Below, piece after piece: positions 1 to 64,000 of a stretch of DNA of 64,000 nt. A program made the position numbers and the translations under genes. The stretch is from the sequence record OR885871; one strand, 5' to 3'. The stretch comes from Escherichia phage vB_EcoM_JN03. The notes below the pieces were generated by a model that was not told the DNA's origin, made no database searches, and worked only from the letters and a program-made list of their open reading frames with translations. Every line of letters begins with the position of its first letter. Within the stretch, counting starts at the first letter, position 1.

Positions 1-1
1 T

Positions 2-2509
2 TCTACAATTACCTGGGTCTATAATGGGGGTTCAGCGATTGGCGGTGAAACCGAAATCACGTTAGACATCGTTGTTGATGATGTTCCAGCCATTGATATA
101 AACGGAAGTCGCCAGTATAAAAATCTGGGGTTCACATTCGATCCATTAACCAGTAAAATCACTCTTGCGCAAGAACTGGATGCGGAGGATGAAGTTGTTG
201 TAATTATCAATGGAACGCCAAACATCTATAATCAAATTGATTATACTTTGCGGGAAGTGGCTCGTGTAACCAATGTTAAAGATACAGAGGTCATTTATTT
301 TAGTGTTGGTGCTGTGTTAAGTGGATATAAAGTTATCTATGATAAAGTAACACAGAGATCATATTTTATTCCAGAGTTACCGACTGGAACCACGGCGGTC
401 AGCCTTAGTTCTTCGGCTGTACTTGTGCATTCTGCTGGTAGTGTTGATCTGGGCGCATTAGCTGTATCTCGTGAAGAATACGTAACATTGTCTGGGACAT
501 TTGATTCTGGTGCTGTCATCAATGTTAAAAATGAATTACTCACCCACACGGATGGAAAGTATCGCTGGGATGGGGAATTCCCCAAAATCGTTCCGGATGG
601 TTCAACTCCGGCGACGTCTGGTGGCATTGGTATTGGGTCATGGGTTGCAGTAGGTAATGAAGCAATACGTGTAGAGCTTGCAAGTCCTGCAAGTGGGTAT
701 GGTGCTGAAATGGTAGCACTGAAACAGCCAGTTTCTGGCTCAAAAGAGCGCACTGTTTACGACTGGATTGCTGATATCATAACTGCAAAGGATGGGGATA
801 GTATTGTTGCAGATGGTATTAATAATGATGCTGTTGGTATAAACGCTTTCCTACCTGTACTGGCAGCAGCGCAGCGTGAACTCCTTTTAGTTCCTGGCGT
901 TTATTTGATAAACGATGACATTACAATAGATATTCCGGTAACGATCCAGCCAGGTGCAATCCTGAAGCCTAGAAATGGTGCGCAACTTACGTTCAAATCA
1001 GAGATAAGAGCTGGATGCTATAAAATATTCGACACCGAGGATGATTTTTACACGTCACCTGTCGCCGTGCCATCTGTAAAGATAGCAAAAGGCGGAGTAA
1101 AACCAGAGTGGTTTGGTGCTGCTACGGTGAGTTCTTATGATGAGATTGCATCAGCGGTTAACTGCTCTCCGGCATTCATGAAAGCGTGGAGGGCAACAAC
1201 TGGGGAATATACCGCAAACGTTACGGCATCATACAGGCAGTCTGAGTACATGCACTCGTATATAGACCTATCCGCTGGAAAATACCGCATGGATAAAGAG
1301 GTATTCCTTGGTCACACTGATTTCACACCAACAACTGTAAGATACAACAAAAACGGTGGTGGCGTTATAGGGCAAGGTGCAGGTTTATCTATTCTGGTAT
1401 TCACTGACAGCGAGTATGCTGGGAACGCATATTTTACCGCAAATGATATGTCAGGAGAAATGCACACGTTTAAAGGATTTAAATGTACAGCATTCGATCC
1501 ATCAAAAACAGGCACTGCTCAGTATGAAACAAAAGTTGGCGCAATGATTCTGATTGGTAGCGCTGATTCCATAACTACTTCTGATTTATGGGCCGCTGGA
1601 GCGACTACTGTCGTTGCAGATACTAATGGCTTTGGTAGAGGTGGTGTTGGCATTCAGTTTGATTCTCTTGTAGACCATCAATTTTCTGACCTGTTAGTTG
1701 AACATTGTGTGCATGGGGTGGCATTCAGTTCATGCATTTCAACAGGAAATAACATTAAGGGGTTTGCAAACAAAATTAGTGATTTGTCATTCGGAAACTA
1801 CATCCCTGACTGGCCTCAAATGGTATCACAAACAACTAAGAATACTATAGGGGTTAACGGTTTCGAGTCTAAATTCTGCCTGAATAACCCAATAACATTT
1901 GGCACATATGACAACATGGTTGATATAACCGGTGTTGTTGTTGATGGTCGTGCAGAGTCCTCACTGTCAGTCGTTACCAACCGTGTGATTGGATTTGGTG
2001 TTGGTGGTGGTGTGTCAGGCACTATTTCTGGGTCTGCCAGGAATCTGCTTTTAGGACTAATTGCAGATTTCGGGGTCTCATTTGCAGGAAGGGACGGCGC
2101 ACCATTAAGACTTAATTTCGATATCGAGAATATTGTTGGGGCCTCATCTTCTGAAAACGCCGTTGTCGCTGTTGATAAATCTGACTCCAATTTAATTGGT
2201 TCGATTGGTATCTCATCATCTGTGTTTCCTATATTGAGGTCATCTAGCACCACCACCACAATTGAAATAAATGCTAGCGACATAACACTAACAACAGGAA
2301 GCCCTTCTGGAACAAATGCAATCTTATGTAAAGGTGGTAACTTAAACGTCACGGCTTTAAAGATATCAAACTCAACAGGAATAACTGGGTTAGTCTACGC
2401 AGAAAATAGTTCTGTATTACTACCTACACACACTATAAGCCCAACAAGAGCAGTGACAAAAGTTGGCGGAGCGACTATTAAATCGTACTCTATAACTGAT
2501 TTTGCTTAA
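2..2509 (+). CDS. Tailspike / receptor-binding protein TSP-A, 5'-partial (continues upstream of window)
   Basis: Frame is open from nt 2 to the stop at 2507-2509; the ORF-track start at 248 is an internal TTG. Upstream translation (...GGETEITLD...NIYNQIDYTLREVARVTNVKDTEVIYF) parallels the first ~175 aa of TSP-C. Carries the conserved module (NVKD-EVIYF, SGYKVIYD, GSVDLGALAVSREEYVTL, NVKNELL, YRWDG, GSTP..SGG.G.G.W) followed by a Gly/Thr/Asn/Ser-rich divergent C-terminal region. Confidence 0.75.
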   Translation, partial: STITWVYNGGSAIGGETEITLDIVVDDVPAIDINGSRQYKNLGFTFDPLTSKITLAQELDAEDEVVVIINGTPNIYNQIDYTLREVARVTNVKDTEVIYFSVGAVLSGYKVIYDKVTQRSYFIPELPTGTTAVSLSSSAVLVHSAGSVDLGALAVSREEYVTLSGTFDSGAVINVKNELLTHTDGKYRWDGEFPKIVPDGSTPATSGGIGIGSWVAVGNEAIRVELASPASGYGAEMVALKQPVSGSKERTVYDWIADIITAKDGDSIVADGINNDAVGINAFLPVLAAAQRELLLVPGVYLINDDITIDIPVTIQPGAILKPRNGAQLTFKSEIRAGCYKIFDTEDDFYTSPVAVPSVKIAKGGVKPEWFGAATVSSYDEIASAVNCSPAFMKAWRATTGEYTANVTASYRQSEYMHSYIDLSAGKYRMDKEVFLGHTDFTPTTVRYNKNGGGVIGQGAGLSILVFTDSEYAGNAYFTANDMSGEMHTFKGFKCTAFDPSKTGTAQYETKVGAMILIGSADSITTSDLWAAGATTVVADTNGFGRGGVGIQFDSLVDHQFSDLLVEHCVHGVAFSSCISTGNNIKGFANKISDLSFGNYIPDWPQMVSQTTKNTIGVNGFESKFCLNNPITFGTYDNMVDITGVVVDGRAESSLSVVTNRVIGFGVGGGVSGTISGSARNLLLGLIADFGVSFAGRDGAPLRLNFDIENIVGASSSENAVVAVDKSDSNLIGSIGISSSVFPILRSSSTTTTIEINASDITLTTGSPSGTNAILCKGGNLNVTALKISNSTGITGLVYAENSSVLLPTHTISPTRAVTKVGGATIKSYSITDFA

Positions 2510-2513
2510 CAAA

Positions 2514-2540
2514 AACCCCGCTTCGGTGGGGTTCTTATTA
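2514..2540 (+). terminator. Rho-independent terminator (aaccccgcttcggtggggtt + U-tract)
   Basis: GC-rich perfect hairpin immediately after the TSP-A stop, followed by a T-rich run. Confidence 0.7.
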
Positions 2541-2571
2541 TACCTTTGTTCATAAATTTTATTAGTTCAGA

Positions 2572-2579
2572 CTAAATAC
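2572..2579 (+). promoter_or_regulatory. Late-promoter-like box CTAAATAC upstream of TSP-B
   Basis: 7/8 match to T4 late promoter TATAAATA; the same box recurs upstream of several structural genes in this window. Confidence 0.45.
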
Positions 2580-2611
2580 CCCATATTGGTCATCCTTTAT
2601 GGGGTATTATC

Positions 2612-4525
2612 ATGATTTCTCAATTCAATCAACCACGCGGCTCCACTTCCATAGAAGTTAACAAACAATCTATCGCTCGAAATTTCGGTGTCAAAGAAGA
2701 CGAAGTCATTTATTTCACTGTCGGTATTGATCTCAGCGGATTTAAAGTAATTTATGATGAGTCTACCCAACGGGCTTATTCTCTTCCTTCGGGTATTGTT
2801 TCAGGAACGATTGCGATAAGTCTGAACGAACAAGCCATCCTTACTCATTCTTCTGGCTCTGTTGACCTTGGGGAATTAGCAGTAAGCCGCGAAGAATATG
2901 TGACTTTACCTGGTTCTTTTAATTTCGGTCATACCATTAATGTGAAAAATGAACTTCTTGTTCACGATGATAAAAAATATCGATGGGATGGTTCTTTGCC
3001 AAAGGCAGTTGCCGCTGGTTCTACACCCGATAACTCAGGCGGTGTTGGTTTAGGTGCATGGTTGAGTGTTGGTGATGTATCATTGAGAGCGGATTTGGCT
3101 AGTGGCACACTTGGTAAAGGTGCGAATCTTTTGACATATAAGTCACAAGTATCAAACTCGGTTGCTATAAGCCAACAAATTAAAAATAGTGAAAGGGTTT
3201 CTGTTTTTGAGTATTTGGCTAAGCCTATTCCTGGTTTTGATAATGCATCAGCATTCGCTGCTATGAAAGCTGATGCTGAAGCAGGTGTTGTAATAACAGT
3301 ACCTTCAGGAGTATATGAAACATCTGAACCACTGAGATTCACAAAACCTGTTCAAATATGGTTTGATGTAGGAGTGCGAATAAAACTTACATCTGGTGCA
3401 CATGACCATGTTGTGGAAATAGATTTACGTGGACAAGATGAGGGGTATTGGGGGTATAAACCTTTCTTTGGTGGTGGCAGGGTTATTCTTGATGGTCTTG
3501 GTCATGCTAAGTACGGGCTATCACTTCGTGGCGTAATATCTGGTGGTTTTCCTGGTATTCAAGCAACCAATATAACAACTGCTGGGTTATATCTGGCTTG
3601 GACTCAATGCTGTACATACACTGATTTTATTTGCTCTAATAACGTGGAGGTTTTCACAACAAAACCCCTGCACGGTATTTTAGTAGATAAAGATAACAAT
3701 CCGTCAAATCCACGTGGTACATCATGCGATATCTTTATTAACCCATGTGTAGAGCACACTGCGGGTGATGGGTTTGTAGGACTAAGCCTGATGAACTCAA
3801 TGGTTATAAACGGAACAATCGAGGGAAACCTTGGCGCAGGCATTTCATTGGGGCATCCTACAGATAATACTTACACTGCACTGGGTAATACATTTCTTGG
3901 TATTGACCTTGAGGTGAACACGCTAACTGATATTGTGATTAACAAGTTTTCACACATGAACGAGTTCATAGGACTCAAATCAGGTTATTCATCTCCATCA
4001 GTTCAGGTCAGAGGTTTTCGTAACTATTTCTCTGGAGGTACTGTTAGCGATTTCGACTTCAGGCCAGATAGCCATGACAACCACGTACAGGATGTAACAC
4101 TTTTAGCTGAGTTTCCTGTTGTTAATGATGAAGGGATAAGAAACACTTATGAAAGATTATGGAATCTTAACAATGCTCAAGTTAACGTAAGCACAAACCC
4201 TGTTAACACAAGAAGCAATCAGCCTATAGCGGGAGGTGAGACAGTAACGTTAGACCCATATAAAGCATCCTATGTTGTATGCACCGCAACAGGAACACCT
4301 ATTAATATAGTTTCTGCCACCAAAAAATTAGATGGAGCAAGAATAGATTTGACAATTCACAATGCATCAGGAACAGATTCATTAGTCATTAACTGGGCAT
4401 CAGATATTAGAGTTGGCAATTTTACTCCTCCACCAGCAGGTAAACATAAGGGGTTATCACTAAGATATGATGCTAATTACGGTTATTGGACTGTAGTTGG
4501 TGTTGGACTGGACGCTTTATCGTGA
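2612..4525 (+). CDS. Tailspike / receptor-binding protein TSP-B (637 aa)
   Basis: N-terminus carries the conserved module shared with the other three genes (GVKEDEVIYF, SGFKVIYD, GSVDLGELAVSREEYVTL, NVKNELLVH, YRWDG, GSTPDNSGGVGLGAWLSVG); divergent C-terminal domain. Confidence 0.75.
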   Translation: MISQFNQPRGSTSIEVNKQSIARNFGVKEDEVIYFTVGIDLSGFKVIYDESTQRAYSLPSGIVSGTIAISLNEQAILTHSSGSVDLGELAVSREEYVTLPGSFNFGHTINVKNELLVHDDKKYRWDGSLPKAVAAGSTPDNSGGVGLGAWLSVGDVSLRADLASGTLGKGANLLTYKSQVSNSVAISQQIKNSERVSVFEYLAKPIPGFDNASAFAAMKADAEAGVVITVPSGVYETSEPLRFTKPVQIWFDVGVRIKLTSGAHDHVVEIDLRGQDEGYWGYKPFFGGGRVILDGLGHAKYGLSLRGVISGGFPGIQATNITTAGLYLAWTQCCTYTDFICSNNVEVFTTKPLHGILVDKDNNPSNPRGTSCDIFINPCVEHTAGDGFVGLSLMNSMVINGTIEGNLGAGISLGHPTDNTYTALGNTFLGIDLEVNTLTDIVINKFSHMNEFIGLKSGYSSPSVQVRGFRNYFSGGTVSDFDFRPDSHDNHVQDVTLLAEFPVVNDEGIRNTYERLWNLNNAQVNVSTNPVNTRSNQPIAGGETVTLDPYKASYVVCTATGTPINIVSATKKLDGARIDLTIHNASGTDSLVINWASDIRVGNFTPPPAGKHKGLSLRYDANYGYWTVVGVGLDALS

Positions 4526-4573
4526 CATCACCAACATTATAAAATGATGTTGTTGCTGTTAAAATTTAAATAA

Positions 4574-4598
4574 CCCCGCTTTGGCGGGGTTCTTGTTA
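4574..4598 (+). terminator. Rho-independent terminator (aaccccgctttggcggggtt + U-tract)
   Basis: Near-identical copy of the hairpin at 2514-2540; part of a ~100-bp repeated intergenic cassette. Confidence 0.7.
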
Positions 4599-4629
4599 TA
4601 CCTTTGTTCATAAATTTTATTAGTTCAGA

Positions 4630-4637
4630 CTAAATAC
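4630..4637 (+). promoter_or_regulatory. Late-promoter-like box CTAAATAC upstream of TSP-C
   Basis: Same cassette as at 2572-2579. Confidence 0.45.
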
Positions 4638-4672
4638 CCCATATTGGCAAATCCTTTATGGGGTATTTTCAA

Positions 4673-7438
4673 ATGACCAGAAATGTAGAAGAATTATTCG
4701 GCGGCGTAATCACAGCTCCTCACCAGATTCCTTTCACGTATAAATCAAATGTCGGTGGAGAAACTTTCCTTTCTTTGCCGTTCCATCCCGTCACTGGTGT
4801 TATCACAATCAACGGTGGTATGCAAGTTCCGTTAGACAACTTTGAAATCGAAGGAAATACGTTGAATCTCGGGCGCGCATTGTCCAAAGGCGATGTTGTG
4901 TATTGCTTATTCGATAAAATTCTTTCGCCAGAAGATACAGCCAAAGGTATCCGCATATACAAATTTCAGGCCGTGGGAGGTGAAACCGAGTTCACTCCTG
5001 ATTTCACATCCTATGGTGTCCAATCTCTTTATATCGGTGGCGAGTACAAAACACCCGAAATTGAATATTCCTATAACAGCACGACAGGGAAAGTGTCTTT
5101 GCAAACTGCACTGACTGCAGGCGTTTGGGTAGTCGCTGAAATGTCTGTTAAACAACCGAATATCAGTCCGGCGTTTGACCGAAGTATTCAAGAAATCGCC
5201 CGTTCTGCTAATGTAAAAGACTCTGAAGTCATCGTTAGTACGGACACCATATCTTTGTTGGATGGGAAGAAAGTTGTTTATGATATAGCGACGCAAACCA
5301 GTTATGGTTTACCAACCATTCCTGATGGTTCTGTCATTTCTTCTGTATCTGCTGGGAAATTGAATTACAACCCAGGTGATGTGCAGGTTGATTTGTTGCC
5401 TTTAGAAGATTCATTTATTAATGTGATAAACACTCTGGGGCGCAATGATGGTGCCAAGTATATTGGAGAATGCCATTCTGTTGCTGATCTCAGGAATACT
5501 GAACCCACTATGGATGGACAACGCATTATTCTTAAGCAACACACTGCGGGTACTCTTCTTGGCGGAGGGGTATTCCGTGCGTTAATTGATGGTACAGGAA
5601 AGACTGATAATAACGGTACTGTGATCAAAACTGTTGGCGGCGCGGCATGGTTACGTGTTAATGCTGATAGAGTTAACCCATTCATGTTTGGTGCTTTGGG
5701 TGGTTCTAATGATGATACTATTCCAGTACAATCTTGTGTGGATAGTGGTAAGGCCACACAATTAACTGATGCACATTACGTTAGCAATATCCAGTTAAAA
5801 TATAATACGTCGTCTATTTATGGGTCTGGATTACATTACTCAAGGTTGCATCAGTTGCCTTCTGCTACTGGGAATTGTATTACCATAAAAGATACATGCT
5901 CCCTTATTGTATTAGACGCCTTTGGGGTATATGGCACAGGTGCACAACAAGGCATGCCATTTACTGCGGGCACAACAGGTATCTATGTAGAAACTCCTTC
6001 AGGTCTCTCAGCCGATTATCCGTTCCACACTACCGCAGACCCAAGACGCGACTTGTGTATTTCTAAGGTCCATATAGCAGGTTTTGATGAATATGGGTTA
6101 AATATTGATAGTGGTAACTTTAGTGTTACTACAGATTCTCTTTTAGTCAACCACATCAATCAGGTGGGTGTCCGTTGTGCTACTACTGATTGGACTTGGA
6201 CAAATATCCAGGTTAATACCTGCGGTAAACAATGTCTGGTTCTTGATGGTTGTGGTAATGGTCGTATTATTGGCGGTAAATTCATTTGGGCTAACTGGCA
6301 ACCTTATGGTACAGTAGGACAGTTCCCAGGCATTACTATTAATAACAGCCAGAATATGGTTATTAATGGTATTGAGGTACAAGATTGTGGCGGGAATGGC
6401 ATTGAGATTAGCGATTCATATTCAATTTCCATGAACGGATTGAACACCAATCGTAACGGCATCAATGCTAACAACACTTTCTACAACATCGTATTTAACA
6501 AAAGCGATGCAGTTATCAACGGATTCGTAGGACTCAATTATGCCGCGAATAGTGGTTCAGGTGCTAACTCTAGTGCAGGCAATTTTCAGTTCCTGTCTAA
6601 TGATTGTAGTGTCACCATTAATGGTGTGGTTGAGACTGGTTATATGGGCATTAACTTTATTGGTGATAACAATATTATCAACCCCACCAATTCCGACCTG
6701 AGCATTAACGGATTGGTTAATTATTCCAAGACTGGTTTGCAAACCATGAACGAGACCCCTACATTTGATGGTGTTAGCACTACACCTGTTTATGTAAGTG
6801 TCCCATCTTCTGTAGGGCAAGTAAATGGTCTGAGACTATCACAAGCCAACAAAGATAAATTACTGTATTCAAGAACAGCAGGTCCAGAAGGTATTACCAT
6901 GGCTGCTGTTGTAGTACCCACCATATCTGGAGCTGAAGTATTTAACTTCATGGCCATTGGTTCAGGGTTTAGTGATACATCCAACAGTCTTCATCTTCAA
7001 TTAGTTATAGACGCTTCTGGAAAACAAACAATTGCTTTGCTATTGGGGGGCGATGGTACAACCCAAATTTTATCTGGGGATTTACCTAACGACCTTAAAC
7101 TACAAAGTGGTGTACCATATCATATAGCTATTGGTGCTAAACCTGGATATTTCTGGTGGAGTATTCTTAATATTCAGACGGGTAAGAGAATCAGACGGTC
7201 ATTCCGAGGCGCTTATTTAGCCGTACCATTTAATTCTATATTCGGATTAACTTCTTCATTAACATTCTTCTCGGATAGCAATGCTGGTGGGGATGCTTGT
7301 TCTGGGGTTGGTGCTAAAGTGTATGTTGGTATGTTCTCTTCTGAGAACGATTATGTAGCTTCACGATACTACAACCTGATTAATCCTGTAGACCCTACTA
7401 AGTTAATTAGTTACCGTATATTGGATTCTTCTATTTAA
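4673..7438 (+). CDS. Tailspike / receptor-binding protein TSP-C (~921 aa) with long N-terminal extension
   Basis: Start moved to the ATG at 4673 because the ORF-track ATG at 4658 lies inside the conserved hairpin. The conserved module is internal (IQEIARSANVKDSEVI ... from ~aa 175), preceded by an N-terminal domain like the upstream part of TSP-A. Confidence 0.7.
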   Translation: MTRNVEELFGGVITAPHQIPFTYKSNVGGETFLSLPFHPVTGVITINGGMQVPLDNFEIEGNTLNLGRALSKGDVVYCLFDKILSPEDTAKGIRIYKFQAVGGETEFTPDFTSYGVQSLYIGGEYKTPEIEYSYNSTTGKVSLQTALTAGVWVVAEMSVKQPNISPAFDRSIQEIARSANVKDSEVIVSTDTISLLDGKKVVYDIATQTSYGLPTIPDGSVISSVSAGKLNYNPGDVQVDLLPLEDSFINVINTLGRNDGAKYIGECHSVADLRNTEPTMDGQRIILKQHTAGTLLGGGVFRALIDGTGKTDNNGTVIKTVGGAAWLRVNADRVNPFMFGALGGSNDDTIPVQSCVDSGKATQLTDAHYVSNIQLKYNTSSIYGSGLHYSRLHQLPSATGNCITIKDTCSLIVLDAFGVYGTGAQQGMPFTAGTTGIYVETPSGLSADYPFHTTADPRRDLCISKVHIAGFDEYGLNIDSGNFSVTTDSLLVNHINQVGVRCATTDWTWTNIQVNTCGKQCLVLDGCGNGRIIGGKFIWANWQPYGTVGQFPGITINNSQNMVINGIEVQDCGGNGIEISDSYSISMNGLNTNRNGINANNTFYNIVFNKSDAVINGFVGLNYAANSGSGANSSAGNFQFLSNDCSVTINGVVETGYMGINFIGDNNIINPTNSDLSINGLVNYSKTGLQTMNETPTFDGVSTTPVYVSVPSSVGQVNGLRLSQANKDKLLYSRTAGPEGITMAAVVVPTISGAEVFNFMAIGSGFSDTSNSLHLQLVIDASGKQTIALLLGGDGTTQILSGDLPNDLKLQSGVPYHIAIGAKPGYFWWSILNIQTGKRIRRSFRGAYLAVPFNSIFGLTSSLTFFSDSNAGGDACSGVGAKVYVGMFSSENDYVASRYYNLINPVDPTKLISYRILDSSI

Positions 7439-7444
7439 AAATAT

Positions 7445-7468
7445 ACCCCTCTTCGGAGGGGTCTTTAC
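7445..7468 (+). terminator. Rho-independent terminator (acccctcttcggaggggt + U-tract)
   Basis: Perfect hairpin right after the TSP-C stop. Confidence 0.6.
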
Positions 7469-7489
7469 TAGAAAAACAATGAGGTACTT

Positions 7490-9535
7490 ATGAACGAAAT
7501 GTTTAGTCAAGGTGGTAAAGGTTCGACTGGAATCTTAACCAATAAACAAGCAGTAGCCAGACACTTTGGTGTTAAACAATCTGAGGTTGTTTATGCCAAA
7601 TCAGGACAGTCCTTGTCTGGTTATAAAGTGATCTACGATAAGGTATCTCAACGTGCCTACGCTCTCCCTTCTAACATTGGTGCTGTAACGGTCACCAGTT
7701 TGGTCGACGGCATCCTCACGCACTCTGGAGGCACCGTAGATTTGGGTGCATTGGCTGTGTTAAGGGAAGAGTATGTTACTCTTGTTGAAAATTTTACTTC
7801 TGGATTTACGATTCGTGTCAAGAACGAAGTCGTGAGCGATGGGGTGAGTCTATATCGTTGGGATGGTGCTTTACCTAAAACCGTTGCACCTGGCTCAACA
7901 CCTGAAACAACTGGTGGAGTTGGTTTAGGTGCATGGTTGAGTGTTGGTGTTGCCACATTAAGAAGTGAATTAACATTGAATGTTTCAGATATTAATGGAT
8001 TGATTAACGTTAATACAAGAAACAAAAATTTCATGTATGTTACATCATCGTTTCGAGGGGGTGGAGGTGCTGGTGTATATGTATGGAATCCCACAAAAAA
8101 TAAATCATTACATAACGGAGCGACTATCATAGACCCATCAAGGACTCTACCGATAAACTGGGATTCTCAGTCGCAAATAGATGATTGGTTTACAATTTCA
8201 TCCACAGATGGGGTGGGATGTTTTGAATTAATTGAGGGGGAGAGCTCGGTTAATCCATTGCAGTGGGGCTGCTTGGGCGATTCATCAAAAGACAACCCAC
8301 ATAGTGGGTATGATAACTCTTTAATATCTGATTATGTTGATGACTACGCTGAATCAGTAAATAAAACAGTATTTTGGCCTCACGGTATATTTAGATTCAC
8401 TGGCCCACAGCAAAGAAAGACAAGGCATGATGGACATGAATACATTAGAATGAATAGTGAGTTTTCTACTGTTTTTATTATTGATAATCAGACGCCAATA
8501 ACTTTTCTAAAAGGAAAAGGGATTGGGACCGACCATCAGAAACTGTATGCCCACGGTTCAAGAGGAATAGAATATATTGGCAACCCTAAACGAATCCATA
8601 CTCTTCTTGATGCATACATGTACACGACATCATGGGAGCATTTTGCTGTTCGTGGATTTAAATATGGATTTGATATAAATTTTGTTTCTTTCCATATTCA
8701 GAATTTCTATTTTACTGATAATGAAATTGGAATTTACCCAAAACCACTAATGCCGCCATTGCAAGCTGCCGCACCAAGTACAATGCTATCATTATCTTAC
8801 GGTGCATTTGATTTCAGTAAGAATGGAATAGTATTCACTGAGAGATTTGGGCTTGGCGAGGCAGAAAACGTCATAAACGTAAATCTATCTTCTGTTGTGT
8901 TCGAACAAAATGAATTTGACGGATTCAGTTGTGCTAACTATCCATTACCTGTCGGTGTGAAAAATGCCAACAACAGGGTTATGAACCTTACAGTAAATAA
9001 TTGCTGGGCTGAACTTAACGGTAGAGCTGGTTTCAATTTCGAGAACGCTGACGTAACTGCGAATTCATTGAGAATAAATGAAGCGGATGAATTGATTTAT
9101 CCAGCAGGGGCAAGGACATACTCTATTGATGTAAATGGTGTAAGGGAAACAAACGTACTAAAATCGTCACTTTATGGAGCGCATAATATAGAAGCTCCGG
9201 TATCTGGTCAAATGATAATAAAACCAGATGGTAGCATTTATTCTGGTGCGACAATGCCTTTTACTGTTACAAAGACATCGGAAGGTCAATTTAAATTAAC
9301 GAATGCATCATCTACTCAGGGGTTTCAATACGTATCAATAGAGGTTATGCCATTCGATAGAGCAAGGATTGATACTGTTGTGACATGTGACCCATCAGAT
9401 GTCGCAGCGTTCGTTCAGTTTGGTACAATATCAAGCTATAAGATTGAATTTACATCGAGAGGCACATCTACATTTGTAACTCCAGAGGCTGGTTTCGCAG
9501 TTAAATTCTCATGGGTTCACCCTCTTAATAATTAA
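7490..9535 (+). CDS. Tailspike / receptor-binding protein TSP-D (681 aa)
   Basis: RBS gagg 7 nt upstream. N-terminal conserved module present (GVKQSEVVYA, SGYKVIYDKVSQRAY, GTVDLGALAVLREEYVTL, RVKNEVV, YRWDG, GSTPETTGGVGLGAWLSVG); divergent C-terminus. Confidence 0.75.
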   Translation: MNEMFSQGGKGSTGILTNKQAVARHFGVKQSEVVYAKSGQSLSGYKVIYDKVSQRAYALPSNIGAVTVTSLVDGILTHSGGTVDLGALAVLREEYVTLVENFTSGFTIRVKNEVVSDGVSLYRWDGALPKTVAPGSTPETTGGVGLGAWLSVGVATLRSELTLNVSDINGLINVNTRNKNFMYVTSSFRGGGGAGVYVWNPTKNKSLHNGATIIDPSRTLPINWDSQSQIDDWFTISSTDGVGCFELIEGESSVNPLQWGCLGDSSKDNPHSGYDNSLISDYVDDYAESVNKTVFWPHGIFRFTGPQQRKTRHDGHEYIRMNSEFSTVFIIDNQTPITFLKGKGIGTDHQKLYAHGSRGIEYIGNPKRIHTLLDAYMYTTSWEHFAVRGFKYGFDINFVSFHIQNFYFTDNEIGIYPKPLMPPLQAAAPSTMLSLSYGAFDFSKNGIVFTERFGLGEAENVINVNLSSVVFEQNEFDGFSCANYPLPVGVKNANNRVMNLTVNNCWAELNGRAGFNFENADVTANSLRINEADELIYPAGARTYSIDVNGVRETNVLKSSLYGAHNIEAPVSGQMIIKPDGSIYSGATMPFTVTKTSEGQFKLTNASSTQGFQYVSIEVMPFDRARIDTVVTCDPSDVAAFVQFGTISSYKIEFTSRGTSTFVTPEAGFAVKFSWVHPLNN

Positions 9536-9540
9536 TATAA

Positions 9541-9568
9541 AAACCCCGCTAATGCGGGGTTTTATTTC
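9541..9568 (+). terminator. Rho-independent terminator (aaaccccgctaatgcggggttt + U-tract)
   Basis: Hairpin plus T-run directly after the TSP-D stop. Confidence 0.7.
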
Positions 9569-9589
9569 TATCTGTTTGTTGGCTGTATA

Positions 9590-9597
9590 CTAAATAT
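9590..9597 (+). promoter_or_regulatory. Late-promoter-like box CTAAATAT
   Basis: About 33 nt upstream of the ATG at 9630. Confidence 0.4.
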
Positions 9598-9629
9598 CTC
9601 TATAAAATGGCACTCGATGGAGCATCAAA

Positions 9630-12600
9630 ATGCAATCTACAAATTTAAACCGTCGCCCGTATTGGGATGACTGGAATCCTGGGAAACGTTTTTCACGGAT
9701 TCTTTTTCGTCCGATGCCTATCAAGGTTCAGACTCGCGAACTGAACCAGATGCAGACTATTCTTCAGGATCAAATTGAAAAACTGGGCAACCATTTGTTC
9801 AAAGATGGTTCTATGGTTATCCCTGGCGGTCTGACGATCACTAACGCCGCAGTCTCTTTGAAATTCACTTTGGCGGGTGGTACTGAATTCACCGATCTGG
9901 AAGGTATTTCTGAACTCTACGTTTTGGGGAAGGACAATAATGCCAAAGCGCGTGTGTTGTCTCTTGAACGTGATCTGTCTGCTCCTGATACGATGCTGGC
10001 TATCCTTGAGATGACTGAAGCGGGTAATGCTGACGGATTCCATGTTAACGATAATCTGTATTTCCAGACTTACGACGTGAATGATAATTTCATTCGTATT
10101 GGTTATGGTATCGCAGCTGCGGTGACTGGTTCTATCGTCGCTCGTATGACGAAAGGCGTTTACTTCATTCGTGGGATGTTCCTAGACGTTGATGACGCAA
10201 CTCTTATCGTTGATAAAACTTCGAACACGTCTTCCCACCGCATCGGATTTAAAGTCACCGAAACCATTGTCACTGAAACAGAAGATGAATCCCTTTATTC
10301 AAATGCTCAGGGAACGATTAACTCCAAAGCCCCAGGCGCTCATCGTCTTCGAATAGATCTGGTCTTATCTCGATTTGATTATGATGCTGTGGTTGAAGAC
10401 TTTGTTGAACTGGCCAAAGTTCGTGATGGTAAAATCCAGTCTATGGTGACTCAGTCTACCTATAATATTCTGGAAGACACGTTAGCCCAACGGACTTATG
10501 AAACCAACGGCGATTATAACGTTTCAACGCACCAGATCGACATCCGCGAACACCTGAAAGTCAATAACAATGGTGGTGTATTCAATGCTGCTGATGGCGG
10601 TGACGAGAGCAAATTTGTTTCTGTGATGAAACCAGGTATTTCCTATGTTCGCGGTCGACGTATCGAAAATGTCGGGGAAGAACTGGTTATTGTCGACAAG
10701 GCGCGGGATACCGATGTCCTGAATAACACCCCTGTTGCGGTGGCCACAGGCAATTATCTGGTCACTAAGAATTCTAAAGGTGTGCCAGTGATATCCCGCA
10801 CCGTTCGATACAAATTACTGAATGCTTCAGGCGTTACCCAGGCTACAGCACTTTGTATATCAGCTGAACGTAATTCAACAGAATTTCGTCTGTATATGCG
10901 CGACCTGGTCGTTACTGGCGATGCATCCACTATCACCAAAGTGTCTTACGAAGAAAGCGGTATCACCATGTTCTCTGCTGAACTGGAATCCAATCAGTTT
11001 AACCAGAGTTCTATGATAGATCTGATCTTCTCTCTTCCGGTATTCGGTGTCAAGACTTTAGCACCAACTGGCTCCGTGGATATCAACTACACTGTTCTCA
11101 GAACGTATAAAGTGACGTTGGACAACAGCGGCGCGGGTTCTATTTCTGCTCCATTGGGATATAGTTTTTCCCCAGAATTTTCGTTGTACTCTGCAGCGAA
11201 ATCTGATGGTTCTGAAGCGCAGTTCGATATCTCTGGTTCTTTGTCTTTGACTGGTTCTCCGGTCGGTTCGGCGCTGCAGATTTCTCTGGGTAGTGGTAAT
11301 GCTAACCAGTCAATCAATTTGCTGGCGCTGATGATTCGTACCACGGCCACAATCAAAACGAAGACCATCACTGAAACAACTGAAACAGTGACGTTCACCT
11401 CGCAGACTAGCCGTCCTTTGGCGAATCACGATGGTTGGAAATTGGTATCGGTCAAAAACGATACTGGCGCAGACGTGACCTCCAGCTTCGTCCTAGATGG
11501 CGGACAGCGTGATGCAGGGTATTACAAGTCTAACTTGTTATCCAGCGCTGGAGCAATCTCAGGGACGTATACAGTGGTGTATCAATACTTCGCCCACAGT
11601 TCCGGTGATTTCTTCTCTGCTGATTCGTATACTTCGATGGATTATAAAGATATCCCGAATTATACATCTTCTACATCAGGCGCGGTGTACGGCCTGGCAG
11701 ATAGTTTGGATTTCCGTCCGAAAATCACCAACGGAACTTCTGACACAGATATGGTTCGTCCAAACACTGCAGTTATTCTGGACACAGAATATTATCTGCC
11801 GCGTATTGACGCGATTTATCTGGCAGACAACGGTGTGTTTGGTGTGGCTCGAGGCATTAGTTCTAACAACCTGGCTTCTCCAGCAATCCCAGCGAACGCC
11901 ATGCGTTTGTATGAATTGTTGATCCCACCGTATACGCCGAATATTGATGATATACAAATTCGCACTATTGACAATCGTCGTTATACGATGCGCGATATCG
12001 GTAAACTGGAAACCCGTATTTCCAATGTTGAATACTATACCTCTCTGTCACAGCTGGAATCTTCGGCGATGACACAGCAAGTGTTCGACCCCATCACGGG
12101 TAATCCCCGTTTCAAAAATGGTATTGCGGCTGATCCGTTCAAAGACTTCCGGTTGATTGATGACTTGTCTGAAGATTGGATGGGTTCTATCGATACCGAA
12201 AACGGACGTCTGCGCCCGTTTGTACAACAAAACGTTGTTGACATGACTCCTGTTGGCTGGAACAAAGTGATGGATGGGATGGTGGTTTGCAATTACACGC
12301 CTGAAATCTCAGTGAACCAAGAATATGCGACGACGACGATCAACGTTAACCCGTACGCAGTATTCAATTGGGAAGGTTTCTTGAAGATTAACCCGACCAC
12401 AGACTACTGGTTCGAAAACTATTATGTTGCACCGCGTATTATCAATGAAACGATCAACACCCGTGGTACTGTACAAGAAGGTTCAGTGTACGGAACATGG
12501 CGTACTGTTTCTGTTTCTGATCGTGTTTGGGAACCGCATGGTGCTGGTGGTGTGTGGTGGGGATATCGTTACCGCACGACTGTTTCTGCCCGTGATGTCA

Positions 12601-14468
12601 CCACATATACATACACGGACAAAACAACCACGACCATGACTGGTGAACAGATTGTGGAGACGCAAGTTATCCCATACATGCGCGAGATCGATATTTCTTT
12701 CGACGCATCTGGGCTGCGACCTTTCACTCGTATGTATGCGTTTTTCTCTGGTCGTGACGTTAATCTGTATTGCAAACCGAATGGTGGTAATTTCGGAGAC
12801 CCAATCACCACTGATGCCAATGGTGCTGTTAAAGGTGTATTCCGCGTTCCACAGAACGATACAATCAAGTTCAACACAGGCGACAACGTGTTCCGCTTAA
12901 CGGATAGCCCTGTTGACAGTAAATCTGCGGATGATACACTGACCAATGCAGAAATTGTTCATAAATCTTTCGGTAAGAAACAAGGTATTCAAAAGACCTT
13001 TGTCAACACTCGTGTCCTTGGTTACACTGCCAGTACTCGCACCGAAACCAGCACTTCTGAAGTTGTGGTCGACCAATGGCGTGATCCGATTGCCCAATCG
13101 TTTATGGTGGCGACTAAGAATGGCGGCGAGTATATCGAAGGCGTGGAAGTATTCTTCTCTACCAAGTCACGTGATGTTCCGATCACTCTGGAAATTCGCG
13201 AGATGGAGAATGGCTTACCTTCTCACACAGTCATTACTCGTAAGACTTTGAACCCATCTGAAGTGACGATCTCTACAGACTCTTCCGGCGGTACGAAGTT
13301 CACCTTTGATTATCCGGTGTATCTGCAAGCATCTACTGAGTTTGCTATCGTTTTGTTGGCGAATACTCAGGATTACAACGCGTATATCGCGGAAATGGGC
13401 AAGAAAAACCTTCTGTCCAACGAATATATCGCCAAACAACCGTATACGGGGGTGTTCTTCACTTCTTCAAACGGTTCAACTTGGTCTCCGAACCAAATGG
13501 CCGATATGAAATTCCGCATATATCGTTGCAACTTTGCGGCTGGTCAGAACGTTGTAACATTTGATCCGAAGCTCGGGCCAAAACAACGTCCGTTGGGATT
13601 GAACACTCTGAACTGCGTAAGCGGGTCTTCTGTTGTGACTGTGTTTGCACCTGGTCATGGTTTGGTTGCTGGGAACAATGTCACTCTTTCTGAATTGACA
13701 GGCGGTTGTGGCTTTACTCCTGAACAACTTAACAAAACGTTTACTGTGACAGATGCGAGCTATACTTCATTCAAGATTGACGTCGGTACGGCAGCAGACA
13801 GCAATGGGCAAATCGGTGGAGATAATGCTTCTTTCTTGGGCAATTATCTGGTTGATATGTTCTATGCCAGCGTTACCAATTCGGCTCTGGAAGGTTCAAT
13901 TCTGAAATTGGAATACCGTTATCGCGATGCCACTTCAAATTCTATGTCTGATTGGGCTGAGTTTGAAACTGACACTGACGTGGCGTTACCGACTGAAGGT
14001 ATCTATCGTCAGGTTGGTGACTTCCAGATTCGTGCTACTATGACTCGTAGTGAAAACAACGTGTACACAGCACCGATGATTGATGGTGATGACCTGAGCG
14101 TGATCTTCAACTCTTATGGCGTAGATCCTTTTGAAGACGTTTTCAAATATGTCACAAAGGACATTGGTTTCGATAACCCATGTTCGACTGTGAAACTGTT
14201 CTTCGGGGCGATGCTGCCTTCTCAGTCTTCGATGAAGATGCAGGTGAAACTTCTACGAGCAGGGCAAGAGATGGATAGTGTGGCTTGGGAAGACGTCGCC
14301 CCAACTTCGCCTTTGGTTAACGACGGTTCCACATTCTTTGAATATGAGTATGACAAGACTGTGGCAAGCAACAATCCGTTCGTTGGATTAAAAGTCAGAG
14401 CACTTGTAAGGGGGAACCGAGTTGCTCCTCCTTCGTTCAAAGACTTCCGTCTTATTGCTCTGGCATAA
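9630..14468 (+). CDS. Large (1612 aa) putative virion structural protein, tail/baseplate-associated
   Basis: Long uninterrupted ORF between the tailspike cluster and the neck genes, preceded by a late-type box. Ser/Thr/Gly/Asn-rich composition typical of fibre or baseplate proteins. No catalytic motifs recognised; function is positional inference. Confidence 0.45.
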   Translation: MQSTNLNRRPYWDDWNPGKRFSRILFRPMPIKVQTRELNQMQTILQDQIEKLGNHLFKDGSMVIPGGLTITNAAVSLKFTLAGGTEFTDLEGISELYVLGKDNNAKARVLSLERDLSAPDTMLAILEMTEAGNADGFHVNDNLYFQTYDVNDNFIRIGYGIAAAVTGSIVARMTKGVYFIRGMFLDVDDATLIVDKTSNTSSHRIGFKVTETIVTETEDESLYSNAQGTINSKAPGAHRLRIDLVLSRFDYDAVVEDFVELAKVRDGKIQSMVTQSTYNILEDTLAQRTYETNGDYNVSTHQIDIREHLKVNNNGGVFNAADGGDESKFVSVMKPGISYVRGRRIENVGEELVIVDKARDTDVLNNTPVAVATGNYLVTKNSKGVPVISRTVRYKLLNASGVTQATALCISAERNSTEFRLYMRDLVVTGDASTITKVSYEESGITMFSAELESNQFNQSSMIDLIFSLPVFGVKTLAPTGSVDINYTVLRTYKVTLDNSGAGSISAPLGYSFSPEFSLYSAAKSDGSEAQFDISGSLSLTGSPVGSALQISLGSGNANQSINLLALMIRTTATIKTKTITETTETVTFTSQTSRPLANHDGWKLVSVKNDTGADVTSSFVLDGGQRDAGYYKSNLLSSAGAISGTYTVVYQYFAHSSGDFFSADSYTSMDYKDIPNYTSSTSGAVYGLADSLDFRPKITNGTSDTDMVRPNTAVILDTEYYLPRIDAIYLADNGVFGVARGISSNNLASPAIPANAMRLYELLIPPYTPNIDDIQIRTIDNRRYTMRDIGKLETRISNVEYYTSLSQLESSAMTQQVFDPITGNPRFKNGIAADPFKDFRLIDDLSEDWMGSIDTENGRLRPFVQQNVVDMTPVGWNKVMDGMVVCNYTPEISVNQEYATTTINVNPYAVFNWEGFLKINPTTDYWFENYYVAPRIINETINTRGTVQEGSVYGTWRTVSVSDRVWEPHGAGGVWWGYRYRTTVSARDVTTYTYTDKTTTTMTGEQIVETQVIPYMREIDISFDASGLRPFTRMYAFFSGRDVNLYCKPNGGNFGDPITTDANGAVKGVFRVPQNDTIKFNTGDNVFRLTDSPVDSKSADDTLTNAEIVHKSFGKKQGIQKTFVNTRVLGYTASTRTETSTSEVVVDQWRDPIAQSFMVATKNGGEYIEGVEVFFSTKSRDVPITLEIREMENGLPSHTVITRKTLNPSEVTISTDSSGGTKFTFDYPVYLQASTEFAIVLLANTQDYNAYIAEMGKKNLLSNEYIAKQPYTGVFFTSSNGSTWSPNQMADMKFRIYRCNFAAGQNVVTFDPKLGPKQRPLGLNTLNCVSGSSVVTVFAPGHGLVAGNNVTLSELTGGCGFTPEQLNKTFTVTDASYTSFKIDVGTAADSNGQIGGDNASFLGNYLVDMFYASVTNSALEGSILKLEYRYRDATSNSMSDWAEFETDTDVALPTEGIYRQVGDFQIRATMTRSENNVYTAPMIDGDDLSVIFNSYGVDPFEDVFKYVTKDIGFDNPCSTVKLFFGAMLPSQSSMKMQVKLLRAGQEMDSVAWEDVAPTSPLVNDGSTFFEYEYDKTVASNNPFVGLKVRALVRGNRVAPPSFKDFRLIALA

Positions 14469-14520
14469 ATAATGTTGAAAGGTGGGCGTAAAGCCCACCA
14501 AACCAATAGAGGATAAAAAT

Positions 14521-14769
14521 ATGCGTGGAGTGAAAGTACAGGGGCACGCATCCATGTTGAGAAGCAGTTCTTGCCCTGGCGCGATTATTTGCACCGATCA
14601 CGCCGCTGGCATGGCTGCATTGCAAGCCCGTCAACGCAATGAAACTCGTGAAGCCACCATTGTTGAACAATCAAACCAGATATCTAATCTGGAGGCGACA
14701 ATCAAAATGATGGCCGAAAAGTTGGGGATCGAAATCCCCGAAGGAGGTCAGAATGGCGACGCAAGCTGA
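14521..14769 (+). CDS. Hypothetical small protein (82 aa)
   Basis: ATG with RBS agagga upstream; the ORF-track start at 14482 has no RBS. Confidence 0.45.
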   Translation: MRGVKVQGHASMLRSSSCPGAIICTDHAAGMAALQARQRNETREATIVEQSNQISNLEATIKMMAEKLGIEIPEGGQNGDAS

Positions 14770-15094
14770 AAGAACGGGGCTTGACATCCGTGGTATCTTA
14801 ACCGCTGTCGTGGCTTCTGCATTGGTCTCGGCAGCATCGTTCCTTTGGTTCATGGGCGGGATGGAAACGCGCGTGAATGTATTGGAACGAGATTCCAACA
14901 AGATGGATCAAGTTCTTCAGAAAGTGAATGACATGAGTGAACGTATGGCGATCATGAATACTGACCTCGCATATGTCAAACAAAACATGGCTGAGTTAAA
15001 ACTCAATAGCAGCAGTCTTTCAGATGATGTTCGCACACTGCGGATTACTGTATCTGATTTGCAGCAAAAGGGGAATAACAATGGCCGTCAATAA
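14753..15094 (+). CDS. Membrane-anchored coiled-coil protein (113 aa)
   Basis: RBS gaaggagg. One hydrophobic helix (ILTAVVASALVSAASFLWFMGG) followed by a heptad-like segment. Confidence 0.5.
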   Translation: MATQAERTGLDIRGILTAVVASALVSAASFLWFMGGMETRVNVLERDSNKMDQVLQKVNDMSERMAIMNTDLAYVKQNMAELKLNSSSLSDDVRTLRITVSDLQQKGNNNGRQ

Positions 15095-15833
15095 GATTCG
15101 AGACAAAAAATCTTTTATGAATTATGTCTTGCGTAAATTGGGCGCTCCTGTGATCCAAATTAACCTTGACAGTTCACAAGTCGAAGATGCAGTCGATGAT
15201 GCTCTGCAGAAATTTTGGGAATATCATCGTGATGGTAGCCAAGATGCGTTCTTCCTGTACCAAGTTAAACAAGAAGATATCGACAAGGGATATATAGAAT
15301 TTCCCGATGATATTGACGATGTGATTGAAGTTATCCCTGGACCTCCTATTGAGTCAATCGGAAACTGGGCAACTCCTCAATGGCAAATGGCTCAAGCAAT
15401 GCTTGTCCCCAAAGCAGCGCTGGTTTCTATTCGTCTCATTGATTATGTTTCCATGCAACAACGCCTGTCGGATATCACAAGCGTCTTAAATGTTCGCCGT
15501 AATTTTGTGTACAAGAAGTTCCAGCGACGCCTTTACCCGCAGTTTGCTGCCATTGTTGATGAAACTCTGGCTTTTCGTTGTTATCAAAATATCGACCCCG
15601 AATCGGAAGAAAACGCTGAAGCATGGAATGATATGTGGTTGAAAGCGTATGCGACTGCATTGGTCAAGCGCCGTTGGGCAGAGGTGCTTAAGAAGGCAAG
15701 AGGCATCCGTCTCCCTGGTGGTATCGAACTGGATGGTGATAGTATGTTCAGTGAGGCCGAGACCGAGATAGAGCGGCTGGAGGAAGAATTGCGTACTGGT
15801 CAGCAATACCCTATCGATTTTATGATGGGATAA
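15081..15833 (+). CDS. gp13: Neck protein gp13 homolog
   Basis: N-terminal RKLGAPVIQINLDSSQVEDAVDDALQKFWEYHRDG resembles T4 gp13 (recalled from memory); sits immediately upstream of gp14/gp15 as in T4. Confidence 0.65.
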   Translation: MAVNKIRDKKSFMNYVLRKLGAPVIQINLDSSQVEDAVDDALQKFWEYHRDGSQDAFFLYQVKQEDIDKGYIEFPDDIDDVIEVIPGPPIESIGNWATPQWQMAQAMLVPKAALVSIRLIDYVSMQQRLSDITSVLNVRRNFVYKKFQRRLYPQFAAIVDETLAFRCYQNIDPESEENAEAWNDMWLKAYATALVKRRWAEVLKKARGIRLPGGIELDGDSMFSEAETEIERLEEELRTGQQYPIDFMMG

Positions 15834-15837
15834 GAGA

Positions 15838-15868
15838 AGGCGGGTTATCCCGCCTTTCTTTTTATAAC
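15838..15868. terminator. Bidirectional terminator hairpin (aaggcgggttatcccgcctt flanked by A/T runs)
   Basis: Lies between the convergent gp13 (+) and the minus-strand ORF 15862..16074. Confidence 0.6.
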
Positions 15869-16074
15869 TTGATGTCGCGTCCGGAAGGATCTGAATTTGC
15901 TAGAATATAACCATCAACCACGTTCTTTTCGTCCCACCATTCAATAAAATCATTATCCTTTTCGCCTTTGATAAGACCCACAATGTTATATGAACCATCG
16001 GCGATTTTAGCATCTACACAGATAATTCTCACACGCCTTCCGTCACGAGTTTCTTTAATATCTTCAACCTTCAT
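15862..16074 (-). CDS. Small minus-strand protein (70 aa), function unknown
   Basis: Occupies the 300-bp gap between gp13 and gp14. Strong RBS on the minus strand (ttgaggaattgataaATG). No similarity recognised. Confidence 0.5.
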   Translation of the reverse strand: MKVEDIKETRDGRRVRIICVDAKIADGSYNIVGLIKGEKDNDFIEWWDEKNVVDGYILANSDPSGRDIKL

Positions 16075-16105
16075 TTATCAATTCCTCAAAAGAATTAATG
16101 ATTGA

Positions 16106-16113
16106 CTAAATAC
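16106..16113 (+). promoter_or_regulatory. Late-promoter-like box CTAAATAC upstream of gp14
   Basis: About 22 nt upstream of the ATG at 16136. Confidence 0.4.
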
Positions 16114-16135
16114 CTTCAAAATTGAGGGTAAAGTC

Positions 16136-16777
16136 ATGGCTACTTCAAAATATTTCAACTATACAGCACATCAAGGTACTCAAAAATTAATTGATGACTT
16201 GGTGGTCGAGATGATACAATTGCGTGGGATTGACGTCAAGTATATCCCACGTTCTATTGTTGAAAAATACCCAATTTTAAACGAGGCCGAACACAAATTC
16301 GACCAAGCGTTTGACATCGAAGTGTATATGCAGGATTATCAAGGCTTCAACACACAGATGTGGGAAAAGTTCGGCGGTATCCAATTACAAGATGAAGTGA
16401 CCTTCACTATTGCTCGTCGTCGTTTTTCAGAAGTTATTGGTAATGGTCCAGGCCTTGAACAAATGCCTCAAGAAGGTGATTTGATATATCTGCCTATGGC
16501 TAACAAAATATTTAAAGTGAATAACCCGAACAACGATGAAGAATTCATGCAATTTGGGAAATGGTACACATATTCCCTACCATGTACGTTGTTCCAATAC
16601 GGTAACGAAGATTTCGATACAGGTGTATCTGAAATAGACGATATCGATAAACGATTGCAGGATCTGGAAGGAGACGGTGTGTACAAAGACGCCAGCCTGC
16701 AAACGGATAACCAATTTGCGGACGAAATAGAGAAAGATCTTTCGCCCAATAAAATGAAGATAGACTTCGGGGAATAA
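16136..16777 (+). CDS. gp14: Neck protein gp14 homolog
   Basis: EKYPIL, PQEGDLIYLPMANKIFKV and LPCTLFQYGNED segments resemble T4 gp14 (from memory); position between gp13 and gp15. Confidence 0.7.
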   Translation: MATSKYFNYTAHQGTQKLIDDLVVEMIQLRGIDVKYIPRSIVEKYPILNEAEHKFDQAFDIEVYMQDYQGFNTQMWEKFGGIQLQDEVTFTIARRRFSEVIGNGPGLEQMPQEGDLIYLPMANKIFKVNNPNNDEEFMQFGKWYTYSLPCTLFQYGNEDFDTGVSEIDDIDKRLQDLEGDGVYKDASLQTDNQFADEIEKDLSPNKMKIDFGE

Positions 16778-16779
16778 TC

Positions 16780-17478
16780 ATGGCCAGACCATTTGAAAAA
16801 TATTTCTACCATGAATCGTTGTTGAAATATATCCATGTTTTCAACGCTATCATGTCGGATTTAAAAGTCAAAACCGAACGTGGCTTGATGGAAATCCCGC
16901 TGCATATGGCCATTGGCCGCCGTAATGACCTCAACAGGAACGTGCCAGCCAATATGCTGCCATTTGCAACAATGTCCTTTGGTCAGTTCGAAATCAATAA
17001 ACAGGTGACCAAGTCGTATCATAATCAGATATCGACTGCAACTGCGCGGTCCAAACAACGAATTCCGATCATTATAGATTTTGAATATAACATCAGAACG
17101 AAGAAACTGGTCGAAATGCTACAGGTGTTGGAACAAATTTATTCTGTGTTCACTCCTTCTGTTGACTGTCAGATAAAGGACAACGACACTTTATCTCAAG
17201 ATCAGAACGTGAAGATAATGTTGGTAAATCACACGATTTCTGACAACTGGGAAGGAGACGCAACAGAATCACCACACATAGATTGTTCATTCAATTTTCA
17301 ATTACATGGTCACATCTATGGAGAAGATTATTGGGTTGATGATGGTTCGGGCGGTGGGGATCCAAACGTCATCAAAGAGATAATTATTGAAATGTCTAAT
17401 GATTTGAACATGCCATGGTCGGAACTTCCTGAATGGTTCCGAGTTGATAAAGACGGCATACATCATCCGGAGGATTGA
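16780..17478 (+). CDS. gp15: Tail sheath stabilizer / tail completion protein gp15 homolog
   Basis: LLKYIHVFNAIMSDLKVK and VKIMLVNHTISDNWEGD...FNFQLHGHIY resemble T4 gp15 blocks; starts 2 nt after the gp14 stop. Confidence 0.65.
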   Translation: MARPFEKYFYHESLLKYIHVFNAIMSDLKVKTERGLMEIPLHMAIGRRNDLNRNVPANMLPFATMSFGQFEINKQVTKSYHNQISTATARSKQRIPIIIDFEYNIRTKKLVEMLQVLEQIYSVFTPSVDCQIKDNDTLSQDQNVKIMLVNHTISDNWEGDATESPHIDCSFNFQLHGHIYGEDYWVDDGSGGGDPNVIKEIIIEMSNDLNMPWSELPEWFRVDKDGIHHPED

Positions 17479-18161
17479 TCATGAGCAATATGTCAGAAAG
17501 GTTACTCGCCACACTTGATGCGGTGACTGCCCGAGACGAAGTTGGGAAGGAGGCAATGGAGGCTGTCGCCCCTCGTCCAGGTATTGACTTCGATGAAAAT
17601 ACAGGTGAATGGTTTGGTGAACGTCCGGAAGGGTATCAGCCGATTCCTGAACCGCCTTCATTGGAGGATATTGCTTCCAAGGAATCCAAAGTACCTGAGT
17701 TTGCGGACACTGATGCTACAACGGATTACAAACGGATACGCGACACAACATATGCCATGCAAGAAGCCACAATGTTCATGATGGGACAAGCCGCTAAATT
17801 GGCTGCATCCACAGAAGCTCCGCGAGCATTTTCTGTTTTCCGTGAATTGGGTGAACTCATGCGAGGTCTGAATAAAGACTTGATGGAAAACCAGAAAACC
17901 ATCAAGGCAGTAACAGGTGATAAAGAACCACCTGTTGATGACACGACAGTGGATGTTACAACTTCACCAGACGGAACAACAACAGTATCGGTTGGGAAAA
18001 AGGCGCGATCTTCTCGCGATTTATTGAAGACGATCGAAGATGCACGCCGCCGCGCTGAAGAAAGAGCACAAGCAAAGGCCGCACAACAACCAGAAGATGA
18101 AATCATTGATGGTGAAACAGTTGATGTGAAGGAAGAAGACGATGGCGTATCAGAAGCGTGA
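17475..18161 (+). CDS. gp16: Terminase small subunit gp16 homolog
   Basis: Immediately upstream of and overlapping the large terminase. Segment EAPRAFSVFRELGELMRGLNKDLMENQKTIK resembles T4 gp16; acidic C-terminus. Confidence 0.65.
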   Translation: MIMSNMSERLLATLDAVTARDEVGKEAMEAVAPRPGIDFDENTGEWFGERPEGYQPIPEPPSLEDIASKESKVPEFADTDATTDYKRIRDTTYAMQEATMFMMGQAAKLAASTEAPRAFSVFRELGELMRGLNKDLMENQKTIKAVTGDKEPPVDDTTVDVTTSPDGTTTVSVGKKARSSRDLLKTIEDARRRAEERAQAKAAQQPEDEIIDGETVDVKEEDDGVSEA

Positions 18162-20352
18162 TATAGAATATGCCCCAATTAAAACGGGGTTCAAAATAGA
18201 CGATGTGAAATTGCGTATGGACCAAACGTTCATGCGCAAACCTTCTGTGCGTGCTCCTCGAGTCGAGTTAATGCTGACAGATGAACAAGAAGACGAATTC
18301 GTTGAATGTTCTATGGATGCACACTACTTCGCCGCCAACTATTACAAGATAACCACGATCGATAAGGGCTTTATCCTTTTCGATATGCATGATTATCAGA
18401 AGCAGTTGTTCCACGACTTTCAGGACTATCGATTCAATGCGGTCGTCCAGGCTCGTCAGTCCGGTAAATGCGTCCGTGGTGATACTCTTGTTTATGTCTA
18501 TGATACAATCAGTCAACAAGAGTTGCATCTCACCATAGAAGAGCTTCACAAGCGCTTCGAAGGACCGAACCATGCTGTGCCACTGAATACCATTGGCAAC
18601 CACAATAAGTTTGTAGACAGCCGTTTCGGGAAACGATATTTTGTTGAGTCCGACACTGGCTGGGTTCCGGTTATTGCCGCTCATAAAACGAAAGAATACG
18701 CTGAATACGTTGTCAGGACTGAAACCGGACGCACAATTCATGTCGCAGATGAGCACATGTTCTTCAATGAATATGGGCGCGAAGTATTTGCTAAAGACAT
18801 GGAGGCCGGAGATGCCATAATGACCCAGGAGGGAATAGAATTCATCTCTGAGATCTGGGAGACTGGTGAGTACCACCACATGTATGACTTGCAAGTCAAG
18901 TCCAGCGATCAACGTTATTACACGAATGGGTTCCTCAGCCATAATACCACGGTCGTGGCTGCGTTTCTTCTTTGGTATGCGATGTTCCACTCAGACAAAG
19001 AAATCGCGGTACTGGCAAACAAAGAGAAACAAGCGATTGAAATTCTTGACCGTATCAGGAAGGCGTATCAGGACCTCCCATTCTTCCTTCAGCAGGGTTG
19101 TGAGAAGTTTGGTTCTACCCTGATAGAGTTTGAGAATGGTTCTAAGATATACGCTTATGCCACGTCTTCGGACTCCATCCGTGGTCGTTCTGTATCGCTC
19201 TTGTACGTTGACGAAGTCGCGTTTATCGAAAACGACTTTGAATTTTGGGAATCAACTTTCCCAGCCATTGCATCTGCCGATACATCACGCTGTATTTTGA
19301 CAAGTACTCCGAAAGGCCAGCGAGGGTTGTTCTATGATATTGTCACCAAAGCAGATCCGCGCCATCCACAATACAACGACTTCCACCTAACTGAAGTCCC
19401 ATGGTATAAGGTTCCGGCATATACCAAAGATCCAGATTGGGAAACCAAACAACGTGCCCGTCTGGGGGATGCTCGTTTCGATCAAGAATTTGGCATTAAG
19501 TTCCGTGGTTCCGTGGGTTCATTGATTCCGGCCAAATGCTTAGATAAAATGACGTCCAAGTTATATCGGGAACCTAATGAATTCACCAAGATTTATAAGG
19601 AATACGACCCACAACGTCTCTACTTTGGGATTGCGGACACTGGGAAGGGGGTGGAAGGAGATTATTCCGTCTTAACAATTCTGGATATAACTGAATATCC
19701 GCATGTTATAGCAGCCAAGTACAGGAATAACACGATACCTCCTATGATGTATGCATACACGATAGCTGATATGTGCACCGAATACGGGGAATGCCCTGTC
19801 CTTGTTGAAACAAACAACGACGTCGGCGGTCAGGTTATTACAATTCTTTATCAAGAGATAGAATATCCAGAAATCATATTCACATCAACAGATAACAAAG
19901 GGACGGGGAAACGGATTGGTGGACGTAAACCGGAACCTGGTATCAATACCAACAGAAAAGTCCGATCTATCGGTTGTGCTAACCTGAAAGCGCTCATTGA
20001 GAAAGAAATGTTGGTGATAGAAGACCAGGACACGATAGATGAACTCAGTACATTTGTGTTCAAAGGCGCTCGGTATGAAGCCGATGACGGTTGTCACGAT
20101 GACTGTGTCATGCCGTTGGTCTTATATTCTTGGGCAGTTAAACAAGAATGGTTCAGTGATTTGACATCTACAAGTATTTCTCAGGACATGAGAAACCGAA
20201 TGTCTTCAACTGAATCTCAGCAGGTATTCCCATTTGGTGGTTTAGTCGTTGGAGACACCCCATCCGAAACTGAGCATTTGCCTGGTTTCGGGGGTATTCA
20301 AGTTTTCAACGAAATGTCAGGGATGACCATGGATGAGTGGTTTAAGAATTGA
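18142..20352 (+). CDS. gp17: Terminase large subunit gp17 homolog, interrupted by a mini-intein
   Basis: Extein sequence QARQSGK/TTVVAAFLLWYAMFHSDKEIAVLANKEKQ matches the T4 gp17 Walker A region (SRQLGKTTVVAIFLAHF...). Downstream blocks (LLYVDEVAFI, TSTPKG) fit the ATPase/nuclease. 736 aa in total, 577 aa after excision. Confidence 0.9.
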   Translation: MAYQKRDIEYAPIKTGFKIDDVKLRMDQTFMRKPSVRAPRVELMLTDEQEDEFVECSMDAHYFAANYYKITTIDKGFILFDMHDYQKQLFHDFQDYRFNAVVQARQSGKCVRGDTLVYVYDTISQQELHLTIEELHKRFEGPNHAVPLNTIGNHNKFVDSRFGKRYFVESDTGWVPVIAAHKTKEYAEYVVRTETGRTIHVADEHMFFNEYGREVFAKDMEAGDAIMTQEGIEFISEIWETGEYHHMYDLQVKSSDQRYYTNGFLSHNTTVVAAFLLWYAMFHSDKEIAVLANKEKQAIEILDRIRKAYQDLPFFLQQGCEKFGSTLIEFENGSKIYAYATSSDSIRGRSVSLLYVDEVAFIENDFEFWESTFPAIASADTSRCILTSTPKGQRGLFYDIVTKADPRHPQYNDFHLTEVPWYKVPAYTKDPDWETKQRARLGDARFDQEFGIKFRGSVGSLIPAKCLDKMTSKLYREPNEFTKIYKEYDPQRLYFGIADTGKGVEGDYSVLTILDITEYPHVIAAKYRNNTIPPMMYAYTIADMCTEYGECPVLVETNNDVGGQVITILYQEIEYPEIIFTSTDNKGTGKRIGGRKPEPGINTNRKVRSIGCANLKALIEKEMLVIEDQDTIDELSTFVFKGARYEADDGCHDDCVMPLVLYSWAVKQEWFSDLTSTSISQDMRNRMSSTESQQVFPFGGLVVGDTPSETEHLPGFGGIQVFNEMSGMTMDEWFKN
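18469..18945 (+). other. Mini-intein (159 aa) within the terminase large subunit P-loop
   Basis: Begins with Cys (CVRGDTLV, block A-like), ends with ...NGFLSHN followed by a Thr +1 residue. Removing it restores the canonical GKT Walker A. Too short for an endonuclease domain. Confidence 0.8.
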
Positions 20353-20355
20353 TCA

Positions 20356-20363
20356 CTAAATAT
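20356..20363 (+). promoter_or_regulatory. Late-promoter-like box CTAAATAT upstream of the sheath gene
   Basis: About 42 nt upstream of the ATG at 20405. Confidence 0.4.
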
Positions 20364-20404
20364 CTTTCAAATTGAGCGAAACTCTACCGAGAAGGAATGA
20401 TATT

Positions 20405-22300
20405 ATGGCAACTCAAAGCTTCAGCGTTGCGCCGTCCGTTCAGTGGACTGAGCGTGATGCCACGCTTCAGACGTCCCCGTCCGTTGTTGTTCAGGGCGCG
20501 ACCGTCGGAAAATTTCAATGGGGTGAAGTTGAACTTCCAGTGCTGGTGACTGGTGGTGAGACAGGTTTGGTGAAGAAATTCTTCAAACCCAACGACAGTA
20601 CTGCGACCGATTTTCTCGTAATCGCGGACTTTTTGTCTTACAGCTCTATGGCATGGGTGACCCGTGTTGTTGGTCCTCTGGCCAAGAACTCTGTTACCAA
20701 AGGTCAGACAGCGATTGCGATCAAAAACAAACTGGATTTTGAAACAGCAAGTCCTTCGGCGTCCATCACTTGGACTGGTCGTTATCCAGGTTCCCTGGGT
20801 AATGATATTGCTATCAATGTTTGTGATGCTGCTGGATTCTCAACTTGGGAATTCCGTAATAACTTTGCATACGCACCTCAGTCTGGTGAATTCCATGTAG
20901 TTGTCGTAGACAAAGTTGGTCGCATTACCGACTCTGCTGGCGCGGTCGGTCAGGTTGACCGTATCTCCGTTTCTGGTACGGCTACTGCTGCTGGCACCAT
21001 CAGTGTGGCAGGTGAAGATATCGCATATCTGGATACTGATACTCCAGCCGATTTGGCAACCAAAATCGGTACAGCACTAACTTCCCTGACAAGTGTTTAT
21101 TCTTCTGTTGTCGTGAAGTCCAACACTGTCATCGTGACCCATAAAGCTATTGGTCCCCAGACAGTTACTGCTATTGTTCCAGATGATAAGGGGCTGACTG
21201 CAACCGCCGTGATTACCACTGTTGGCGCATCTGGTTCTATTATCGAAAAATACGAACTCATGCAGAACACACAGGGTTCCAAAAAGTCCGATGGCGCGAA
21301 TGCGTACTTCAAAGATGTCATCAATGATACATCAAATTGGGTGTACACCTTCGCTACCGCTCTGGCAGCAGGTGTTGTTGAATTAGAAGGCGGCGTAGAC
21401 GATTATAACATCAACCGCGTGGCAGCTATCCAAGTCTTGAACAATGCTGAAGCATATGATGCGAAGCCAGTATTTGCGTACTGTGAAGAACTGATTGAGC
21501 AACAAGCATTGATCGACTTATCTACTGAGCGAAAAGATACGGTATCTTTCGTATCCCCGCTCCGTGATACGGTTGTTGGCAACCGTGGTCGTGAAATGGA
21601 TGATGTCGTTGCTTGGCGTGAAAGCCTTGTTCGCGACTCTTCTTATTTCTTCATGGATGATAACTGGGCATATGTGTACGACAAGTACAACGACAAAATG
21701 CGTTGGATTCCGGCTTGTGGTGGCACCGCAGGTGTTTGGGCGCGAAGCATTGAAATCGCGGGTATCTACAAATCTCCGGCGTTCCACAACCGTGGTAAAT
21801 ACAACAACTATAATCGAATGGCGTGGTCTGCTTCTTCTGATGAACGTGCTGTGTTGTACCGCAATCAGATCAACAGCATCGTAACCTTCTCCAATGAAGG
21901 CATCGTCCTGTATGGTGACAAAACTGGCCTGACCCGCCCGTCGGCGTTTGACCGCATCAACGTTCGTGGTCTGTTCATCATGGCTGAGCAGAACATCGCC
22001 GCAATCGCCAAATACTATCTTGGTGAGAACAATGACGCGTTTACACGTGGTCTGTTCAGCAATGCGGTTCGTCCATATATCCGCCAGCTGGCAAATATGG
22101 GCGCGATTTACGATGGTAAAGTCAAATGTGATGAAGACAACAACACTGCTGATGTCATTGCGGCAAACCAAATGGTTGCAGGCATTTGGTTGAAGCCTGA
22201 GTACAGCATTAATTGGGTCTACTTAGATTTTGCTGCAGTTCGACCAGATATGGAGTTCAGCGAAATCGAATCCGGTGGCGGCATCGTTGCTGCTTCATAA
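20405..22300 (+). CDS. gp18: Tail sheath protein gp18 homolog
   Basis: Start set at MATQSF (RBS gaagga). GATVGKFQWGEVE aligns with T4 gp18 AGKFQWGPAF; size ~630 aa. Confidence 0.85.
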   Translation: MATQSFSVAPSVQWTERDATLQTSPSVVVQGATVGKFQWGEVELPVLVTGGETGLVKKFFKPNDSTATDFLVIADFLSYSSMAWVTRVVGPLAKNSVTKGQTAIAIKNKLDFETASPSASITWTGRYPGSLGNDIAINVCDAAGFSTWEFRNNFAYAPQSGEFHVVVVDKVGRITDSAGAVGQVDRISVSGTATAAGTISVAGEDIAYLDTDTPADLATKIGTALTSLTSVYSSVVVKSNTVIVTHKAIGPQTVTAIVPDDKGLTATAVITTVGASGSIIEKYELMQNTQGSKKSDGANAYFKDVINDTSNWVYTFATALAAGVVELEGGVDDYNINRVAAIQVLNNAEAYDAKPVFAYCEELIEQQALIDLSTERKDTVSFVSPLRDTVVGNRGREMDDVVAWRESLVRDSSYFFMDDNWAYVYDKYNDKMRWIPACGGTAGVWARSIEIAGIYKSPAFHNRGKYNNYNRMAWSASSDERAVLYRNQINSIVTFSNEGIVLYGDKTGLTRPSAFDRINVRGLFIMAEQNIAAIAKYYLGENNDAFTRGLFSNAVRPYIRQLANMGAIYDGKVKCDEDNNTADVIAANQMVAGIWLKPEYSINWVYLDFAAVRPDMEFSEIESGGGIVAAS

Positions 22301-22308
22301 AAATGACC

Positions 22309-22336
22309 AACCCCGCTTCGGCGGGGTTTTCCTTTG
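22309..22336 (+). terminator. Rho-independent terminator (aaccccgcttcggcggggtt + U-tract)
   Basis: Hairpin plus T-run after the sheath stop. Confidence 0.7.
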
Positions 22337-22358
22337 TCTTATTGATTTGAGTTATTGA

Positions 22359-22817
22359 ATGATATACGCATACAAAATTGAAACGATAACTAATGGAAAG
22401 GTCTACATCGGTGTGACCAATGACCCACAACGAAGATATGATCAGCATTTTGCGAATGCTTTTCATCATGGAGTCCAAAGTGAATTGTATGATGCCATGC
22501 GTAAGTATGGAACATCTGGATTTACTTTCGTTGTAATTGCTCAGACCGATGAAGTCCATAAATGGGAATTAGAGAAGCAACTCATCGCTCAATATAATTC
22601 TTATGAGATGGGTTACAACATGAATAAAGGCGGTAATGATGGAAGTCATATGCTGGGTAAAACTGCAGCAAAATTGACATCCACAGGTGAACACATTGGT
22701 CTTGTTTCTCTCATAGATCCCCGTTGGGAATTGTGTGAAATCGAACCCGTTTTAAGCAATGTTGACCACGGATTTGATTTTTCTTCCATGAAGATTAAAA
22801 GATTGACGACTAATTAG
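22359..22817 (+). CDS. GIY-YIG homing endonuclease (free-standing, short form)
   Basis: IYAYKIE...GKVYIGVT (GIY/YIG), RRYDQH (conserved Arg), YNMNKGGNDGSH (conserved Asn region). Inserted between the sheath and tube genes. Confidence 0.8.
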   Translation: MIYAYKIETITNGKVYIGVTNDPQRRYDQHFANAFHHGVQSELYDAMRKYGTSGFTFVVIAQTDEVHKWELEKQLIAQYNSYEMGYNMNKGGNDGSHMLGKTAAKLTSTGEHIGLVSLIDPRWELCEIEPVLSNVDHGFDFSSMKIKRLTTN

Positions 22818-22847
22818 AATTGTGTACTCTTATTTGGAGATATAAAA

Positions 22848-23381
22848 ATGGCGACAGTCAATGAGTTTCGCGCAGCCATGTCACGAGGGGGCGGCGTACA
22901 ACGCCAACACCGCTGGCGTGTGACTGTAAACTTTCCTTCTTTTGTTGCTGGTTCCGACACAATTCGTGACGTGTCCTTGCTGGCTGTAACCACCAACACC
23001 CCAACAGGTCAGCTGGGCGAAATTCTGGTGCCCTGGGGTGGTCGTGAACTTCCGTTCCCAGGGGATCGTCGTTTCGAAGCGCTTCCTGTGACGTTCATTA
23101 ACGTGGTGAACAACGCTCCATACAATGCTTTTGAAGTGTGGCAGCAATTCATCAACGGTAGTGAAAACAACCGCGCCAGCGCGAATCCAGATGATTATTT
23201 CCGTGATATCATCATGGAACTTCTGGACGCGAATGACAACGTGACTAAGACATGGACTTTACAGGGCGGCTGGCCTCAAAACCTCGGCCAACTGGAACTC
23301 GATATGTCGGCAATGGACTCTTACACACAGTTCACTGTCGACTTGCGTTATTTCCAAGCCGTTTCTGACAAGTCATTGTAA
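22848..23381 (+). CDS. gp19: Tail tube protein gp19 homolog
   Basis: C-terminus TWTLQGGWPQNLGQLELDMSAMDSYTQFTVDLRYFQAV aligns with T4 gp19 KGLWPTNVGELQLDWDSNNEIQTFEVTLALDYWE. Confidence 0.8.
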   Translation: MATVNEFRAAMSRGGGVQRQHRWRVTVNFPSFVAGSDTIRDVSLLAVTTNTPTGQLGEILVPWGGRELPFPGDRRFEALPVTFINVVNNAPYNAFEVWQQFINGSENNRASANPDDYFRDIIMELLDANDNVTKTWTLQGGWPQNLGQLELDMSAMDSYTQFTVDLRYFQAVSDKSL

Positions 23382-23448
23382 TGTCCTCGGTGCTGGGGGA
23401 ATGTTATTCCCCCTCACTAATTACAAGAAAACGTTGAGGACTTAGATC

Positions 23449-25131
23449 ATGGCTGGATACGGCATGGGGTTCTTCGGTTTGTTTGGTGGCGGCGGTTTAG
23501 TCAATGCCAAAGTCGACACCGATAAGTTAGCCCAAAAACAAGATGAATTGTTGCTCACCAAGGCGACAGTTGTTGCTCTGGACGATGCTCAAGACGGTTC
23601 TATAATCCTTCAGGGCGGTGCAAACACCTACAACTATGTTGGCGTTGAGAGTGAACTTCTCAGCGTTAAAACAGTTGTGGAAGAATATCAGTCCATGGCT
23701 CAACAGCCTGAAATTCGCAAAGCTGTGGACATTATTGTCAATGATGTTGTCACCTGTGAGGAAGATGAAACTCCAGTGACAGTAAACCTTGACAAAGTTG
23801 AAGGGATATCTGATACTGTTAAAGAATCTATCACCGAATGCTTCAAAGAAGTTATGCACTTGATGGACTTTGACAATACAGCATATCAGAAGATCCGGAA
23901 ATGGTATGTTGACGGTCGACAAGCATATCATGTCATCGTTGATCCCACGAATAAAAAAGGCGGGATCAAGAAATTGGTTATGCTTGATTCTCGTTGCATT
24001 CGTCCTGTCTATATCGTTGAGAAGGCGATGCGTGAAGGCGGTATTGAAGCAATAGAATCTGTAACATTGAAGTATTATTACAACCCGAATTATAATCGAA
24101 ACCAATTCACTGGCCAATCTGGTACTTCCCAGAACTTCCAGCCTTCACAGCAAGAACTCGTATTCGATGACGAAAGCATTGTTTACATCGATAGTGGTGA
24201 AGAGCCATTGGCCAATGGTATTGTCCCAGGCCTTTTAAATCCTGCTATCCGTCCGTTGAACAACCTGGTTACGACTGAAGATGCGACTGTAATTTATGCC
24301 ATCACTCGCGCCCCTGAGAAACGCGCATTCTATCTTGACGTCGGTACTCTCGGTAAGAAATCTGCTGAAGAATACATGACCATGATGATGGGTAAATTCA
24401 AAAACCGCAACGCATATGACCGCACCACTGGTAAGATAACAGGTAATGCCCATCTTATGGGTATTGCAGAGGATTATTGGTTGCCGCGCCGCGAAGGTCA
24501 GAATGCTACAGAGATTGCGACTGTTGGGGGTGGGAATCAATTGGGCGAAATGGATCACGTGAACTATTTCCGTGAAAAACTCTATGATGCTCTAATGATC
24601 CCTAAGAGCCGCCTCCAAGAGGAAGGATCTATTAACATTGGGGGTTCTAACCTTGCGGAGATTACACAGGAAGAGCTGCGCTTCAGCAAGTTCTGTGCTG
24701 GGTTACGACGCCGTTACTCCCATTTCTTTATGGAATTCTTGCGCCGCCAGTTAATTTTGAAAGGCGTTACGGATGAAAAGGATTGGAATGAGAAGATCAA
24801 ACCGTTTATAAAGTTTGAATTCACATCCGATAGTTACATTCGTGAACAACAAGAAAACGCTATCTTGAATGATCGTCTGGCTTCATTGAACACTGTTGAG
24901 CCATTTGTTGGTTCCATTTTCTCCATAGACTACGTCATGAGAAATGTATTGCGTATGTCTGATGAAGAAGTTAAAGAACAACAAACGAAGATCGCGGAAG
25001 AGAAAAAGAAAGGTCTCTATCCGAAGGTTCAAGCAGATGAAACTGGCAATTATAGCGGTTCAGATGTTAGTCCGTTGAAGTTTAAACCTGAGACTATCCC
25101 ATTCTCCGGTTCAACAGACGATAGTATTTAA
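23449..25131 (+). CDS. gp20: Portal vertex protein gp20 homolog
   Basis: 560 aa ORF in the T4 gp20 position, between tube and prohead core genes; acidic C-terminal tail. Assignment mostly by size and synteny. Confidence 0.65.
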   Translation: MAGYGMGFFGLFGGGGLVNAKVDTDKLAQKQDELLLTKATVVALDDAQDGSIILQGGANTYNYVGVESELLSVKTVVEEYQSMAQQPEIRKAVDIIVNDVVTCEEDETPVTVNLDKVEGISDTVKESITECFKEVMHLMDFDNTAYQKIRKWYVDGRQAYHVIVDPTNKKGGIKKLVMLDSRCIRPVYIVEKAMREGGIEAIESVTLKYYYNPNYNRNQFTGQSGTSQNFQPSQQELVFDDESIVYIDSGEEPLANGIVPGLLNPAIRPLNNLVTTEDATVIYAITRAPEKRAFYLDVGTLGKKSAEEYMTMMMGKFKNRNAYDRTTGKITGNAHLMGIAEDYWLPRREGQNATEIATVGGGNQLGEMDHVNYFREKLYDALMIPKSRLQEEGSINIGGSNLAEITQEELRFSKFCAGLRRRYSHFFMEFLRRQLILKGVTDEKDWNEKIKPFIKFEFTSDSYIREQQENAILNDRLASLNTVEPFVGSIFSIDYVMRNVLRMSDEEVKEQQTKIAEEKKKGLYPKVQADETGNYSGSDVSPLKFKPETIPFSGSTDDSI

Positions 25132-25172
25132 AGTTCAACTAAATATAGAAAATTAATTCGGAGATCAAAATC

Positions 25173-25343
25173 ATGAGCGCAATTGATATCGTTCGTGCAG
25201 TAATTGACGGTGACACTGAAACTGCTGTTGCAGAATGCAACATGGAACTTGATGCACGTAGTCAAGAACTATTAAACCAAGGCACAGCATATGTTCTGGA
25301 TTCTATCGCAGCTGATATGAATTCAAACAACAACGGCCAGTAA
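25173..25343 (+). CDS. Small prohead core protein-like ORF (56 aa), below the ORF-track size cutoff
   Basis: ATG with RBS ggag and a CTAAATAT box ~30 nt upstream. Acidic helical peptide MSAIDIVRAVIDGDTETAVAECNMELDARSQELLNQGTAYVLDSIAADMNSNNNGQ in the T4 gp67 position. Confidence 0.5.
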   Translation: MSAIDIVRAVIDGDTETAVAECNMELDARSQELLNQGTAYVLDSIAADMNSNNNGQ

Positions 25344-25351
25344 GGAGATGC

Positions 25352-25669
25352 ATGATGGAAATCACAGAGATCGCCACGTTCGCTGATTTCCTGGCCTCTC
25401 GTATGGACGAGCAGCGAGTCATCGATAAAGTGAACGCTCGTGGTAAACGCCGCCGCCGCTTGAAATGTGCCCCTGGGTTCAAATTGTCGGCTGATGGTTC
25501 ACGTTGTGAAGTTATGGACGCCAGCGAACGTCGTGTTCGCAAGATCGGCAACCGCAAAGCCCTCCGCTCTAAAAAGCGTATGGGAATGGGCTATCAACGT
25601 AAAATCGAGCGCCGCAAGAAAAAGGCTATGAAGTTCCGCAAAATGATGGGACTGAGTAAGAACAAGTAA
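25352..25669 (+). CDS. Highly basic Arg/Lys-rich protein (105 aa), putative prohead core / internal protein
   Basis: RBS aaggag. Runs of R/K (KRRRRLK, RKIERRKKKAMKFRK). Lies between portal and protease, like T4 gp68 and internal proteins. Confidence 0.45.
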   Translation: MMEITEIATFADFLASRMDEQRVIDKVNARGKRRRRLKCAPGFKLSADGSRCEVMDASERRVRKIGNRKALRSKKRMGMGYQRKIERRKKKAMKFRKMMGLSKNK

Positions 25670-25676
25670 GGAGTTT

Positions 25677-26345
25677 ATGATGAAACTGTTGCGTGAGATC
25701 ACAGCGATAGGGAAGGATCTTCAAATCGGTGAGGCCACAACCTCAACTGGTGGGAAGGCCATGTTCATCGAAGGTCCGTTTGTGATGTGTAACCAAGTCA
25801 ACCGTAACGGGCGTAACTATGATCTGCAGAAAGTGGGTATTCCTGCTGTCGAAGCATACGACAAAGAGTATATCCAAGATCGTCGCGCAATCGGTGAAGT
25901 CACACATCCTGACTATCCTTTCCCTAATCTGGTGGAAGCTGCGCTCAAAACCGAATCCCTTCGCTGGGAAGGCACCAATGCCATCGGTCGGGCGCGAATT
26001 TTAAATACACCAAAAGGCCAAATCATACGTGCATTGGCTGAAGCAGACTTCAATCTGGCCGTGTCTACACGTGGTCTGGGTGAGACCAAGTCAGTAAACG
26101 GTTATGACGACGTTCAACCTGGCTTTATGCTCACCGCTGTTGATGCAGTCGACCGTCCTTCTGGACAAGTTTGTTATGTTAAGGCTGTGAGTGAATCTGT
26201 TGAATGGCAGCTTGATGAGGCTTCTGGTATTTGGATGCCTCGGGATGTTAAAGGAAACGTTGTTGATCAGTTGGTGAAAGCCAATATTCAAGTAGAAGAC
26301 GACTTCCTGCGCCGCCTTGATGCAGCATTGAATCATCTGGGCTGA
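25677..26345 (+). CDS. gp21: Prohead core protease gp21 homolog
   Basis: 222 aa ORF directly upstream of the scaffold and capsid genes, as T4 gp21; called by synteny and size. Confidence 0.55.
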   Translation: MMKLLREITAIGKDLQIGEATTSTGGKAMFIEGPFVMCNQVNRNGRNYDLQKVGIPAVEAYDKEYIQDRRAIGEVTHPDYPFPNLVEAALKTESLRWEGTNAIGRARILNTPKGQIIRALAEADFNLAVSTRGLGETKSVNGYDDVQPGFMLTAVDAVDRPSGQVCYVKAVSESVEWQLDEASGIWMPRDVKGNVVDQLVKANIQVEDDFLRRLDAALNHLG

Positions 26346-26356
26346 ATTTCAGCTCA

Positions 26357-26364
26357 CTAAATAC
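26357..26364 (+). promoter_or_regulatory. Late-promoter-like box CTAAATAC upstream of the scaffold gene
   Basis: About 28 nt upstream of the ATG at 26392. Confidence 0.4.
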
Positions 26365-26391
26365 TGAAAAATCGTTCAGAAGGAAACTATC

Positions 26392-27225
26392 ATGAAACCT
26401 GAATTGCAAAAACTGTTTGAAGGCGTTAATGGCCTCAGCACCGATTTCTTGGACAAAGTATCTGGTCTGCTGGAATCTAAAGTTGAAGCCGCCCGTCTGC
26501 AAGCTATTCAAGAAACTGAAGCGGCTGGTAACGTTGAGCGCCTGACTCTGGTAGAAGCCCACCAGAAAGAAGTCGCAGACCTTAAAGAAAATTTCACTCT
26601 TCAGTTGGCGGAAAAAGTTGATTCGTTCCTCAACGCGGTGGTTGAAGAATGGGCTAACAAAAATGCCCCAGCTATTGACGCTCAGATCAAAACTGAAGCT
26701 GCTGAACGCTTCCTCACTGGTTTCTCCAACGTGCTGAAAGAAGCAGGTGTGAGTTTCGCTACTGACCCAGACGGTCAGATTGCCGCCCTCACCAGTCGCC
26801 TTGCTGAAGCAGAACAACGCGCCAGCATTGCCAATACTGAATTGGCTCAGCTCAAAGAAAGTGAAACCAAACGCCAGCGCACCGACGTAATTGATCGCAT
26901 TTGTGAAGGCATGGTTGACACCAAGAAAGACACTGTTGTCAACCTGCTGGAAGGTATTGAATTCCAGACCGAGTCTGAATTTGAATCCCGTGTGCGCACC
27001 TTCCGTAACCTGGTAGAAGGCAAAGATGACTTCTCTGATAAAGTCGGCAAAGACAATGAAAAAGGCAAGCCGGATGGCGACAAGTCTGAAAAAGACATCA
27101 AAGAAGGTAAAAAACCGAAGAAAGAAGGTGAAGCCGACGATGATGACGATGACGACAAAGACGAAGTTGGCAAAGAAGTCAACGAAGCCGTCCGTCGCCA
27201 GATCAGTGCTTTGCTGAACGGCTAA
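26392..27225 (+). CDS. gp22: Prohead core scaffold protein gp22 homolog
   Basis: Acidic coiled-coil protein with a poly-Asp tract (EADDDDDDDKDE). LNAVVEEWANKNAPAIDAQIKTEAAERF resembles T4 gp22. Confidence 0.7.
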   Translation: MKPELQKLFEGVNGLSTDFLDKVSGLLESKVEAARLQAIQETEAAGNVERLTLVEAHQKEVADLKENFTLQLAEKVDSFLNAVVEEWANKNAPAIDAQIKTEAAERFLTGFSNVLKEAGVSFATDPDGQIAALTSRLAEAEQRASIANTELAQLKESETKRQRTDVIDRICEGMVDTKKDTVVNLLEGIEFQTESEFESRVRTFRNLVEGKDDFSDKVGKDNEKGKPDGDKSEKDIKEGKKPKKEGEADDDDDDDKDEVGKEVNEAVRRQISALLNG

Positions 27226-27316
27226 TTTTAGCAGCCACAGCCCTCGAAAGGGGGCTTGATTTTGAACTACTAAGTAATTTCAACTTAACTGAATATCAAT
27301 GTAAGGAACGAGCATC

Positions 27317-28639
27317 ATGACTAAGAAACTTGTAACCGAAGAAATGCGCAAACAGTGGCTGCCAGTTCTCCAAAAAGAATCTGAAGCTATTCAACCTCTG
27401 TCTGCCGAAAACGTAACCATCCGTCTGATGCAGAACCAGGCTGAATGGAACGCAAAAAACCTGGGCGAATCTGACGCACCTGGTTCTGTGAACAGCACTG
27501 TCGGTAAATGGCAGCCAGTTCTGATCGACATGGCAAAACGTCTGGCGCCGATCAACATCGCGATGGACTTCTTCGGTGTTCAGCCGCTGTCTGGTCCTGA
27601 CGGTCAGATCTTTGCACTGCGCGCTCGCCAGGGTGTTGGTGACAGTTCCAACACCGCACAGTCTCGTAAAGAACTGTTCATGCAGGAAGCCGATTCCGGC
27701 TATTCCGGTGATGGTACTGTACAGGCTGGCGACCCGTCAGGCTTTAGTCAGGCTGAGATCGAAGGTTCCGGCTCTGTCGTGACCACTATCGGTAAAGGTA
27801 TGCCGTCAACCGACGCGGAACTGCTGGGTACTACCACCAATCCGTGGGCGCGTGTTGGTATCACCGTTCAGAAAGCGACCGTTACTGCCAAGTCTCGCGG
27901 CCTGTACGCTGATTACAGCCATGAACTGCGTCAGGACATGATGGCAATTCACGGCGAAGACGTGGACAATATCCTGTCTGACGTGATGGTAACTGAAATT
28001 CAGGCGGAAATGAACCGTGAATTCATCCGTACCATGAACTTCAGTGCTGTTCGCTTCAAAAAATTCGGCACCAACGGTGTTGTTGATATCGCGCAGGACA
28101 TCTCCGGTCGTTGGGCGCTGGAAAAATGGAAGTTCCTAACTTTCATGCTGGAAGTTGAAGCGAACGGTATCGGTGTTGACACCCGTCGTGGTAAAGGCAA
28201 CCGTGTTCTGTGTTCTCCGAACGTGGCATCCGCTCTGGCGATGTCTGGCATGCTGGACTATGCTCCGGTTCTGCAGGAAAACACTAAACTGGCTGTTGAC
28301 CCGACTGGCCAGACCTTCGCTGGTGTTCTGTCCAACGGTATGCGCGTCTATGTTGACCCGTATGCTGTAGCAGAATATATCACTCTGGCATACAAAGGCG
28401 CAACTGCGCTGGATGCCGGTATCTTCTTCGCGCCGTATGTGCCGCTGGAAATGTACCGCACCCAGGGTGAAACCACCTTCGCTCCGCGTATGGCGTTCAA
28501 AACCCGTTACGGCATCTGTGCTAACCCGTTCGTACAGATTCCGGCTAACCAAGACCCGCAGGTTTACGTGACTGCTGACGGTATTGCTCAAGACAGCAAC
28601 CCGTATTTCCGCAAAGGTCTGATCAAATCTCTGTTCTAA
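27317..28639 (+). CDS. gp23: Major capsid protein gp23 homolog
   Basis: MDFFGVQPLSGPDGQIFALRARQG aligns with T4 gp23 FDICGVQPMNSPTGQVFALRAVYG; high-expression codon usage. Confidence 0.9.
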   Translation: MTKKLVTEEMRKQWLPVLQKESEAIQPLSAENVTIRLMQNQAEWNAKNLGESDAPGSVNSTVGKWQPVLIDMAKRLAPINIAMDFFGVQPLSGPDGQIFALRARQGVGDSSNTAQSRKELFMQEADSGYSGDGTVQAGDPSGFSQAEIEGSGSVVTTIGKGMPSTDAELLGTTTNPWARVGITVQKATVTAKSRGLYADYSHELRQDMMAIHGEDVDNILSDVMVTEIQAEMNREFIRTMNFSAVRFKKFGTNGVVDIAQDISGRWALEKWKFLTFMLEVEANGIGVDTRRGKGNRVLCSPNVASALAMSGMLDYAPVLQENTKLAVDPTGQTFAGVLSNGMRVYVDPYAVAEYITLAYKGATALDAGIFFAPYVPLEMYRTQGETTFAPRMAFKTRYGICANPFVQIPANQDPQVYVTADGIAQDSNPYFRKGLIKSLF

Positions 28640-28657
28640 TCGACAGGGTTTGATAAC

Positions 28658-28687
28658 AAACCCCGCCGAAGCGGGGTTTTTCTTTAT
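28658..28687 (+). terminator. Rho-independent terminator (aaaccccgccgaagcggggttt + U-tract)
   Basis: Strong hairpin and T-run right after the capsid gene. Confidence 0.75.
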
Positions 28688-28733
28688 AGGGATATGTAAG
28701 ATAATAAAGCCTCATTTATCAAAGGAGGTTAAA

Positions 28734-28970
28734 ATGTCTCATCAATTATCCGGCGGTGCCGTCGATACTCTATTCGTTCTTTTCTGGTTTGGACCTCGTG
28801 AAGCTGGGGAAATACCTGCTAAATCTGGAGAAGCCGAATTGGCCTCCCTGGGGTTTTGTAAACGAGTTGATGTTAAAAACGTACCAAAAGGTCGAGATAC
28901 ACATCTGTGTGTACTCACCGAGGAAGGTTACAAATACGCATATCTGAAATATGTTTCTCAAAATACGTGA
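28734..28970 (+). CDS. Hypothetical protein (78 aa)
   Basis: ATG with RBS aaaggagg; the ORF-track start at 28650 overlaps the terminator. Confidence 0.5.
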   Translation: MSHQLSGGAVDTLFVLFWFGPREAGEIPAKSGEAELASLGFCKRVDVKNVPKGRDTHLCVLTEEGYKYAYLKYVSQNT

Positions 28971-29057
28971 TTGTTTATCGTAACGATTTAATACGCGAAT
29001 AGTTCAATAACAATTCCTGTTGTACGATATAACTTTCTTACAACAGGAGTATCAGTC

Positions 29058-29372
29058 ATGACAACCCGAAATATTACCTCTGAACAATCCGTGTCACAAA
29101 TCCTCATTAATTCCCGCACCCAAAAAGAACGTCTTTTTGACATCCTCACTAATGTGATCAATATTCGTCGACAATTAGATGGTGAATTTCCCGAATCTGA
29201 TTCTGAAGAAAAATCAACACACAATCCAGGTCTTGTTGGTGCTATCCTTAACATACAAGGAGAGCAGGACGATATCATCGATAGAATCAATGCTCACATG
29301 GACGTCATCCATACTAAACTGGGAACGTTTTATCACCCAAATTGTGAAGACGAGTCTAAAGATAATTGTTAA
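29058..29372 (+). CDS. Hypothetical protein (104 aa)
   Basis: RBS caggag 8 nt upstream. Confidence 0.5.
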   Translation: MTTRNITSEQSVSQILINSRTQKERLFDILTNVINIRRQLDGEFPESDSEEKSTHNPGLVGAILNIQGEQDDIIDRINAHMDVIHTKLGTFYHPNCEDESKDNC

Positions 29373-29433
29373 TGTTTTCAATAAATGGGTAATGAACCAT
29401 CATTACCCAACTTTCACAATAGGAATACAACTC

Positions 29434-29628
29434 ATGGCAAAAGAAACTCTTAACAATGAAAACTCCAACTTTGCAGAATGGCATACCGAATTAGAGCGCG
29501 TTGCCCGTTCTCAACATGGTTCTGCCGCTGATGCAGATGCTTGGCGTGAAGATTATGAATCTGGAAAAACTCCACGTCAGGCTTGGGAAGACGAATGGGG
29601 GTGGGATGATGCCGACTCTAATCCGTAA
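29434..29628 (+). CDS. Hypothetical small acidic Trp-rich protein (64 aa)
   Basis: Internal ATG of ORF 29179..29628, with RBS agga; the longer form overlaps the previous gene out of frame. Confidence 0.4.
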   Translation: MAKETLNNENSNFAEWHTELERVARSQHGSAADADAWREDYESGKTPRQAWEDEWGWDDADSNP

Positions 29629-29839
29629 GATATATCTGGATAAGAACTATTTGGAATCTAAAATCGAAGTTTTCACGGCTCAAAAAATATTTGAAGACGG
29701 TGAAACGAGATATTATCTGAATCCAGACCTTTATCTCCCAGGAAGTAATTTGAATCGCGACATATCCCAAATAGATGGCACAATCATTCGTTGGGAAATA
29801 GCGACGCAAGAAGACAACTGTCACAACATAACACTTTGA
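29606..29839 (+). CDS. Hypothetical protein (77 aa)
   Basis: ATG after a G-rich RBS-like stretch (ggggtggg); overlaps the upstream stop. Weak support. Confidence 0.3.
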   Translation: MMPTLIRKIYLDKNYLESKIEVFTAQKIFEDGETRYYLNPDLYLPGSNLNRDISQIDGTIIRWEIATQEDNCHNITL

Positions 29840-29854
29840 AGAGAGAACTACATC

Positions 29855-30301
29855 ATGTCTAAACAAAATTATATCTTTATTAGTCCAGGACGTTCCCAGT
29901 TTTTTCGTAGCGACATCGATACACCTATCGAAGGTTTTCGCATTTTCAAATGCTATAAATTGGCCAGCGGTGACATTGATTATCAAAGTCACGACAATGA
30001 CCGCCAAGACTTGGTTGATAACGGTTGGGAAGAAATAGATTCTCCTCAATATCTGACCGTCAACCTTTATTATATGAAGGAAAGCGGTAAATATTATTCG
30101 ACTGGGGAGTTGAAAATCCGAGTTTCAGAAGCCCAATCCAATCCAGCAAAAAGTTGGTATGACACGCAAGAGTTAGTGCGTGATCTCCTGAAGAAAGGCG
30201 AACTGCCTGGCTTGGTTAAAGGTTCCCGTTTTGATACCTTCATGTCCTGCGAACAACACCCGTGCTATGTTCCGACTTTATTTAAAATCAGCAACATGTG
30301 A
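29855..30301 (+). CDS. Hypothetical protein (148 aa)
   Basis: ORF with start close to the upstream stop; no motif recognised. Confidence 0.45.
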   Translation: MSKQNYIFISPGRSQFFRSDIDTPIEGFRIFKCYKLASGDIDYQSHDNDRQDLVDNGWEEIDSPQYLTVNLYYMKESGKYYSTGELKIRVSEAQSNPAKSWYDTQELVRDLLKKGELPGLVKGSRFDTFMSCEQHPCYVPTLFKISNM

Positions 30302-30312
30302 GAGATTAATAT

Positions 30313-30687
30313 ATGAGCAATTTACCACTGCTTCAAGTCGGCGATGTGTTCGTTCTCACAGAAGAAATGACCATTGAAACTCAGGTGCCTAAGCATTTCT
30401 TGTATTCTAATTGCAAGGGAGATTGGCAAACGGACTCTGGTTATATCACCCCTGAGGGATTCTTCGGTTACATGCAAGGGCATTATGTCGTTACCAAAAC
30501 AGCTCTACAAGGAGGTAGCGCTGGTCACGACCCATACCCAGACGGTCATCATGTTTGGGCACAGCATACCGAAAATGAACGCATCAGGATCTGTTTTTAT
30601 CAGACAGGCAGCTTCAGAAACATGCACCGTAACGTTCCAGTAGTCGGAAAAGCCAAGGCGCAAACATGGACTTGGGAGAAATTATGA
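30313..30687 (+). CDS. Hypothetical protein (124 aa)
   Basis: Compact spacing; no motif recognised. Confidence 0.45.
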   Translation: MSNLPLLQVGDVFVLTEEMTIETQVPKHFLYSNCKGDWQTDSGYITPEGFFGYMQGHYVVTKTALQGGSAGHDPYPDGHHVWAQHTENERIRICFYQTGSFRNMHRNVPVVGKAKAQTWTWEKL

Positions 30688-30920
30688 GAATCAAAAAGAT
30701 TGGAGCAAGCCCGTTGACGGGCACTATCTTCCAAGGTACATTGAATACCAAAACCAGTATGTGGGTAGGTGAGAAGACCGACGTGACTAACGACTGTGTA
30801 GCGGCTACGGCTGAACACATGCGCCACATCAAGAAAGACTACTGCTTCCCTACTAAAGACGGCAAGTTCCTGGTGCTGAGCGCTGAGGTTCACGACACTC
30901 TTCCTGATCGCTTCAAATAA
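30666..30920 (+). CDS. Hypothetical protein (84 aa; start may be the ATG at 30684)
   Basis: Overlaps the upstream gene; the ATG at 30684 has RBS ggaga. Confidence 0.4.
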   Translation: MDLGEIMRIKKIGASPLTGTIFQGTLNTKTSMWVGEKTDVTNDCVAATAEHMRHIKKDYCFPTKDGKFLVLSAEVHDTLPDRFK

Positions 30921-30945
30921 ATTTAAAATTTATTCAATAAACGGG

Positions 30946-30974
30946 GTTTACTTCTTCAATAAACCCCGTATACT
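30946..30974 (+). promoter_or_regulatory. Sigma70-like early promoter (GTTTAC - 17 nt - TATACT) embedded in a hairpin
   Basis: Same GGGGTTTAC -35 context as the cassettes at 49.7 and 50.05 kb; 17-nt spacer; upstream of the gene at 31008. Confidence 0.45.
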
Positions 30975-31007
30975 TCATTCCATAAGCAGCACAACACTGA
31001 CTCTGAA

Positions 31008-31319
31008 ATGAAGGACTACACCATGAACAACATGCCAACCACCAAAACTGCTCTGGAAATCGATTCTCGCTTTATCGTTGAAGCATGGGCCAACAGCCAA
31101 AACTCTTATGTGTATTCCCTTTATGTCGGTGACACTTATGTTTCTTGCCTCGGCATCGACGGCTCCAAGAACGAGCACGGCGTGAACGAGCGCTATACCA
31201 AAAAGCAGGCTATCGCTGATGCTACCAAATTCGCGACCGACATTCTGGGTCGCATCAATGCGGGTAAACCGTACAAACGCGGTGAAAAGGGCTATGTCAC
31301 CCAATTGCTTGGTGCTTGA
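31008..31319 (+). CDS. Hypothetical protein (103 aa)
   Basis: Start context gaaggactacaccATG, a recurring early-gene initiation motif in this window. Confidence 0.5.
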   Translation: MKDYTMNNMPTTKTALEIDSRFIVEAWANSQNSYVYSLYVGDTYVSCLGIDGSKNEHGVNERYTKKQAIADATKFATDILGRINAGKPYKRGEKGYVTQLLGA

Positions 31320-31388
31320 TTTGTTCTAAACCTTTGAACGGGGTATGTTAACCGCATACCCTATCCCCTACAAATAGAGGACTTTACC

Positions 31389-31733
31389 ATGACAGTCGAC
31401 ACCAAACTGAATAATTCCGTGGAGATCCCCAACATCGTCAAATTCGAAAAGCCGAGCGAGCGTAAGCCACGCAAAACGCGCCGCCTGGTCACCAAGCTGG
31501 ATCTTCTGAAACAGAAGTTCGGCGATCACAGTGTGTTCACTCGCATCCGTAACGCATTAAAGGAAGGGCGAACCGAGTTGGAGCTATATCGTCCAAACGG
31601 TTCCACTCGTGCGTATCAGACCACCGACGGCTTGCTGGAACTGATCCGCCTCTCGGGAATGAGCATAGAACCTCGTTCATCAGGGACTCCCTTGTGCAGC
31701 CTGTATGTAATCGGCAATCTTGGGGCGCTGTGA
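31389..31733 (+). CDS. Hypothetical protein (114 aa)
   Basis: RBS agagga; basic N-terminus. Confidence 0.45.
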   Translation: MTVDTKLNNSVEIPNIVKFEKPSERKPRKTRRLVTKLDLLKQKFGDHSVFTRIRNALKEGRTELELYRPNGSTRAYQTTDGLLELIRLSGMSIEPRSSGTPLCSLYVIGNLGAL

Positions 31734-31738
31734 GTTCT

Positions 31739-32161
31739 ATGAAGAAGTATATCGTTCTTATAACGGGTTCCCGTTCTATAACTGAGCGGGATAAAATATT
31801 TGCCAAATTAGATGAACTCTTAATCCCTCACGAGATAGAGACGTTTATTGAAGGTGAAGCAGTAGGTGTGGATCTGATATCCCGTGATTGGTGTGAAATC
31901 AATTATGTGCATATTACACCAATGCCGATTCCTCAAAATTACCATACGTTATATGGGAAAGGTGCGGGCAATCAACGTAACAAAGATATGCTGGACAAGG
32001 CTCTAACATTGGCGAAGCAAAAAGATCTTGAGGTCTTTGGAATTGCATTATGGGATGGTTCGTCTACTGGGACGCAAGACATGATCAAGCGCATGAAGAA
32101 AGCGGGAATAAATGTCAATATCACTCTCATGGGCAAACCCAAAACCAAACGATTGTTATAA
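31739..32161 (+). CDS. SLOG/LOG-like Rossmann-fold protein (DUF2493-like)
   Basis: N-terminal LITGSRS and downstream ALWDGSSTGTQDMIKR resemble the GGSR and PGGxGTxxE motifs of the Smf/DprA-LOG (SLOG) fold. Start uncertain (31694 or 31739). Confidence 0.45.
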   Translation: MKKYIVLITGSRSITERDKIFAKLDELLIPHEIETFIEGEAVGVDLISRDWCEINYVHITPMPIPQNYHTLYGKGAGNQRNKDMLDKALTLAKQKDLEVFGIALWDGSSTGTQDMIKRMKKAGINVNITLMGKPKTKRLL

Positions 32162-32191
32162 ATAAATTTGCCACCCATGAGGAGTTATACC

Positions 32192-32362
32192 ATGTTACAA
32201 ATACTGTTGGTGCTTTGTGTCGCATTTACCATGTACTTCATGGCGCGCATCTGTTTTATTACTTTAGATGACATGAAGGGTATCCCACGTGACCCCAAAT
32301 TCATCTTTCTGAAGAAGTTTGCCAAAAAGTTCTCAGAAAACTTTATTTATCATCTACCATGA
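32192..32362 (+). CDS. Small hydrophobic membrane protein (~57 aa)
   Basis: ATG with RBS gaggag; single TM helix LQILLVLCVAFTMYFMARICFI. Confidence 0.4.
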   Translation: MLQILLVLCVAFTMYFMARICFITLDDMKGIPRDPKFIFLKKFAKKFSENFIYHLP

Positions 32363-32392
32363 TTAAATACCCCCAAAATTGGGGGTATTTTT

Positions 32393-33121
32393 ATGAACGC
32401 ACAAATCTACGATGTCCTTTCCTCTGGTAACGCATTTAGCAATCCGCTTCCGTCCCTCTCCGGTCCCTCACAGGATTTAATCACCAGTGGTAGTACCAAT
32501 ATACCATTGATAACTGCCAACGCGACTCCGGAAATGCAGGTGGCTATGTCAGCAGGTGGATTAACACCAGATAAACTTACAGCAGCCACAAACATGTATA
32601 GCTCTGCCAACACGGGGATAACGACACTGAACACATATGGCGACCAGAGCATAAATGAAGCGTATTCAAGAATTGGGACTTCCGTTTCATATAAATCAGG
32701 TTTGAAAAGTATATCACGGGAACCAAACAATTGTGACCTGATCAACAAAGCATTCGGTGTTATTCAGGATCTAGGCCGCCAATGGTTAAACGCTATGGAA
32801 GGCGCTCTCCAGACTGTGACTAACAAGATATCGGAATTGTATGACATGATTATGGAAGGTGCCTCAGAAGGGATGGCAAAACTACAGCAATTGGCTGCTG
32901 AAGTAACAGGACATATCAATGAGGCAATAACCGCCGTCAATGGAGTTATAAATGATATCACCGATGGGATAGCTGCAGAACTTGCTCATATTGAAAGTAT
33001 GATCAAAGAATGTCTAAACTTCTCTTTTGCGAATGTTCTTGGAGAATGGGCCAAAGATCTCTGTGCTGGAGGCGTTATTGATAAAATAGGGACTCCAGAA
33101 TTAAAAGAGTCCCTGAAATAA
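32393..33121 (+). CDS. Hypothetical protein (242 aa), possibly virion-associated
   Basis: Preceded by the box TTAAATAC and a hairpin; Ser/Thr/Gly/Asn-rich N-terminus, helical C-terminus. Confidence 0.45.
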   Translation: MNAQIYDVLSSGNAFSNPLPSLSGPSQDLITSGSTNIPLITANATPEMQVAMSAGGLTPDKLTAATNMYSSANTGITTLNTYGDQSINEAYSRIGTSVSYKSGLKSISREPNNCDLINKAFGVIQDLGRQWLNAMEGALQTVTNKISELYDMIMEGASEGMAKLQQLAAEVTGHINEAITAVNGVINDITDGIAAELAHIESMIKECLNFSFANVLGEWAKDLCAGGVIDKIGTPELKESLK

Positions 33122-33820
33122 TCAATGTCTAGCGGGGAGAACTCCCACTGGTTCGATACCTTCCATCACCAGGGAGTTCACCCCAACATCACTCATTCGA
33201 ATCCATACTTTACCGCCTGGTCTTATTTCATAGATGTTCATTTCATTACCCACAGCAGATCCATTAACGAAAACACCCTGAGTGGCAATTCGGATCGGAG
33301 ATTTGGTGTTATTAACTATCTGAAATGATATTGCAACGTCTCTGGTGATTTCTACGTCCCTTGCTTGAGTATTCCTTCTGAGTTTGTCAAAGAAAGAAGG
33401 GTTGAAAGTCGCTATGATGCTATTATTCTGAGAGTAATAAATACTTGCGGATAGATATGGGATCTTTCCTTCGTCACCTTTCCTCAATAGGGGAATCGTG
33501 GTTTTCCAGTATGGTCTCAGTGACTGGTTGTTATCATCAAAACAACCAACAGCTTGAAGAGTCTGGAAGTTCTGAAAATCAGATACTACTTGATTCAGAA
33601 TATTTTTATTGCATTTATCAATGTCGGCTGAGATGTTAACAGGTATGGTTCTGATTTCAGGATCCCAGAGGTCGGTTACAGAAATGACGGACGTGACAAA
33701 GATACGGCAACTTGTGAGTGCAAGCACCATTATCATCGTCATGATCCATTTTCTGAATCCGCGTGTCAGGAACACTAAAACGTTCTCCACAGCAAAGGTG
33801 CTAACATGACAGGTGTACAA
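33122..33820 (-). CDS. Putative lipoprotein / membrane protein (minus strand)
   Basis: Positively charged n-region and hydrophobic stretch ending in lipobox-like LTSC (RGFRKWIMTMIMVLALTSC). True start may be an internal Met near 33742. Confidence 0.5.
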   Translation of the reverse strand: MYTCHVSTFAVENVLVFLTRGFRKWIMTMIMVLALTSCRIFVTSVISVTDLWDPEIRTIPVNISADIDKCNKNILNQVVSDFQNFQTLQAVGCFDDNNQSLRPYWKTTIPLLRKGDEGKIPYLSASIYYSQNNSIIATFNPSFFDKLRRNTQARDVEITRDVAISFQIVNNTKSPIRIATQGVFVNGSAVGNEMNIYEIRPGGKVWIRMSDVGVNSLVMEGIEPVGVLPARH

Positions 33821-34303
33821 TTCAAAAACGAAAATCCTAATTTCGCGGCTTCCGATAAATGGCGCTTAACTATCGGAGACCTGATATTGCTTACTCGTTC
33901 AATACATGACTTCAGTATTCCTGGAGTGTATTCTGAAGGTATCGAGGGTCCATCCCCTGGCGATGTGCTCAACTCCATACCTTCAGAACGTCTCACGTAT
34001 GACCCCATCGTATTTACGTTCGTTATCGATGAGAGTTGGTACAACTGGGAACAGATTTACAATTGGATTGCGTCTAATGCTGGATCTGATTTAGCTGTTA
34101 GCCGCGACATCACCATCGACCTTCTTGATAACATGAATCGACCTATTGGTCTACAATTGTTGTTGGAAGAAGCCCGTCCCACAGCTTTGGATAACGTATT
34201 GGTGGATGTGGATGCTGCGGTTCCCCAACTGGTCACGACTGTTACGTTCAAATATTTGAAACTGACTCCGACTCGCGTCACCCGCGAAATTGATAAACAA
34301 TAA
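33806..34303 (+). CDS. Tail-tube-fold paralog (gp19/gp48/gp54-like), putative baseplate tube protein
   Basis: C-terminus LVDVDAAVPQLVTTVTFKYLKL mirrors the tube protein C-terminus LELDMSAMDSYTQFTVDLRYF; adjacent to recombination genes as baseplate hub genes are in T4. Confidence 0.4.
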   Translation: MTGVQFKNENPNFAASDKWRLTIGDLILLTRSIHDFSIPGVYSEGIEGPSPGDVLNSIPSERLTYDPIVFTFVIDESWYNWEQIYNWIASNAGSDLAVSRDITIDLLDNMNRPIGLQLLLEEARPTALDNVLVDVDAAVPQLVTTVTFKYLKLTPTRVTREIDKQ

Positions 34304-34341
34304 GTTATAATACAGAGAGTTGAAACAGCAGGGAATAAATC

Positions 34342-34797
34342 ATGAGCGAAACAAAACTTGAAACGATGAAAACCGAAGATATAATGGCAGAATTGGAACC
34401 TCTTATTTCGGTAAATCCTGAAGACATGAACTTGGACCAAATGTCATTGAAAATTGGTCGTTCGTGGATGACTGTGCAACGCCATTATATTCGTGAAGGA
34501 AGATATCTGGAGTATCTAACTGGCAAATTCCGCCAAATAGATCTCTATTTACGCCGATTTTATGCAGGGGAATTGCCGCCCAACGTTTATGTTGAACGCC
34601 CATTAAAAGTTCGACCCCTGAAATCTGATATAGATGTATGGGTAAAAGCAGATGATGATTATATCGAATTGTCTAGCATGCTTCAAGAGCAGAAAGCCAA
34701 AGTCAAGTTCATCGAAAGTTGCTTAGATCGTTTGAACAAACTCGGATATGAAGTGAAGAATGCTATTGATTGGCGAAAATATTTGGATGGGATGTAA
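34342..34797 (+). CDS. uvsY: UvsY-like recombination mediator (tentative)
   Basis: C-terminal FIESCLDRLNKLGYEVKNAIDWRKY resembles T4 UvsY FCSGALDAIKSRGFAIKHIQDMR; next to uvsW; similar size. Confidence 0.4.
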   Translation: MSETKLETMKTEDIMAELEPLISVNPEDMNLDQMSLKIGRSWMTVQRHYIREGRYLEYLTGKFRQIDLYLRRFYAGELPPNVYVERPLKVRPLKSDIDVWVKADDDYIELSSMLQEQKAKVKFIESCLDRLNKLGYEVKNAIDWRKYLDGM

Positions 34798-35543
34798 TGG
34801 TTTCTCTACAGGCTTTGCGCAAACTTAATGACTTTGAAAATCGTCATCATACATTTCAGCAATATTCCTTGCCGTTTAAGGAACTGACTTGCGTAACTAC
34901 CGAAAATGGTCGTCACTATGTTTCTCCCACTGGAGTCAAACTGACTTCAGTGACGACCATGTTAGGGCGTACTGGTGACCACACATGGTTAGAAGCCTGG
35001 CGGGACAAGTTGGGGCATGAAGCTGCTGATATAGAAACGCATCGTTGCGCAGACCGTGGGGAAAAACTTCATTTGGCTTGTGAGTTGTATCTCAAAAACA
35101 GACCAATGAAAGAAGTTCTGGAAGCTGCAGGGGAATACGTGTTTATGTTCAAACAGGTTTTCCCCTACCTTAACAAAATGAGCAAGATATATGCACAAGA
35201 GATTCCATTATATAGCGAAGTCCTGGGTCTTGCTGGTCGTGTTGACCTCATCGGGGTTTACGAAGGAATTCCAAGCATAATCGATTTCAAAACATCCAAC
35301 ACCCTAAAAACTCGAAGCATGATAGAAGATTATAGTATTCAATTGTGTCTATACTCAGTCATGTTTCAACAAATGTTTAATGTCAAGATAGAGCGTTTAA
35401 TCAATATTATATCCAACGAAAATGCCCTTGTTCCCACCATAATCGAATTCGATCGCAAAGACGTTATTTCTAAAATGTTTGACCGTGTCCGTCTGTATCA
35501 CAAAATGGACAAAGAACAGAAAGGAATCTGGGCGGATCGCTAA
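34770..35543 (+). CDS. PD-(D/E)xK-type nuclease superfamily protein
   Basis: Motif GRVDLIGV...SIIDFKTS (D ... D-x-K) with an upstream acidic residue, typical of RecB/Cas4/lambda-exo-like nucleases. Confidence 0.5.
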   Translation: MAKIFGWDVMVSLQALRKLNDFENRHHTFQQYSLPFKELTCVTTENGRHYVSPTGVKLTSVTTMLGRTGDHTWLEAWRDKLGHEAADIETHRCADRGEKLHLACELYLKNRPMKEVLEAAGEYVFMFKQVFPYLNKMSKIYAQEIPLYSEVLGLAGRVDLIGVYEGIPSIIDFKTSNTLKTRSMIEDYSIQLCLYSVMFQQMFNVKIERLINIISNENALVPTIIEFDRKDVISKMFDRVRLYHKMDKEQKGIWADR

Positions 35544-35547
35544 ATAC
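35540..35547 (+). promoter_or_regulatory. Late-promoter-like box CTAAATAC upstream of uvsW
   Basis: About 25 nt upstream of the uvsW start. Confidence 0.4.
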
Positions 35548-35572
35548 TCCATAATATTGGGGGAAATTAGTG

Positions 35573-37072
35573 ATGTCTGAGATCCAAATAGTCAAAGTGA
35601 ACGAAGTTAGAATGCGGATCCTTGCCGAGGATTATATCCGTGAAGAACTCAACGATTACTTCAAATTTGAAGATCCTAATTTCCAACCGAATCCGTTCAG
35701 TAAATGGGACGGCGTAGTGCGGTTGTTCACAAAGAGTTCTGGGCTTATCGACATCGGCCTGTTATTTGAGGTGTTCAAATTCTGTAAGATGAACGGTTAC
35801 ACCATCAAATTAGATCCGGCCTTAAAATATATTCAAGATATTCCGGATGAAGAAATTCATGCGTTCATCGATACATTGAATGCGGTGTACCGAGACGAAA
35901 ACAAACAATATCAAAAAGCGATTGTCCGCGATTATCAATTTGATTCTGTTGCCACAGCAATACGCCAAAGCAGATGTGTCCTCGAAGCTGCCACGAGTGC
36001 TGGCAAATCCTTTATTTTGTACATCATGGCGCGTTACTACAGGCAACGCAGAGATGCCCTCGAAAGTAATCTGAGGACGTTAATCGTTGTACCATCCATT
36101 CATTTGGTGACTCAGTTGTATGACAACTTCGAAGAATATAGCCACGGGACAGAATGGAAACCATTGATGAATGTCCAGACAATATACGAAGGGGCAACGA
36201 AAGAGATTTTCAAACCCATAGTTATTTCAACTTGGCAAGGTATCCAGAACCAACCCAAAGAGTGGTTCCATCAATTTGGAGATATCGTCGTCGACGAAGT
36301 ACATACATCAAAATCAGATAAATTGTCTTACATCTTGAATAACTGTATTAACGCTGATCAACGTTTGGGAGTAACCGGAACCCTGGCGAATACAAAGGTC
36401 GCAGGGTTACAAGTCGTTGCTCACTTTGGCGCATATCATAAAATTATTACAGCGCGCGATTTAATCGATCTAGGATTTGCGGCGGACATCAATGTTAATA
36501 TGATTGAAGTCATACATCCTATGGCAGACTGTATTGAAATGCACGGTGCTGAGTATCAAAAGGAAATAGAATTCCTCATTGCTAACGAACGCCGCAATGA
36601 ATTGATAGCTCGAATGGCTCTATCTTTGAAAGGGAACGTCGCAGTAATGTTCGAACGTATCGATGCACACATGATGTTGGTTTATGAAATGCTATCGGCA
36701 GTCAAGAAAAACGTATTCGTCATCAACGGGGAAGTCAAGACAGAAGTTCGTAAACAGATTCAGGCTGCTATGGAAGAAGGGGAAGATATAACACTGTTAG
36801 CATCATATGGCACTATGCAACAGGGCGTATCTATCAAAAAACTCCATCATCTGATTTTGGCCCATCCCAGCAAATCTTATATCCGTGTTATACAGACATT
36901 GGGGCGTTTGATGCGTCAGCATTCCTCTAAGGATGTTGCGCGAATCTGGGACCTGGTAGACAACCTGCGCTACAACGGTTCTTACAACCATGCTCTCAGG
37001 CATTCTCATGAGAGATATAAATTTTATCTTATGGAGCGCCACCCTGTTAAAATGAAAAAAGTGGCGCTCTAA
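35573..37072 (+). CDS. uvsW: UvsW-like SF2 DNA helicase
   Basis: Walker A EAATSAGKS, DEVH box (IVVDEVHTS), ~500 aa like T4 UvsW. Start may be the GTG at 35570. Confidence 0.75.
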   Translation: MSEIQIVKVNEVRMRILAEDYIREELNDYFKFEDPNFQPNPFSKWDGVVRLFTKSSGLIDIGLLFEVFKFCKMNGYTIKLDPALKYIQDIPDEEIHAFIDTLNAVYRDENKQYQKAIVRDYQFDSVATAIRQSRCVLEAATSAGKSFILYIMARYYRQRRDALESNLRTLIVVPSIHLVTQLYDNFEEYSHGTEWKPLMNVQTIYEGATKEIFKPIVISTWQGIQNQPKEWFHQFGDIVVDEVHTSKSDKLSYILNNCINADQRLGVTGTLANTKVAGLQVVAHFGAYHKIITARDLIDLGFAADINVNMIEVIHPMADCIEMHGAEYQKEIEFLIANERRNELIARMALSLKGNVAVMFERIDAHMMLVYEMLSAVKKNVFVINGEVKTEVRKQIQAAMEEGEDITLLASYGTMQQGVSIKKLHHLILAHPSKSYIRVIQTLGRLMRQHSSKDVARIWDLVDNLRYNGSYNHALRHSHERYKFYLMERHPVKMKKVAL

Positions 37073-37077
37073 CTATT

Positions 37078-37443
37078 TCAAAGATCTTGGTTCACATAGG
37101 CGGGGGTTGCCTCGCCTTCTTTGTTGGAACCAAATAAACAGTCGATCGTGCCAATACATTGTTGTAGCACTTTCGGCTCAAGAATCTGAGAAAACAATTC
37201 TTCATTAGATGCCAGCAATGGAACAACTTTCACTTCCCGCGCCTGGCCTTGTTGAATAATGCCAACATACAGACCTTTGTTATTTGGGAGTAATGGTATC
37301 ACCATCATCGGTGTCACAACAAACCCCGATGTACAGAAAAGGCTTTGTAAATAAACGCCTTTTAATGACGAACGTTGTTCTGATATGGAAAGAATTGCTT
37401 CTTGGTCTTCCCCTACTGCGTATAAACCAACAAATTGCTTCAT
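37078..37443 (-). CDS. Hypothetical protein (121 aa, minus strand)
   Basis: Convergent with uvsW and divergent from gp45; no recognised motif. Confidence 0.45.
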   Translation of the reverse strand: MKQFVGLYAVGEDQEAILSISEQRSSLKGVYLQSLFCTSGFVVTPMMVIPLLPNNKGLYVGIIQQGQAREVKVVPLLASNEELFSQILEPKVLQQCIGTIDCLFGSNKEGEATPAYVNQDL

Positions 37444-37781
37444 ATGTATTTCTCGCGTGTTAGCAAACTTGGCTACATAATAATGTCATGCTCTGTTTAG
37501 ACCAAATAAAATATTTTACTTGTTGAATAAAAATCGCTTTCTTGTTGAACAATCCGTGCGTAATATACGAGTTGTGAGCTTTGCGAGCAACGAGTATTAT
37601 CACGAGCGAAGCGAGTAGACTGATAAAGAAAGGTTTTATTAAAACAGAATATTATAAATGCCGTCAGGCATTTATTTATCGCGCGTAGGGCAATTTATCA
37701 CTTGTTCTATAACTACAAACACGCGATACTAATTTGCGTCAAATATGACTTGAACCCCACTATATTTTGAGGATACAACTA
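37444..37781. promoter_or_regulatory. Long (~340 bp) divergent intergenic control region
   Basis: AT-rich; contains CGAG-rich repeats (cgagttgtgagc / gcgagcaacgag / cgagcgaagcgag) and a perfect hairpin aaatgccgtcaggcattt followed by a T-run. No tRNA-like structure seen. Confidence 0.5.
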
Positions 37782-38450
37782 ATGCAAGAGATCACTCTCT
37801 CCGAACGCACTTTACAACTGCTGGCTAACTTTGAAACCATCTGCCCCTCTATCGTTCTGGCACCTGGTAAAAAGTTGCGCACTGTTAACGATTCCAGTAC
37901 AGTTATCGCTATTGCCGACATTGACGAAGACTTCCCGTTCGAATTCCCGATTCTGGATCTGACCAAATTGCTGGCAATCCAGCGTCTGCCGAGTTTTAAA
38001 GGCGGTAAAATTGAAATGTCGGAAGACCACATTTTGCTGAAAGGTGAAAACTCCCAACTGCAATTCTGGCGTTCCGCTAAAGAACTGACTGTCGTTCCAG
38101 CAGACAGCATCGATCTTCCGTCTGTAGAATTTGAAGCAACAGTCACTCCTGAAAAAATGAAAGAGCTGACTCGCGCCTGTTCTACTCTGGGCCACAAAAC
38201 TGTACGCCTGGTGGCCAGCGGCGGTAAAACTCGTCTGGTGGGCACGACCACTACTATCGACAATTCCAACGATTACACTGTTGAGTTGGGTGAAACAACT
38301 CTGGGTGATTTTGCTATGCCTGTTGATGTGGTCAACCTGAAAATGATCGAAGGCAACTACGTGATCCGCGCCTGTGCCGAAATGCAACTGGTTAACTTCC
38401 AATCCGCAGACGGCACCATCAACTATTACGTCGGCATGCAGCTGGATTAA
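37782..38450 (+). CDS. gp45: Sliding clamp gp45 homolog
   Basis: Start at the ATG with RBS gagga; the ORF-track start is a TTG. 223 aa; N-terminus MQEITLSERTLQLLANFETI aligns with T4 gp45 MKLSKDTTALLKNFATI. Confidence 0.75.
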   Translation: MQEITLSERTLQLLANFETICPSIVLAPGKKLRTVNDSSTVIAIADIDEDFPFEFPILDLTKLLAIQRLPSFKGGKIEMSEDHILLKGENSQLQFWRSAKELTVVPADSIDLPSVEFEATVTPEKMKELTRACSTLGHKTVRLVASGGKTRLVGTTTTIDNSNDYTVELGETTLGDFAMPVDVVNLKMIEGNYVIRACAEMQLVNFQSADGTINYYVGMQLD

Positions 38451-38480
38451 TCAATAACGATTCGGCGCTTTATTATCGGT

Positions 38481-38505
38481 GGCGGGGGTTTCCCCGCCCT
38501 TTGAA
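38481..38505 (+). terminator. Terminator-like hairpin (ggcgggggtttccccgcc + T-rich)
   Basis: Immediately downstream of gp45. Confidence 0.5.
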
Positions 38506-38528
38506 ACGTTTTATCTAAAGAGGCTGCA

Positions 38529-39518
38529 ATGTCTAACATCACTATCGTCACAGATCAATACGCGTGGGAAAACAAATATCGTCCTGACAATCTGGATGAG
38601 ATCGTCCTCCCTTCAGACGTCCGTGCAAAAATCCATGGCTATGTTACATCAGGCAATGGAAACATCCCCTCAATGCTGTTCTATTCCCCTCAGCCTGGCA
38701 CGGGCAAGACTACTTCTGCTCTGGCTGTGTGCAACGAAATCGGTTGTATCAAACCGTTGATGATCAATGCGTCACTGGATAACAGCATTGATGTCATCCG
38801 TGACCGTGTTATTCAATACGCAACTGGCGTCAGTGTTTTCGGTGGCCGCAAAGTCGTTATCCTCGATGAAGTTGAGCGACTTTCCATGGCGGCGCAGGAA
38901 TCCCTGAAAGGCATCGTAGAGAAAGTCTCCAAAAACTGCTCCTTCATCCTGACGACTAATGCGAAACAGCGCGTTAACGAACCTCTGCGTTCCCGCTGTC
39001 GTGAAATTGATTTTATCTGGTCCGAAAAGGAAGCAGATGAAGTTAAACTCCAATTCATGCGTCGTTGCGCAACTATCCTGACAGAGGAAGGTATTCCGTA
39101 TGAAGCTGGTGTAATTGCTTCCATTGTGAAAGCATATTTCCCAGATAATCGCAAAATTATGGGAACTCTTCAGGATAATGCCACCACGTTTGGTAAAATC
39201 GATGAACGCGCTCTGGCACAGGTTAAAGCAGGGGAATTCCAAGCGCTGGTTGATTTCCTGAAAACCAATGATTGGGCTGGGATGAAGCAGTGGGTGACCG
39301 ACAACCAAAACTACATCACTGAAGATTTTTATTCCCGTTTCTTCCATTTCTGCGTTCCCCAGAACAAGGAAAAGACTCCTTTGATTCAAAAAGAGTCAAT
39401 CCCTGATCTGGTATGTGTCTGTGGTCAGTCTCAGATTGAACATCGTTCCGTCGGCGACGTCTGGTTACACGGCGTTTACTTCTTGACTAACGTCATGCTC
39501 AACATCAAATGGAAGTAA
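38529..39518 (+). CDS. gp44: Clamp loader large subunit gp44 homolog (AAA+)
   Basis: KYRPDNLDEIVLP...SPQPGTGKTT aligns with T4 gp44 KYRPSTIDECILP...SPSPGTGKTT; DEVE Walker B. Confidence 0.85.
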   Translation: MSNITIVTDQYAWENKYRPDNLDEIVLPSDVRAKIHGYVTSGNGNIPSMLFYSPQPGTGKTTSALAVCNEIGCIKPLMINASLDNSIDVIRDRVIQYATGVSVFGGRKVVILDEVERLSMAAQESLKGIVEKVSKNCSFILTTNAKQRVNEPLRSRCREIDFIWSEKEADEVKLQFMRRCATILTEEGIPYEAGVIASIVKAYFPDNRKIMGTLQDNATTFGKIDERALAQVKAGEFQALVDFLKTNDWAGMKQWVTDNQNYITEDFYSRFFHFCVPQNKEKTPLIQKESIPDLVCVCGQSQIEHRSVGDVWLHGVYFLTNVMLNIKWK

Positions 39519-39522
39519 TATT

Positions 39523-39945
39523 ATGGCCGCTCCGTCACTGTTCGATTACCTCGGTGCGTTGAATAGCACCAAAGAGAATCTGTTGATGACCGAAGACCCC
39601 GAAATCAGAAAGGCATTTGATCCTTTCATGACTCGGCGCGGCCTTGCTCAGAGTAAAGACACGCTTGTGGTTGCTGAACAAATGAACCGCTTCCATGCCA
39701 TTACTCCTTGGATGCAATGGAACCTGGCGTTTCATAGCATTCCGGCAAAACGTCGCTATGACAAGTGGTCTAAGAAGGGAGCTATGGATCCTGATGTAAA
39801 ATTGATTTCTGAGTATTATTACATCAGTCCTGAAAAGGCTTCAGAATATGTTCGATTCCTGCCGAAAGAAGTCCTGGCTGAAATCAAGGCGAAGGTCGAA
39901 CGTTCCAACAGCAACGAAAAAGCCAAACCGCGCAAGGCTAAGTAA
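39523..39945 (+). CDS. gp62: Clamp loader small subunit gp62 homolog
   Basis: SIPAKRRYDKWSKK resembles T4 gp62 AVPRGKRYGKWAKL; position after gp44. Confidence 0.7.
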   Translation: MAAPSLFDYLGALNSTKENLLMTEDPEIRKAFDPFMTRRGLAQSKDTLVVAEQMNRFHAITPWMQWNLAFHSIPAKRRYDKWSKKGAMDPDVKLISEYYYISPEKASEYVRFLPKEVLAEIKAKVERSNSNEKAKPRKAK

Positions 39946-39974
39946 TTCAAATAATTGTTAAAGGGGTATGAGTC

Positions 39975-40439
39975 ATGGCGCGTAATACGCTGGACATCTT
40001 AAAACTTTCAGCTGTCAACGATGAGGCCAGCATTGTTGACTGTATGGTTGAAGTTCAATTGAACCAAGACAAACCAGGGATTTTCCTGGGTATCAAGGAA
40101 ACGCTGAGTCGGATAGGGGTTAACACTCGTCAAGAGCCTAACACCTTGTATCAAACGTGCCATATTCTGCATAAATTTGGCAGATATCACATCGTGCATT
40201 TCAAGCATTTGTTCATGCTAGATGGGCACTACAACGGCTTTACGCGTGAAGATGTCCTGCGTATGAATCGGATTATACGGCTTCTGGAGCAATGGAATAT
40301 GGTTAAGATCTTGCATCCGGAACAAATAACCGAAGTGGCTGACATGTCTCGGATCAAAGTTGTAAAACATGACCAAGTTTCTGAGTGGAAATTGGTTCCA
40401 AAATACACCATTCGCCCAAGTCGGGCAAAAAGCGAATAA
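39975..40439 (+). CDS. regA: Translational repressor RegA homolog
   Basis: LYQTCHILHKFGRYHIVHFKHLF and EWKLVPKYTIRP match T4 RegA LYQSCHILQKKGLYYIVHFKEM and EWKLVPKYTIG. Has ~23 extra N-terminal residues if the RBS-supported ATG at 39975 is used. Confidence 0.85.
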   Translation: MARNTLDILKLSAVNDEASIVDCMVEVQLNQDKPGIFLGIKETLSRIGVNTRQEPNTLYQTCHILHKFGRYHIVHFKHLFMLDGHYNGFTREDVLRMNRIIRLLEQWNMVKILHPEQITEVADMSRIKVVKHDQVSEWKLVPKYTIRPSRAKSE

Positions 40440-40455
40440 CTGGAGTCGCTATATT

Positions 40456-41319
40456 ATGACAACTACATTTAATAAAAACGTGAGATTGAATTTGGCTTTT
40501 GGTAATGCGGCTGGAGATATTACAGCCCCTGACTTCGGTAAAATTCGCAATCAGGCCAAACTGGTTCTGGAAGAGACCCGCGAATTACTGGAAGCGGCTT
40601 ATTTCGATCATGACATCAAACTTGAGCTGGTGGCAACTCCAAAAGAAGACACCGATGATGTTGATATGGATAAAATCCTGAAAGCCATCATGGACGCTCA
40701 GGGTGATATCACAACTGTTAATGACGGCGTGGCCCATATCGCTGGGTTTAATGGTGATGAATGTTTACAACGCGTGTTTGCCTCTAACATGAGCAAATTT
40801 ATTCGCTCAGAAGATGAAGTCGGTCCGGCACTGGAATATTATTATTCACGCGGTTTCCCAGATGGCCAGTTACGCGTTGAAGGTGAATTCCCTCAGGCAT
40901 GCATCAAAGTGAATGAGACTGTGATGTGGAATGGCAAAGAATATCCGAAAGGAAAATTCCTGAAAAACATGGCTGTGTTCAAAGAGCCTGATTTCTCTGA
41001 TATGCTGACGAATACCCCTTCCCGTCAGATCAATGACATCGTTGCCAGCATGGCAATTGAAGAAGGTCAGGTATTTATTGATGATCTGAACGGCGTGGCG
41101 TTGGTATCTCCAAAAACGTTGGAAGTAATTCTTTCTATGGCAGTTGAAAAATCTTCTCGACCCGTAGATGTTAACGGCCAAATTGAAAGTTATGTGCCAG
41201 CGTATATCATTAACGATACCAATATGCCTAAGCTGTGTGGGGTGTGGGGTGCTAATGTTCGTGTATACGCGTGCGCACCTGTTCAAAACACTGTGACACA
41301 CCTCTCTCGCTTCGATTAA
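40456..41319 (+). CDS. MazG-like NTP pyrophosphohydrolase domain protein with C-terminal extension
   Basis: N-terminal helix with EExxE signature (AKLVLEETRELLEAAYFDHD) typical of MazG/HisE all-alpha NTP-PPases; ~190-aa uncharacterised C-terminal region. Confidence 0.5.
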   Translation: MTTTFNKNVRLNLAFGNAAGDITAPDFGKIRNQAKLVLEETRELLEAAYFDHDIKLELVATPKEDTDDVDMDKILKAIMDAQGDITTVNDGVAHIAGFNGDECLQRVFASNMSKFIRSEDEVGPALEYYYSRGFPDGQLRVEGEFPQACIKVNETVMWNGKEYPKGKFLKNMAVFKEPDFSDMLTNTPSRQINDIVASMAIEEGQVFIDDLNGVALVSPKTLEVILSMAVEKSSRPVDVNGQIESYVPAYIINDTNMPKLCGVWGANVRVYACAPVQNTVTHLSRFD

Positions 41320-41342
41320 TATAATCCGTTATTCACTAAACA

Positions 41343-41370
41343 ACAGAGGCTATAATGGCCTCTGTTTTTG
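41343..41370 (+). terminator. Terminator hairpin (acagaggctataatggcctctgt + T-run)
   Basis: Perfect 8-bp stem followed by ttttg. Confidence 0.6.
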
Positions 41371-41388
41371 TATTCTAGAGAGGATACC

Positions 41389-42612
41389 ATGAAAGATAAA
41401 CCATATGACATCCCATATTGCGGTGTCCGTGAAACCAAAATCAAATCAGCCCATCCTATGTTAAGTTCATTCCACCGCCAGCTGGCATATGAATGGATGA
41501 GGGATCGTTATGCGATACATGTCAAGAAGGACGTGCAATGCCTTCCAGCGCCATGGACGGATAATCCGGTATTACGCCAAGTCAAGTTTTGTAACGTGCG
41601 GAGAGAGCACGATAGGCAGTCTCGAAATTTGATCAATAATATCATCCTCGATCAGGATCTCACGCTATCTGACAAAATGTTCAACTGTGTATTGTTCCGC
41701 ATGTACAACATGTGGGAACCTATACAGGCTTTGGGTGGTCCATGGACGATCGAAGAATTCGGAAACATAAATCTTGAATGGTGTCGAGATGTTCTTCAGG
41801 AATTCGAATCTAAAGGTGGCAAAGTTTTCACCAATGCGTTTAATACAGGCGGTCTGAAACAATGCCTGGCTTTCCCTGAACTAGTTGTCAACCACAAGGA
41901 GCAACGCTTTGGCGGCATGAAAGTAAAAGTCCATCGGGTTGGCGGTGTTATAGATGAAATGGATTACAAGGTTGCCAAGAAGCTGGCCGAAGATAATCCT
42001 GGTGAATACAAAATAGAAGGCTGGGAACCATACATGCCGATGCGAGTCATCCGCTCTTTGAAGGCATTCGTCAACAAACACCCTCATTACTTTGATCGCC
42101 TCAGGGAATTTAGCCGTCCCGACTCTGTTTACCAGGCGATGTATGACGACATTGAGGGGCTTGGACCATTCTTGGCATACCAGATTTGGGTTGATTTTAC
42201 ATACATCGATGAATATCCATTCAGTGAAAACCACTTCACTATCGCTGGTCCAGGTTGCCGTGCTGGTATCGATCTGTTATTTTTGGACAAGGACGGCATG
42301 ACGCATGAAGAATGCATATTCTGGGTTCGTGATCATCAAGATCAATTGTTCGCTCAGTATGGGTATAAACGTAATGAATTTTGGTCGGCAGAAGAACCGG
42401 AAGATCGTTGCATGAATGTTATGCAGCTGGAGAACATGTTCTGTGAACTTCAGAAATATACCCGCTGCGTTGAGGCGGTGATGCGCGGGGAGAAACCTCG
42501 AGGAAAGGTGGGGTATGACGGGAATGGCAGTGCGTATAAGCAACGTTGTGATGAAGTCGTCCTCAAACGTGGTTCCGTGAATCTTTTAGAACGTTTGAAG
42601 AAACCTGAATAA
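41389..42612 (+). CDS. Hypothetical protein (~407 aa), function unknown
   Basis: ATG with RBS gagagga; the ORF-track start at 41368 is a TTG inside the terminator. No confident motif. Confidence 0.5.
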   Translation: MKDKPYDIPYCGVRETKIKSAHPMLSSFHRQLAYEWMRDRYAIHVKKDVQCLPAPWTDNPVLRQVKFCNVRREHDRQSRNLINNIILDQDLTLSDKMFNCVLFRMYNMWEPIQALGGPWTIEEFGNINLEWCRDVLQEFESKGGKVFTNAFNTGGLKQCLAFPELVVNHKEQRFGGMKVKVHRVGGVIDEMDYKVAKKLAEDNPGEYKIEGWEPYMPMRVIRSLKAFVNKHPHYFDRLREFSRPDSVYQAMYDDIEGLGPFLAYQIWVDFTYIDEYPFSENHFTIAGPGCRAGIDLLFLDKDGMTHEECIFWVRDHQDQLFAQYGYKRNEFWSAEEPEDRCMNVMQLENMFCELQKYTRCVEAVMRGEKPRGKVGYDGNGSAYKQRCDEVVLKRGSVNLLERLKKPE

Positions 42613-42727
42613 AGATTCCCTTTACTTCATTCTTCAATAACTCTTTTCAACGTATTATTGACCTCACTTAAACGAAGCGCCCTGGCAAACGGGGCGCACA
42701 TTTGAACTGAAACAGGAAGACTATACC

Positions 42728-44746
42728 ATGGCAGAATTCAAACCCTTCGCAACGGCAGTTAATAACAACGTGCTGGCGATGTCCGCAACTGGTCTGTTCA
42801 TGACCAATATCGATAAAGATGCTCTTTGGGATCTGTATCTGGAATCTTTCCCTGCTGGTACCAACCCGCTCTACCGTGAGCGTACCGAGCACGACTGTAC
42901 CTGCTGTAAACAATTCATCCGTAACATCGGCGGTGTGGTCACCATCGACTCCGACCTGAACGTGATTTCCATCTGGGACAACATTGATCTGGGTAATGAA
43001 TATGACGTGGTGGCTGCGGCGCTGTCGGCGTATGTCAAACAACACGCAATCGTCGATGTTTATTTTAACGATTCTGCCAAAGTCGGCCTGTCTCACAATC
43101 ACGAATCTGGTGAAGATGGCAAAATCCGTACTTATAATCATTTCCATACCCAATTACTTGGTAGCTATGTTCTGCGTCCGGACGCAATCGCTTCGAAAAA
43201 AGGTGAAATCCGCCAGGCTATTGAATTGTTTGAACGCGGTCTGCGTGAAATTACTCTGGAATCAGCTGAAATCGTTCTGGAACTGATTGACCAGAATTCT
43301 CTGTATCGCGGCGCAGAACACAAAGCAGCAGTGAAGGGATTTGTTGAAACCAAAAAGGCATATGAACAAGTCCCCGAATCAGCCCGTTCTCTTTGGGCAT
43401 GGCATACTGGATACCGTTCAAACAATCATGTTCCACACGGCATCCGTAACACAGTTATCGGCACTCTGCTGACAGATATCAGCGAAGGCGTGGAACTGGA
43501 AAAGGCTGTTAAATCGTTTGAATCCAAAGTTGCTCCGGCGAACTACAAACGTCCGACAGCGCTGGTTTCAAAATCCATGATCGAAAACGCTCAGAAAGAA
43601 GTTATTGCTCTGGGTTTGGAAGACTCACTGGCGCGTCGTTATGCGGTTTATGATGATCTGACAATCAACAACGTTCTGTTCGCAGATCTGGCTGCTCAGA
43701 AAGCGATGGATCCGTTTGCACAGCTGGCCGCCGAAGTGAAAACTCCGACCAAGTCCCTGGAAAAAGTTGAAGAGATCAGCGTTGATGATTTCCTGAGCAA
43801 TGTTCTGCCAAAAGCGCATTCAATGGAAGTGCTTGTAGAGAATTCTCATACTAGCAACCTGATGTCCCTGGTTGCTCCGGCGAACCCAGATGCGCCTAAC
43901 TTGTTCAAGTGGAACAACGGTTTCTCCTGGTCTTACAATGGTGAAGTGGCCGATTCCATTAAAGAACGTGTAAAGGCTGCTGGCGGTAAAGTTGACGGGT
44001 ATCTGCGCGTTTCCTTGGCGTGGCACAATAACGACGACCTCGATCTGCATATGTTCAACAACATGGAGCACGTTTACTTCCGCGATCGCCGCTCTATGAC
44101 AGGTGCCCATCTGGATATCGATATGAACGGTATGGATGGTATTGATCCAAACCGCGCTCCGGTGGAAAATATCATCTTTACAGATGAAAGCAAGCTGCGC
44201 GATGGTGAATACCGTTTCGAAATCCACAACTACAATCAACGTGAAAAAATCGACGAAGGGTTTGAAGTAGAAGTAGAATACAAAGGCGCAACGCATCGTT
44301 TCAGCCATCCTGGCCTGAAAGATCAGGGGCGTATCACTGCAGTCATCCTGACTGTTAAAGACAAACAAGTTGTTGGCATTAAGTCCGAACTGGCTAATGT
44401 TGATAAGTCTAAAGAAGTTTGGGGTATCAAGACTGCGACCTTCCAGAAAGTACAGCTGGTCCTGAACTCACCAAACCATTGGGATGGCGAGCAGACAGGC
44501 AACAAGCACGTGTTCTTCATCCTGGAAGGTTGTGCTAATCCTGAAGGTACTCGTGGTTTCTACAACGAATATCTGAAGCCAGAACTGGATAAACATCGTA
44601 AGGTTTTTGAAATGTTGGGTAGTAAAATGAAAGTCCAGCCGAATGAAAACCAACTGTCCGGTCTGGGATTCTCGACGACGCAACGCAACCACGTGTTCGT
44701 CAAAGTGTCCGGCGCGTTTAACCGTACTGTAAAAGTCATTTTCTAA
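42728..44746 (+). CDS. Large hypothetical protein (672 aa), function unknown
   Basis: Start context caggaagactataccATG. Cys cluster near the N-terminus (HDCTCC). No polymerase or P-loop motifs found. Confidence 0.5.
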   Translation: MAEFKPFATAVNNNVLAMSATGLFMTNIDKDALWDLYLESFPAGTNPLYRERTEHDCTCCKQFIRNIGGVVTIDSDLNVISIWDNIDLGNEYDVVAAALSAYVKQHAIVDVYFNDSAKVGLSHNHESGEDGKIRTYNHFHTQLLGSYVLRPDAIASKKGEIRQAIELFERGLREITLESAEIVLELIDQNSLYRGAEHKAAVKGFVETKKAYEQVPESARSLWAWHTGYRSNNHVPHGIRNTVIGTLLTDISEGVELEKAVKSFESKVAPANYKRPTALVSKSMIENAQKEVIALGLEDSLARRYAVYDDLTINNVLFADLAAQKAMDPFAQLAAEVKTPTKSLEKVEEISVDDFLSNVLPKAHSMEVLVENSHTSNLMSLVAPANPDAPNLFKWNNGFSWSYNGEVADSIKERVKAAGGKVDGYLRVSLAWHNNDDLDLHMFNNMEHVYFRDRRSMTGAHLDIDMNGMDGIDPNRAPVENIIFTDESKLRDGEYRFEIHNYNQREKIDEGFEVEVEYKGATHRFSHPGLKDQGRITAVILTVKDKQVVGIKSELANVDKSKEVWGIKTATFQKVQLVLNSPNHWDGEQTGNKHVFFILEGCANPEGTRGFYNEYLKPELDKHRKVFEMLGSKMKVQPNENQLSGLGFSTTQRNHVFVKVSGAFNRTVKVIF

Positions 44747-44784
44747 TTGATTTTGACCACAAATTCGTAATAAGGAACAATGAA

Positions 44785-45156
44785 ATGTTTGATCAAGCAA
44801 CCCGTTTAAAACTGCGTTTCAACTCTAACAAAGGTCTGCTGTCTGTTGAGCAGGTTTGGGATCTGAACCTGAATGCCCTAAACGAACTGGCGAAAGACCT
44901 CAGCCGTCAGGTGAAGGAAGCCGCCAGCGATGAAGAAGATTTCATCGGCGTGAAAAGCGCAGTCGACTCTCAGTTACAACTGCGTTTCGATATCGTGAAA
45001 GCTATCATCGGTGTTAAACTGAAAGAACGTGACGAAAGCGCAACCGCCGCCGAACGTAAAGCGAATAACCAGGCGATCATGGAACTGATCCAGCGTAAGA
45101 AACAGCAGGAACTGGAAGGTCTCTCTGTTGAAGAACTGGAAAAACTCCTGAAATAA
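44785..45156 (+). CDS. Hypothetical coiled-coil protein (123 aa)
   Basis: Charged helical sequence; terminator directly downstream. Confidence 0.45.
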   Translation: MFDQATRLKLRFNSNKGLLSVEQVWDLNLNALNELAKDLSRQVKEAASDEEDFIGVKSAVDSQLQLRFDIVKAIIGVKLKERDESATAAERKANNQAIMELIQRKKQQELEGLSVEELEKLLK

Positions 45157-45176
45157 TCTGTCGGCTCCGGCCTGAG

Positions 45177-45206
45177 CAACCCCGCCGTGTGCGGGGTTTC
45201 TTTTGG
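45177..45206 (+). terminator. Rho-independent terminator (caaccccgccgtgtgcggggtt + U-tract)
   Basis: Hairpin plus tcttttgg. Confidence 0.7.
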
Positions 45207-45215
45207 ACAAAGAAT

Positions 45216-45452
45216 ATGAAACAAATTACTAAGACAGTACAAATCACCCAATATCAAACGGATGACGGCAGAGTGTTCGATACTCTTGGTCAGGCCGAAC
45301 ATTATGAGAAGATGAAGTCCGGTATTCGCAAGGTATGCCCTTCTTGTGATGGCAAAGGTCGCGACTCTCCGTCTGGCGACGGGCGTGATATGACGACTTG
45401 TCATTATTGTGGTGGTAAAGGCTGGGTAGAAAAGAAAGAGATATGGGGTTAA
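45216..45452 (+). CDS. DnaJ-type zinc-finger mini-protein (78 aa)
   Basis: Two CxxCxGxG repeats (CPSCDGKG, CHYCGGKG). Confidence 0.5.
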   Translation: MKQITKTVQITQYQTDDGRVFDTLGQAEHYEKMKSGIRKVCPSCDGKGRDSPSGDGRDMTTCHYCGGKGWVEKKEIWG

Positions 45453-45862
45453 TGAAACCTGTCATCTGTGATTACTGCGGCCTTCCTGCCAAATACGTCA
45501 GTGGTGATGTACTCTACCCTCATCGCCCAGATCTACACAAACTGAAGTTCTGGGTATGCTCGCCATGCGACGCTCGTGTGGGTTGCCATACCCATGGGGA
45601 TGGTAGACAACCTCTGGGAAGGATGGCGAATGCCGCTCTCCGTGCTGCTAAGCAGGAAGCTCATAGGTCGTATGACCCTATCTGGAAAAGTGGGCAGAGG
45701 AGCAGGAGTGATGCTTACAGCTGGCTGGCTCATAATCTGGGGATCAAGAAGCGCGATTGCCATATCGGCTTGTTCGATATCGATATGTGCCGTAAAGTAG
45801 TCGCTGTGTGTAATCAACTAGAGGTGTCAAACGATGTCAAAGGAAATACAAGAATCTTTTGA
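45443..45862 (+). CDS. Cys-rich zinc-ribbon protein (139 aa)
   Basis: CDYC ... CSPC cysteine pairs near the N-terminus. Confidence 0.45.
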   Translation: MGLMKPVICDYCGLPAKYVSGDVLYPHRPDLHKLKFWVCSPCDARVGCHTHGDGRQPLGRMANAALRAAKQEAHRSYDPIWKSGQRSRSDAYSWLAHNLGIKKRDCHIGLFDIDMCRKVVAVCNQLEVSNDVKGNTRIF

Positions 45863-46085
45863 AAAGTTATCTCAGGTAATGACCGACTGCAACCGCCGAA
45901 ATTATTGCGATGAAGCGTATACGCAATTGAAAACCGTCGTCGAATCTGAGTTGAATAACCTTTCAACTTTTAAAGATATTCAGACCGAAGTGCTATATCT
46001 GTCGGATGAAGATTTAAGGCGTTGTCCCCGCAAGATTTACCAATTACTGGATCGTTTGGTGAAAGTGGGGGTGGATAATGGGTAA
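45834..46085 (+). CDS. Hypothetical protein (83 aa)
   Basis: Overlapping compact arrangement; no motif recognised. Confidence 0.4.
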   Translation: MSKEIQESFEKLSQVMTDCNRRNYCDEAYTQLKTVVESELNNLSTFKDIQTEVLYLSDEDLRRCPRKIYQLLDRLVKVGVDNG

Positions 46086-46803
46086 TCGTGAAGGGATTAA
46101 ACTCACACAAGAACTTCTGAAGTCACATATTGCTGAAGTGATTTATGAAGACCGTGAAGTCGGTGGCCATCGTGTCATTACATGCCACTTCAAGATGGAC
46201 AATGGCTTCGTCGTCTGGGGGAAGAATAGTTCAACTTCTATCGACCCAGCCAACTTTGATGAAGAGTTGGGTAAGAAACTGGCCTATGAAAAGACCTTCT
46301 CCCAGCTGTGGGAACTGGAAGCATATCGCGCGATGGTAGAAAGGCAGATTATCGATGTGTCCGTCAAAGATGCTAAGATCAACATTGATGAATATGTGTC
46401 AGAAAGGGAAGCGATACATGAGATGGGTGGTTCTGAATTCCTTAAGGGTAAAGGACAATCCGTCGTGTTTCGTCATCCCAAGGATCCAAGTCGGGGATTT
46501 CGAGTTGAATTTGTTCGCACCGATAATGAACGTTATAACGAACGGCGTAATGGTGAAGCAAGATCTTTGGTGGAAGCGTATCTTCGCTCATTCATGACTT
46601 CTGAAGAACTAAATTCTGAACTTGTCTTGCGTTTGGCGAAAACGTGTAATGCTGCTTCAGGGGATTATCCGTGGTGTGACCTGTCAGAAGACAAACGCCA
46701 AGCAGCTTGTGATCGTGTTAAGAAATTCTTGTTAGATCCGAAAGCCCAACCTGGTGATTCCGTGGGGGCGCTGTATAGAGCCATCGTGGTGTCCTACTTG
46801 TGA
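46078..46803 (+). CDS. Hypothetical protein (241 aa)
   Basis: No motif recognised. Confidence 0.45.
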   Translation: MGNREGIKLTQELLKSHIAEVIYEDREVGGHRVITCHFKMDNGFVVWGKNSSTSIDPANFDEELGKKLAYEKTFSQLWELEAYRAMVERQIIDVSVKDAKINIDEYVSEREAIHEMGGSEFLKGKGQSVVFRHPKDPSRGFRVEFVRTDNERYNERRNGEARSLVEAYLRSFMTSEELNSELVLRLAKTCNAASGDYPWCDLSEDKRQAACDRVKKFLLDPKAQPGDSVGALYRAIVVSYL

Positions 46804-46902
46804 TTTTCAAAAGTCTTTCAAAATCAATAACGTCCGGCAAATTGCTGGGCGTTTCAATTAACAAGCCAAGGTATAATGGTCTAATTGTAAAGCGAGGAAA
46901 TC

Positions 46903-47097
46903 ATGTCCGTAAAAATGAAAATTGATATGACCAAACCATTTTTGCGTTCAGGAGTTGACTCTCTTGACTCACAGTTTAAACCCAGCGAAGTTTTAATCCA
47001 ACAGATTGAGACTAATCGCGAATTCATAGAACACATGCTGGTGAAGCCGGAAGGTGAAGCCGTCCATACCACTAAAGAAGGTAATAACGATGATTGA
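46903..47097 (+). CDS. Small protein (64 aa) translationally coupled to the vWA protein
   Basis: Stop codon overlaps the downstream start (ATGATTGA arrangement). Confidence 0.45.
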   Translation: MSVKMKIDMTKPFLRSGVDSLDSQFKPSEVLIQQIETNREFIEHMLVKPEGEAVHTTKEGNNDD

Positions 47098-49306
47098 ATC
47101 ATTAACATTTAAGAATGCGGTTGCGACCGTCGCGCCGTCTAACCATGTAATCGTTGTGGATATCTCCGGTTCCATGTATCGTTCACTTCCAGAAGTCCGT
47201 AAGCATCTGAAGGAGAACCTGCCTTCCCTGGTGAAACCGGAAGATACTGTGAGCATCCTTTACTTTTCATCTCGCGGTGATTTCGGAACGGTATTTGCCG
47301 GACGTCAGATTAACAGTGCAACTGACCTCAGTGAGATCAATAATCTAATTGACCGTTTCCTGAAGCCTTCTGGTTGTACTGGTTTTGTTGAGCCGCTGAA
47401 ACTGGCTGCGGAAACTGCCATTAGCCTGAATAAACCTGGTTATGTTAACAACCTGGCATTCATGACCGACGGGTATGACAACTGCTGGCGTTCTAATGAA
47501 ATCCTGGATGCCGCTGAAGTACTGCCCAAAGCGTTTGATAACATTACCTTCATCGAATACGGTTGGTATTGTAATCGCGAACTGCTGGGGCTAATGGCAG
47601 AACGTTCTGGTGCGACCCACGTATTCGCCGAAGGACAGAATGAATATCAGACCGAATTGGAAAACGTGCTGAAAACTTCTTCACCGAAAGTTGTAGTCGA
47701 TGTTCCTCTGGTTTATACCCATGCCATTTATGTTGAAAATGGCGTGGCGACTGTTTTAGCTGTGCATCCTGATGAAGAGCACCCTATTGGCCACGTCAGC
47801 ATCCCTGAAAGCGTTTCTCAGCTGTGGGTTGTAAACCCCAACATGATCGACCAGCTGGATAATCTGGCAGACATCCAAGCGGCATACGTGCTGGCATTTT
47901 ACGGCGTGTATACCATGGACGCAGATTTGGTTTGGGCTGCGCTGAAGAAAACGGGAGATGTTCGTTTCATCAAACAATACAGCAACTGTTTCACCAAGCA
48001 GGACTATTCCAACATCAAAGTCGATCTGACCCAGGCTATCGTGGATGAAACTCTGCGCGGCGTAGATGGCATCGATTACAATATGGTTCCGGCTGAAGAC
48101 GCCACCACCATTGTTGATGTTCTGACGTATTTGGCTGAAGCAGATGTCTCTATCGTCACCAAGCATCCGCTATTCTCTTACAAGAGCATTGGGCGCGGTA
48201 CTATACAAAAAGTTGACGACACCGAAGACAAGTTGGCCGAAGAGATTGCGAATGCGACTTCTAAAGAAGAGCGTAAAGCCCTGGCGCTCAAACTGGCCGA
48301 GCACGAAGATTGGACGCCGGAATTCAATCCAGCAGATGATAAAGGGATTGTCCCGATCAGCAATTTGGTCTATAATTCAGAACGTCCTAACATCAGTGTG
48401 CAGACAGTTCAACACGGAACGGTTATTGTGCCTGAGTTTGTACAGAAGAAATATGAACTTCCTGAAGAGCTGGGAACCTGGCGTTATCGCAATTACACCA
48501 TTGTCAAGGATGGTATCATCAACCTGAAAACAATGCCTATCACTGCAGATTCTCCGATTGTTCGGGCTAAGGTGGCACAGGATTTGACTGCCATGGGTGT
48601 TCATGTGTTTGGTGGGCCGGAAGTCTTCATTGTAAATCTGGAAAGTGTCCCAATGGTTAACCGCGCCATGACAAAGAATATCAGTGCTGCTGAATTCTTT
48701 GCAGACAATGTGCGCCGTGAAGCATTGAAGGCAAAGCAAAAAGTTCTGAAATTCTACCGTGATGAACTGGTTGGCAAAGGCAACGCTACTGGTCTGGCTT
48801 CAAAATATGGCAAAGAAGCGGCTGATTTCCTGTCAGCAAACGGCATTCGCGACTATGGATTTTCACCGAAGACTTCTTCTGTAGAATCAACCGATGTCTA
48901 TATGAGTCGTGAATTGAATGTGAAAATCAAAGGCGCATCTTCACTGCCGAGCATCGCGTCTGTTATCAAAAAACAGACGGACGGTAAAAAACTGAATGTC
49001 GCTGATCAGCTGATCGCTAATGCCCTGGCCGAATACAATGCGTTTGTTAAATCGCCGATGATCACCAGCGTACCGGAAGAGACTCAGAAAAAGCTGATCG
49101 AAAGTTGGATTGGTGATGCAGCAAAAGCAGCTATCAACGAAGTTCGATCTCTGAACAAAACGCTGTCCAAGGTAGTTTATGGGATTGTTGCAGGCCATGG
49201 TTGGTTTACCGACCTGGATTTGGAAGAATCCACTATGGATGTGGAAGTTGATGGGGTGAAATACACTGTCACTGCCGAACTGGCTGAAAAAGAAGTCAAA
49301 ATCTAA
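47090..49306 (+). CDS. von Willebrand factor A (vWA) domain protein (~738 aa)
   Basis: MIDAS motif VVVDISGSM, conserved Thr region (SGCTGF) and FMTDGYDN, followed by ~550 aa of uncharacterised sequence. Start at the ATG with RBS aagaagg. Confidence 0.75.
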   Translation: MIESLTFKNAVATVAPSNHVIVVDISGSMYRSLPEVRKHLKENLPSLVKPEDTVSILYFSSRGDFGTVFAGRQINSATDLSEINNLIDRFLKPSGCTGFVEPLKLAAETAISLNKPGYVNNLAFMTDGYDNCWRSNEILDAAEVLPKAFDNITFIEYGWYCNRELLGLMAERSGATHVFAEGQNEYQTELENVLKTSSPKVVVDVPLVYTHAIYVENGVATVLAVHPDEEHPIGHVSIPESVSQLWVVNPNMIDQLDNLADIQAAYVLAFYGVYTMDADLVWAALKKTGDVRFIKQYSNCFTKQDYSNIKVDLTQAIVDETLRGVDGIDYNMVPAEDATTIVDVLTYLAEADVSIVTKHPLFSYKSIGRGTIQKVDDTEDKLAEEIANATSKEERKALALKLAEHEDWTPEFNPADDKGIVPISNLVYNSERPNISVQTVQHGTVIVPEFVQKKYELPEELGTWRYRNYTIVKDGIINLKTMPITADSPIVRAKVAQDLTAMGVHVFGGPEVFIVNLESVPMVNRAMTKNISAAEFFADNVRREALKAKQKVLKFYRDELVGKGNATGLASKYGKEAADFLSANGIRDYGFSPKTSSVESTDVYMSRELNVKIKGASSLPSIASVIKKQTDGKKLNVADQLIANALAEYNAFVKSPMITSVPEETQKKLIESWIGDAAKAAINEVRSLNKTLSKVVYGIVAGHGWFTDLDLEESTMDVEVDGVKYTVTAELAEKEVKI

Positions 49307-49314
49307 ATTCAACT

Positions 49315-49338
49315 GGCGGGGAAACCCGCCTTCATTTT
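49315..49338 (+). terminator. Terminator hairpin (ggcggggaaacccgcc + ttcatttt)
   Basis: Right after the vWA gene stop. Confidence 0.6.
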
Positions 49339-49349
49339 GAGATATGCTT

Positions 49350-49661
49350 ATGTCAAACAAACCAACTTATGTTGAAGTAATGCGTGTTCTGGCTCAGTAC
49401 GCTTGTGACAACCTGAACATGGAAACTTGGCGCAACGGGGATCACAAGGACAAGTTTGATAACATTGATGATAATATCGATGCTTTAGCGCCGTTACGGG
49501 TTAAGAATGATCTCGGCGGTGACGATCTTGACATGATTGAGCTGGTCATGGAAATCGAAGAAGAGTACGATGTAGAAATTAGTGACGAGTGGGTGGGTAA
49601 ACATGGAGATGATCCTACCCTCGGAGAGTTAGCTGAACTCGTCGTTGCCCTGCGCAAGTAA
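49350..49661 (+). CDS. Acyl carrier protein-like protein with Ser-to-Asp substitution at the phosphopantetheine site
   Basis: VKNDLGGDDLDMIELVMEIEEEYDVEISDE aligns with E. coli ACP [29 protein letters not shown]; the DSL serine is Asp (DDL). Confidence 0.7.
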   Translation: MSNKPTYVEVMRVLAQYACDNLNMETWRNGDHKDKFDNIDDNIDALAPLRVKNDLGGDDLDMIELVMEIEEEYDVEISDEWVGKHGDDPTLGELAELVVALRK

Positions 49662-49667
49662 CTGAAG

Positions 49668-49734
49668 ATCCCCAACGTTTGTTGGGGATTTTTACTTTTA
49701 GGGGTTTACTTCTATAAGGCAAATGCGTATTATT
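49668..49734 (+). promoter_or_regulatory. Terminator hairpin + sigma70-like early promoter cassette, copy 1
   Basis: Hairpin ccccaacgtttgttgggg, then GTTTAC - 18 nt - TATTAT; 53 bp identical to copy 2. Confidence 0.6.
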
Positions 49735-49782
49735 GAATTCATCGGGCGGGGCGTTCCCGTTCATTGAAAGAAGGTATATATT

Positions 49783-50013
49783 ATGTCTGCTGTATCACGC
49801 GTTGTTGACCTCACCCCATTTTGCCTGAACAATATTGCTAACCCTAAATTGGTATTGTTTAAAGATCCCTCTAATTTCTGCTGGCTGGCAAGTTGTGATA
49901 CCCACAACGGACGTCGTGCTGTTTGGGAGTTTCCCGCAACTGATGAAGGTAGAATTTCCGCTATAAGAAAATTAGAACTGGAAAATTCAAGCCGAGAAAT
50001 TAAACAGGCATAA
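49783..50013 (+). CDS. Hypothetical protein (76 aa)
   Basis: Sits between the two promoter cassettes. Confidence 0.45.
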   Translation: MSAVSRVVDLTPFCLNNIANPKLVLFKDPSNFCWLASCDTHNGRRAVWEFPATDEGRISAIRKLELENSSREIKQA

Positions 50014-50079
50014 CTTTTATTAAATCCCAACAAACGTTGGGGATTTTTACTTTTAGGGGTTTACTTCTATAAGGCAAAT
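50013..50079 (+). promoter_or_regulatory. Terminator hairpin + sigma70-like early promoter cassette, copy 2
   Basis: Hairpin cccaacaaacgttgggg (loop is the reverse complement of copy 1's loop), then an identical promoter. Confidence 0.6.
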
Positions 50080-50139
50080 GCGTATTATTCAATAACTGGC
50101 GAACGATGGGTTCACCAGGTTGAAAGGTAAGATTATATC

Positions 50140-50379
50140 ATGAAGAACAAAATGGTAGAAACTTCAGTGGAGATTGATCGTAATTGGGGCTTGCTCCGCG
50201 CTAAAGGGTTCCGTCGTGTGTATGCGACCAAAGAAGTATATGCCCAGCGCCGCGATGTTATCATCAGCAAGAAGGGAAAAGATTGGGTTGCCGAAGAAGT
50301 CGATGTCGAAACAGGCGTCGTCGGAAAGGTGAAAGCCAAGGCCGCGATCCTCTTCGCTCTTCTGAAGCACATCAGTTAA
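50140..50379 (+). CDS. Hypothetical basic protein (79 aa)
   Basis: Downstream of cassette 2; RBS aaaggtaag. Confidence 0.45.
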   Translation: MKNKMVETSVEIDRNWGLLRAKGFRRVYATKEVYAQRRDVIISKKGKDWVAEEVDVETGVVGKVKAKAAILFALLKHIS

Positions 50380-50438
50380 TTCTATAACTTAGGGTGGGGT
50401 ATGATTACCCCGCCTATTTGAAATGCAGGAACTATACC

Positions 50439-50945
50439 ATGACCGATCAACAAATTCAAGATTTATTTTACCTCGTCCATGATAAGTCCCATATTATGCG
50501 CCCTGGCACTGTTTCTCCTGTCGTCCGTGATCTGGTGCAAGAATTACGCGAACCGCAGATGACCACACTTTATCGTGGGTTGCCTAAAGAGGACGTTGTG
50601 CGTTTAGAGATGATGTTTGAACGAGGCGACATGTTCCAGACATGGGATTCTTGTCTTAGCTTCAGTGAATTGAAGCATGTGGCCAAAAAATTTTCTAAAT
50701 CGTATGGAACCAGAGCTGTTGCTCGCATTTGTTACAAACATCGAAACGGACTCCCAGAGGGGCTTAATGTCTTTGGTTCTCTAGAAAAATTTGTGAACAA
50801 AGACGATGAATCAGAAATGGATATGCTGGACTTGGCGTCCATGGAGAAAGAATGGATATTCTGCCAGCCTCGCGTCTTCCCAGTTTCAAGAAAAATGGCA
50901 ACAGATGGGACGATGGTTTTTACCGTATCACTTATTACTCTATAA
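50439..50945 (+). CDS. Hypothetical protein (168 aa)
   Basis: Start context tatttgaaatgcaggaactataccATG, repeated before the next gene; begins MTDQ. Confidence 0.5.
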   Translation: MTDQQIQDLFYLVHDKSHIMRPGTVSPVVRDLVQELREPQMTTLYRGLPKEDVVRLEMMFERGDMFQTWDSCLSFSELKHVAKKFSKSYGTRAVARICYKHRNGLPEGLNVFGSLEKFVNKDDESEMDMLDLASMEKEWIFCQPRVFPVSRKMATDGTMVFTVSLITL

Positions 50946-50998
50946 ACCCACGGCGGGGTATCTTTGCCCCGCCTATTTGAAATGCAGGAACTAATATC

Positions 50999-51277
50999 AT
51001 GACAGATCAAAGAAGTATTGCTCGTTCGGAAATCAAAGATATTATACAGAGCAAAACCAACGAAACTCATGCTCAATCCAGAATGCTATCTCGATTTGTT
51101 GAAATTAAGTTTGACATTGAAGAGAATAACAATCGGAGAGCGCTGGAGGGAATGTTGGCGATTATCTTGGGCCATGTCACCAATTCAGCATACGACATGG
51201 ATGATTTAACTCGTTTGTTGAACGCCCAGAATAACGTTGGGACTTCTGTTCGCGAATTGCTGTTTAAGTCCGAATGA
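50999..51277 (+). CDS. Hypothetical protein (92 aa)
   Basis: Same hairpin + tatttgaaatgcaggaacta leader as the previous gene; also begins MTDQ. Confidence 0.5.
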   Translation: MTDQRSIARSEIKDIIQSKTNETHAQSRMLSRFVEIKFDIEENNNRRALEGMLAIILGHVTNSAYDMDDLTRLLNAQNNVGTSVRELLFKSE

Positions 51278-51314
51278 ACTAACTAAGGGATAACCCTATA
51301 TCCCGAGGTGTGTC

Positions 51315-51764
51315 ATGTTCCTTACATCCTTTATTGACTGGATGAATATCATAAATGGTCTGAGGATCCCTGTTGGGAACCTCGGGCTTTCTCGTTCTTC
51401 TATGCCGCAAATCGATGCCGACAAACAAGAAGATTTTCACAAATATCTTGAAGACAACGGCGTGTCCATAGATGCTGCGCAAGTACCCATCAAAATGCTT
51501 CGTCTTACCCAGAACGAAATCAATAAAATGAAGGTCTGGAAGATTATGAAGCAGATCAGAAATAAGAAGCCCATGGGTCGAGTTTGGGTGTCTTCTGACA
51601 ATTACGTTGTTGACGGGTCTCACCGATTTGTCGCTGCGTTGAACATGGACGGCAAACAGCGCATGAAGGTCTACAAAGTTGATTTGCCAGCGATGGAATT
51701 TGTTAAACTCGCTAAACAGTTTCAGGGTGTGCGATACAGAACGGTCAGCGATACCCGTTTCTGA
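51315..51764 (+). CDS. ParB/Srx-like nuclease-domain protein
   Basis: Motif VVDGSHRFVAALN resembles the ParB N-terminal domain core (DGxHR...A). RBS gaggtg. Confidence 0.5.
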   Translation: MFLTSFIDWMNIINGLRIPVGNLGLSRSSMPQIDADKQEDFHKYLEDNGVSIDAAQVPIKMLRLTQNEINKMKVWKIMKQIRNKKPMGRVWVSSDNYVVDGSHRFVAALNMDGKQRMKVYKVDLPAMEFVKLAKQFQGVRYRTVSDTRF

Positions 51765-51843
51765 ATACGATAGTTTATTGAAACCCTTTACTCAACATGG
51801 TGACATCCCTATCATTTTATCCAATGAAATAAGGAGAATCACC

Positions 51844-52533
51844 ATGAAACGTTTAATCATCGGGGTTGTGCTGGCTGGTCTGGCACTTCCTGCCACCGCC
51901 AAGCTGAACTCCACAGGTGAAAAACTGTGGTCTGATCTTTCCTACTGTGCTGGGTTCTCCCAAGCTGTTGCTATAGACAAAACTGGTTCCATAGAGAACT
52001 TTGCTGAACTCTGGGCCACAGGTAACGTCACAGATGCCGTTGTAAACGCTGGTATTGAGTTTAATCGATATAAGCAAGGCGCGTTCAACCTGAAAGGATA
52101 TATGAACGACGAAGCATTTAACCGAGGAGGCATGGAGGCGAGCGATCTTATTATGACTGGTCGTATGGACACACAAGGACGAATGACCGTAAGACAGTGC
52201 CGTTCTCTCCCTTCTCCAGCATTACAAAAAGGTGTGCAGGTTGGCCGACGTCAGCTGGACCTCATCAATGATGGAAACCAATGTATCCGAGTATTTGAAT
52301 ATAGCGCTGATCAAGAATCTGATCGAAGACTGAAAAAGGAATGGCGGACTCGCGCCCTTGGCCTGAGAGCATGGCTGGTGGAAAATGATCATTATTATGA
52401 AGACCGTGTTCAGAATGGTTTGAAAGATCTTTCCACTAATTTGTCTGTCAATCTTGATGATCCCAGGCTTGCCCGTGAACTCAAGCAAACAAGAATTGAC
52501 TGTGATAATATGATGAAGGAGAACGAAAGATGA
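51844..52533 (+). CDS. Secreted (periplasmic) protein with signal peptide (230 aa)
   Basis: RBS aaggag. N-terminus MKRLIIGVVLAGLALPATA is a signal peptide with an A-x-A cleavage site. The ORF-track start at 51679 is upstream and unsupported. Confidence 0.55.
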   Translation: MKRLIIGVVLAGLALPATAKLNSTGEKLWSDLSYCAGFSQAVAIDKTGSIENFAELWATGNVTDAVVNAGIEFNRYKQGAFNLKGYMNDEAFNRGGMEASDLIMTGRMDTQGRMTVRQCRSLPSPALQKGVQVGRRQLDLINDGNQCIRVFEYSADQESDRRLKKEWRTRALGLRAWLVENDHYYEDRVQNGLKDLSTNLSVNLDDPRLARELKQTRIDCDNMMKENER

Positions 52534-52850
52534 AAATCAAAATCTTATTGTTATTCCTGTACACTTTCATGTCTTCCCAAGTATTGGCAGCTCCGGCCAG
52601 TAAGTTGAATATTTGTGCTGCTTGGTTGTCTACATATCAACAATTCCATCCGGATGATAAGGATACATCAATCCTTTTATCTGATTATGAAGGTGAATTG
52701 AAACGCCTTGATCTCTATAGTGTGGACCAGATAGAGAATGCGCTTGATTTACCCATGATGGAATCTGCTGCAGACAACAGCAAACAGACTATTAAAGATT
52801 TGACCATGTGCCGTGAAATTGCAACTAATTTCGTTGGAAATCAAAGATAG
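52530..52850 (+). CDS. Secreted protein with signal peptide (106 aa)
   Basis: MKIKILLLFLYTFMSSQVLAAPA signal peptide; start overlaps the upstream stop (ATGA). Confidence 0.5.
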   Translation: MKIKILLLFLYTFMSSQVLAAPASKLNICAAWLSTYQQFHPDDKDTSILLSDYEGELKRLDLYSVDQIENALDLPMMESAADNSKQTIKDLTMCREIATNFVGNQR

Positions 52851-52899
52851 TTTCAGGTTAAAATTTTATTCCCCATTGAACTGAAAGGTGTATTTCGTG

Positions 52900-53691
52900 A
52901 TGATCATTACCAAAAAGATCGCTGAGGCGATCGTTGAAAAGAATAAAATGTTCGCACCTAGCAAAGCAAAGGTTATTCTGATCCATGATGATGGTCGCGT
53001 GGTCTTCGCTGAAAAATTTGAGCAAGGGTGCGCTTTCTGGTTTGCAGACACTATGCGTGAAAGCAAGCTACAGGGCATCATTTACAAATTAACTCTGGTT
53101 GCCAAGCGCAACGATCAGGGTGACTGGGTTACGGTTTGTGATTTCAGCTCCAAGGTTGATACTCGACCAAAATCTCGCCAAGAGAGAATTCTGGAAGCTC
53201 AGGAAAAACTTGTTGCTGCTCGTACTTCACCAGTCATTAAGCCAGCAGTCATCTCCCCTTCTATTGATCTGCCGCCTGTCAGCCAAAAGGCTGTTGAGCA
53301 ATATGCAGAAAAACGAAAAGAAGAACCCGTGAAGTCTCCAGTTGAGAATAAAGAAGAATCTGAATTTATTTCAATCAGGCAGTTATGTCCGCAAGAAAGA
53401 CGATTTTCTTCACCAAATGATTTATTCGTGTCTTTCCGGTCTAATGGGAAGATTATATTGTGCAAAACCCTACGGGAACAATTGCAGTGGACTAACATCA
53501 ATATGATGGTGAGTCGGAACTTCAAACGATTCGCAATCGGTGAAGGTAAAGATTATCCTGTTAATAAGAGCGGAACATATGCAAATCGTCATATGTGCGA
53601 CAAATTGTCTTTCCCAAACGATTCCGGAACCATCCGCGTTCGTTTAGAATGGGATGAAAGTTTGAACATGTATGTCGGTGATATAAAATAA
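52900..53691 (+). CDS. Hypothetical protein (263 aa)
   Basis: No motif recognised; start ambiguous (52888 or 52900). Confidence 0.45.
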   Translation: MIITKKIAEAIVEKNKMFAPSKAKVILIHDDGRVVFAEKFEQGCAFWFADTMRESKLQGIIYKLTLVAKRNDQGDWVTVCDFSSKVDTRPKSRQERILEAQEKLVAARTSPVIKPAVISPSIDLPPVSQKAVEQYAEKRKEEPVKSPVENKEESEFISIRQLCPQERRFSSPNDLFVSFRSNGKIILCKTLREQLQWTNINMMVSRNFKRFAIGEGKDYPVNKSGTYANRHMCDKLSFPNDSGTIRVRLEWDESLNMYVGDIK

Positions 53692-53748
53692 TTCAATAAC
53701 ATTAGGGCGGTTATTATTAAACCGCCTTTTATTTGAGAGATCTATATT

Positions 53749-54417
53749 ATGAACAACAAGAGCCGTATTATCATCGGGGCTGACCAGGGTAATTTATATT
53801 TTGAAAGATCTGGTGTTGTCGCCCACGCTATCCTTCCCACTGGAATTTCCGTTTATTGTGTGGAACATCCTGACCCTGCAGTTAAACGTCTTTGCTATGT
53901 CTCCCGTGAAAATGGACTAATTGTATTGCCAGAAGGCGCGATTATGCGCGCTCGTTTTTGGCCGATCGATTTTAATTCCATGAGCAATAGGGAGATCGAC
54001 GCCCGTTTCTTCGTACATAATATGAACCGGACTCTGAAAAATGAAACTCAGAGAGTTGTTCATTTCGACAATGAAACTCATGGAGTGACGTTAGAATTCA
54101 GAACTCGTGGTGAAGCTCTTCAGGTGAAGAAATCAAGCTGGAAAACTGAAGGGACGTTCACATATGATTATGCGTTAATCGACAAATTGTGTAATCAGTT
54201 TCGCATTAGCCTGACTGCCAACGACGATTTAGGTCAGTATGTTGTATGGACAGCCCGTTCACCACATATGAACGGTATCATGATGGAGAGTGAAACTCGT
54301 AATCGCGCTGTGCTCCAACTGCTGCTGTTAGACGCGTATTCTCGCAACCCGTTGGAATATCTGTCTCGGGAACAGATTGATAACGCGCTTTCTCATTGTA
54401 ACCGTCTGGAGGTGTAA
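53749..54417 (+). CDS. Hypothetical protein (222 aa)
   Basis: No motif recognised. Confidence 0.45.
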   Translation: MNNKSRIIIGADQGNLYFERSGVVAHAILPTGISVYCVEHPDPAVKRLCYVSRENGLIVLPEGAIMRARFWPIDFNSMSNREIDARFFVHNMNRTLKNETQRVVHFDNETHGVTLEFRTRGEALQVKKSSWKTEGTFTYDYALIDKLCNQFRISLTANDDLGQYVVWTARSPHMNGIMMESETRNRAVLQLLLLDAYSRNPLEYLSREQIDNALSHCNRLEV

Positions 54418-54418
54418 T

Positions 54419-54706
54419 ATGTCCGGCGTATGGTGTGATGTATTGTTGGTAAGATTTTCAAACGGGATGGATAATCAGATCATTTCATTCTTTTATCCTG
54501 TTCCCTTTTCTTCTATGGGTCTGACTGTCAAGCGCGTTCTTGACATAGAAGAAAAACTCAACACGATGCCGTATATGGCGCGACCACACGTGCTGGGTTG
54601 TGAACTGTTAAACGAAATGATGATTGACGAGAATCTTGTTGAAACAATTATCACGCGTGAACAGATGAAAACCATACTGTCTCAGGGAGAACCCCATGTC
54701 GAATAA
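54419..54706 (+). CDS. Hypothetical protein (95 aa)
   Basis: ATG with RBS ggaggtg, directly after the upstream stop. Confidence 0.45.
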   Translation: MSGVWCDVLLVRFSNGMDNQIISFFYPVPFSSMGLTVKRVLDIEEKLNTMPYMARPHVLGCELLNEMMIDENLVETIITREQMKTILSQGEPHVE

Positions 54707-55016
54707 ACCGTTTGAACTTAAATTTCGCGTTTGGCATATTCCCCAGGTTCCTGGGATCGCTTTTCATGTTGAGGTTCCAACATTTGAAGAAGCGCAGCGC
54801 CTGAAGAATACTCTGGCTGATTACGACCTGTTTCAGTATAACAATAACATCAAGCCGGATTATTGTAATGCTTCCGGCGTTCAAATATACCAACATGATC
54901 TGACTGAAGAAGATCTAAATGATATGGGTCTGGATGATCGTTGGGTTGATATCGAAGATATTGACGAACTCAACGATTATTTTGATCATCTGCGTAGCAC
55001 AGGGTGGGAAATATGA
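54696..55016 (+). CDS. Small acidic protein (106 aa)
   Basis: C-terminal half is strongly acidic (EEDLNDMGLDDRWVDIEDIDELNDYFDHL). Confidence 0.45.
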   Translation: MSNKPFELKFRVWHIPQVPGIAFHVEVPTFEEAQRLKNTLADYDLFQYNNNIKPDYCNASGVQIYQHDLTEEDLNDMGLDDRWVDIEDIDELNDYFDHLRSTGWEI

Positions 55017-55222
55017 TCGGGTTAATCCGTTATCTGTTCATATTCGTAATTTCAACATTCATTTTATTTTTCTTTTTCAAATACTTGAAAGAGACTAAAA
55101 TCTACCGAAGTAAACGTTGGCGTAAACGGGTGAGGGTAACTTTCCTGCTGCTGATTTCTTCGGTTACAATAACTGCACTCACATTGGGTGCTTATATTTA
55201 CATTTTTGAAGGAGTACATTGA
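55004..55222 (+). CDS. Small two-TM membrane protein (72 aa)
   Basis: Two hydrophobic helices separated by a basic loop (KRWRKRVR); stop overlaps the start of the SPFH gene. Confidence 0.5.
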   Translation: MGNMIGLIRYLFIFVISTFILFFFFKYLKETKIYRSKRWRKRVRVTFLLLISSVTITALTLGAYIYIFEGVH

Positions 55223-56013
55223 TGTTCAAGAAACTGGTATTTGGCGCAATTATGGTCCTAGCAGCAAGCATTCTTTCGGGCTGCGGCGGTGTTATCGATG
55301 AAGGAAACGTCGGTGTTCGAACCCAATGGGGTGAAGTGGACATGAACCCTGTAACCGCAGGTATCTACACCAGTTTCGTTTCAAGTGTAGATGTCTATAC
55401 GACTAAAGAAGCCGTCGTGAGTCTGACGAAAATGACGCCAAAGGCCAAAGACAACCTGACCTTGGAAGATCTGGATGTGGATGTTTATTACACACCGAAC
55501 GTCGCAAAGGTTCCGTGGTTCCATACCAAATTTGCAGGTCAGAGCGCTGAACTCGGTGACGGCACGATAGCGGTGGGATTCAACCTGGTTAAAACCGCCG
55601 CAGCATCCTCAACGATGGACGCCGTTTCCTCTTTGGATTCTATGACAATTCACACCCAACGGGCTGAGTTAGAAAAGATGATCAAGGAACGCACCCAGCA
55701 GCAATTGGAAACTGCTGCGCCTGGCATGTTCACAATCACACGTGTGTTGGTGAAAAAGGCGCTGACAGATCCTTCGATTGAGCAATCTATCCGTGATAAT
55801 GTCATGGCCGACAAACGTTTGGATACAGCAAGAAAGAACGTTGAAATTCGCGACCAAGAAGCCAGGGCGAATCAGAAACTGACGACATCTCTGACACCTG
55901 AATATTTACAACACGAATATAACATGGTGTTGCAATCTTGCGCCAACAGCGGGAAATGTACTCTGATTGTTGATGGTTCTGGCTCAAGTAAAATGCTAAA
56001 CGTCGGCAAATAA
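55222..56013 (+). CDS. SPFH/band-7 (stomatin/prohibitin-like) domain lipoprotein
   Basis: Lipoprotein signal with lipobox LSGC. VIDEGNVGVRTQWGEV start resembles SPFH domain proteins, followed by a coiled-coil-like region. Confidence 0.55.
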   Translation: MFKKLVFGAIMVLAASILSGCGGVIDEGNVGVRTQWGEVDMNPVTAGIYTSFVSSVDVYTTKEAVVSLTKMTPKAKDNLTLEDLDVDVYYTPNVAKVPWFHTKFAGQSAELGDGTIAVGFNLVKTAAASSTMDAVSSLDSMTIHTQRAELEKMIKERTQQQLETAAPGMFTITRVLVKKALTDPSIEQSIRDNVMADKRLDTARKNVEIRDQEARANQKLTTSLTPEYLQHEYNMVLQSCANSGKCTLIVDGSGSSKMLNVGK

Positions 56014-56096
56014 ACGCTTTATTCAATAGTATTTGTTAGGTAAGCTGTAGTCCTCTTGTAGTGAAACATCGTAAACAACCAACTGGAGTAATCCGA

Positions 56097-56375
56097 ATGA
56101 ACCGTACTGATTTTATCGCCCACATCGCCCAAACCCAGGGTATGACCAAAGGCGAAGCAGAGAAGATCGTGGCATCCTTTATCAACGGCGTGAAAACTGC
56201 AGTCGCAGCTGGCCAATCTGTCCAATTCGTAGGCTTCGGCGCGTTCGAAGTTAAACATCAGGAAGCGCGCACTGGCCGCAACCCGCTGAACGGACAACAG
56301 ATCCAGATCGAAGCGAAAAATGTAGTTAAATTCAAAGTCGGTGAAGGTCTGAAAGCTGCTGCCAACGGCCAGTAA
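56097..56375 (+). CDS. HU/IHF-family histone-like DNA-binding protein
   Basis: MNRTDFIAHIA...VQFVGFGAFEVKHQEARTGRNPLNGQQIQIEAKNV aligns closely with E. coli HU ([35 protein letters not shown]). Confidence 0.85.
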   Translation: MNRTDFIAHIAQTQGMTKGEAEKIVASFINGVKTAVAAGQSVQFVGFGAFEVKHQEARTGRNPLNGQQIQIEAKNVVKFKVGEGLKAAANGQ

Positions 56376-56424
56376 TCACATCCAGAGCGGTCGCGCCTAG
56401 CACAGCGTGTTAGGCTAAAAGAGA

Positions 56425-56453
56425 AAGCCGAGGTTAATGCCTCGGCTTTTTCG
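56425..56453 (+). terminator. Rho-independent terminator (aaagccgaggttaatgcctcggcttt + ttcg)
   Basis: Strong hairpin plus T-run after the HU-like gene. Confidence 0.7.
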
Positions 56454-56500
56454 TTGTTGGGATTCGGGTAAACTATAACAGAATCCAAAGGAGGAACAAC

Positions 56501-58222
56501 GTGACAGCATTTAATCAACACCGAAAGGCGATTGACGCCATAGGCCGTAAGGTTCCTATGGAAGAAATACAACGCCTTGCCAAAGATGAATTCCCATATG
56601 ACAAAGCGAACCCAGGCCAGATGGAATGCATCGTCGAAGCCATAGATGCGCTTATCAACAAAAAGGTTAAACATGTCATCATTGAAGCTCCGACAGGCGT
56701 CGGTAAATCTTTGATTGGCACTACCATTCATAAAGTGATTCGTCATCTGGTTTTACAGGCTGATCCTTATGGGCAATTTCGCACTTCTATCAGCACCCCG
56801 ACCAAAGGTCTGCAAGATCAGTATGCTGCTGAAAAAGCAGTATCGATCGATATCCTGAAAGGCAAGAAGAATTATCGTTGCCACGTACATCCAGATGTGT
56901 ATTACAATGCTGTCCAATGCCGTATAGCATGCCGTGACGGGCATTGTAGCAAACGCCGCTGTCCTTATGTACAGGCGCGTAATTTGTGGACGGATATTTC
57001 ATCATTGCGTTGTACTAATGCTGCCATGATGATCGAAATGTGTACAACAATCTGCATGAAGCCCGAAAACCGTTCCGATATGCTGATCCTTGACGAGTGC
57101 CATAAAATGCCCTCTACGCTCCTAGAGCACACGATCATGGAATACAATACAAAGGCCGTGGAGGGGCTGCGTTCTATCCCTGAGGGCAAGGAGATCGTCT
57201 CTACCATTGGTGATATCGTAGAACGCACCAAGGACTATGTCCTGGGCAAGTTATATTCTTTGTCTGGTGAACTACATTCAATGTTTGAAGACCTCCATCT
57301 CAAAGTAGAAAATTTGTTGGAAGTCCTTGAAGAATTGGTCGAAGATGATCGCTTGAGTGAAAGCCAAGTGATGAAACTCGCAGACATTATAGATGTCTTG
57401 CATAACTTGAGTGATTATTGCGGTATTATGTCACAAACCCAAGCAAGTACATTTATTGTGCAAGAAAAGGGGGAAGATTTTATCCGGTTTAAACCTGTTA
57501 TGCCTTCTGATGTAAGTGAATTCGGGTTATTCCGAAAAGCCGATTATCACGTTCATATGTCAGCAACGATCTGTGGTATAGATTCTTATGCTCGTTCATT
57601 GGGTATTCGACAGGGGGATTATCATTCCATTCAGATCGGCAACCCTATCCCAATTGAAAACAGAAAAGTCAACTATATGCCCATAGTGAAGATGACTAAC
57701 AATATGGGCGACTATGAAATGAAAAGGTTGACGGAATATATTGATGAAATAATCGCGTTCCACCCAGGTCAGTCCGGCATTATCCATACAGTGAGTTATG
57801 ATCGCGCCTTGGCAATACAAAAATTTAGTAAATATCAGAATTTTATCCATGTTCCGCGCACCCGAAAGGCGTTGATGGATATTATGGAAAATGCTTTTAG
57901 AACAAAGTCCCCATGTGTCATTGCCAGTCCGGCTATGGAAGAAGGTTATGATTTCAAAGGGGATTACAGCCGTTTCCAAATACTGATCAAAGTCCCTTAT
58001 GATTATCTGGGTGATCCACTGATAGCACATATCAATTCAGTGGATCCGTCGGCATACTTCCGCAACGCAGTACTGCGCATTGTTCAAATGTGTGGGCGTT
58101 CGGTCAGGGGTGTTGATGACTGGGCTGCGACATACATCATTGATTCATCCTTTGAATCTCTTATGATGCGCAACCCAGAATTCTTCCCAACCTGGTTCAC
58201 CGATGCAGTGTTTGAGGTTTAA
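56501..58222 (+). CDS. DinG/XPD-like (Rad3-family) SF2 helicase with Fe-S cysteine cluster
   Basis: GTG start with RBS aaaggagg. Walker A APTGVGKS, DECH box (ILDECHKM), Cys-rich insert (CHVHPDVYYNAVQCRIACRDGHCSKRRC). Confidence 0.7.
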   Translation: MTAFNQHRKAIDAIGRKVPMEEIQRLAKDEFPYDKANPGQMECIVEAIDALINKKVKHVIIEAPTGVGKSLIGTTIHKVIRHLVLQADPYGQFRTSISTPTKGLQDQYAAEKAVSIDILKGKKNYRCHVHPDVYYNAVQCRIACRDGHCSKRRCPYVQARNLWTDISSLRCTNAAMMIEMCTTICMKPENRSDMLILDECHKMPSTLLEHTIMEYNTKAVEGLRSIPEGKEIVSTIGDIVERTKDYVLGKLYSLSGELHSMFEDLHLKVENLLEVLEELVEDDRLSESQVMKLADIIDVLHNLSDYCGIMSQTQASTFIVQEKGEDFIRFKPVMPSDVSEFGLFRKADYHVHMSATICGIDSYARSLGIRQGDYHSIQIGNPIPIENRKVNYMPIVKMTNNMGDYEMKRLTEYIDEIIAFHPGQSGIIHTVSYDRALAIQKFSKYQNFIHVPRTRKALMDIMENAFRTKSPCVIASPAMEEGYDFKGDYSRFQILIKVPYDYLGDPLIAHINSVDPSAYFRNAVLRIVQMCGRSVRGVDDWAATYIIDSSFESLMMRNPEFFPTWFTDAVFEV

Positions 58223-58986
58223 TAACCCGCAATAAACGATAAATGGCACTTGATATTTGGTTCAAGTGTCGTTATCGTGATAATCATATTGTCCACATCT
58301 TGGCTGAAAGATATATTTGCGATCGGTTTGGTTTGAACATGATTATACAGGCTATAAATCAGATCTTCACCACGATAACCGATTTTGCCATCAGTGTCCT
58401 GCCAATGACCGAGGGTAGACTCTCGAGCGTGTACTCGGAATTCGACCATATGAAACAATGCTTTTGGGATGGTCTTCAGTATGCTGGTCCCAACAACCGG
58501 AATATCAATAGAAGAGTCGTTGGAGTTTCCTTCATAAACAGATTCCCAACCAAATATTGGATCACCTCCTGCCACAGGAGTTCTTTTCCAGTATTGGAAT
58601 TCTGGGTTGCCCGAAGCGTTCTTTTGTAGGAGGATTACTTCACCGCCTTCAAAATTGGAAGTGTCTATATCGTCCCTTGCTAATAAATCTGCCGGAGAAC
58701 CAATAAATTTCCAAGTTTCGCGATCTAAAATAGACTTATAATAATCGGTGAATACGTTGCTGTCGTTAGCTGCATTGATTGCGTCTTTAAGACCTTCACC
58801 TGTGACCATCTCATTAAGTTTTAGCCACATGTTTTTGACAGCTGACGCAGCTGCGACTTGACCTTCAGTCCCACCCGCCGTGTAGTCATAAATGATGTCC
58901 AGCTTTTGTATGGAATCATTTATAGACAAGAGCAAACGCTCAATTTCTGGGGCGGTCAGACTGAAACGATATGCGCGTTCTGACAT
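58219..58986 (-). CDS. Hypothetical protein (255 aa, minus strand)
   Basis: Minus-strand RBS gaggaa; a TATAAGTA-like box lies upstream on the minus strand. No motif recognised. Confidence 0.5.
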   Translation of the reverse strand: MSERAYRFSLTAPEIERLLLSINDSIQKLDIIYDYTAGGTEGQVAAASAVKNMWLKLNEMVTGEGLKDAINAANDSNVFTDYYKSILDRETWKFIGSPADLLARDDIDTSNFEGGEVILLQKNASGNPEFQYWKRTPVAGGDPIFGWESVYEGNSNDSSIDIPVVGTSILKTIPKALFHMVEFRVHARESTLGHWQDTDGKIGYRGEDLIYSLYNHVQTKPIANISFSQDVDNMIITITTLEPNIKCHLSFIAGY

Positions 58987-59028
58987 GATTCGTTCCTCAT
59001 CGATAAAACCAGTTTGGGATACTTATAC

Positions 59029-59556
59029 ATGATTGAAATATACACTGACGGGGCATCGTCCCCTCAGAAGACACGAGCCGCTGGTTGGGCATTTGCCATC
59101 AGTCCAATCACTGGAGAGCAATGGAAAGTGTTTTATGGGTATTTACCCCCGCCGTCAACGAACAATATAGCTGAGTTACTCGGGGTTATAAACGCAATGA
59201 AGATCCTATGGAAATTCTCTAATTGCGGTGAACGCTGCATTCCCCCAGCCCGCATCATATCCGACAGCCAATATGTTATCAATAGCGTTTTGGAGTGGCG
59301 TCGTAAATGGGAATATGAAGGAATGCCGCCTAAGAACACAGAACTTCTGCTCGAGTTGTTCGATTATTATGACAAAGTTTGTTCAATTTGTGAACTTGAA
59401 TTAAAATGGGTGAAAGGTCATGCAGGAACGATGGGCAACGAAATTGCGGATCAGTGGAGCGTTAGAGCCAAAGAAGATAGTTCAATGGTTCTTGAAAATA
59501 ACCGTTTCTCGGTCAAGAAAGTCGTTGGTTCTTTCAATGAATTCATTGGTATTTGA
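59029..59556 (+). CDS. RNase HI-type ribonuclease H
   Basis: IYTDGAS, GWAF, NNIAELLGVINAM and KGHAGTMGNEIADQ are the canonical RNase HI catalytic blocks. Confidence 0.85.
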   Translation: MIEIYTDGASSPQKTRAAGWAFAISPITGEQWKVFYGYLPPPSTNNIAELLGVINAMKILWKFSNCGERCIPPARIISDSQYVINSVLEWRRKWEYEGMPPKNTELLLELFDYYDKVCSICELELKWVKGHAGTMGNEIADQWSVRAKEDSSMVLENNRFSVKKVVGSFNEFIGI

Positions 59557-59567
59557 GGATTATCACG

Positions 59568-60359
59568 ATGGGTATGAATTTTGTAGACAGGGGTGATAAC
59601 GTCACCAAATATTTCACAGACGAAGATAATGACCGTGTTGTTGGAATATTGAGAGATTGGATTCCGGCTCGCAAAAAGGCTTTGGCCGAAGGAACACCCC
59701 TACCAAGAATCCCCAATTATGTGGCCATGAATGTTCAGATGATTATTAAGAACATGAGTATGCGCTACAACTATCGTGATTATCCATACCGCGAAGACAT
59801 GGTCAGTGAGGCCGTTGTCAACATCCTTCGTTACCTCCATACATTTGACGTCAGTCATATCGGCAAGAAAGGAAAAATCAATTTCTTCTCTTGGGTAACG
59901 ATGTGCGCCGACCGTTCATTCGCCAAGAAACTCACCAGTGAAGAAGAACACAATTATATCAAGTTGCGTTCATTTGAAGAAGCAGGTGGTTTCGCTGCAT
60001 TATCAGATGACCCAGACTTCCAGCAACAGACATTCGTAGACAGCACTGGTATAACAATGGACTTCCGTGAGCGTATCGGAAATTTTGAAACTAAGAAAGA
60101 AGCCCAGCGCGAAAAGGAACGCCAAAAGCAAATCGCCATCAAAGAAGAGGAAAAGAATAAGAAAATTCCTCGCGGTATACTTCAATGTCTCACAAAGAGT
60201 GAAAATACCATTACCGCCGACGCCGAAGATAATTCAGACTATGACTTCGGCTCTACTCAATTCAATCTGGAAGACGAAATATGTTCTATGGAACCAGATT
60301 GGGAAGAAGCAAAGAAACGAGCATTAGAACGGGAGCAACAAAATAATGGCGATTGCTAA
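59568..60359 (+). CDS. gp55: Late sigma factor gp55 homolog
   Basis: NYRDYPYREDMVSEAVVNILRYLHTFD resembles T4 gp55 [29 protein letters not shown]. Start at the ATG with RBS gagga. Has an acidic/basic C-terminal extension. Confidence 0.65.
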   Translation: MGMNFVDRGDNVTKYFTDEDNDRVVGILRDWIPARKKALAEGTPLPRIPNYVAMNVQMIIKNMSMRYNYRDYPYREDMVSEAVVNILRYLHTFDVSHIGKKGKINFFSWVTMCADRSFAKKLTSEEEHNYIKLRSFEEAGGFAALSDDPDFQQQTFVDSTGITMDFRERIGNFETKKEAQREKERQKQIAIKEEEKNKKIPRGILQCLTKSENTITADAEDNSDYDFGSTQFNLEDEICSMEPDWEEAKKRALEREQQNNGDC

Positions 60360-61461
60360 AATTGGCGATTTACATATCGGGAGCCGTAATGGTTCCCGTT
60401 ACGTTCGAGAATTCATAAAGAATTATCTCATCAATTATTTTATTCCAGAATTGGTTGACGCCGATATTAAAGAAGTGTGGCAATTTGGTGATACGTTTGA
60501 TGTTCGCAAATTCATGTATGGTCGTGATAAAGATTGGTTGAAAGATGAATTGACGCCAGCGCTGCGCAAAGCAGGTATTAAATGGAATGGCATCGTAGGC
60601 AACCATGATATCACGTTAGAAGAGTCCAATCGCATTAACTGGCCTTCTTATCTTAATGAATTGGCACCAGATGTTTATCATTATTACAGTGAACCAACTG
60701 AAGTAATGATTGAAGGTGTCAAGACCCTCCTACTGCCGTGGATTAACAAAGAGAACTATGATGCGTCCATTAAAGCGATACAAGATACAGACGCCAAGTA
60801 CTGTTTTGCGCATCTGGAGTTGGCAGGGTTCAAAATGTACCAGTCCTCTGTATGTGATAAAGGTCAGATCGACTTGGCGCTCCTTTCGAAATTCGAGCGC
60901 GTGGATACCGGACATTTCCATACCCGTTCGATGGAAGGTAACATTCAGTATATTGGGACTCCTTATCATCTTACCTGGGAAGACCACAAAGACGGGACGA
61001 ACCGAGGATTCTATGTAGACGACATGAATGGCGGGGAATTGTTTATCCCCAACAACGAACAACAAACGTTGTTCCGGTTCGTGGAATACGACTACACACA
61101 AATGTCTTCTGATACTGAAGGTAATTGGATCGACCCCGATTGGTTAAACAATGTTTTGGGCATTGAAGGGCAAATCGTTAAGGTGATTGTACAGAACCGT
61201 GACAATGCCAAGCATTATGAAAAGTTCTGTGACGCATTGAAGCGCTGTAAATGCATCGATTACAACTTCATCGATCGGACGATTACTGTTGCTTCCGAGA
61301 AGGTAGAAGTCACTGAAGAGATGGTGGCCACTGATGCTGTGGAAGTCCTGAAGAAAGATATCCGCGCCGCCAATAATATCCAGCGCCCTGAAAATGTTTG
61401 CAAATTAGCAGAACAATTCTATAATGCTGCCCAACAACGCCTGAACACATTGGATGCATAA
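60346..61461 (+). CDS. gp47: Recombination nuclease subunit gp47 (Mre11/SbcD-like)
   Basis: Phosphoesterase motifs GDLHIG, GNHD and a downstream GHFH motif; N-terminus aligns with T4 gp47 MKILNLGDWHLG. Confidence 0.85.
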   Translation: MAIAKIGDLHIGSRNGSRYVREFIKNYLINYFIPELVDADIKEVWQFGDTFDVRKFMYGRDKDWLKDELTPALRKAGIKWNGIVGNHDITLEESNRINWPSYLNELAPDVYHYYSEPTEVMIEGVKTLLLPWINKENYDASIKAIQDTDAKYCFAHLELAGFKMYQSSVCDKGQIDLALLSKFERVDTGHFHTRSMEGNIQYIGTPYHLTWEDHKDGTNRGFYVDDMNGGELFIPNNEQQTLFRFVEYDYTQMSSDTEGNWIDPDWLNNVLGIEGQIVKVIVQNRDNAKHYEKFCDALKRCKCIDYNFIDRTITVASEKVEVTEEMVATDAVEVLKKDIRAANNIQRPENVCKLAEQFYNAAQQRLNTLDA

Positions 61462-61463
61462 TA

Positions 61464-63797
61464 ATGAGCAATGTAGACCTATTATCAAAATTTGGTTCGC
61501 TGTTGAAAGAAGCGGACACTCCTGTTTCTGTTGAAGCACCATTTGAAATCCGTGGGGAAATTACCCACAAACTGACTTTCCATCGCGGTCGCGCTAAAAA
61601 CTTCCGTTCCATCGGTAATGAATTCATGGAAATTGATTACCAACGCAATTCGGCAACCTTGGTTACATCCGATGACAATGGGGCGGGCAAATCTACAATG
61701 CTTGTTTGGCTGTTGTTCTTCGTTCTGTATAATGACACATACAGCAAGAAAGAAAAGAAAGCCGGATTAGTCAATTCCCAAAACAAAAAGGAATGCGTGG
61801 GTGAAGTTGAGTTCTCTACTCGCGGAAGTGAATGGAAAGTCCGTCGTGGTATCAAACCTGATTTCGTAGAAGTCTATCAGATGGTAGACGGTGAGTGGAA
61901 GAAGGTCGTGAATGATGCGGCCAAAGCCGACATGAACAAATATATCGTGAACCTGATTGGCGTAGACCAGAAGATGTTTGAGAACTCCCTGGTTCTGGGC
62001 AAAGAGAAGTTCATCCCATTCACGGAAATGTACACTGCCGACCGTCGCGCTATGGTAGAGACAATCTGGGATTTGGGGTTCTTCAGTCTGATGAATGAAG
62101 ATGTAAAAGCATCTATCAAGACAGTAACGAATGAACTCACGACGGTCACCAATGATTACGCCTTTCATGATGTGAATCTAAAAGGCCAGCAAGCGCAGTT
62201 GGAACAGATCAATAATTCCAATGCGATGATCCAGCAACAATCTGCGGATATTCTTGTCCAAGAGAAGGAACGTCTGAATAGCCTGAATTCAGATATCGGC
62301 GCAGTGCAGGAACAACTGACAGAGTCCCGTGCTCAAGACTCTAAATTGGAATCAGAATTATCAGATGTTCGAAATAGACTGAATGCCGAAATGAAAGGGG
62401 ATATCGATGCCATCAATGAAGAGTATGCGGCCAAAATCCAAGCGGTTCAGGATGAGGCTGATACCAAGGCTGAAGACTATGAGCGTATCGAGGTGTCTGA
62501 TGGCGAACGTTCATTACAAGAAATTCGGGAGAGAATGGCGGTAGTCGCGGAACGTAAAAATGATCTGGTCAGCCAACGGAATGCTAACCTGGATGAACTG
62601 AACAAAGCATTAGCGCGGCGTCAGCAGGGTGAGAACTTCCGTATCAAATTCGTAACAGAAATGGAAGGACATGAATCTGCCATCAAACGTTTCCACGATA
62701 TGGGCACTTGCCCTACGTGTACGCAATTAGTGTCGGACGATACCAAATCACGCATTGAAAGTCAATATTATCCACAAATCAGTGAACTGACTGACAAGAT
62801 TCTTCAGGTTGATACAGCCCTAGAAGAAGTGAATTCCCTGATTGAGAATTACAATGTCAGAGATTCAGAATTATCTTCTCAGATTTCGGTTATTGACAAA
62901 GAACTGGATGCTTTGCGCAATGAAATCCGAGAAGCGGAATCAGCGATCGCTACATTAAAACGCGACATCCAAGGATTCTATGATGTCGCTGCTGTTGAGA
63001 AAACATCTTTACAGCGGGAACAACAGTCCAAAATTAACGACGTCCTCAAGGCCGTAGACACCCGTTACGAAGATATCACGACGTCAATCCGTCAAGCGCG
63101 TGAGCAGCTCTCTAAGAGTATCAACGACACGGCTGATAAACTCACCAGCCTGAAATCACGCCGTGCCCCTCTGGAGGCATCCATTGCCGATTTAGAGCGT
63201 AAATTGGCGGTTAAGCCGACACCAACTGACGCCCTGGAAGGAGAGATCGCTCGCATCACGGCATTAATGGAAGATCTGAATGCGCGGCGCGTAGAGTTGG
63301 ATGAGAAATTGCAAGACCTGAACCATCTTCTGTTCTTCCTAAAAGATGATCAGACCAAGGCTCGAATTATCAGCCTGTATTTGCCTTTCCTCAATAGTAA
63401 AATAAACGAGTATCTTGAAGCACTCAATATGTTCTTGGATATTGCTGTTGATGATACATTTGAAATCACCATGAGCGCTGCAGGTCGTAAAGGGCAAAGC
63501 ATCTTCTCGTTATCTACTGGTCAGCGTAGTCGCCTGAACCTGGCTGTGACATTAGCTTTACGAGATGTTGCAAACCTCAAGGCGTCGGTGCAATGTAACC
63601 TGTTTGTGCTAGATGAAATCCTTGAGAACATGAGCGAGCGCGGCGTACAAGAATCGGTTGAGATGCTGAAGCATAAATTTGGCGGGAACAATCTGTTCGT
63701 TATCAGTCAACGCGAGCAGGAATTCCAAGAGTATTTCCAACACAACATCCGTTATGGTCTGCGTAATGGCATGACTGAAGTGATTAAGAAGGATTGA
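61464..63797 (+). CDS. gp46: Recombination ATPase subunit gp46 (Rad50/SbcC-like)
   Basis: Walker A DDNGAGKST, long central coiled coil with CPTC zinc hook, signature LSTGQRSRLNLA, Walker B LFVLDEILE. Confidence 0.85.
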   Translation: MSNVDLLSKFGSLLKEADTPVSVEAPFEIRGEITHKLTFHRGRAKNFRSIGNEFMEIDYQRNSATLVTSDDNGAGKSTMLVWLLFFVLYNDTYSKKEKKAGLVNSQNKKECVGEVEFSTRGSEWKVRRGIKPDFVEVYQMVDGEWKKVVNDAAKADMNKYIVNLIGVDQKMFENSLVLGKEKFIPFTEMYTADRRAMVETIWDLGFFSLMNEDVKASIKTVTNELTTVTNDYAFHDVNLKGQQAQLEQINNSNAMIQQQSADILVQEKERLNSLNSDIGAVQEQLTESRAQDSKLESELSDVRNRLNAEMKGDIDAINEEYAAKIQAVQDEADTKAEDYERIEVSDGERSLQEIRERMAVVAERKNDLVSQRNANLDELNKALARRQQGENFRIKFVTEMEGHESAIKRFHDMGTCPTCTQLVSDDTKSRIESQYYPQISELTDKILQVDTALEEVNSLIENYNVRDSELSSQISVIDKELDALRNEIREAESAIATLKRDIQGFYDVAAVEKTSLQREQQSKINDVLKAVDTRYEDITTSIRQAREQLSKSINDTADKLTSLKSRRAPLEASIADLERKLAVKPTPTDALEGEIARITALMEDLNARRVELDEKLQDLNHLLFFLKDDQTKARIISLYLPFLNSKINEYLEALNMFLDIAVDDTFEITMSAAGRKGQSIFSLSTGQRSRLNLAVTLALRDVANLKASVQCNLFVLDEILENMSERGVQESVEMLKHKFGGNNLFVISQREQEFQEYFQHNIRYGLRNGMTEVIKKD

Positions 63798-63800
63798 ACA

Positions 63801-63974
63801 TGAACTGGGATCATCTGTGGTTGGCTATCAGTGTCTTTATGTTCTTTGATGCGTTGTTGGGAACGTACGAGATGAGTAGGGAGTCCAGAGTCGGGGTGAT
63901 GGTTTGTTGTTCCCTTATCGGCGTGGTATCCCTTTATTTCGCTATTGGGTTTGCCGCAGAGATCTTCAAATGAA
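63801..63974 (+). CDS. Small membrane protein (57 aa), below the ORF-track cutoff
   Basis: ATG with RBS gaagga; two hydrophobic segments (LWLAISVFMFF, VMVCCSLIGVVSLYFAIGF). Confidence 0.45.
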
Positions 63975-64000
63975 AGTTGTCCACTTCAAGAAGGAACCAT

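What the first reader, a model, noticed from the sequence alone, without database searches (positions are those of the whole stretch)
22359..22817. Free-standing GIY-YIG homing endonuclease inserted between tail sheath and tail tube genes
A short ORF with canonical GIY ... YIG, Arg and Asn motifs sits in the gp18-gp19 intergenic space, behind its own terminator. In T4-like phages such endonucleases are mobile and mark regions of localised recombination. At 152 aa it may lack a DNA-binding domain and could be decaying or acting on a nearby target.
Basis: partly seen in the sequence, partly recalled or inferred. Interest (0 to 1): 0.5.

Follow-up and report, generated by a model that had tools for sequence, protein, structure and literature searches.

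The report
Shortened resident GIY-YIG homing endonuclease gene
A small nuclease gene of the selfish 'homing endonuclease' type sits between the tail sheath and tail tube genes of this ViI-like (Kuttervirus) phage. It is already annotated in about 200 related phage genome records, and it is a shortened form kept intact by selection, neither a fresh insertion nor a decaying relic.

Summary
The ORF at 22359-22817 (+, 152 aa) is real and is a GIY-YIG nuclease (Pfam E=2.5e-11; PHROG 5123 full length, E=5e-94; model matches the I-TevI catalytic domain, rmsd ~2 A). The window is 99.6% identical to Escherichia phage CBA120, where this gene (orf195) was called a putative homing endonuclease in 2011. 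The gene is therefore already known. What is added here: the sheath-tube junction is a homing-endonuclease hot spot in Ackermannviridae. Nine states were seen, from empty to tandem, replaced, frameshifted or reduced to a remnant. The last ~150 nt of the sheath gene form a mosaic of mostly synonymous variants beside it. The 152-aa form lacks the ~75-100-aa C-terminal domain of the 230-243-aa paralogues found at the same site. It keeps every catalytic residue and one copy of a ~34-aa 'DPRW' repeat, which occurs 2-7 times per protein in metagenomic nucleases and has no Pfam or NCBIfam model. The gene is under strong purifying selection (dN/dS ~0.1), and its dS equals that of its flanks between genera. 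It holds this position in at least three genera plus a more distant metagenomic lineage. The 'decaying' reading is rejected. The terminator belongs to the sheath gene. Biochemical activity and target remain untested.

The parts
20405..22300 (+). Tail sheath gene (gp18-like). The ORF listing starts it at a TTG at 20372; annotated homologues use the ATG at 20405.
   Evidence: PHROG 23 E=2.6e-113 and Pfam sheath domains. Annotated as tail sheath in CBA120 and more than 200 records.
22140..22300 (+). Highly variable 3' end of the sheath gene. It is a mosaic of mostly synonymous variants shared in patches across genera. Read here as a co-conversion or recombination tract beside the endonuclease slot.
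   Evidence: Genome pairs 99-100% identical at -900..-300 drop to 80-91% in the last 200 nt whenever their junction state differs. The encoded protein hardly changes.
22309..22338 (+). Intrinsic terminator of the sheath gene: an 8-bp G+C-rich stem, a TTCG loop and a T run.
   Evidence: Terminator scan. The hairpin is present directly after the sheath stop codon in empty junctions too.
22359..22817 (+). Short-form GIY-YIG endonuclease gene, 152 aa (CBA120 orf195 family, PHROG 5123).
   Evidence: It is 100% identical at protein level to CBA120 orf195 and 17 other listed records.
22359..22643 (+). Catalytic GIY-YIG domain, residues 1-95 (Y5, Y16, R26, H30, E72, N87).
   Evidence: AlphaFold2 pLDDT above 92. 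Foldseek match to I-TevI 1mk0/1ln0, target-normalised TM 0.82-0.84, rmsd 1.8-2.0 A. Residues invariant in 109 sequences. dN/dS 0.08-0.12.
22656..22754 (+). Single copy of the ~34-aa 'DPRW' repeat module, residues 100-132. It follows a flexible hinge (residues 95-99).
   Evidence: An HMM built only from multi-repeat metagenomic proteins hits residues 100-124 with a domain E of 6e-11. pLDDT about 85, predicted as a beta-hairpin, a short helix and a strand. 18 of 33 positions are invariant among short forms. dN/dS 0.04-0.06.
22755..22814 (+). Tail, residues 133-152: weakly conserved and predicted with low confidence. It has no convincing counterpart in the full-length paralogues.
   Evidence: pLDDT 45-59. 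3 of 20 positions invariant. dN/dS 0.15-0.5. DNA alignment.
22809..22816 (+). ACTAATTA, a late-promoter-like element of the tube gene. The ORF's stop codon (TAG, 22815-22817) lies partly inside it. It forms the right-hand boundary of the insertion slot.
   Evidence: The motif ACTAAWTA has 10 hits against 3.9 expected. All nine + strand hits lie in intergenic DNA 28-50 nt upstream of an ATG; for eight of them that ATG opens an ORF of at least 80 aa. The flanking sequence CTAATTAGAATTG is conserved at the empty junctions of Gloob and, with one change, EspM4VN.
22848..23381 (+). Tail tube gene (gp19-like), with a GGAG ribosome-binding site at 22836-22839.
   Evidence: PHROG 45 E=6e-57. Sequence read.

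Best explanation
The ORF is a resident, C-terminally shortened member of a lineage of free-standing GIY-YIG homing endonucleases. That lineage occupies one slot in Ackermannviridae genomes: the ~15-nt gap between the sheath gene's terminator and the tube gene's late-promoter-like element.

Shown:
- The protein has an I-TevI-like catalytic domain with all catalytic residues, a flexible hinge, one copy of a ~34-aa DPRW repeat and a short low-confidence tail.
- It lacks the ~75-100-aa C-terminal domain of the 230-243-aa paralogues that fill the same slot in other phages.
- It has been inherited with its flanking genes since before Kuttervirus and Taipeivirus separated, and it is under strong purifying selection.
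- The slot is repeatedly invaded by other endonuclease genes.
- The adjacent end of the sheath gene carries a mosaic of mostly synonymous variants, as expected from repeated break repair.

Inferred:
- The protein is still an active endonuclease, made in small amounts by read-through of the sheath terminator late in infection.
- It acts in mixed infections on the corresponding region of related phages that carry an empty or rival allele. Its own sheath-tube alleles are then copied into the broken genome (homing or marker exclusion).
- That recurrent competition, rather than invasion of naive genomes, keeps it under selection.
- With one repeat module and no C-terminal domain, its recognition is probably looser than that of the full-length forms.
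For: Identity and fold.

Same-slot paralogues and domain loss:
- Menlow 230 aa is 57% identical over residues 4-132. KE27, XF4 and KpS110 proteins are 42-43% identical.
- Alignments.

Slot anatomy.

Junction states seen:
- Empty: Gloob, EspM4VN, Bue1, Vibrio 207E48.1.
- Short form only.
- Full-length only.
- Full-length plus short in tandem.
- Reverse-strand 262-aa gene plus short.
- Reverse-strand gene alone.
- Frameshifted reverse-strand gene.
- Hef-like gene plus a 39-codon remnant.

Selection and vertical descent:
- dN/dS 0.08-0.12; dS 1.2-1.4 against 1.3-1.6 in the flanks.
- By segment, with Fisher tests.
- Short forms 54-60% identical sit at the same junction.
- Divergence order matches that of the sheath and tube proteins.
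- 205 phage records carry it; all matches shown cover 99-100% in one piece.

Recombination tract.

Repeat module.
Against: - No cleavage activity, target or expression has been measured for this protein or any close relative. The CBA120 paper only names it by homology (PMC3184105).
- No empty site was seen in the sampled members of the genera that carry the short form. Classic homing therefore has no naive target there.
- dS equal to the flanks argues against recent movement between genera.
- The isolated I-TevI catalytic domain is reported not to bind DNA usefully on its own (my recollection of Derbyshire et al. 1997, not checked here).
- Residues 96-152 have a net charge near -1 (my count from the sequence), so DNA binding by the remaining part is not evident.
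- The short form's module has lost the conserved K-T-G of the repeat consensus (WELCEIE against WKTGEI).
- No promoter-like element precedes the ORF.
- The divergent tracts track changes of junction state that involve the full-length genes. They do not demonstrably track the short form.
Confidence: 0.5

Rival explanations
1. Domesticated nuclease. The shortened protein no longer serves its own spread. The phage keeps it for another job that needs a small, loosely specific GIY-YIG nuclease. Examples would be nicking or degrading host or competitor DNA that lacks the phage's modified thymidine (as T4 endonuclease II does with cytosine DNA), or making breaks that start recombination-dependent replication.
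For: - Long vertical retention with dN/dS ~0.1, although no empty target sites were seen in its own genera.
- Loss of the specificity-conferring C-terminal domain, and no separately encoded copy of it.
- ViI-like phages replace thymidine with a modified base (PMC3184105), so self and non-self DNA could be told apart.
- T4 endonuclease II is a 136-aa GIY-YIG enzyme without a separate DNA-binding domain (established knowledge, not tested here).
Against: - It is dispensable in nature. Kuttervirus isolates KE27, Se-H, UTK0004 and pertopsoe lack it, as do the sampled Agtrevirus, Limestonevirus, Nezavisimistyvirus and Vibrio-infecting members.
- The closest fold is the I-TevI homing domain. T4 endonuclease II is not among the 50 listed structural matches.
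- Its nearest relatives are full-length homing-type genes in the same slot.
- It sits behind a terminator with no promoter-like element, which is a poor position for a gene needed in quantity.
Confidence: 0.25
2. Classic, currently mobile homing endonuclease. The gene spreads by cutting insert-free sheath-tube junctions and being copied in, and its distribution reflects recent horizontal moves.
For: - Absent from some relatives and present in others.
- Within Kuttervirus the ORF can be more alike than its flanks. Phage 241 against vB_SenM-2: ORF 99.8%, sheath 91%, tube 93%.
- G+C is 38%, against 48-51% in the flanks.
Against: - Between genera the ORF's dS equals that of the flanks, and its divergence follows the order of the sheath and tube proteins.
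- It holds the same position in lineages only 54-60% identical.
- No closely related pair with 'short form against empty' was found. The only clean presence/absence pair within one genus (ChubbyThor and Gloob) involves a full-length gene.
- High-identity islands also occur elsewhere in the compared region, so the one over the ORF is not special.
Confidence: 0.15
3. Inactive relic. The ORF is a deletion derivative on its way to being lost, and it stays open only by chance or by hitch-hiking between two essential genes.
For: - It lacks the C-terminal domain.
- Relics do arise at this locus: a 39-codon remnant in LIMEstone1 and at least 10 other Dickeya phages, and a frameshifted reverse-strand gene in UTK0004.
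Against: - pN/pS is 0.16-0.18 over the whole gene, with Fisher p of 1e-14 to 1e-23. The constraint is strongest on the catalytic domain and the repeat module.
- Catalytic residues are invariant at 54% identity.
- No truncated or frameshifted copy appeared among the matches shown.
Confidence: 0.05
4. One half of a split enzyme. The missing DNA-binding domain is encoded elsewhere in the genome and joins the catalytic fragment in trans.
For: None found. Considered because the full-length forms are modular.
Against: - tblastn of the full-length proteins against the 64-kb window hits only residues 4-141 of the ORF.
- tblastn of the C-terminal 81 aa against 50,697 phage records finds 90 records. CBA120 is not among the 60 listed. 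The organism totals (35 Salmonella and 8 Escherichia phage records) are far below the number of records that carry the short form.
Confidence: 0.03

Closest known systems
Full-length GIY-YIG endonuclease genes at the same sheath-tube slot: Klebsiella phage Menlow gp185 (230 aa); 'F-LimII'-type genes of Dickeya phage XF4, Salmonella phage KE27 and Klebsiella phage KpS110 (231-243 aa)
   Same: Same slot, same strand, same catalytic domain and the same single DPRW module. Identity is 57% (Menlow) or 42-43% (the others) over residues 4-132 up to 5-141. All catalytic residues are shared.
   Different: They carry a further ~75-100 aa (a weak NUMOD3-like match, then a conserved '...KRFKLISP.GEE...RLNTTGW' domain with weak helix-turn-helix matches) that the 152-aa form lacks. 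Their distribution is patchy. They come with divergent flanking tracts, and some are frameshifted or reduced to remnants. The short form is stable.
I-TevI (phage T4 td intron endonuclease), the structural prototype of GIY-YIG homing endonucleases
   Same: The catalytic domain superposes at rmsd 1.8-2.0 A over 92-94 residues. Y, Y, R, H, E and N are all in register. A flexible segment follows the catalytic domain.
   Different: I-TevI is intron-encoded and 245 aa long, with a zinc finger, a minor-groove helix and a helix-turn-helix domain (established knowledge). This protein is free-standing and 152 aa long. It has one DPRW repeat instead. Sequence identity is about 25%.
T4 SegD (the name used in the CBA120 annotation) and T4 SegE
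   Same: Free-standing GIY-YIG genes placed between structural genes of a T4-like genome.
   Different: Only superfamily-level similarity: SegD 28% over 69 aa (pairwise E=5e-4), SegE 26% over 110 aa (E=1e-6). The R26/H30 segment falls in alignment gaps in both. They lie at different loci; T4 has nothing between genes 18 and 19. This gene is not an orthologue of segD.
I-HmuI / I-HmuII of Bacillus phages SPO1 and SP82 ('beyond homing', Goodrich-Blair and Shub 1996, cited in PMC3296691)
   Same: A conceptual parallel for the proposed mechanism. Resident endonucleases that cut the rival phage's allele and so favour their own flanking markers can stay under selection without naive targets.
   Different: Those are HNH-type, intron-encoded nicking enzymes with measured activity. 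Nothing has been measured here.
T4 endonuclease II (DenA)
   Same: A small GIY-YIG nuclease (136 aa) without a separate DNA-binding domain, kept for the phage's benefit (established knowledge).
   Different: Not among the 50 listed structural matches or the profile matches. It sits at a different locus, and no homing-type relatives neighbour it.

Membership tests
GIY-YIG nuclease superfamily | GIY-YIG alpha/beta catalytic fold with conserved Tyr, Tyr, Arg, (His), Glu and Asn | tested here: met
   Pfam PF01541 scores 44.1 bits against a cut-off of 22.6. The model matches I-TevI 1mk0/1ln0 with target-normalised TM 0.82-0.84. Y5, Y16, R26, H30, E72 and N87 are invariant in 109 sequences.
Free-standing phage GIY-YIG homing endonucleases (Seg / F-Lim type) | Own ORF in an intergenic slot between conserved genes, present in some related genomes and absent from others | tested here: met
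   It lies between the sheath and tube genes. Empty junctions were found in Agtrevirus, Nezavisimistyvirus and a Vibrio phage. Other genes occupy the slot elsewhere. No close pair of 'short form against empty' was found.
Free-standing phage GIY-YIG homing endonucleases (Seg / F-Lim type) | C-terminal sequence-specific DNA-binding domain joined to the catalytic domain by a linker | tested here: not met
   The ~75-100-aa C-terminal domain of the same-slot paralogues is missing and is not encoded elsewhere. Only one ~34-aa DPRW repeat remains, and its DNA binding is inferred, not shown.
Free-standing phage GIY-YIG homing endonucleases (Seg / F-Lim type) | Cleaves the endonuclease-free allele near the insertion site | not testable with these tools
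   Needs purified protein and junction substrates.
Free-standing phage GIY-YIG homing endonucleases (Seg / F-Lim type) | Co-conversion of flanking markers, seen as localised recombination tracts beside the gene | tested here: inconclusive
   A clear mosaic tract lies in the last ~150-200 nt of the sheath gene. It accompanies changes involving the full-length genes and cannot be assigned to the short form.
Free-standing phage GIY-YIG homing endonucleases (Seg / F-Lim type) | Signs of horizontal movement (gene history differs from that of its flanks) | tested here: not met
   dS equals the flanks between genera. The order of divergence matches the sheath and tube proteins.
T4 SegD orthologues (the name given in the CBA120 record) | Full-length similarity to T4 SegD and an equivalent locus | tested here: not met
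   28% identity over 69 aa only. segD lies between genes 23 and 24 in T4, and the T4 18-19 junction holds no gene.
PHROG 5123 / CBA120 orf195 family (short form) | About 151-156 aa, full-length match, position between sheath and tube | tested here: met
   phrog_5123 matches 1-152 of 152 at E=4.9e-94. The protein is 100% identical to CBA120 orf195. Distant members sit at the same junction.

The most novel reading that the evidence does not exclude
The 152-aa form is not a leftover. It is a stabilised minimal nuclease (a catalytic domain plus one DPRW repeat) kept for a long time at an endonuclease battleground, either as a competitor against rival alleles or for a co-opted phage function. Separately, the ~34-aa repeat 'G.xAAxxxxTGExLGxVxxxDPRWxTGEI' is a nuclease-associated modular repeat that has no entry in Pfam or NCBIfam. 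It occurs 1-7 times behind GIY-YIG, SegE-like and unclassified N-terminal domains and may be a DNA-recognition unit of the 'beads on a string' kind.
Probability: 0.3. Interest if true: 0.55.

Novelty: already known. Interest (0 to 1): 0.3.

Why it matters
The gene itself is a routine, already annotated feature of ViI-like phages, so the finding as written adds nothing new.

The locus is still a compact natural record of the life cycle of homing endonuclease genes. Empty, invaded, doubly occupied, frameshifted and almost erased states all occur at one 15-nt slot. The break-repair scars are visible as mostly synonymous mosaicism in an essential gene.

The short form departs from the expected 'invade, fix, decay' course because it is held by selection. 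That makes it a convenient test case for whether resident endonucleases persist through competition between alleles or through co-option.

Two by-products may be useful:
- A candidate late-promoter element (ACTAAWTA). The CBA120 paper of 2011 said none had been identified for this phage group.
- A repeat module with no Pfam or NCBIfam model, which could matter for understanding or engineering nuclease targeting.

Tried and rejected
- A hairpin predicted to bury the ORF's start codon is not conserved: RNAalifold on five lineages gave no pairs. Rejected as a regulatory element.
- The pattern CTAAWTAGA occurs only once in the window. The shorter ACTAAWTA is the recurring element.
- Split-enzyme idea: no separately encoded C-terminal domain was found in the window or, as far as the listing shows, in short-form genomes.
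- SegD orthology: rejected.
- The first AlphaFold2 run, with 9 sequences, gave pLDDT 59 and was not used. The 109-sequence run gave 85.
- Pfam and NCBIfam scans of the multi-repeat proteins found no model for the repeat.
- Literature searches for 'NUMOD2' and for 'DPRW' with 'endonuclease' found nothing relevant. The repeated zinc-finger modules described in PMC10448857 are a different domain.
- tblastn of a five-repeat segment against cultured phages found only 3 records, so the multi-repeat proteins are mainly metagenomic.
- A search for Kuttervirus transcriptome papers found nothing useful.
- No second copy of the gene or its relatives occurs in the 64-kb window.
- Linkage of one sheath-end haplotype to each endonuclease type was looked for and not found. 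Every lineage has its own mosaic.
Full report
**What is there.** The window holds an ATG ORF at 22359-22817 on the + strand, encoding 152 aa. It lies between the tail sheath gene (ending at 22300) and the tail tube gene (starting at 22848). The terminase large subunit is upstream and the portal gene downstream. The protein passes Pfam's GIY-YIG model (E=2.5e-11, 44.1 bits against a cut-off of 22.6). It matches PHROG 5123, 'homing endonuclease with GIY-YIG motif', over all 152 positions (E=4.9e-94). Alignment to I-TevI puts Y5, Y16, R26, H30 and N87 in register with I-TevI Y6, Y17, R27, H31 and N90. These residues and E72 are invariant in a 109-sequence alignment. The first motif reads 'YAY', not a literal 'GIY'. 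An AlphaFold2 model built on that alignment has mean pLDDT 85. Its best solved-structure matches are the I-TevI catalytic domain entries 1mk0 and 1ln0 (target-normalised TM 0.82-0.84, rmsd 1.8-2.0 A).

**Where the window comes from, and whether the gene is known.** The sheath-to-tube stretch is 99.6% identical to Escherichia phage CBA120 and 98-99% identical to many Salmonella Kuttervirus phages. The protein is 100% identical to CBA120 orf195, annotated 'putative homing endonuclease SegD', and to the product in 17 other listed records. The CBA120 paper lists orf195 as one of two putative homing endonucleases, 'a homolog of T4 segD' (PMC3184105). The gene is already annotated. I found no measurement of its activity in the two papers read for this phage group. 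The SegD label is only superfamily-deep: 28% identity over 69 residues, at a different locus in T4.

**Anatomy of the slot.** A hairpin with a TTCG loop and a T run lies at 22309-22328, just after the sheath stop codon. The same element follows the sheath gene in relatives whose sheath and tube genes are only about 78 nt apart: Shigella phage Gloob, Enterobacter phage EspM4VN and Erwinia phage Bue1. It therefore belongs to the sheath gene and is not the ORF's 'own' terminator.

On the other side, the ORF's stop codon lies partly inside the sequence ACTAATTA (22809-22816). The motif ACTAAWTA occurs 10 times in the window against 3.9 expected. All nine + strand copies lie in intergenic DNA 28-50 nt upstream of an ATG. 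For eight of them that ATG opens an ORF of at least 80 aa, including the sheath, tube and portal genes. It resembles the T4 late promoter TATAAATA, and LIMEstone1's authors annotated a CTAAAT of this kind as a putative late promoter. I read it as the tube gene's late promoter.

The endonuclease genes therefore sit between a terminator and a promoter. The flanking sequence CTAATTAGAATTG is also present at the empty junctions of Gloob and, with one change, EspM4VN. No promoter-like element precedes the ORF. A hairpin predicted around its start codon is not conserved.

**A hot spot with many states.** Across Ackermannviridae the junction is found in these states:
- Empty: Agtrevirus Gloob and EspM4VN, Nezavisimistyvirus Bue1, Vibrio phage 207E48.1.
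- Short form only: most Kuttervirus; Taipeivirus PWKp5 and IME250; Miltonvirus KSP90 (partial record).
- A 230-243-aa same-strand GIY-YIG gene only: Menlow, KE27, pertopsoe, RPN242, XF4 and the Agtrevirus ChubbyThor.
- That full-length gene followed in tandem by the short form: KpS110, rabagast and a metagenomic contig.
- A 262-aa GIY-YIG gene on the opposite strand plus the short form: vB_SenM-2, EP75.
- The opposite-strand gene alone: Se-H.
- The opposite-strand gene broken by a frameshift: UTK0004.
- A 596-aa Hef-like gene (F-LimVIII) plus a 39-codon remnant of a Menlow-type gene: LIMEstone1 and at least ten other Dickeya phages (PMC3296691).

**Recombination beside the slot.** Genome pairs that are 99-100% identical 300-900 nt upstream of the sheath stop codon fall to 80-91% identity in the last 200 nt whenever their junction states differ. 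Examples are window against KE27 or Se-H, vB_SenM-2 against rabagast, PWKp5 against KpS110, ChubbyThor against Gloob, and XF4 against LIMEstone1. The first 120 nt of the tube gene usually stay 98-100% identical in these pairs; XF4 against LIMEstone1 (80%) is the exception. The differences are nearly all at third codon positions. The last 37 residues of the sheath protein hardly change. The variants are shared in short patches across genera. This is what repeated break repair from varied templates would leave. However, each documented change of state involves a full-length gene, so the tract cannot be credited to the short form. No single haplotype travels with each endonuclease type.

**What the short form is.** It aligns with the same-slot full-length proteins from residue 4 to about 132: 57% identity to Menlow and 42-43% to the KE27, XF4 and KpS110 type. 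After 'EIEPV' it lacks about 240 nt. In the full-length genes that stretch encodes a weak NUMOD3-like segment and a conserved C-terminal domain with weak helix-turn-helix matches. The short form ends with its own 20-residue tail, which is predicted with low confidence. That C-terminal domain is not encoded anywhere else in the window. tblastn finds it in only 90 phage records. CBA120 is not among the 60 listed, and the totals by host are far below the number of records that carry the short form.

It is not bare, however. Residues 100-132 are one copy of a ~34-aa repeat with consensus G.xAAxxxxTGExLGxVxxxDPRWxTGEI. This repeat occurs 2-7 times per protein in metagenomic proteins. Their N-terminal domains give weak GIY-YIG or SegE-like matches, or none at all; one (P0019) has histidine motifs that to my eye recall an HNH domain. 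An HMM built only from proteins with four or more repeats finds the window protein at residues 100-124, with a domain E of 6e-11 in a set of about 170 sequences. No Pfam or NCBIfam model covers the repeat, and I found no description of it. The model shows it as a beta-hairpin, a short helix and a strand behind a flexible hinge (pLDDT about 85). That it binds DNA is my inference from its tandem, modular use. Against that inference, residues 96-152 are not basic (my count from the sequence), and the short form has lost the K-T-G of the consensus.

**Selection and history.** Between Kuttervirus and Taipeivirus copies, dN/dS is 0.08-0.11. It is 0.12-0.13 between the two Taipeivirus lineages compared (PWKp5 or KpS110 against IME250). 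The sheath gene gives 0.04 and the tube gene 0.02. Neutrality is rejected with Fisher p of 1e-14 to 1e-23. Constraint is strongest on the repeat module (0.04-0.06) and the catalytic domain (0.08-0.12), and weaker on the tail (0.15-0.5). The ORF's dS (1.2-1.4) equals that of its flanks (1.3-1.6), so it has travelled with them since those genera split. Copies 54-60% identical sit at the same junction in more distant lineages. The order of divergence follows that of the sheath and tube proteins.

At 50% clustering the whole short family is a single representative among 1.8 billion proteins, and its nearest neighbour is the 230-aa Menlow type. 205 phage records carry it at 60% identity or more. 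Every such match shown covers 99-100% of the protein in one piece. 'Decaying' is rejected, and so is recent insertion. Agtrevirus and Limestonevirus are about as close to Kuttervirus as Taipeivirus is, yet they lack the short form. Either it was lost cleanly there, or it was gained more than once long ago. I cannot tell which.

**How it most likely works.** Shown: an intact I-TevI-like active site, one constrained repeat module, long residence under purifying selection, and a locus where endonuclease genes keep arriving and leaving recombination scars. Inferred: the protein is still a nuclease, made at low level by read-through of the sheath terminator. It persists because it cuts the corresponding region of co-infecting relatives with empty or rival alleles, which favours its own flanking alleles. 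This resembles the competition described for I-HmuI and I-HmuII. I give this reading about 0.5.

The main rival is co-option for a non-homing job such as attacking unmodified DNA (about 0.25). Long retention without naive targets fits it, but the gene's natural dispensability and its position count against it. Classic ongoing homing (about 0.15) fits the between-genus data poorly. An inactive relic (about 0.05) is contradicted by the selection analysis. A split enzyme (about 0.03) found no support.

**Verdict.** This is a real, correctly recognised GIY-YIG endonuclease gene, and an already annotated one. Interest is modest (0.3). It rests on three things: the short form's departure from the usual invade-and-decay course, the repeat module with no Pfam or NCBIfam model, and the clear picture of an endonuclease hot spot.

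Noticed in passing
window 18469-18945 (within the terminase large subunit gene, 18142-20352): The terminase large subunit carries a 159-aa mini-intein inserted in the Walker A loop (..ARQSGK|CVRGD...FLSHN|TTVV..). The Pfam Intein_splicing match is below its cut-off (27.3 against 35.8 bits). The Erwinia phage Bue1 terminase gene is about 156 codons shorter. Relatives in Agtrevirus, Taipeivirus and two metagenomic contigs have the long form.
   Followed up: partly
window 2571, 4629, 9589, 16105, 20355, 22809, 23416, 25138, 26356 (+ strand): The motif ACTAAWTA has 10 hits against 3.9 expected. All nine + strand copies lie in intergenic DNA 28-50 nt upstream of an ATG; for eight of them that ATG opens an ORF of at least 80 aa. 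It is a candidate late-promoter element. The CBA120 paper of 2011 says none had been identified for ViI-like phages.
   Followed up: partly
window 22656-22754; proteins P0012, P0016, P0019, P0023, P0028, P0032, P0055, P0104: A ~34-aa repeat (G.xAAxxxxTGExLGxVxxxDPRWxTGEI) occurs 1-7 times per protein in metagenomic nuclease-like proteins with differing N-terminal domains. No Pfam or NCBIfam model covers it. Only 3 cultured-phage records matched a five-repeat query.
   Followed up: partly
window ~22140-22300; the same region in L001-L023: The last ~150-200 nt of the sheath gene form a mosaic of mostly synonymous variants shared in short patches across genera, while the protein hardly changes. 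The tube-gene side is far less variable.
   Followed up: yes
L006 5070-5190 (Dickeya phage LIMEstone1): An unannotated 39-codon remnant (MITNSHIDSGPIPEVGIYQRKRATDLRLKTTGWQLIRIV*) of a Menlow-type endonuclease gene lies between F-LimVIII and the tube gene, preceded by a second copy of the terminator hairpin. At least ten other Dickeya phage records share it.
   Followed up: partly
L019 2129-2922 (Salmonella phage UTK0004), minus strand: The reverse-strand 262-aa-type GIY-YIG gene is annotated as two overlapping ORFs. This suggests a frameshift, either a real pseudogene or a sequencing error.
   Followed up: no
L002 ~2177-2250 (Enterobacter phage EspM4VN): The tube gene appears frameshifted near its start: one G fewer in a G run than in relatives. 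The record's annotation therefore starts it 72 nt downstream. A sequencing error is likely.
   Followed up: no
window 22359-22817 compared with its flanks: The ORF has 38.3% G+C, against 48.3% (sheath), 51.3% (tube) and 44.1% (whole window), despite its apparently long residence.
   Followed up: no
L009 2859-2862, L022 3240-3243, L017 ~3999-4001: In tandem arrangements the full-length gene ends at the short form's start codon. KpS110 and rabagast show a 4-nt ATGA overlap, and in L017 the two genes abut. When the full-length gene is alone it ends in the late-promoter-like element. The right-hand boundary of the incoming cassette therefore differs between the two situations.
   Followed up: no

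Follow-up and report, generated by a model that had tools for sequence, protein, structure and literature searches.

The SLOG gene and its surroundings

The window is the whole 64,000 nt stretch of Escherichia phage vB_EcoM_JN03 (OR885871) that was analysed. The argument turns on three of its genes:

31389-31733, plus strand: conserved upstream neighbour of 114 aa (PHROG 4663), separated from the SLOG start by a gap of 5 nt
31739-32161, plus strand: SLOG (YAcAr/DUF2493) gene, an ATG-started ORF of 140 aa followed by a TAA stop
37782-38450, plus strand: gene for a gp45-type sliding clamp (PHROG 223), the proposed partner of the C-terminal tail of the SLOG protein

The ORF called at 31739-32161 by the original prediction is real, running from ATG to TAA on the plus strand and encoding 140 aa. 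GenBank places the start at an upstream GTG at 31694, which gives a product of 155 aa and an overlap with the preceding gene. Because the methionine of the MKK... sequence is the start in all full-length homologue clusters but one, and in every aligned orthologue, the shorter coordinates are to be favoured over the GenBank GTG.

Salmonella phages Se-B and SeHz-1 are 99.7% identical to the window over 30500-33500, and this region matches 271 phage records, nearly all of them from the Ackermannviridae. By sequence, this near-identity and these matches identify the window as that of a Kuttervirus (Ackermannviridae), a Vi1-like myovirus of approximately 158 kb that is distantly related to T4. All Vi1-like Salmonella phages carry the SLOG gene, and its counterpart in Se-B, gp162, lies in a run of small ORFs behind the major head protein. 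On the 3′ side, the SLOG gene is followed by genes for a structural protein (DUF7217), a lipoprotein (DUF7424, opposite strand) and a tail-completion protein, and further on by UvsY, an exonuclease, a helicase, the clamp-loader subunits and the sliding clamp. The product of the clamp gene matches the PHROG 223 profile ‘DNA polymerase processivity factor’ with E=1.5e-65, and gives a weak match to Pfam gp45-slide_C. The position of the SLOG gene is conserved in a 40%-identical relative with the tail SKSKRLF, which adjoins DUF7424, the tail-completion gene, UvsY, a PD-(D/E)XK exonuclease and a helicase.

The Se-B counterpart is labelled ‘GTP-binding domain’, and most GenBank records, as well as PHROG 289, describe the product as a GTP-binding protein. 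The label, which derives only from inherited annotation, is almost certainly wrong: the sequence contains no Walker A motif or P-loop (GxxxxGK[ST]), matches no GTPase family in Pfam or NCBIfam, and so gives the label no support. The PHROG 289 profile, which the SLOG protein matches at 1.7e-42, is a 500-column composite spanning three separate genes. This composite probably reflects fused records such as that of Salmonella phage 38, because the one that was traced, a 475-aa BFVD entry that we considered as a true SLOG-membrane-DUF7217 fusion, proved to be an indel/frameshift artefact in a record full of split genes. The DNA of Salmonella phage 38 still encodes KPKTKRLL-TAA. As the ‘GTP-binding’ label is spreading through phage annotation, it needs correction.

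Family, fold and ligand pocket

The sole Pfam match of the protein is PF10686 YAcAr (32.6 bits against a cutoff of 28.2, E=7.1e-8, residues 5-56), the ‘YspA, cpYpsA-related SLOG family’ formerly known as DUF2493, and no homology to any other curated family was found in Pfam, NCBIfam or PADLOC. The SLOG identity is known already, and the family is catalogued and widespread. Precomputed PF10686 matches are present in 31 of the 33 homologue clusters, the exceptions being two 79-aa fragments, and UniProt orthologues are already named ‘YspA cpYpsA-related SLOG domain-containing protein’. Of 1.84 billion cluster representatives searched with the profile, 18,580 matched at E<=1e-3; the best 150 of these are mostly stand-alone proteins of 110-150 aa. 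By tblastn, 563 of 50,697 phage records contain the family. YAcAr/DUF2493 genes are among the commoner unexplained accessory genes of large phages and giant viruses. No characterized activity was found for any such protein in the searchable literature, and no solved structure of the family was found among PDB sequences by phmmer and profile search.

AlphaFold2, supplied with the orthologue alignment, predicts a five-stranded beta/alpha Rossmannoid core that extends to residue 130 (pLDDT 93, pTM 0.86). The predicted fold has three alpha/beta layers around a central parallel sheet and resembles LOG, DprA, YpsA and the SLOG domain of ThsA, as befits a member of the SLOG superfamily. A Foldseek comparison with BFVD returned 55 viral models at E<=1e-3, including relatives of mycobacteriophage D29 gp61 and proteins of haloviruses, marseilleviruses and pandoraviruses. 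The statement that there is no effector domain was borne out, as the protein consists of a single SLOG domain (residues 1-130) and a 10-residue tail. The placement of TGSRS behind strand 1, and of AGNxRN in the helix behind strand 3, agrees with the published definition of SLOG features (PMC9503650). Four conserved motifs make up the putative pocket:

31763-31777, plus strand: TGSRS loop behind strand 1 (residues 9-13), the putative G-S-R phosphate-binding loop, aligned with VVGSR of E. coli Smf/DprA
31853-31873, plus strand: GEAVGVD motif behind strand 2 (residues 39-45), aligned with SGLARGID of Smf/DprA
31964-31981, plus strand: AGNQRN motif in the helix behind strand 3 (residues 76-81), with R80 and N81 invariant family-wide
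32051-32074, plus strand: WDGSSTGT loop behind strand 4 (residues 105-112), followed by Q113-D114 and then M115, which lies outside these coordinates

Conservation was assessed within the clade in 22 orthologues, down to 45% identity, and across the family in a 74-member alignment. The GSR and DGSSTGT motifs that gave rise to the SLOG assignment are present at residues 10-12 (nt 31766-31774) and 106-112 (nt 32054-32074), and their invariance in the 22 orthologues, together with near-invariance in the family alignment, marks them as selected features and not chance strings. Invariant residues in the orthologues comprise T9-G10-S11-R12, G39, A41, G43, D45, G77, R80 and N81, as well as W105-D106-G107, S109-T110-G111-T112, M115 and most of the last ten residues. 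Among the 74 family members, G39, G43, D45, R80 and N81 are invariant, and G10, R12, A41, A76, G77, M84, S109, G111 and T112 are at least 90% conserved.

All of these conserved pocket residues lie in loops or helix starts directly behind strands, which is where Rossmann-type folds place their ligand site, and this arrangement argues for one intact ligand site common to the family. Sequence and structural model together establish the protein as a YAcAr/DUF2493 member with a predicted Rossmann-like fold and an intact conserved pocket. Judging by family membership, predicted fold and pocket conservation, the pocket would lie at the C-terminal ends of the strands and bind the phosphate-ribose moiety of a nucleotide. 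The location equivalent to AGNQRN holds the distinguishing active-site residues of the TIR/DrHyd/SLOG clade (PMC9503650). The protein is thus a direct member of PF10686: it has the residues that are invariant across the family and falls in the size range usual for stand-alone members (approximately 110-150 aa). In the Ackermannviridae clade, however, the domain is extended by an invariant C-terminal tail of 10 residues that most other viral members lack.

Of the original ‘SLOG/LOG-like’ description, the SLOG fold and family hold, on the evidence of PF10686 and AlphaFold2, and the LOG signature does not. LOG enzymes carry a PGGxGTxxE signature, which includes the catalytic Glu, and a GGGxGxMG motif. 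In the phage protein the corresponding loop reads WDGSSTGTQDM and, when the two are aligned on GT, the position of the Glu in the LOG/PpnN phosphoribohydrolases is taken by the invariant Met115; D114 is replaced by His in some orthologues. There is no Pfam match to PF03641 (Lysine_decarbox) in the SLOG protein. Because Met115 stands at the catalytic position, a LOG-type mechanism is unlikely on sequence grounds.

The nearest sequence relative of the family appears to be DprA, not LOG. In hhalign comparisons, the 74-member profile aligned with E. coli Smf/DprA at E=5e-4 (probability 31%) over 58 columns that include the GSR loop and the G-A-G-D motif, whereas the alignment with the LOG enzyme E. 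coli PpnN was insignificant (E=0.064, probability 0.9%). The affinity is sub-threshold yet consistent: PF02481 (DprA) gave sub-threshold matches in three of ten long family members, two of those ten contain tandem SLOG duplications, and the SLOG protein itself had no PF02481 match even at E<=1. By structure comparison YpsA is marginally closest. Identity to YpsA of B. subtilis (PDB 2NX2) and to the SLOG domain of ThsA (PDB 7UXS) is 15-18%, and, unlike this comparison set, the phage protein has no Sir2 or other effector domain.

The DprA affinity raises the possibility of a DprA-like recombination mediator that binds ssDNA and aids the loading of UvsX, with or without the clamp, its tail perhaps binding some other partner. 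We regard such a role as unlikely. Compared with DprA/Smf proteins (PF02481), which include the Shosta defence protein ShosA, the phage protein lacks the SAM-like and winged-helix domains and its similarity stays below the Pfam threshold; moreover, the phage already has UvsY as a mediator.

A different role, suggested in the original prediction, is that the protein sequesters or processes host nucleotide signals. This idea is already a published prediction for stand-alone viral SLOGs: Iyer et al. 2022 reported that 7% of small, 19% of medium and 31% of jumbo phages have SLOGs, described the viral members as mostly YpsA-like and typically stand-alone, and predicted that they degrade cADPR-type immune signals (PMC9503650). 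Applied to the phage protein, it would mean a free anti-defence factor whose pocket binds an immune signal such as an ADPR-derived cADPR isomer, or cleaves its N-glycosidic bond, thereby blunting Thoeris-like signalling. We consider this reading somewhat unlikely, though a live rival. No experiment in support of an anti-defence role was found for any YAcAr protein in the searchable literature, in which the papers mentioning DUF2493 are genome notes, save one on the ICP1 helicase HelB. The anti-Thoeris proteins Tad1-8 and TadIII-1 act as sponges or bind proteins, and the paper that lists them (PMC13243611, 2026) does not call them SLOG proteins. The SLOG protein had no PADLOC or NCBIfam match, and no Macro, NADAR, Nudix or DUF4326 domain was detected by Pfam or PHROGs in eight scanned neighbouring genes. 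Three further results pull away from a free sponge or a LOG-like hydrolase, namely the replacement of the catalytic Glu by Met115, the sequence affinity to DprA and not LOG, and an invariant disordered tail, common to a gp33-like coactivator, that a sponge leaves unexplained.

The C-terminal tail and the gp33-family coactivator

The last residues of the SLOG protein form a separate element:

32132-32158, plus strand: tail GKPKTKRLL (residues 132-140), disordered and conserved, a candidate sliding-clamp-binding peptide

The tail is the most conserved stretch of the SLOG protein despite its predicted disorder (AlphaFold2 mean pLDDT 54 for residues 131-140, falling below 50 for residues 137-140). 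The consensus GKPK[T/S]KRL[L/I], drawn from contigs of Kuttervirus, Agtrevirus/Limestonevirus, Taipeivirus, Miltonvirus and Erwinia-phage types, is kept down to 44% identity. Conservation of this kind in a disordered terminus typically points to a short linear interaction motif. Synonymous codons occur at seven of the nine tail positions (for example GGC/GGT, CCC/CCG/CCT/CCA, CGA/CGC/CGT and TTG/CTT/CTG), which means that it is the peptide, not a DNA signal overlapping it, that is under selection. A T4-type late promoter, TATAAATA, lying over the stop codon was considered as the cause of the conservation and rejected, with one match in 64 kb against 2.1 expected; the synonymous tail codons also contradict it.

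Similar termini were sought in the complete 156.8 kb genome of Kuttervirus aagejoakim, among 1082 six-frame ORFs of at least 40 aa. Two of the 1082 end in K[ST]K[KR]L[LIMF]: the SLOG protein and aagejoakim_111 (...GELKSKKLI), which ranks first of 1081 for tail similarity by ungapped BLOSUM62 scoring of the last six or eight residues (z 4.4 for the 6-mer and 3.9 for the 8-mer). The latter protein belongs to PHROG 254 and matches Pfam PF16805, the ‘phage late-transcription coactivator’ or T4 gp33 family, with E=4.6e-19. In 20 orthologues its tail does not vary from KSKK[LI] plus one hydrophobic residue. Among more distant relatives, the coactivator of Serratia phage 3M ends in KPRSKKLI, against KPKSKRLI in the SLOG protein of that phage, that of Vibrio phage D509 in KVKTRKLF and that of Vibrio phage VP-1 in SKTKRILK.

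The C-terminus of T4 gp33 is a sliding-clamp-binding motif, 106-NTLDFLL-112, which is essential for clamp-activated late transcription and interchangeable with the motifs of gp55 and gp43, the DNA polymerase (PMC2988020; PMC7892883). Because the gp33-like tail of the Ackermannviridae occupies the same position, it is by analogy probably their clamp-binding motif, and because the same peptide class ends the SLOG protein, we infer that the SLOG tail may dock on the clamp. Like the clamp-binding motifs of T4 gp33, gp55, gp43 and ligase, the SLOG tail is short, disordered and at the extreme C-terminus, and has a Leu and a hydrophobic end. The two differ in character: LDFL plus L, Y or F makes the T4 motifs hydrophobic and acidic, whereas the K-[ST]-K-[KR]-L of the Ackermannviridae, with its final hydrophobic residue, is strongly basic. 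Owing to this difference in composition, it is positional homology that carries the proposed clamp role of the gp33-like tail. If true, the tail would define the sliding-clamp-binding motif of the Ackermannviridae, one apparently basic where that of T4 is acidic-hydrophobic.

A terminal peptide in common with clamp clients of the same phage is the mark to be expected of a further client; among the 1082 ORFs, the SLOG protein has its tail motif in common with the gp33-family coactivator only. The DNA polymerase of the Ackermannviridae has a looser motif, K[RK]RVNL[LM], which is likewise basic and then Leu but lies 6-11 residues from the C-terminus. The gp55-like sigma factor has no conserved copy among Kutterviruses; its C-terminal ‘AKKRAL’ was tried as one and rejected for lack of conservation in that group. 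Together with the basic character of the tail, the loose polymerase match and the missing gp55-like copy speak against a clamp model. The clamp itself is acidic (pI 4.7), which is compatible with a basic ligand but not evidence for one. A further candidate copy, the basic N-terminal ‘KPRKTRRLV’ of the upstream neighbour, was discarded, the region being variable and missing in other genera.

The tail might instead mark the protein for degradation in the manner of a ClpX tag, or be a generic basic DNA- or RNA-binding tail, which the coactivator has in common by coincidence; the SLOG domain would then be a soluble nucleotide-metabolism enzyme, for example a mononucleotide N-glycosidase in a thymidine-replacing phage. 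The ClpX recognition tag of the MuA type, RRKKAI-COOH, is likewise a basic cluster followed by an aliphatic extreme C-terminus. Kutterviruses are rich in nucleotide-metabolism genes, including a thymidylate-synthase homologue, a dUTPase, a dCMP deaminase, a dNMP kinase and a 5′(3′)-deoxyribonucleotidase. Cleavage of nucleotide N-glycosidic bonds is a known activity of SLOG/LOG enzymes (PMC9503650). We nevertheless judge this explanation very unlikely: the LOG catalytic Glu is missing, the family occurs in many phages without reported DNA hypermodification, such as mycobacteriophages and Campylobacter phages, as well as in giant viruses, and the tail of the coactivator coincides exactly in position with the clamp-binding motif that is essential in T4 gp33.

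The proposed clamp-binding tail was also considered as a family-wide trait, and this was dropped. In a wider scan, most of the best 80 other viral loci stop only a few residues behind strand 5 and have no tail, and on these sequences the tail is a trait of the Ackermannviridae clade and not of the YAcAr family. Because most viral members lack it, the core function of the domain must be independent of a clamp. Some database representatives end in motifs that resemble those of beta-clamp or T4 clients (NPQQSLF, SQPRLF and KTSLDMFYE).

Family contexts and a proposed role at the clamp

Elsewhere in the family, the domain is repeatedly found with DNA-processing proteins. In ICP1, the SF1B helicase HelB has DUF2493 as its C-terminus (10.1101/671271), in Streptomyces the domain is fused to DciA (10.1101/2022.01.24.477630), and SLOG fusions with HNH, 3′-5′ exonuclease and SF1 helicase domains have been reported (PMC9503650). 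In Jedunavirus, DUF2493 ends the DNA-polymerase operon, its start overlapping the stop of the preceding gene. These contexts, the similarity to DprA and the replication-gene neighbourhood of the SLOG gene link the family to DNA. The 150 neighbours counted around 74 other viral homologues include no dominant partner gene; they comprise ParB_N (six), DNA methylase (four), gp23 (three), topoisomerase (three), KptA, Tad3, Thg1, UvsY and DnaB (two each) and HAD_SAK_2 (one). This mixture of DNA metabolism with a few NAD/RNA-repair or anti-defence genes is heterogeneous and not decisive.

Our data are consistent with a model in which the protein is a clamp-tethered, DprA-like factor that acts on clamp-loaded DNA, and is neither a free sponge nor a LOG-type hydrolase. 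We put this model forward tentatively, as a serious possibility that falls short of an even chance. The flexible tail GKPK[T/S]KRL[L/I]-COOH would dock the SLOG protein onto the phage’s own gp45-type sliding clamp, bringing it to replication forks, nicks or late-transcription complexes, where it would act on the clamp-loaded DNA. The DprA-like pocket (G-S-R, GxAxGxD and RN) could then take hold of a nucleotide in DNA that is single-stranded or nicked, or act as the sensor of a nucleotide ligand, and the protein would serve as an accessory factor in replication, recombination or late transcription. If true, clamp tethering would be a previously unreported context for SLOG proteins. The new element, a clamp-type tail in the Ackermannviridae SLOG lineage, is modest and testable, and the tail provides a cheap, falsifiable handle for separating a protein that ‘acts on DNA at the replisome’ from one that ‘soaks up immune signals’.

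Tethering to the clamp and signal binding are not mutually exclusive. A bolder combination of the two, which we consider a long shot, is that the protein is a clamp-riding SLOG sensor that uses the peptide of gp33 and competes with or complements gp33, and possibly the polymerase, its ligand gating a replication/late-transcription switch. The ligand in the pocket could be an NAD/ADPR-derived immune signal, a metabolite of the nucleotide pool or a DNA end. Such gating, if true, would directly link the sensing of nucleotides or immune signals to T4-type clamp-dependent transcription.

The expression signals around the gene concern its timing. The late-promoter-like motif of the phage appears, by sequence, to be CTAAATA. 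A strong intrinsic terminator lies at 28658-28679, behind the major head gene, and no CTAAATA occurs between this terminator and the SLOG gene, which hints at non-late expression of the SLOG gene. A sigma70-like match, TTGACA-17-AATATT, is located at 29137-29165.

The SLOG gene, its flanking genes and the fused record

The SLOG gene, which encodes the 140-aa YAcAr/DUF2493 protein, shares a single reading frame with the two genes that follow it (window 31739-33121), with one stop between each:

31739-32161, + strand, SLOG gene
32192-32362, 56-aa membrane-protein gene
32393-33121, DUF7217 structural gene

In the record of Salmonella phage 38, all three are covered by a single annotated protein of 475 aa (KR296692.1 59288-60715), which is also present as a BFVD entry. 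We rejected this three-gene fusion: the record is of low quality, and indel errors account for the single protein. Such records are the probable source of the 500-column composite profile of PHROG 289, whose ‘GTP-binding domain’ label is without support.

Two further records appear to be faulty. Over the 3-kb query (window 30500-33500), the Salmonella Kuttervirus of the window shares 96 % identity with OR844942.1, a 111-kb record under the name ‘Enterococcus phage Efm 3-10’ that is probably mislabelled or contaminated. The SLOG orthologue of Escherichia phage PhaxI (P0002) reads LLWESAGNQRNPRYADNALSWQSKKILRVFG at residues ~70-100, where LYGKGAGNQRNKDMLDKALTLAKQKDLEVFG is expected; this garbled segment looks like the result of compensating frameshifts from sequence errors rather than real divergence.

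In contigs of the Kuttervirus, Agtrevirus/Limestonevirus and Taipeivirus types, the gene immediately 5′ of SLOG is a recognizable PHROG 4663 homologue (window 31389-31733). Its disordered Arg/Lys-rich N-terminal region (e.g. KPRKTRRLV) is variable across genera and its alpha/beta core is conserved; structural matches to this core included none that were informative.

Among the viral loci with YAcAr homologues (L007-L086), a gene of Pfam PF25185, ‘Type I Thoeris inhibitor Tad3’, was found ~1 kb or less from the YAcAr gene on two phage contigs. KptA or Thg1 was found on two other YAcAr contigs, and a HAD_SAK_2 RNA-repair gene on one.

Late-promoter-like sites and candidate hairpins

CTAAATA occurs at the following + strand positions of the window:

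2572, 4630, 9590, 16106, 20356, 25139, 26357 and 35540, + strand, CTAAATA motif matches

The total in the window (10, against 6.9 expected by chance) is not above chance, and the signal is therefore the placement of the sites: a + strand gene starts ~10-35 nt downstream in eight of eight cases, the genes including those for tail fibre, neck, sheath, prohead and helicase. CTAAATA is probably the late-promoter core of this phage, a variant of the TATAAATA of T4.

Two candidate hairpin-forming elements were identified:

28658-28679, + strand, strong intrinsic terminator, AAACCCCGCCGAAGCGGGGTTT and then a T-run
31320-31388, intergenic stretch upstream of the PHROG 4663 gene, within which lies the inverted repeat GGGGTATG-TTAACC-GCATACCC without a T-run

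The terminator lies directly 3′ of the major head protein gene and falls inside the ORF annotated in Salmonella phage Se-B as gp154 (28650-28970), which for this reason may not be a real gene. The inverted repeat could form an RNA stability or processing hairpin.

Other candidate clamp-binding proteins

Two further proteins carry candidate sliding-clamp-binding sequences:

59553-60359, gp55-like late sigma factor
MT074474.1 140966-142075, outside the window, aagejoakim_186, an uncharacterized 368-aa protein (PHROG 2087)

The extreme C-terminus of the sigma factor differs among Kutterviruses (EEAKKRALEREQQNNGDC vs SPTLLAESVGEKNNGDC); upstream of it lies a conserved acidic-hydrophobic stretch, DFGSTQF[N/S]LED, which could be a T4-type clamp-binding motif. 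The C-terminus of aagejoakim_186 (...YKRLF) makes it the sole further annotated Kuttervirus protein with a terminal [KR][KR]L plus hydrophobic residue, and hence a possible clamp client.

Elsewhere in the window, at 22359-22817, the tail sheath gene is separated from the tail tube gene by an inserted gene for a GIY-YIG homing endonuclease, as annotated in both Se-B and aagejoakim.

What the first reader, a model, noticed from the sequence alone, without database searches (positions are those of the whole stretch)
41389..44746. Two large uncharacterised proteins occupy the position where T4 places DNA polymerase after regA
The gp45-gp44-gp62-regA block is intact and T4-like, but is followed by a MazG-like fusion protein, a ~407-aa protein and a 672-aa protein, none with polymerase, ligase or kinase motifs I could recognise. 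Each is preceded by the conserved early-gene leader (hairpin + ...gaactgaaacaggaagactataccATG). If the phage is ViI-like, DNA hypermodification enzymes are known to be interspersed among replication genes in that family, so these are candidates for nucleotide or DNA modification functions. That is a guess from context, not from motifs.
Basis: inference. Interest (0 to 1): 0.6.

Follow-up and report, generated by a model that had tools for sequence, protein, structure and literature searches.

The report
Known hypermodification gene plus orphan cassette
In this ViI-like Salmonella phage, the 407-aa gene after regA is a published but biochemically unassigned member of the phage's thymidine-hypermodification gene set, while the 672-aa gene belongs to a widespread two-gene cassette of unknown function that is not tied to DNA modification.

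Summary
The window is a Kuttervirus (ViI-like Ackermannviridae), 98.8% identical to Salmonella phage STP55. Both ORFs exist as described.

**The 407-aa protein (41389-42612).**
- It matches Pfam PF18723 HMUDK_hel (E 1.7e-83) and is the positional orthologue of ViI gp160.
- ViI gp160 is one of five ViI genes used in 2018 to reconstitute 5-NeOmdU in mixed lysates.
- It has no P-loop, so it is not the kinase.
- The domain is fused to the 5-hmdU DNA kinase in SP10 gp186 and in one metagenomic protein. In PaMx11-like phages it lies directly after the kinase gene.
- It keeps invariant GPGC and E-N-x-x-C-E motifs, the second resembling the E-T-x-x-C catalytic motif of the amino-acid:DNA transferases.
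- Its own reaction is unknown.

**The 672-aa protein (42728-44746).**
- It belongs to DUF8224 (PF26675).
- Its only structural match is a TerD-like beta-sandwich.
- It occurs in phage groups not among those reported to hypermodify thymidine, and in Micromonosporaceae chromosomes.
- A ~130-aa partner gene follows it in 48 of 50 viral lineages.
- Nothing links it to hypermodification.

The quoted "conserved leader" occurs only once in the window.

The parts
37782..38450 (+). gp45-like sliding clamp (context)
   Evidence: ORF; annotated as sliding clamp in Mutine and as Vi01_135c. Start inferred from the 669-nt CDS in Mutine.
38529..39945 (+). gp44-like (38529-39518) and gp62-like (39523-39945) clamp-loader subunits (context)
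   Evidence: ORFs; annotations.
39975..40439 (+). regA translational repressor (context)
   Evidence: Pfam PF01818 E 4.1e-35; phrog_242.
40456..41319 (+). MazG-like NTP pyrophosphatase, 287 aa. An N-terminal MazG-like part of about 184 aa is followed by a roughly 100-aa extension seen in Ackermannviridae. Possibly the dTTP/dUTP-depleting enzyme of the hypermodification pathway (inference only).
   Evidence: phrog_2144 E 1.8e-135, no Pfam hit. tblastn matches outside Ackermannviridae cover only residues 1-184. The analogy is to the dTTPase/dUTPase gp18 of phage 15599 (PMC13458397).
41342..41366 (+). Terminator-like hairpin with T run, between the MazG-like gene and the 407-aa gene
   Evidence: Terminator scan; sequence; a terminator is annotated at the same place in Mutine.
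41389..42612 (+). 407-aa orthologue of ViI gp160 (Vi01_130c). HMUDK_hel / 'aGPT-Pplase clade 1' protein of the thymidine-hypermodification gene set. Helix-hairpin-helix-like GLGPF at residue 257, invariant GPGC at 287-290, invariant E348-N349-x-x-C352-E353.
   Evidence: Pfam PF18723 E 1.7e-83, 280.7 bits. 81.6% identity to Vi01 at the syntenic position. The gp-number to orf-number mapping is checked. Invariant residues.
42677..42697 (+). GC-rich hairpin (GCGCCC...GGGCGC) without a T run, upstream of the 672-aa gene; the unique 27-nt leader follows at 42704-42730
   Evidence: Sequence read; the 27-mer occurs once in the window.
42728..44746 (+). 672-aa DUF8224 (PF26675) protein. Multi-domain: N-terminal alpha/beta domain with HDCxCC and NHFH motifs, a helical domain, a second alpha/beta domain, a TerD/DUF2135-like beta-sandwich (about residues 425-555) with invariant DLDLH, LDxD and ENI acidic motifs, and a conserved C-terminal domain (SPNHW, RGFYNE).
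44785..45156 (+). 123-aa helical partner of DUF8224 (phrog_2018), probably co-transcribed with it
   Evidence: A partner homologue lies directly downstream in 79 of 82 viral loci, which is 48 of 50 lineages. The same holds in Micromonosporaceae chromosomes. The window protein scores E 1.1e-42 against the partner HMM.
45178..45198 (+). Terminator-like hairpin closing the DUF8224-partner unit
   Evidence: Terminator scan: 8-bp stem, 6 GC pairs, T-rich tail; a terminator is annotated at the same place in Mutine.

Best explanation
The two genes are unrelated in function.

**(1) The 407-aa protein is the orthologue of ViI gp160.**
- It is a stand-alone HMUDK_hel protein belonging to the gene set for the ViI-type hypermodified base 5-NeOmdU.
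- Shown: family membership, orthology, and recurrent fusion or adjacency to the 5-hmdU DNA kinase.
- Inferred mechanism: it binds newly replicated DNA containing 5-hmdU, takes the kinase product 5-phosphomethyl-dU, and uses an invariant cysteine (C352 in the E-N-x-x-C-E motif, or C290 in GPGC). The chemistry at C5/C6 would be of the kind shown for the amino-acid:DNA transferases ViI gp247 and PaMx11 gp46, with a different and still unknown outcome.
- It is not the kinase, and it is not needed for serine transfer in vitro.

**(2) The 672-aa protein is a DUF8224 protein.**
- With the 123-aa gene behind it, it forms a self-contained two-gene cassette bounded by hairpins.
- Shown: the pair is conserved in many phage families and in bacterial chromosomes, independently of thymidine hypermodification.
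- Inferred, with low confidence: the large subunit is a metal-binding multi-domain protein with a TerD-like calcium-site sandwich. It acts with its small helical partner on a substrate common to very different hosts, most likely nucleic acid or nucleotide, during the early or replicative phase.
For: **Identity of the phage**
- 98.8% nucleotide identity over 4.8 kb to Kuttervirus genomes.

**407-aa protein**
- Pfam HMUDK_hel, E 1.7e-83.
- 81.6% identity to Vi01_130c (orf00160) at the same position after the regA and MazG-like genes.
- The orf-number to gp-number mapping holds for gp226, gp243 and gp247 (against Table 1 of PMC8989533).
- gp160 is listed among the genes unique to hypermodifying phages and was in the five-lysate mix that made 5-NeOmdU (PMC5889632).
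- The same domain is fused to the kinase in SP10 gp186 (HMUDK_HMUD1 + HMUDK_hel) and in metagenomic P0240.
- Its homologue is PaMx11 gp50, directly after the kinase gp49 in the modification cluster.
- Invariant residues C290, E348, N349, C352, E353 and K356 are kept across the family. All but N349 (Gly in SP10) are also kept in SP10.
- The only hhalign match between the HMUDK_hel and ADDT profiles places E348/N349/C352 on E282/T283/C287 of gp247. The corresponding residues are the metal ligands and the nucleophile in PaMx11 gp46 (PMC11472151).

**672-aa protein**
- DUF8224.
- No Pfam, NCBIfam, PADLOC or PDB sequence match.
- 558 phage records from many families.
- Partner gene downstream in 48 of 50 lineages.
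- About 40% identical chromosomal copies with the partner in more than 30 Micromonosporaceae, in unrelated and ordinary neighbourhoods.
Against: **407-aa protein**
- Purified kinase, gp247 and gp226 are the enzymes shown to carry out the 5-NeOmdU steps. The M6 homologue gp55 could be left out of lysate reactions (PMC8989533). No activity has therefore ever been shown for this family.
- The profile match to the transferase family is not significant (E 0.16, probability 0.4%).
- Foldseek against the PDB gave no significant hit. Ogg-type helix-hairpin-helix glycosylases appear only at E 0.6-2, and the solved Pplase2 structures were not in the top 50.
- The catalytic reading therefore rests on motif resemblance and gene context.

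**672-aa protein**
- The functional statement is weak. No catalytic motif is recognised.
- The N-terminal 400 residues and the C-terminal domain have no structural relative.
- The TerD Pfam model does not match.
- Apart from the partner, no neighbour is conserved.
Confidence: 0.7

Rival explanations
1. The gp160-type protein is a non-catalytic DNA-binding or targeting subunit of the 5-hmdU DNA kinase. This is the reading implied by the Pfam name 'helical domain of 5-hmdU DNA kinase'. It would set which 5-hmdU sites are phosphorylated.
For: - Fusion to the kinase in SP10 gp186 and in P0240.
- Adjacency to the kinase in PaMx11-like phages.
- Not required for the in vitro chemistry (PMC8989533).
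- Modification is described as sequence-specific (PMC5889632).
Against: - Two cysteines, two glutamates and several other polar residues are invariant down to 41-47% identity, and most also in SP10. That is more typical of an active site than of a DNA-binding scaffold.
- In ViI the gene is about 60 kb from either kinase gene.
Confidence: 0.3
2. The gp160-type protein is the missing enzyme that turns the remaining 5-hmdU (via 5-phosphomethyl-dU) into plain thymidine. It would make the same exocyclic-methylene intermediate as the transferases and then reduce it.
For: - About 60% of T positions in ViI-like virion DNA are thymidine. For the SP10/PhiW-14-type pathway the paper states that how 5-hmdU becomes thymidine is unknown (PMC5889632).
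- A glycosylase-like gene is among the only genes shared by SP10, PhiW-14, ViI and M6.
- The family is dispensable for making the hypermodified base.
- It is linked to the kinase.
- It keeps a transferase-like E-N-x-x-C-E motif.
- Borohydride was used on the methylene intermediate in the transferase study (figure legend).
Against: - No nucleotide or flavin cofactor domain is recognisable.
- SP10 has no ADDT-type gene in the 2018 table, so its HMUDK_hel domain is also the only obvious candidate for glutamate transfer.
- It is not shown that all thymidine in ViI DNA arises from 5-hmdU.
Confidence: 0.2
3. One reading: the 672-aa protein is also a nucleotide- or DNA-hypermodification enzyme.
For: - It lies next to the gp160 orthologue, near the MazG-like gene.
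- It is very strongly conserved (mean column identity 58% over 60 diverse sequences), as enzymes often are.
Against: - Its spread in the phage collection differs from that of HMUDK_hel. Bacillus, Caulobacter and Xanthomonas phages are among its top ten host genera but not among those of HMUDK_hel.
- tblastn with the gp160 orthologue found nothing within 8 kb of DUF8224 in phiCbK, CR3, Kioshi or pVa5.
- Chromosomal copies in Micromonosporaceae lie among ordinary genes.
- It is not among the genes listed as unique to hypermodifying phages.
Confidence: 0.07
4. DUF8224 and its partner form a conflict module: Ter-like superinfection exclusion or anti-defence, with the TerD-like domain sensing a metal or nucleoside-like ligand.
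For: - TerD-like fold with conserved acidic motifs.
- An autonomous two-gene cassette scattered in non-conserved chromosomal contexts.
- Ter components are known in some large phages, including phiCbK-like phages and ME3, which also carry DUF8224 (PMC7824862).
- A vWA protein and an SPFH protein lie downstream in this window.
Against: - No PADLOC match.
- 40-50% identity between copies from phages of very different hosts and from bacteria. My own judgement is that conflict proteins usually diverge faster than this.
- The vWA neighbour is confined to Ackermannviridae (cluster 10).
- The TerD Pfam model does not match.
Confidence: 0.15
5. DUF8224 and its partner are a replication or repair accessory acting on DNA or RNA ends.
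For: - In phages it usually lies in replication modules near polymerase, primase-helicase and clamp genes.
- Homologues with only the N-terminal part lie between ribonucleotide reductase and polynucleotide kinase plus ligase in PaMx74-like and Bosavirus phages.
- Ligases lie nearby in some lineages.
Against: - A ligase lies within 6 kb in only 10 of 50 lineages, at variable positions. That is roughly what a 16-kb window of a 100-150 kb genome would give by chance.
- No nuclease, ligase or helicase motif or fold was recognised.
- Chromosomal copies are not next to repair genes.
Confidence: 0.2

Closest known systems
Salmonella phage ViI gp160 (Vi01_130c, YP_004327501), called 'aG/PT-PPlase1' in Lee et al. 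2018
   Same: - Orthologue: 81.6% identity, same length, same position after the regA and MazG-like genes.
- Same Pfam family, HMUDK_hel.
   Different: Only sequence divergence within the genus. The window lacks the 135-aa zinc-ribbon ORF that many relatives carry just downstream.
C-terminal domain of Bacillus phage SP10 gp186 (5-hmdU DNA kinase fused to HMUDK_hel)
   Same: - Same Pfam domain (E 2.4e-44).
- Shares PWTD, the helix-hairpin-helix-like segment, GPGC and LE-x-x-C-E-x-x-KY.
   Different: - SP10 has the domain fused to the kinase; here it stands alone and the kinases are encoded elsewhere.
- The window protein has a roughly 55-residue beta-hairpin insertion (about residues 160-215) that SP10 and P0240 lack.
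Amino-acid:DNA transferases (Pfam ADDT, 'aGPT-Pplase2'): ViI gp247, M6 gp51, PaMx11 gp46 (PDB 8Z2M/8Z2N)
   Same: - Same pathway and the same presumed substrate, 5-phosphomethyl-dU in DNA.
- Both were described as helix-hairpin-helix glycosylase-like (PMC5889632).
- An E-[TN]-x-x-C...K motif is invariant in both families and is the one segment hhalign aligns.
   Different: - No significant sequence or profile similarity.
- No demonstrated activity.
- Dispensable for amino-acid transfer in vitro.
TerD (Klebsiella TerD 2kxt; SCO6318 2qz7) and DUF2135 beta-sandwich domains
   Same: - It carries invariant Asp/Glu-rich motifs in an arrangement reminiscent of the TerD calcium sites (my inference).
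   Different: - 9-13% identity and no match to the TerD Pfam model.
- The domain is about one fifth of a 672-aa protein. The other domains have no known relative.

Membership tests
HMUDK_hel (Pfam PF18723; 'aGPT-Pplase clade 1', ViI gp160 type), for the 407-aa protein | Match to the family profile above the curated threshold | tested here: met
   280.7 bits against a cut-off of 25, E 1.7e-83, covering profile positions 5-278 of 281.
HMUDK_hel (Pfam PF18723; 'aGPT-Pplase clade 1', ViI gp160 type), for the 407-aa protein | Orthology and synteny with ViI gp160 | tested here: met
   81.6% identity over 407 aa to Vi01_130c (orf00160), with the same flanking genes. The gp-number to orf-number mapping is verified for gp226, gp243 and gp247.
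HMUDK_hel (Pfam PF18723; 'aGPT-Pplase clade 1', ViI gp160 type), for the 407-aa protein | Genomic or physical linkage to a 5-hmdU DNA kinase | tested here: met
   - Fused to the kinase in SP10 gp186 and P0240.
- Adjacent to the kinase in PA_LZ03/PaMx11.
- The reference ViI genome encodes the kinase gp243, Pfam HMUD2 E 5.6e-169.
- The kinase genes lie outside this window.
HMUDK_hel (Pfam PF18723; 'aGPT-Pplase clade 1', ViI gp160 type), for the 407-aa protein | Helix-hairpin-helix DNA-glycosylase-like fold | tested here: inconclusive
   - AF2 model with pLDDT 87.
- In the Foldseek PDB search, Ogg-type glycosylases (3fhf, 3n0u, 3knt) and QNG1 (7ugk) take 6 of the top 17 places, but at E 0.6-2.1 and TM 0.2-0.45.
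- A helix-GLGPF-helix segment is present.
HMUDK_hel (Pfam PF18723; 'aGPT-Pplase clade 1', ViI gp160 type), for the 407-aa protein | Enzymatic activity on 5-hmdU or 5-PmdU DNA | not testable with these tools
   No activity is reported for this family in the papers read.
Amino-acid:DNA transferase (Pfam ADDT PF18724, 'aGPT-Pplase2'), considered for the 407-aa protein | Match to the family profile, or significant profile-profile similarity | tested here: not met
   No ADDT hit at E <= 0.1, whereas ViI gp247 scores E 3.2e-58. hhalign of the two family alignments gives E 0.16, probability 0.4%.
Amino-acid:DNA transferase (Pfam ADDT PF18724, 'aGPT-Pplase2'), considered for the 407-aa protein | Catalytic cysteine with the nearby metal-binding Glu/Thr (E243, T244, C247 in PaMx11 gp46) | tested here: inconclusive
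   - An invariant E348-N349-x-x-C352-E353 motif exists.
- It is the segment aligned to E282-T283...C287 of gp247.
- The alignment is not significant, and no structural superposition could be made.
5-hmdU DNA kinase (P-loop; Pfam HMUDK_HMUD1 / HMUD2), considered for the 407-aa protein | Walker A P-loop and a match to the kinase profile | tested here: not met
   No [AG]xxxxGK[ST] motif. No kinase-family hit.
DUF8224 (Pfam PF26675), for the 672-aa protein | Match to the family profile | tested here: met
   - The model is absent from the local Pfam copy.
- All full-length homologues at 48-97% identity carry the precomputed PF26675 hit, named DUF8224.
- phrog_1735 matches end to end.
DUF8224 (Pfam PF26675), for the 672-aa protein | Small partner gene of about 130 aa immediately downstream (a feature found here, not part of the Pfam definition) | tested here: met
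   - The window gene at 44785-45156 scores E 1.1e-42 against the partner HMM.
- A partner is present in 79 of 82 viral loci, which is 48 of 50 lineages.
- A partner ORF was called in 21 of 31 Micromonosporaceae loci at the stricter GC3 filter. In another 10 loci an antisense ORF took the same slot.
TerD family (tellurite-resistance TerD/TerE/TerZ), considered for the 672-aa protein | TerD beta-sandwich fold | tested here: met
   [not shown]
TerD family (tellurite-resistance TerD/TerE/TerZ), considered for the 672-aa protein | Sequence membership (TerD Pfam profile) | tested here: not met
   No TerD hit in any of 60 members even at E <= 1. Only weak DUF2135 hits, in 7 members, best E 0.018.
T4-type replication enzyme at this position (DNA polymerase or ligase), considered for both proteins | Polymerase or ligase profile or motifs | tested here: not met
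   No such Pfam, NCBIfam or PDB match. The single KxDG in the 672-aa protein is not conserved in the family. The ViI polymerase gene is elsewhere in the genome.

The most novel reading that the evidence does not exclude
The gp160-type HMUDK_hel protein may be the long-sought enzyme that converts the non-hypermodified fraction of 5-hmdU in replicated phage DNA into ordinary thymidine. It would act on the kinase product through a cysteine-dependent exocyclic-methylene intermediate. Separately, DUF8224 and its partner may be a two-protein system with a new biochemical activity, shared by lytic phages of several families (Ackermannviridae, Herelleviridae, Schitoviridae and others) and by actinomycete and myxobacterial chromosomes.
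Probability: 0.2. Interest if true: 0.7.

Novelty: already known. Interest (0 to 1): 0.35.

Why it matters
**The 407-aa gene.**
- It confirms that this phage carries the ViI-type thymidine-hypermodification gene set, and that one member of that set lies at this position after regA.
- The practical value is a clear annotation. Most database records call it 'hypothetical'. One calls it an ABC transporter, and a related family carries the label 'terminase small subunit'.
- It also exposes an open point: this family is linked to the 5-hmdU DNA kinase in every lineage examined here, yet no reaction has been assigned to it.
- The route from 5-hmdU to thymidine is still unexplained, so the family is a concrete and testable candidate.

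**The 672-aa gene.**
- The result removes it from the list of modification candidates.
- It replaces that idea with a sharper description: a strongly conserved two-gene cassette of unknown function, found in thousands of phage and bacterial sequences.
- That combination makes it a reasonable target for structural or genetic work.

Tried and rejected
- **DNA ligase as a conserved neighbour of DUF8224.** The idea came from PaMx74-like and Bosavirus phages and from one 210-kb contig. A ligase HMM found a ligase within 6 kb in only 10 of 50 lineages, at positions from -2.9 to +5.7 kb. That is no better than chance for a 16-kb window. Dropped.
- **A link between DUF8224 and vWA or MoxR proteins.** The 750-aa vWA protein is a neighbour only in Ackermannviridae (cluster 10). 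AAA+/MoxR-like genes follow the pair in Kioshi and pVa5, but they are not a recurrent cluster.
- **Known defence or anti-defence families.** No PADLOC hit for any of six proteins.
- **Sequence searches of the 672-aa protein and its family profile against PDB chains.** Only noise.
- **Foldseek of the 672-aa model against the PDB.** Only antibody-like beta-sandwich noise.
- **AFDB library.** Not available.
- **KxDG at residue 421 of the 672-aa protein as a nucleotidyl-transferase motif.** The lysine is not conserved in the family.
- **The 407-aa protein as the kinase itself,** which is the naive reading of the Pfam name. Rejected: no P-loop and no kinase-domain hit. The ViI kinases are gp67 and gp243.
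- **Sequence-level paralogy of gp160 with gp247.** BLAST- and profile-level comparisons are not significant.
- **The Iyer et al. 2013 paper that first predicted these families.** Not held in the library.

Full report
**What the window is.** The 4.8 kb around the finding is 98.8% identical to Salmonella phage STP55 and 96-98% identical to many other Kuttervirus genomes (ViI-like Ackermannviridae). Upstream the window carries tail, head and packaging genes and then a replication block.

**Check of the observation.**
- The ORFs exist as stated: 41389-42612 (407 aa from the ATG) and 42728-44746 (672 aa).
- They follow the sliding clamp, the two clamp-loader subunits and regA. regA matches Pfam Translat_reg at E 4e-35, and the annotations of Mutine and Vi01 agree.
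- Next comes a MazG-like gene whose real start is 40456 (287 aa).
- None of the three proteins has a Walker A motif.
- In ViI the DNA polymerase is a PolA-type gene about 57 kb away, beside the kinase gp243 and the transferase gp247. This phage therefore does not keep T4's regA-gene 43 order (the T4 order is from my own knowledge).
- The 'conserved early-gene leader' is not confirmed. The quoted 27-mer occurs once in 64 kb even with three mismatches allowed.
- The 407-aa gene is instead preceded by a terminator-like hairpin with a T run at 41342-41366. The 672-aa gene is preceded by a GC hairpin at 42677-42697.
- A terminator-like hairpin at 45178-45198 closes the unit formed by the 672-aa and 123-aa genes. 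Mutine has a terminator annotated at the same place.

**The 407-aa protein: identity.**
- It matches Pfam PF18723, 'HMUDK_hel, 5-hmdU DNA kinase helical domain', at E 1.7e-83 over nearly the whole profile. It also matches phrog_2396.
- In Vi01 the 81.6%-identical gene at the same position is Vi01_130c, noted as orf00160.
- The gp numbers of Lee et al. are these orf numbers. orf00226, orf00243 and orf00247 carry the accessions that Table 1 of PMC8989533 gives for gp226, gp243 and gp247.
- The protein is therefore the orthologue of ViI gp160. [quoted passage not shown]
- It is not the kinase. It has no P-loop and no kinase-domain hit. The ViI kinases are gp67 and gp243, and gp243 scores E 5.6e-169 against Pfam HMUD2.

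**The 407-aa protein: links to the kinase.** The Pfam name reflects domain fusions.
- SP10 gp186 is HMUDK_HMUD1 (kinase) followed by HMUDK_hel.
- The metagenomic protein P0240 has the two domains in the reverse order.
- In the PaMx11-like phage PA_LZ03 the homologue is PaMx11 gp50. It lies directly after the kinase gp49, in the cluster that also holds gp46, gp47, gp48 and the thymidylate-synthase-like gene.

**The 407-aa protein: what it might do.**
- The later biochemical work assigns phosphorylation to the kinases, serine transfer to gp247 and decarboxylation to gp226. It shows that M6 gp55 can be omitted (PMC8989533). No reaction has been assigned to the gp160 family.
- In an alignment of 46 family members down to 41% identity, the invariant positions include a helix-GLGPF-helix segment, G287-P-G-C290, and E348-N349-x-x-C352-E353-x-x-K356. 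SP10 gp186 keeps GPGC and LE-x-x-C-E-x-x-KY.
- In the solved transferase PaMx11 gp46, Glu243 and Thr244 hold the metal and Cys247 attacks C6 (PMC11472151). The gp247 family has the invariant E282-T283 and a nearly invariant C287.
- The only hhalign match between the two family profiles aligns exactly these motifs. However, it is not significant (E 0.16, probability 0.4%).
- The AF2 model is confident (pLDDT 87, pTM 0.84). Foldseek against the PDB gave no significant hit. Ogg-type helix-hairpin-helix glycosylases and QNG1 recur among the top 17 hits at E 0.6-2.1.
- My reading is that this is probably an active, cysteine-dependent enzyme working on the kinase product. This rests on motif resemblance and gene context, not on proven homology.
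- Two alternatives remain open. It may be a non-catalytic targeting subunit of the kinase. Or it may be the unknown enzyme that turns the remaining 5-hmdU into thymidine. About 40% of T is replaced by 5-NeOmdU in ViI-like DNA, and the route to thymidine is stated to be unknown.

**The MazG-like neighbour.**
- It matches phrog_2144 strongly and no Pfam model.
- Outside Ackermannviridae only its first ~184 residues find relatives, so it is a MazG-like domain with a lineage-specific C-terminal extension.
[quoted passage not shown] An analogous role here is an inference I could not test.

**The 672-aa protein: identity and structure.**
- It has no hit in the local Pfam copy, NCBIfam, PADLOC or PDB sequences.
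- Its homologues carry the precomputed family PF26675, which is DUF8224. PHROGs lists it as phrog_1735, function unknown.
- The family is very large.
- It is strongly conserved, with mean column identity of 58% over 60 diverse members.
- The AF2 model has pLDDT 84 but pTM 0.52, so the domains are confident and their arrangement is not.
- Foldseek finds nothing.
- Seven of 60 members give weak DUF2135 hits and none hits TerD.
- From the secondary structure I place the sandwich at about residues 425-555. Its invariant acidic motifs are DLDLH (437), LDxD (462) and ENI (480). That they form a TerD-like calcium site is my inference.
- The N-terminal ~400 residues carry nearly invariant HDCxCC and NHFH motifs. 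The C-terminal ~110 residues carry SPNHW and RGFYNE. Neither part has a recognisable relative.

**The 672-aa protein: distribution and context.**
- tblastn finds DUF8224 in 558 phage records. These include Vequintavirinae (CR3, CR9), phiCbK-like Caulobacter phages, Bastillevirinae Bacillus phages, an N4-like Vibrio phage, Microcystis phage LMM01, Cellulophaga phage phi17:2 and Acinetobacter phage ME3.
- This differs from the spread of HMUDK_hel (405 records). Vibrio, Microbacterium and Pseudomonas phages are prominent there, and Bacillus, Caulobacter and Xanthomonas phages are not among its top ten host genera.
- I fetched 80 viral-contig loci, called ORFs and clustered the neighbours.
- Only one neighbour is conserved: a ~130-aa gene a median of 26 nt downstream on the same strand.
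- With a profile built from that cluster, 79 of 82 loci carry it, which is 48 of 50 lineages at 70% identity. The window's 123-aa ORF scores E 1.1e-42.
- The vWA protein downstream in this window is a neighbour only in Ackermannviridae.
- A ligase lies within 6 kb in 10 of 50 lineages at variable positions, which is not above chance.
- Shorter relatives that match only the N-terminal ~400 residues lie between ribonucleotide reductase and polynucleotide kinase plus ligase in PaMx74-like and Bosavirus phages.

**The 672-aa protein: bacterial copies.**
- A scan of one genome per species found 158 relatives.
- Full-length copies at about 40% identity occur in more than 30 Micromonosporaceae, some on contigs of several megabases. 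Genera include Actinoplanes, Micromonospora, Salinispora, Dactylosporangium and Catellatospora.
- Copies also occur in Myxococcota, Sericytochromatia and a Bradyrhizobium.
- These copies again have the partner gene, at E about 1e-43 against the phage-derived profile.
- Their other neighbours are not shared between species.
- Where tested, those neighbours are ordinary: a ClpC-like chaperone, a MacB/HlyD efflux pair, a histidine kinase, a LacI regulator, a sugar-binding protein and a GDSL lipase.
- DUF8224 plus its partner therefore behaves as an autonomous two-gene cassette shared by phages and bacteria.

**Verdict.**
- It is unsupported for the 672-aa gene, whose distribution argues against a role in thymidine hypermodification.
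- As a discovery the finding is ordinary: the phage is a close relative of sequenced genomes and both families are already catalogued.
- Two open points give it moderate interest. The kinase-linked HMUDK_hel family has no assigned reaction. The DUF8224-partner cassette is large, strongly conserved and has no known function.

Noticed in passing
window 42613-42727; L001 (Mutine) 10223-10630: Many Kuttervirus genomes (Mutine, kage, STP-4, S117 and others) carry an extra 135-aa ORF with weak zinc-ribbon hits between the gp160 orthologue and the DUF8224 gene. In those phages the gp160 orthologue has a slightly different 3' end. The window lacks this insertion. One Dickeya phage record annotates an 'endonuclease' at that spot, so it may be a mobile gene.
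   Followed up: partly
L002 (Vi01) 7337-9356: In the Vi01 reference genome the DUF8224 gene is annotated as two CDS (Vi01_129c of 491 aa and Vi01_128c of 183 aa, both noted orf00158). This implies a frameshift or a sequencing error. The window's copy is intact at 672 aa.
   Followed up: no
L136-L172 (Micromonosporaceae chromosomes), gene at about 6001-8000 of each locus: Full-length DUF8224 genes with the ~130-aa partner occur in more than 30 Micromonosporaceae species, and in Myxococcota, Sericytochromatia and Bradyrhizobium. They lie in non-conserved, ordinary chromosomal neighbourhoods. This is unexpected for a gene otherwise typical of large lytic phages.
   Followed up: partly
L011 (SP10) 17383-19296; window 41389-42612: SP10 gp186, the kinase plus HMUDK_hel fusion, is annotated 'terminase small subunit' in RefSeq. 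The window protein gives a weak hit to phrog_800, which carries that label. Klebsiella virus vB_KpnM-20 annotates the gp160 orthologue as a 'phospholipid-lipopolysaccharide ABC transporter'. These look like propagated annotation errors.
   Followed up: partly
hits H19/H68 (MN871475.1) and H72 (OR844942.1): Records named 'Pseudomonas phage Pa-sanjiao' and 'Enterococcus phage Efm 3-10' are 98-99.6% identical to Salmonella Kuttervirus in this region. They are probably mislabelled or contaminated records.
   Followed up: no
window 47054-49306, 49344-49661, 55219-56013: Downstream lie a 750-aa protein with an N-terminal vWA domain (phrog_2426), an acyl-carrier-protein-like gene (PP-binding, E 3.7e-07) and an SPFH/Band 7 protein. 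An SPFH gene and a MoxR-like ATPase also lie near the DUF8224 pair in the N4-like Vibrio phage pVa5. Whether this is more than coincidence was not resolved.
   Followed up: partly
window 45189-46803: A run of small zinc-finger genes follows the cassette: an 87-aa DnaJ-type CxxCxGxG protein, a DUF3268 zinc-finger protein and an N4 gp49-like protein. DUF3268-like and gp49-like ORFs recur downstream of DUF8224 in a few other lineages (clusters 21 and 9).
   Followed up: no
L008 (PaMx74) 4890-6503; L009 (FMYAK-P1) 4839-6488: Proteins of 537-549 aa match only the N-terminal ~400 residues of DUF8224 (about 25% identity). They lie between ribonucleotide reductase and a small ORF, polynucleotide kinase/phosphatase and DNA ligase in PaMx74-like and Bosavirus phages. 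Similar partial matches occur in jumbo phages (Moabite, Centimanus).
   Followed up: partly
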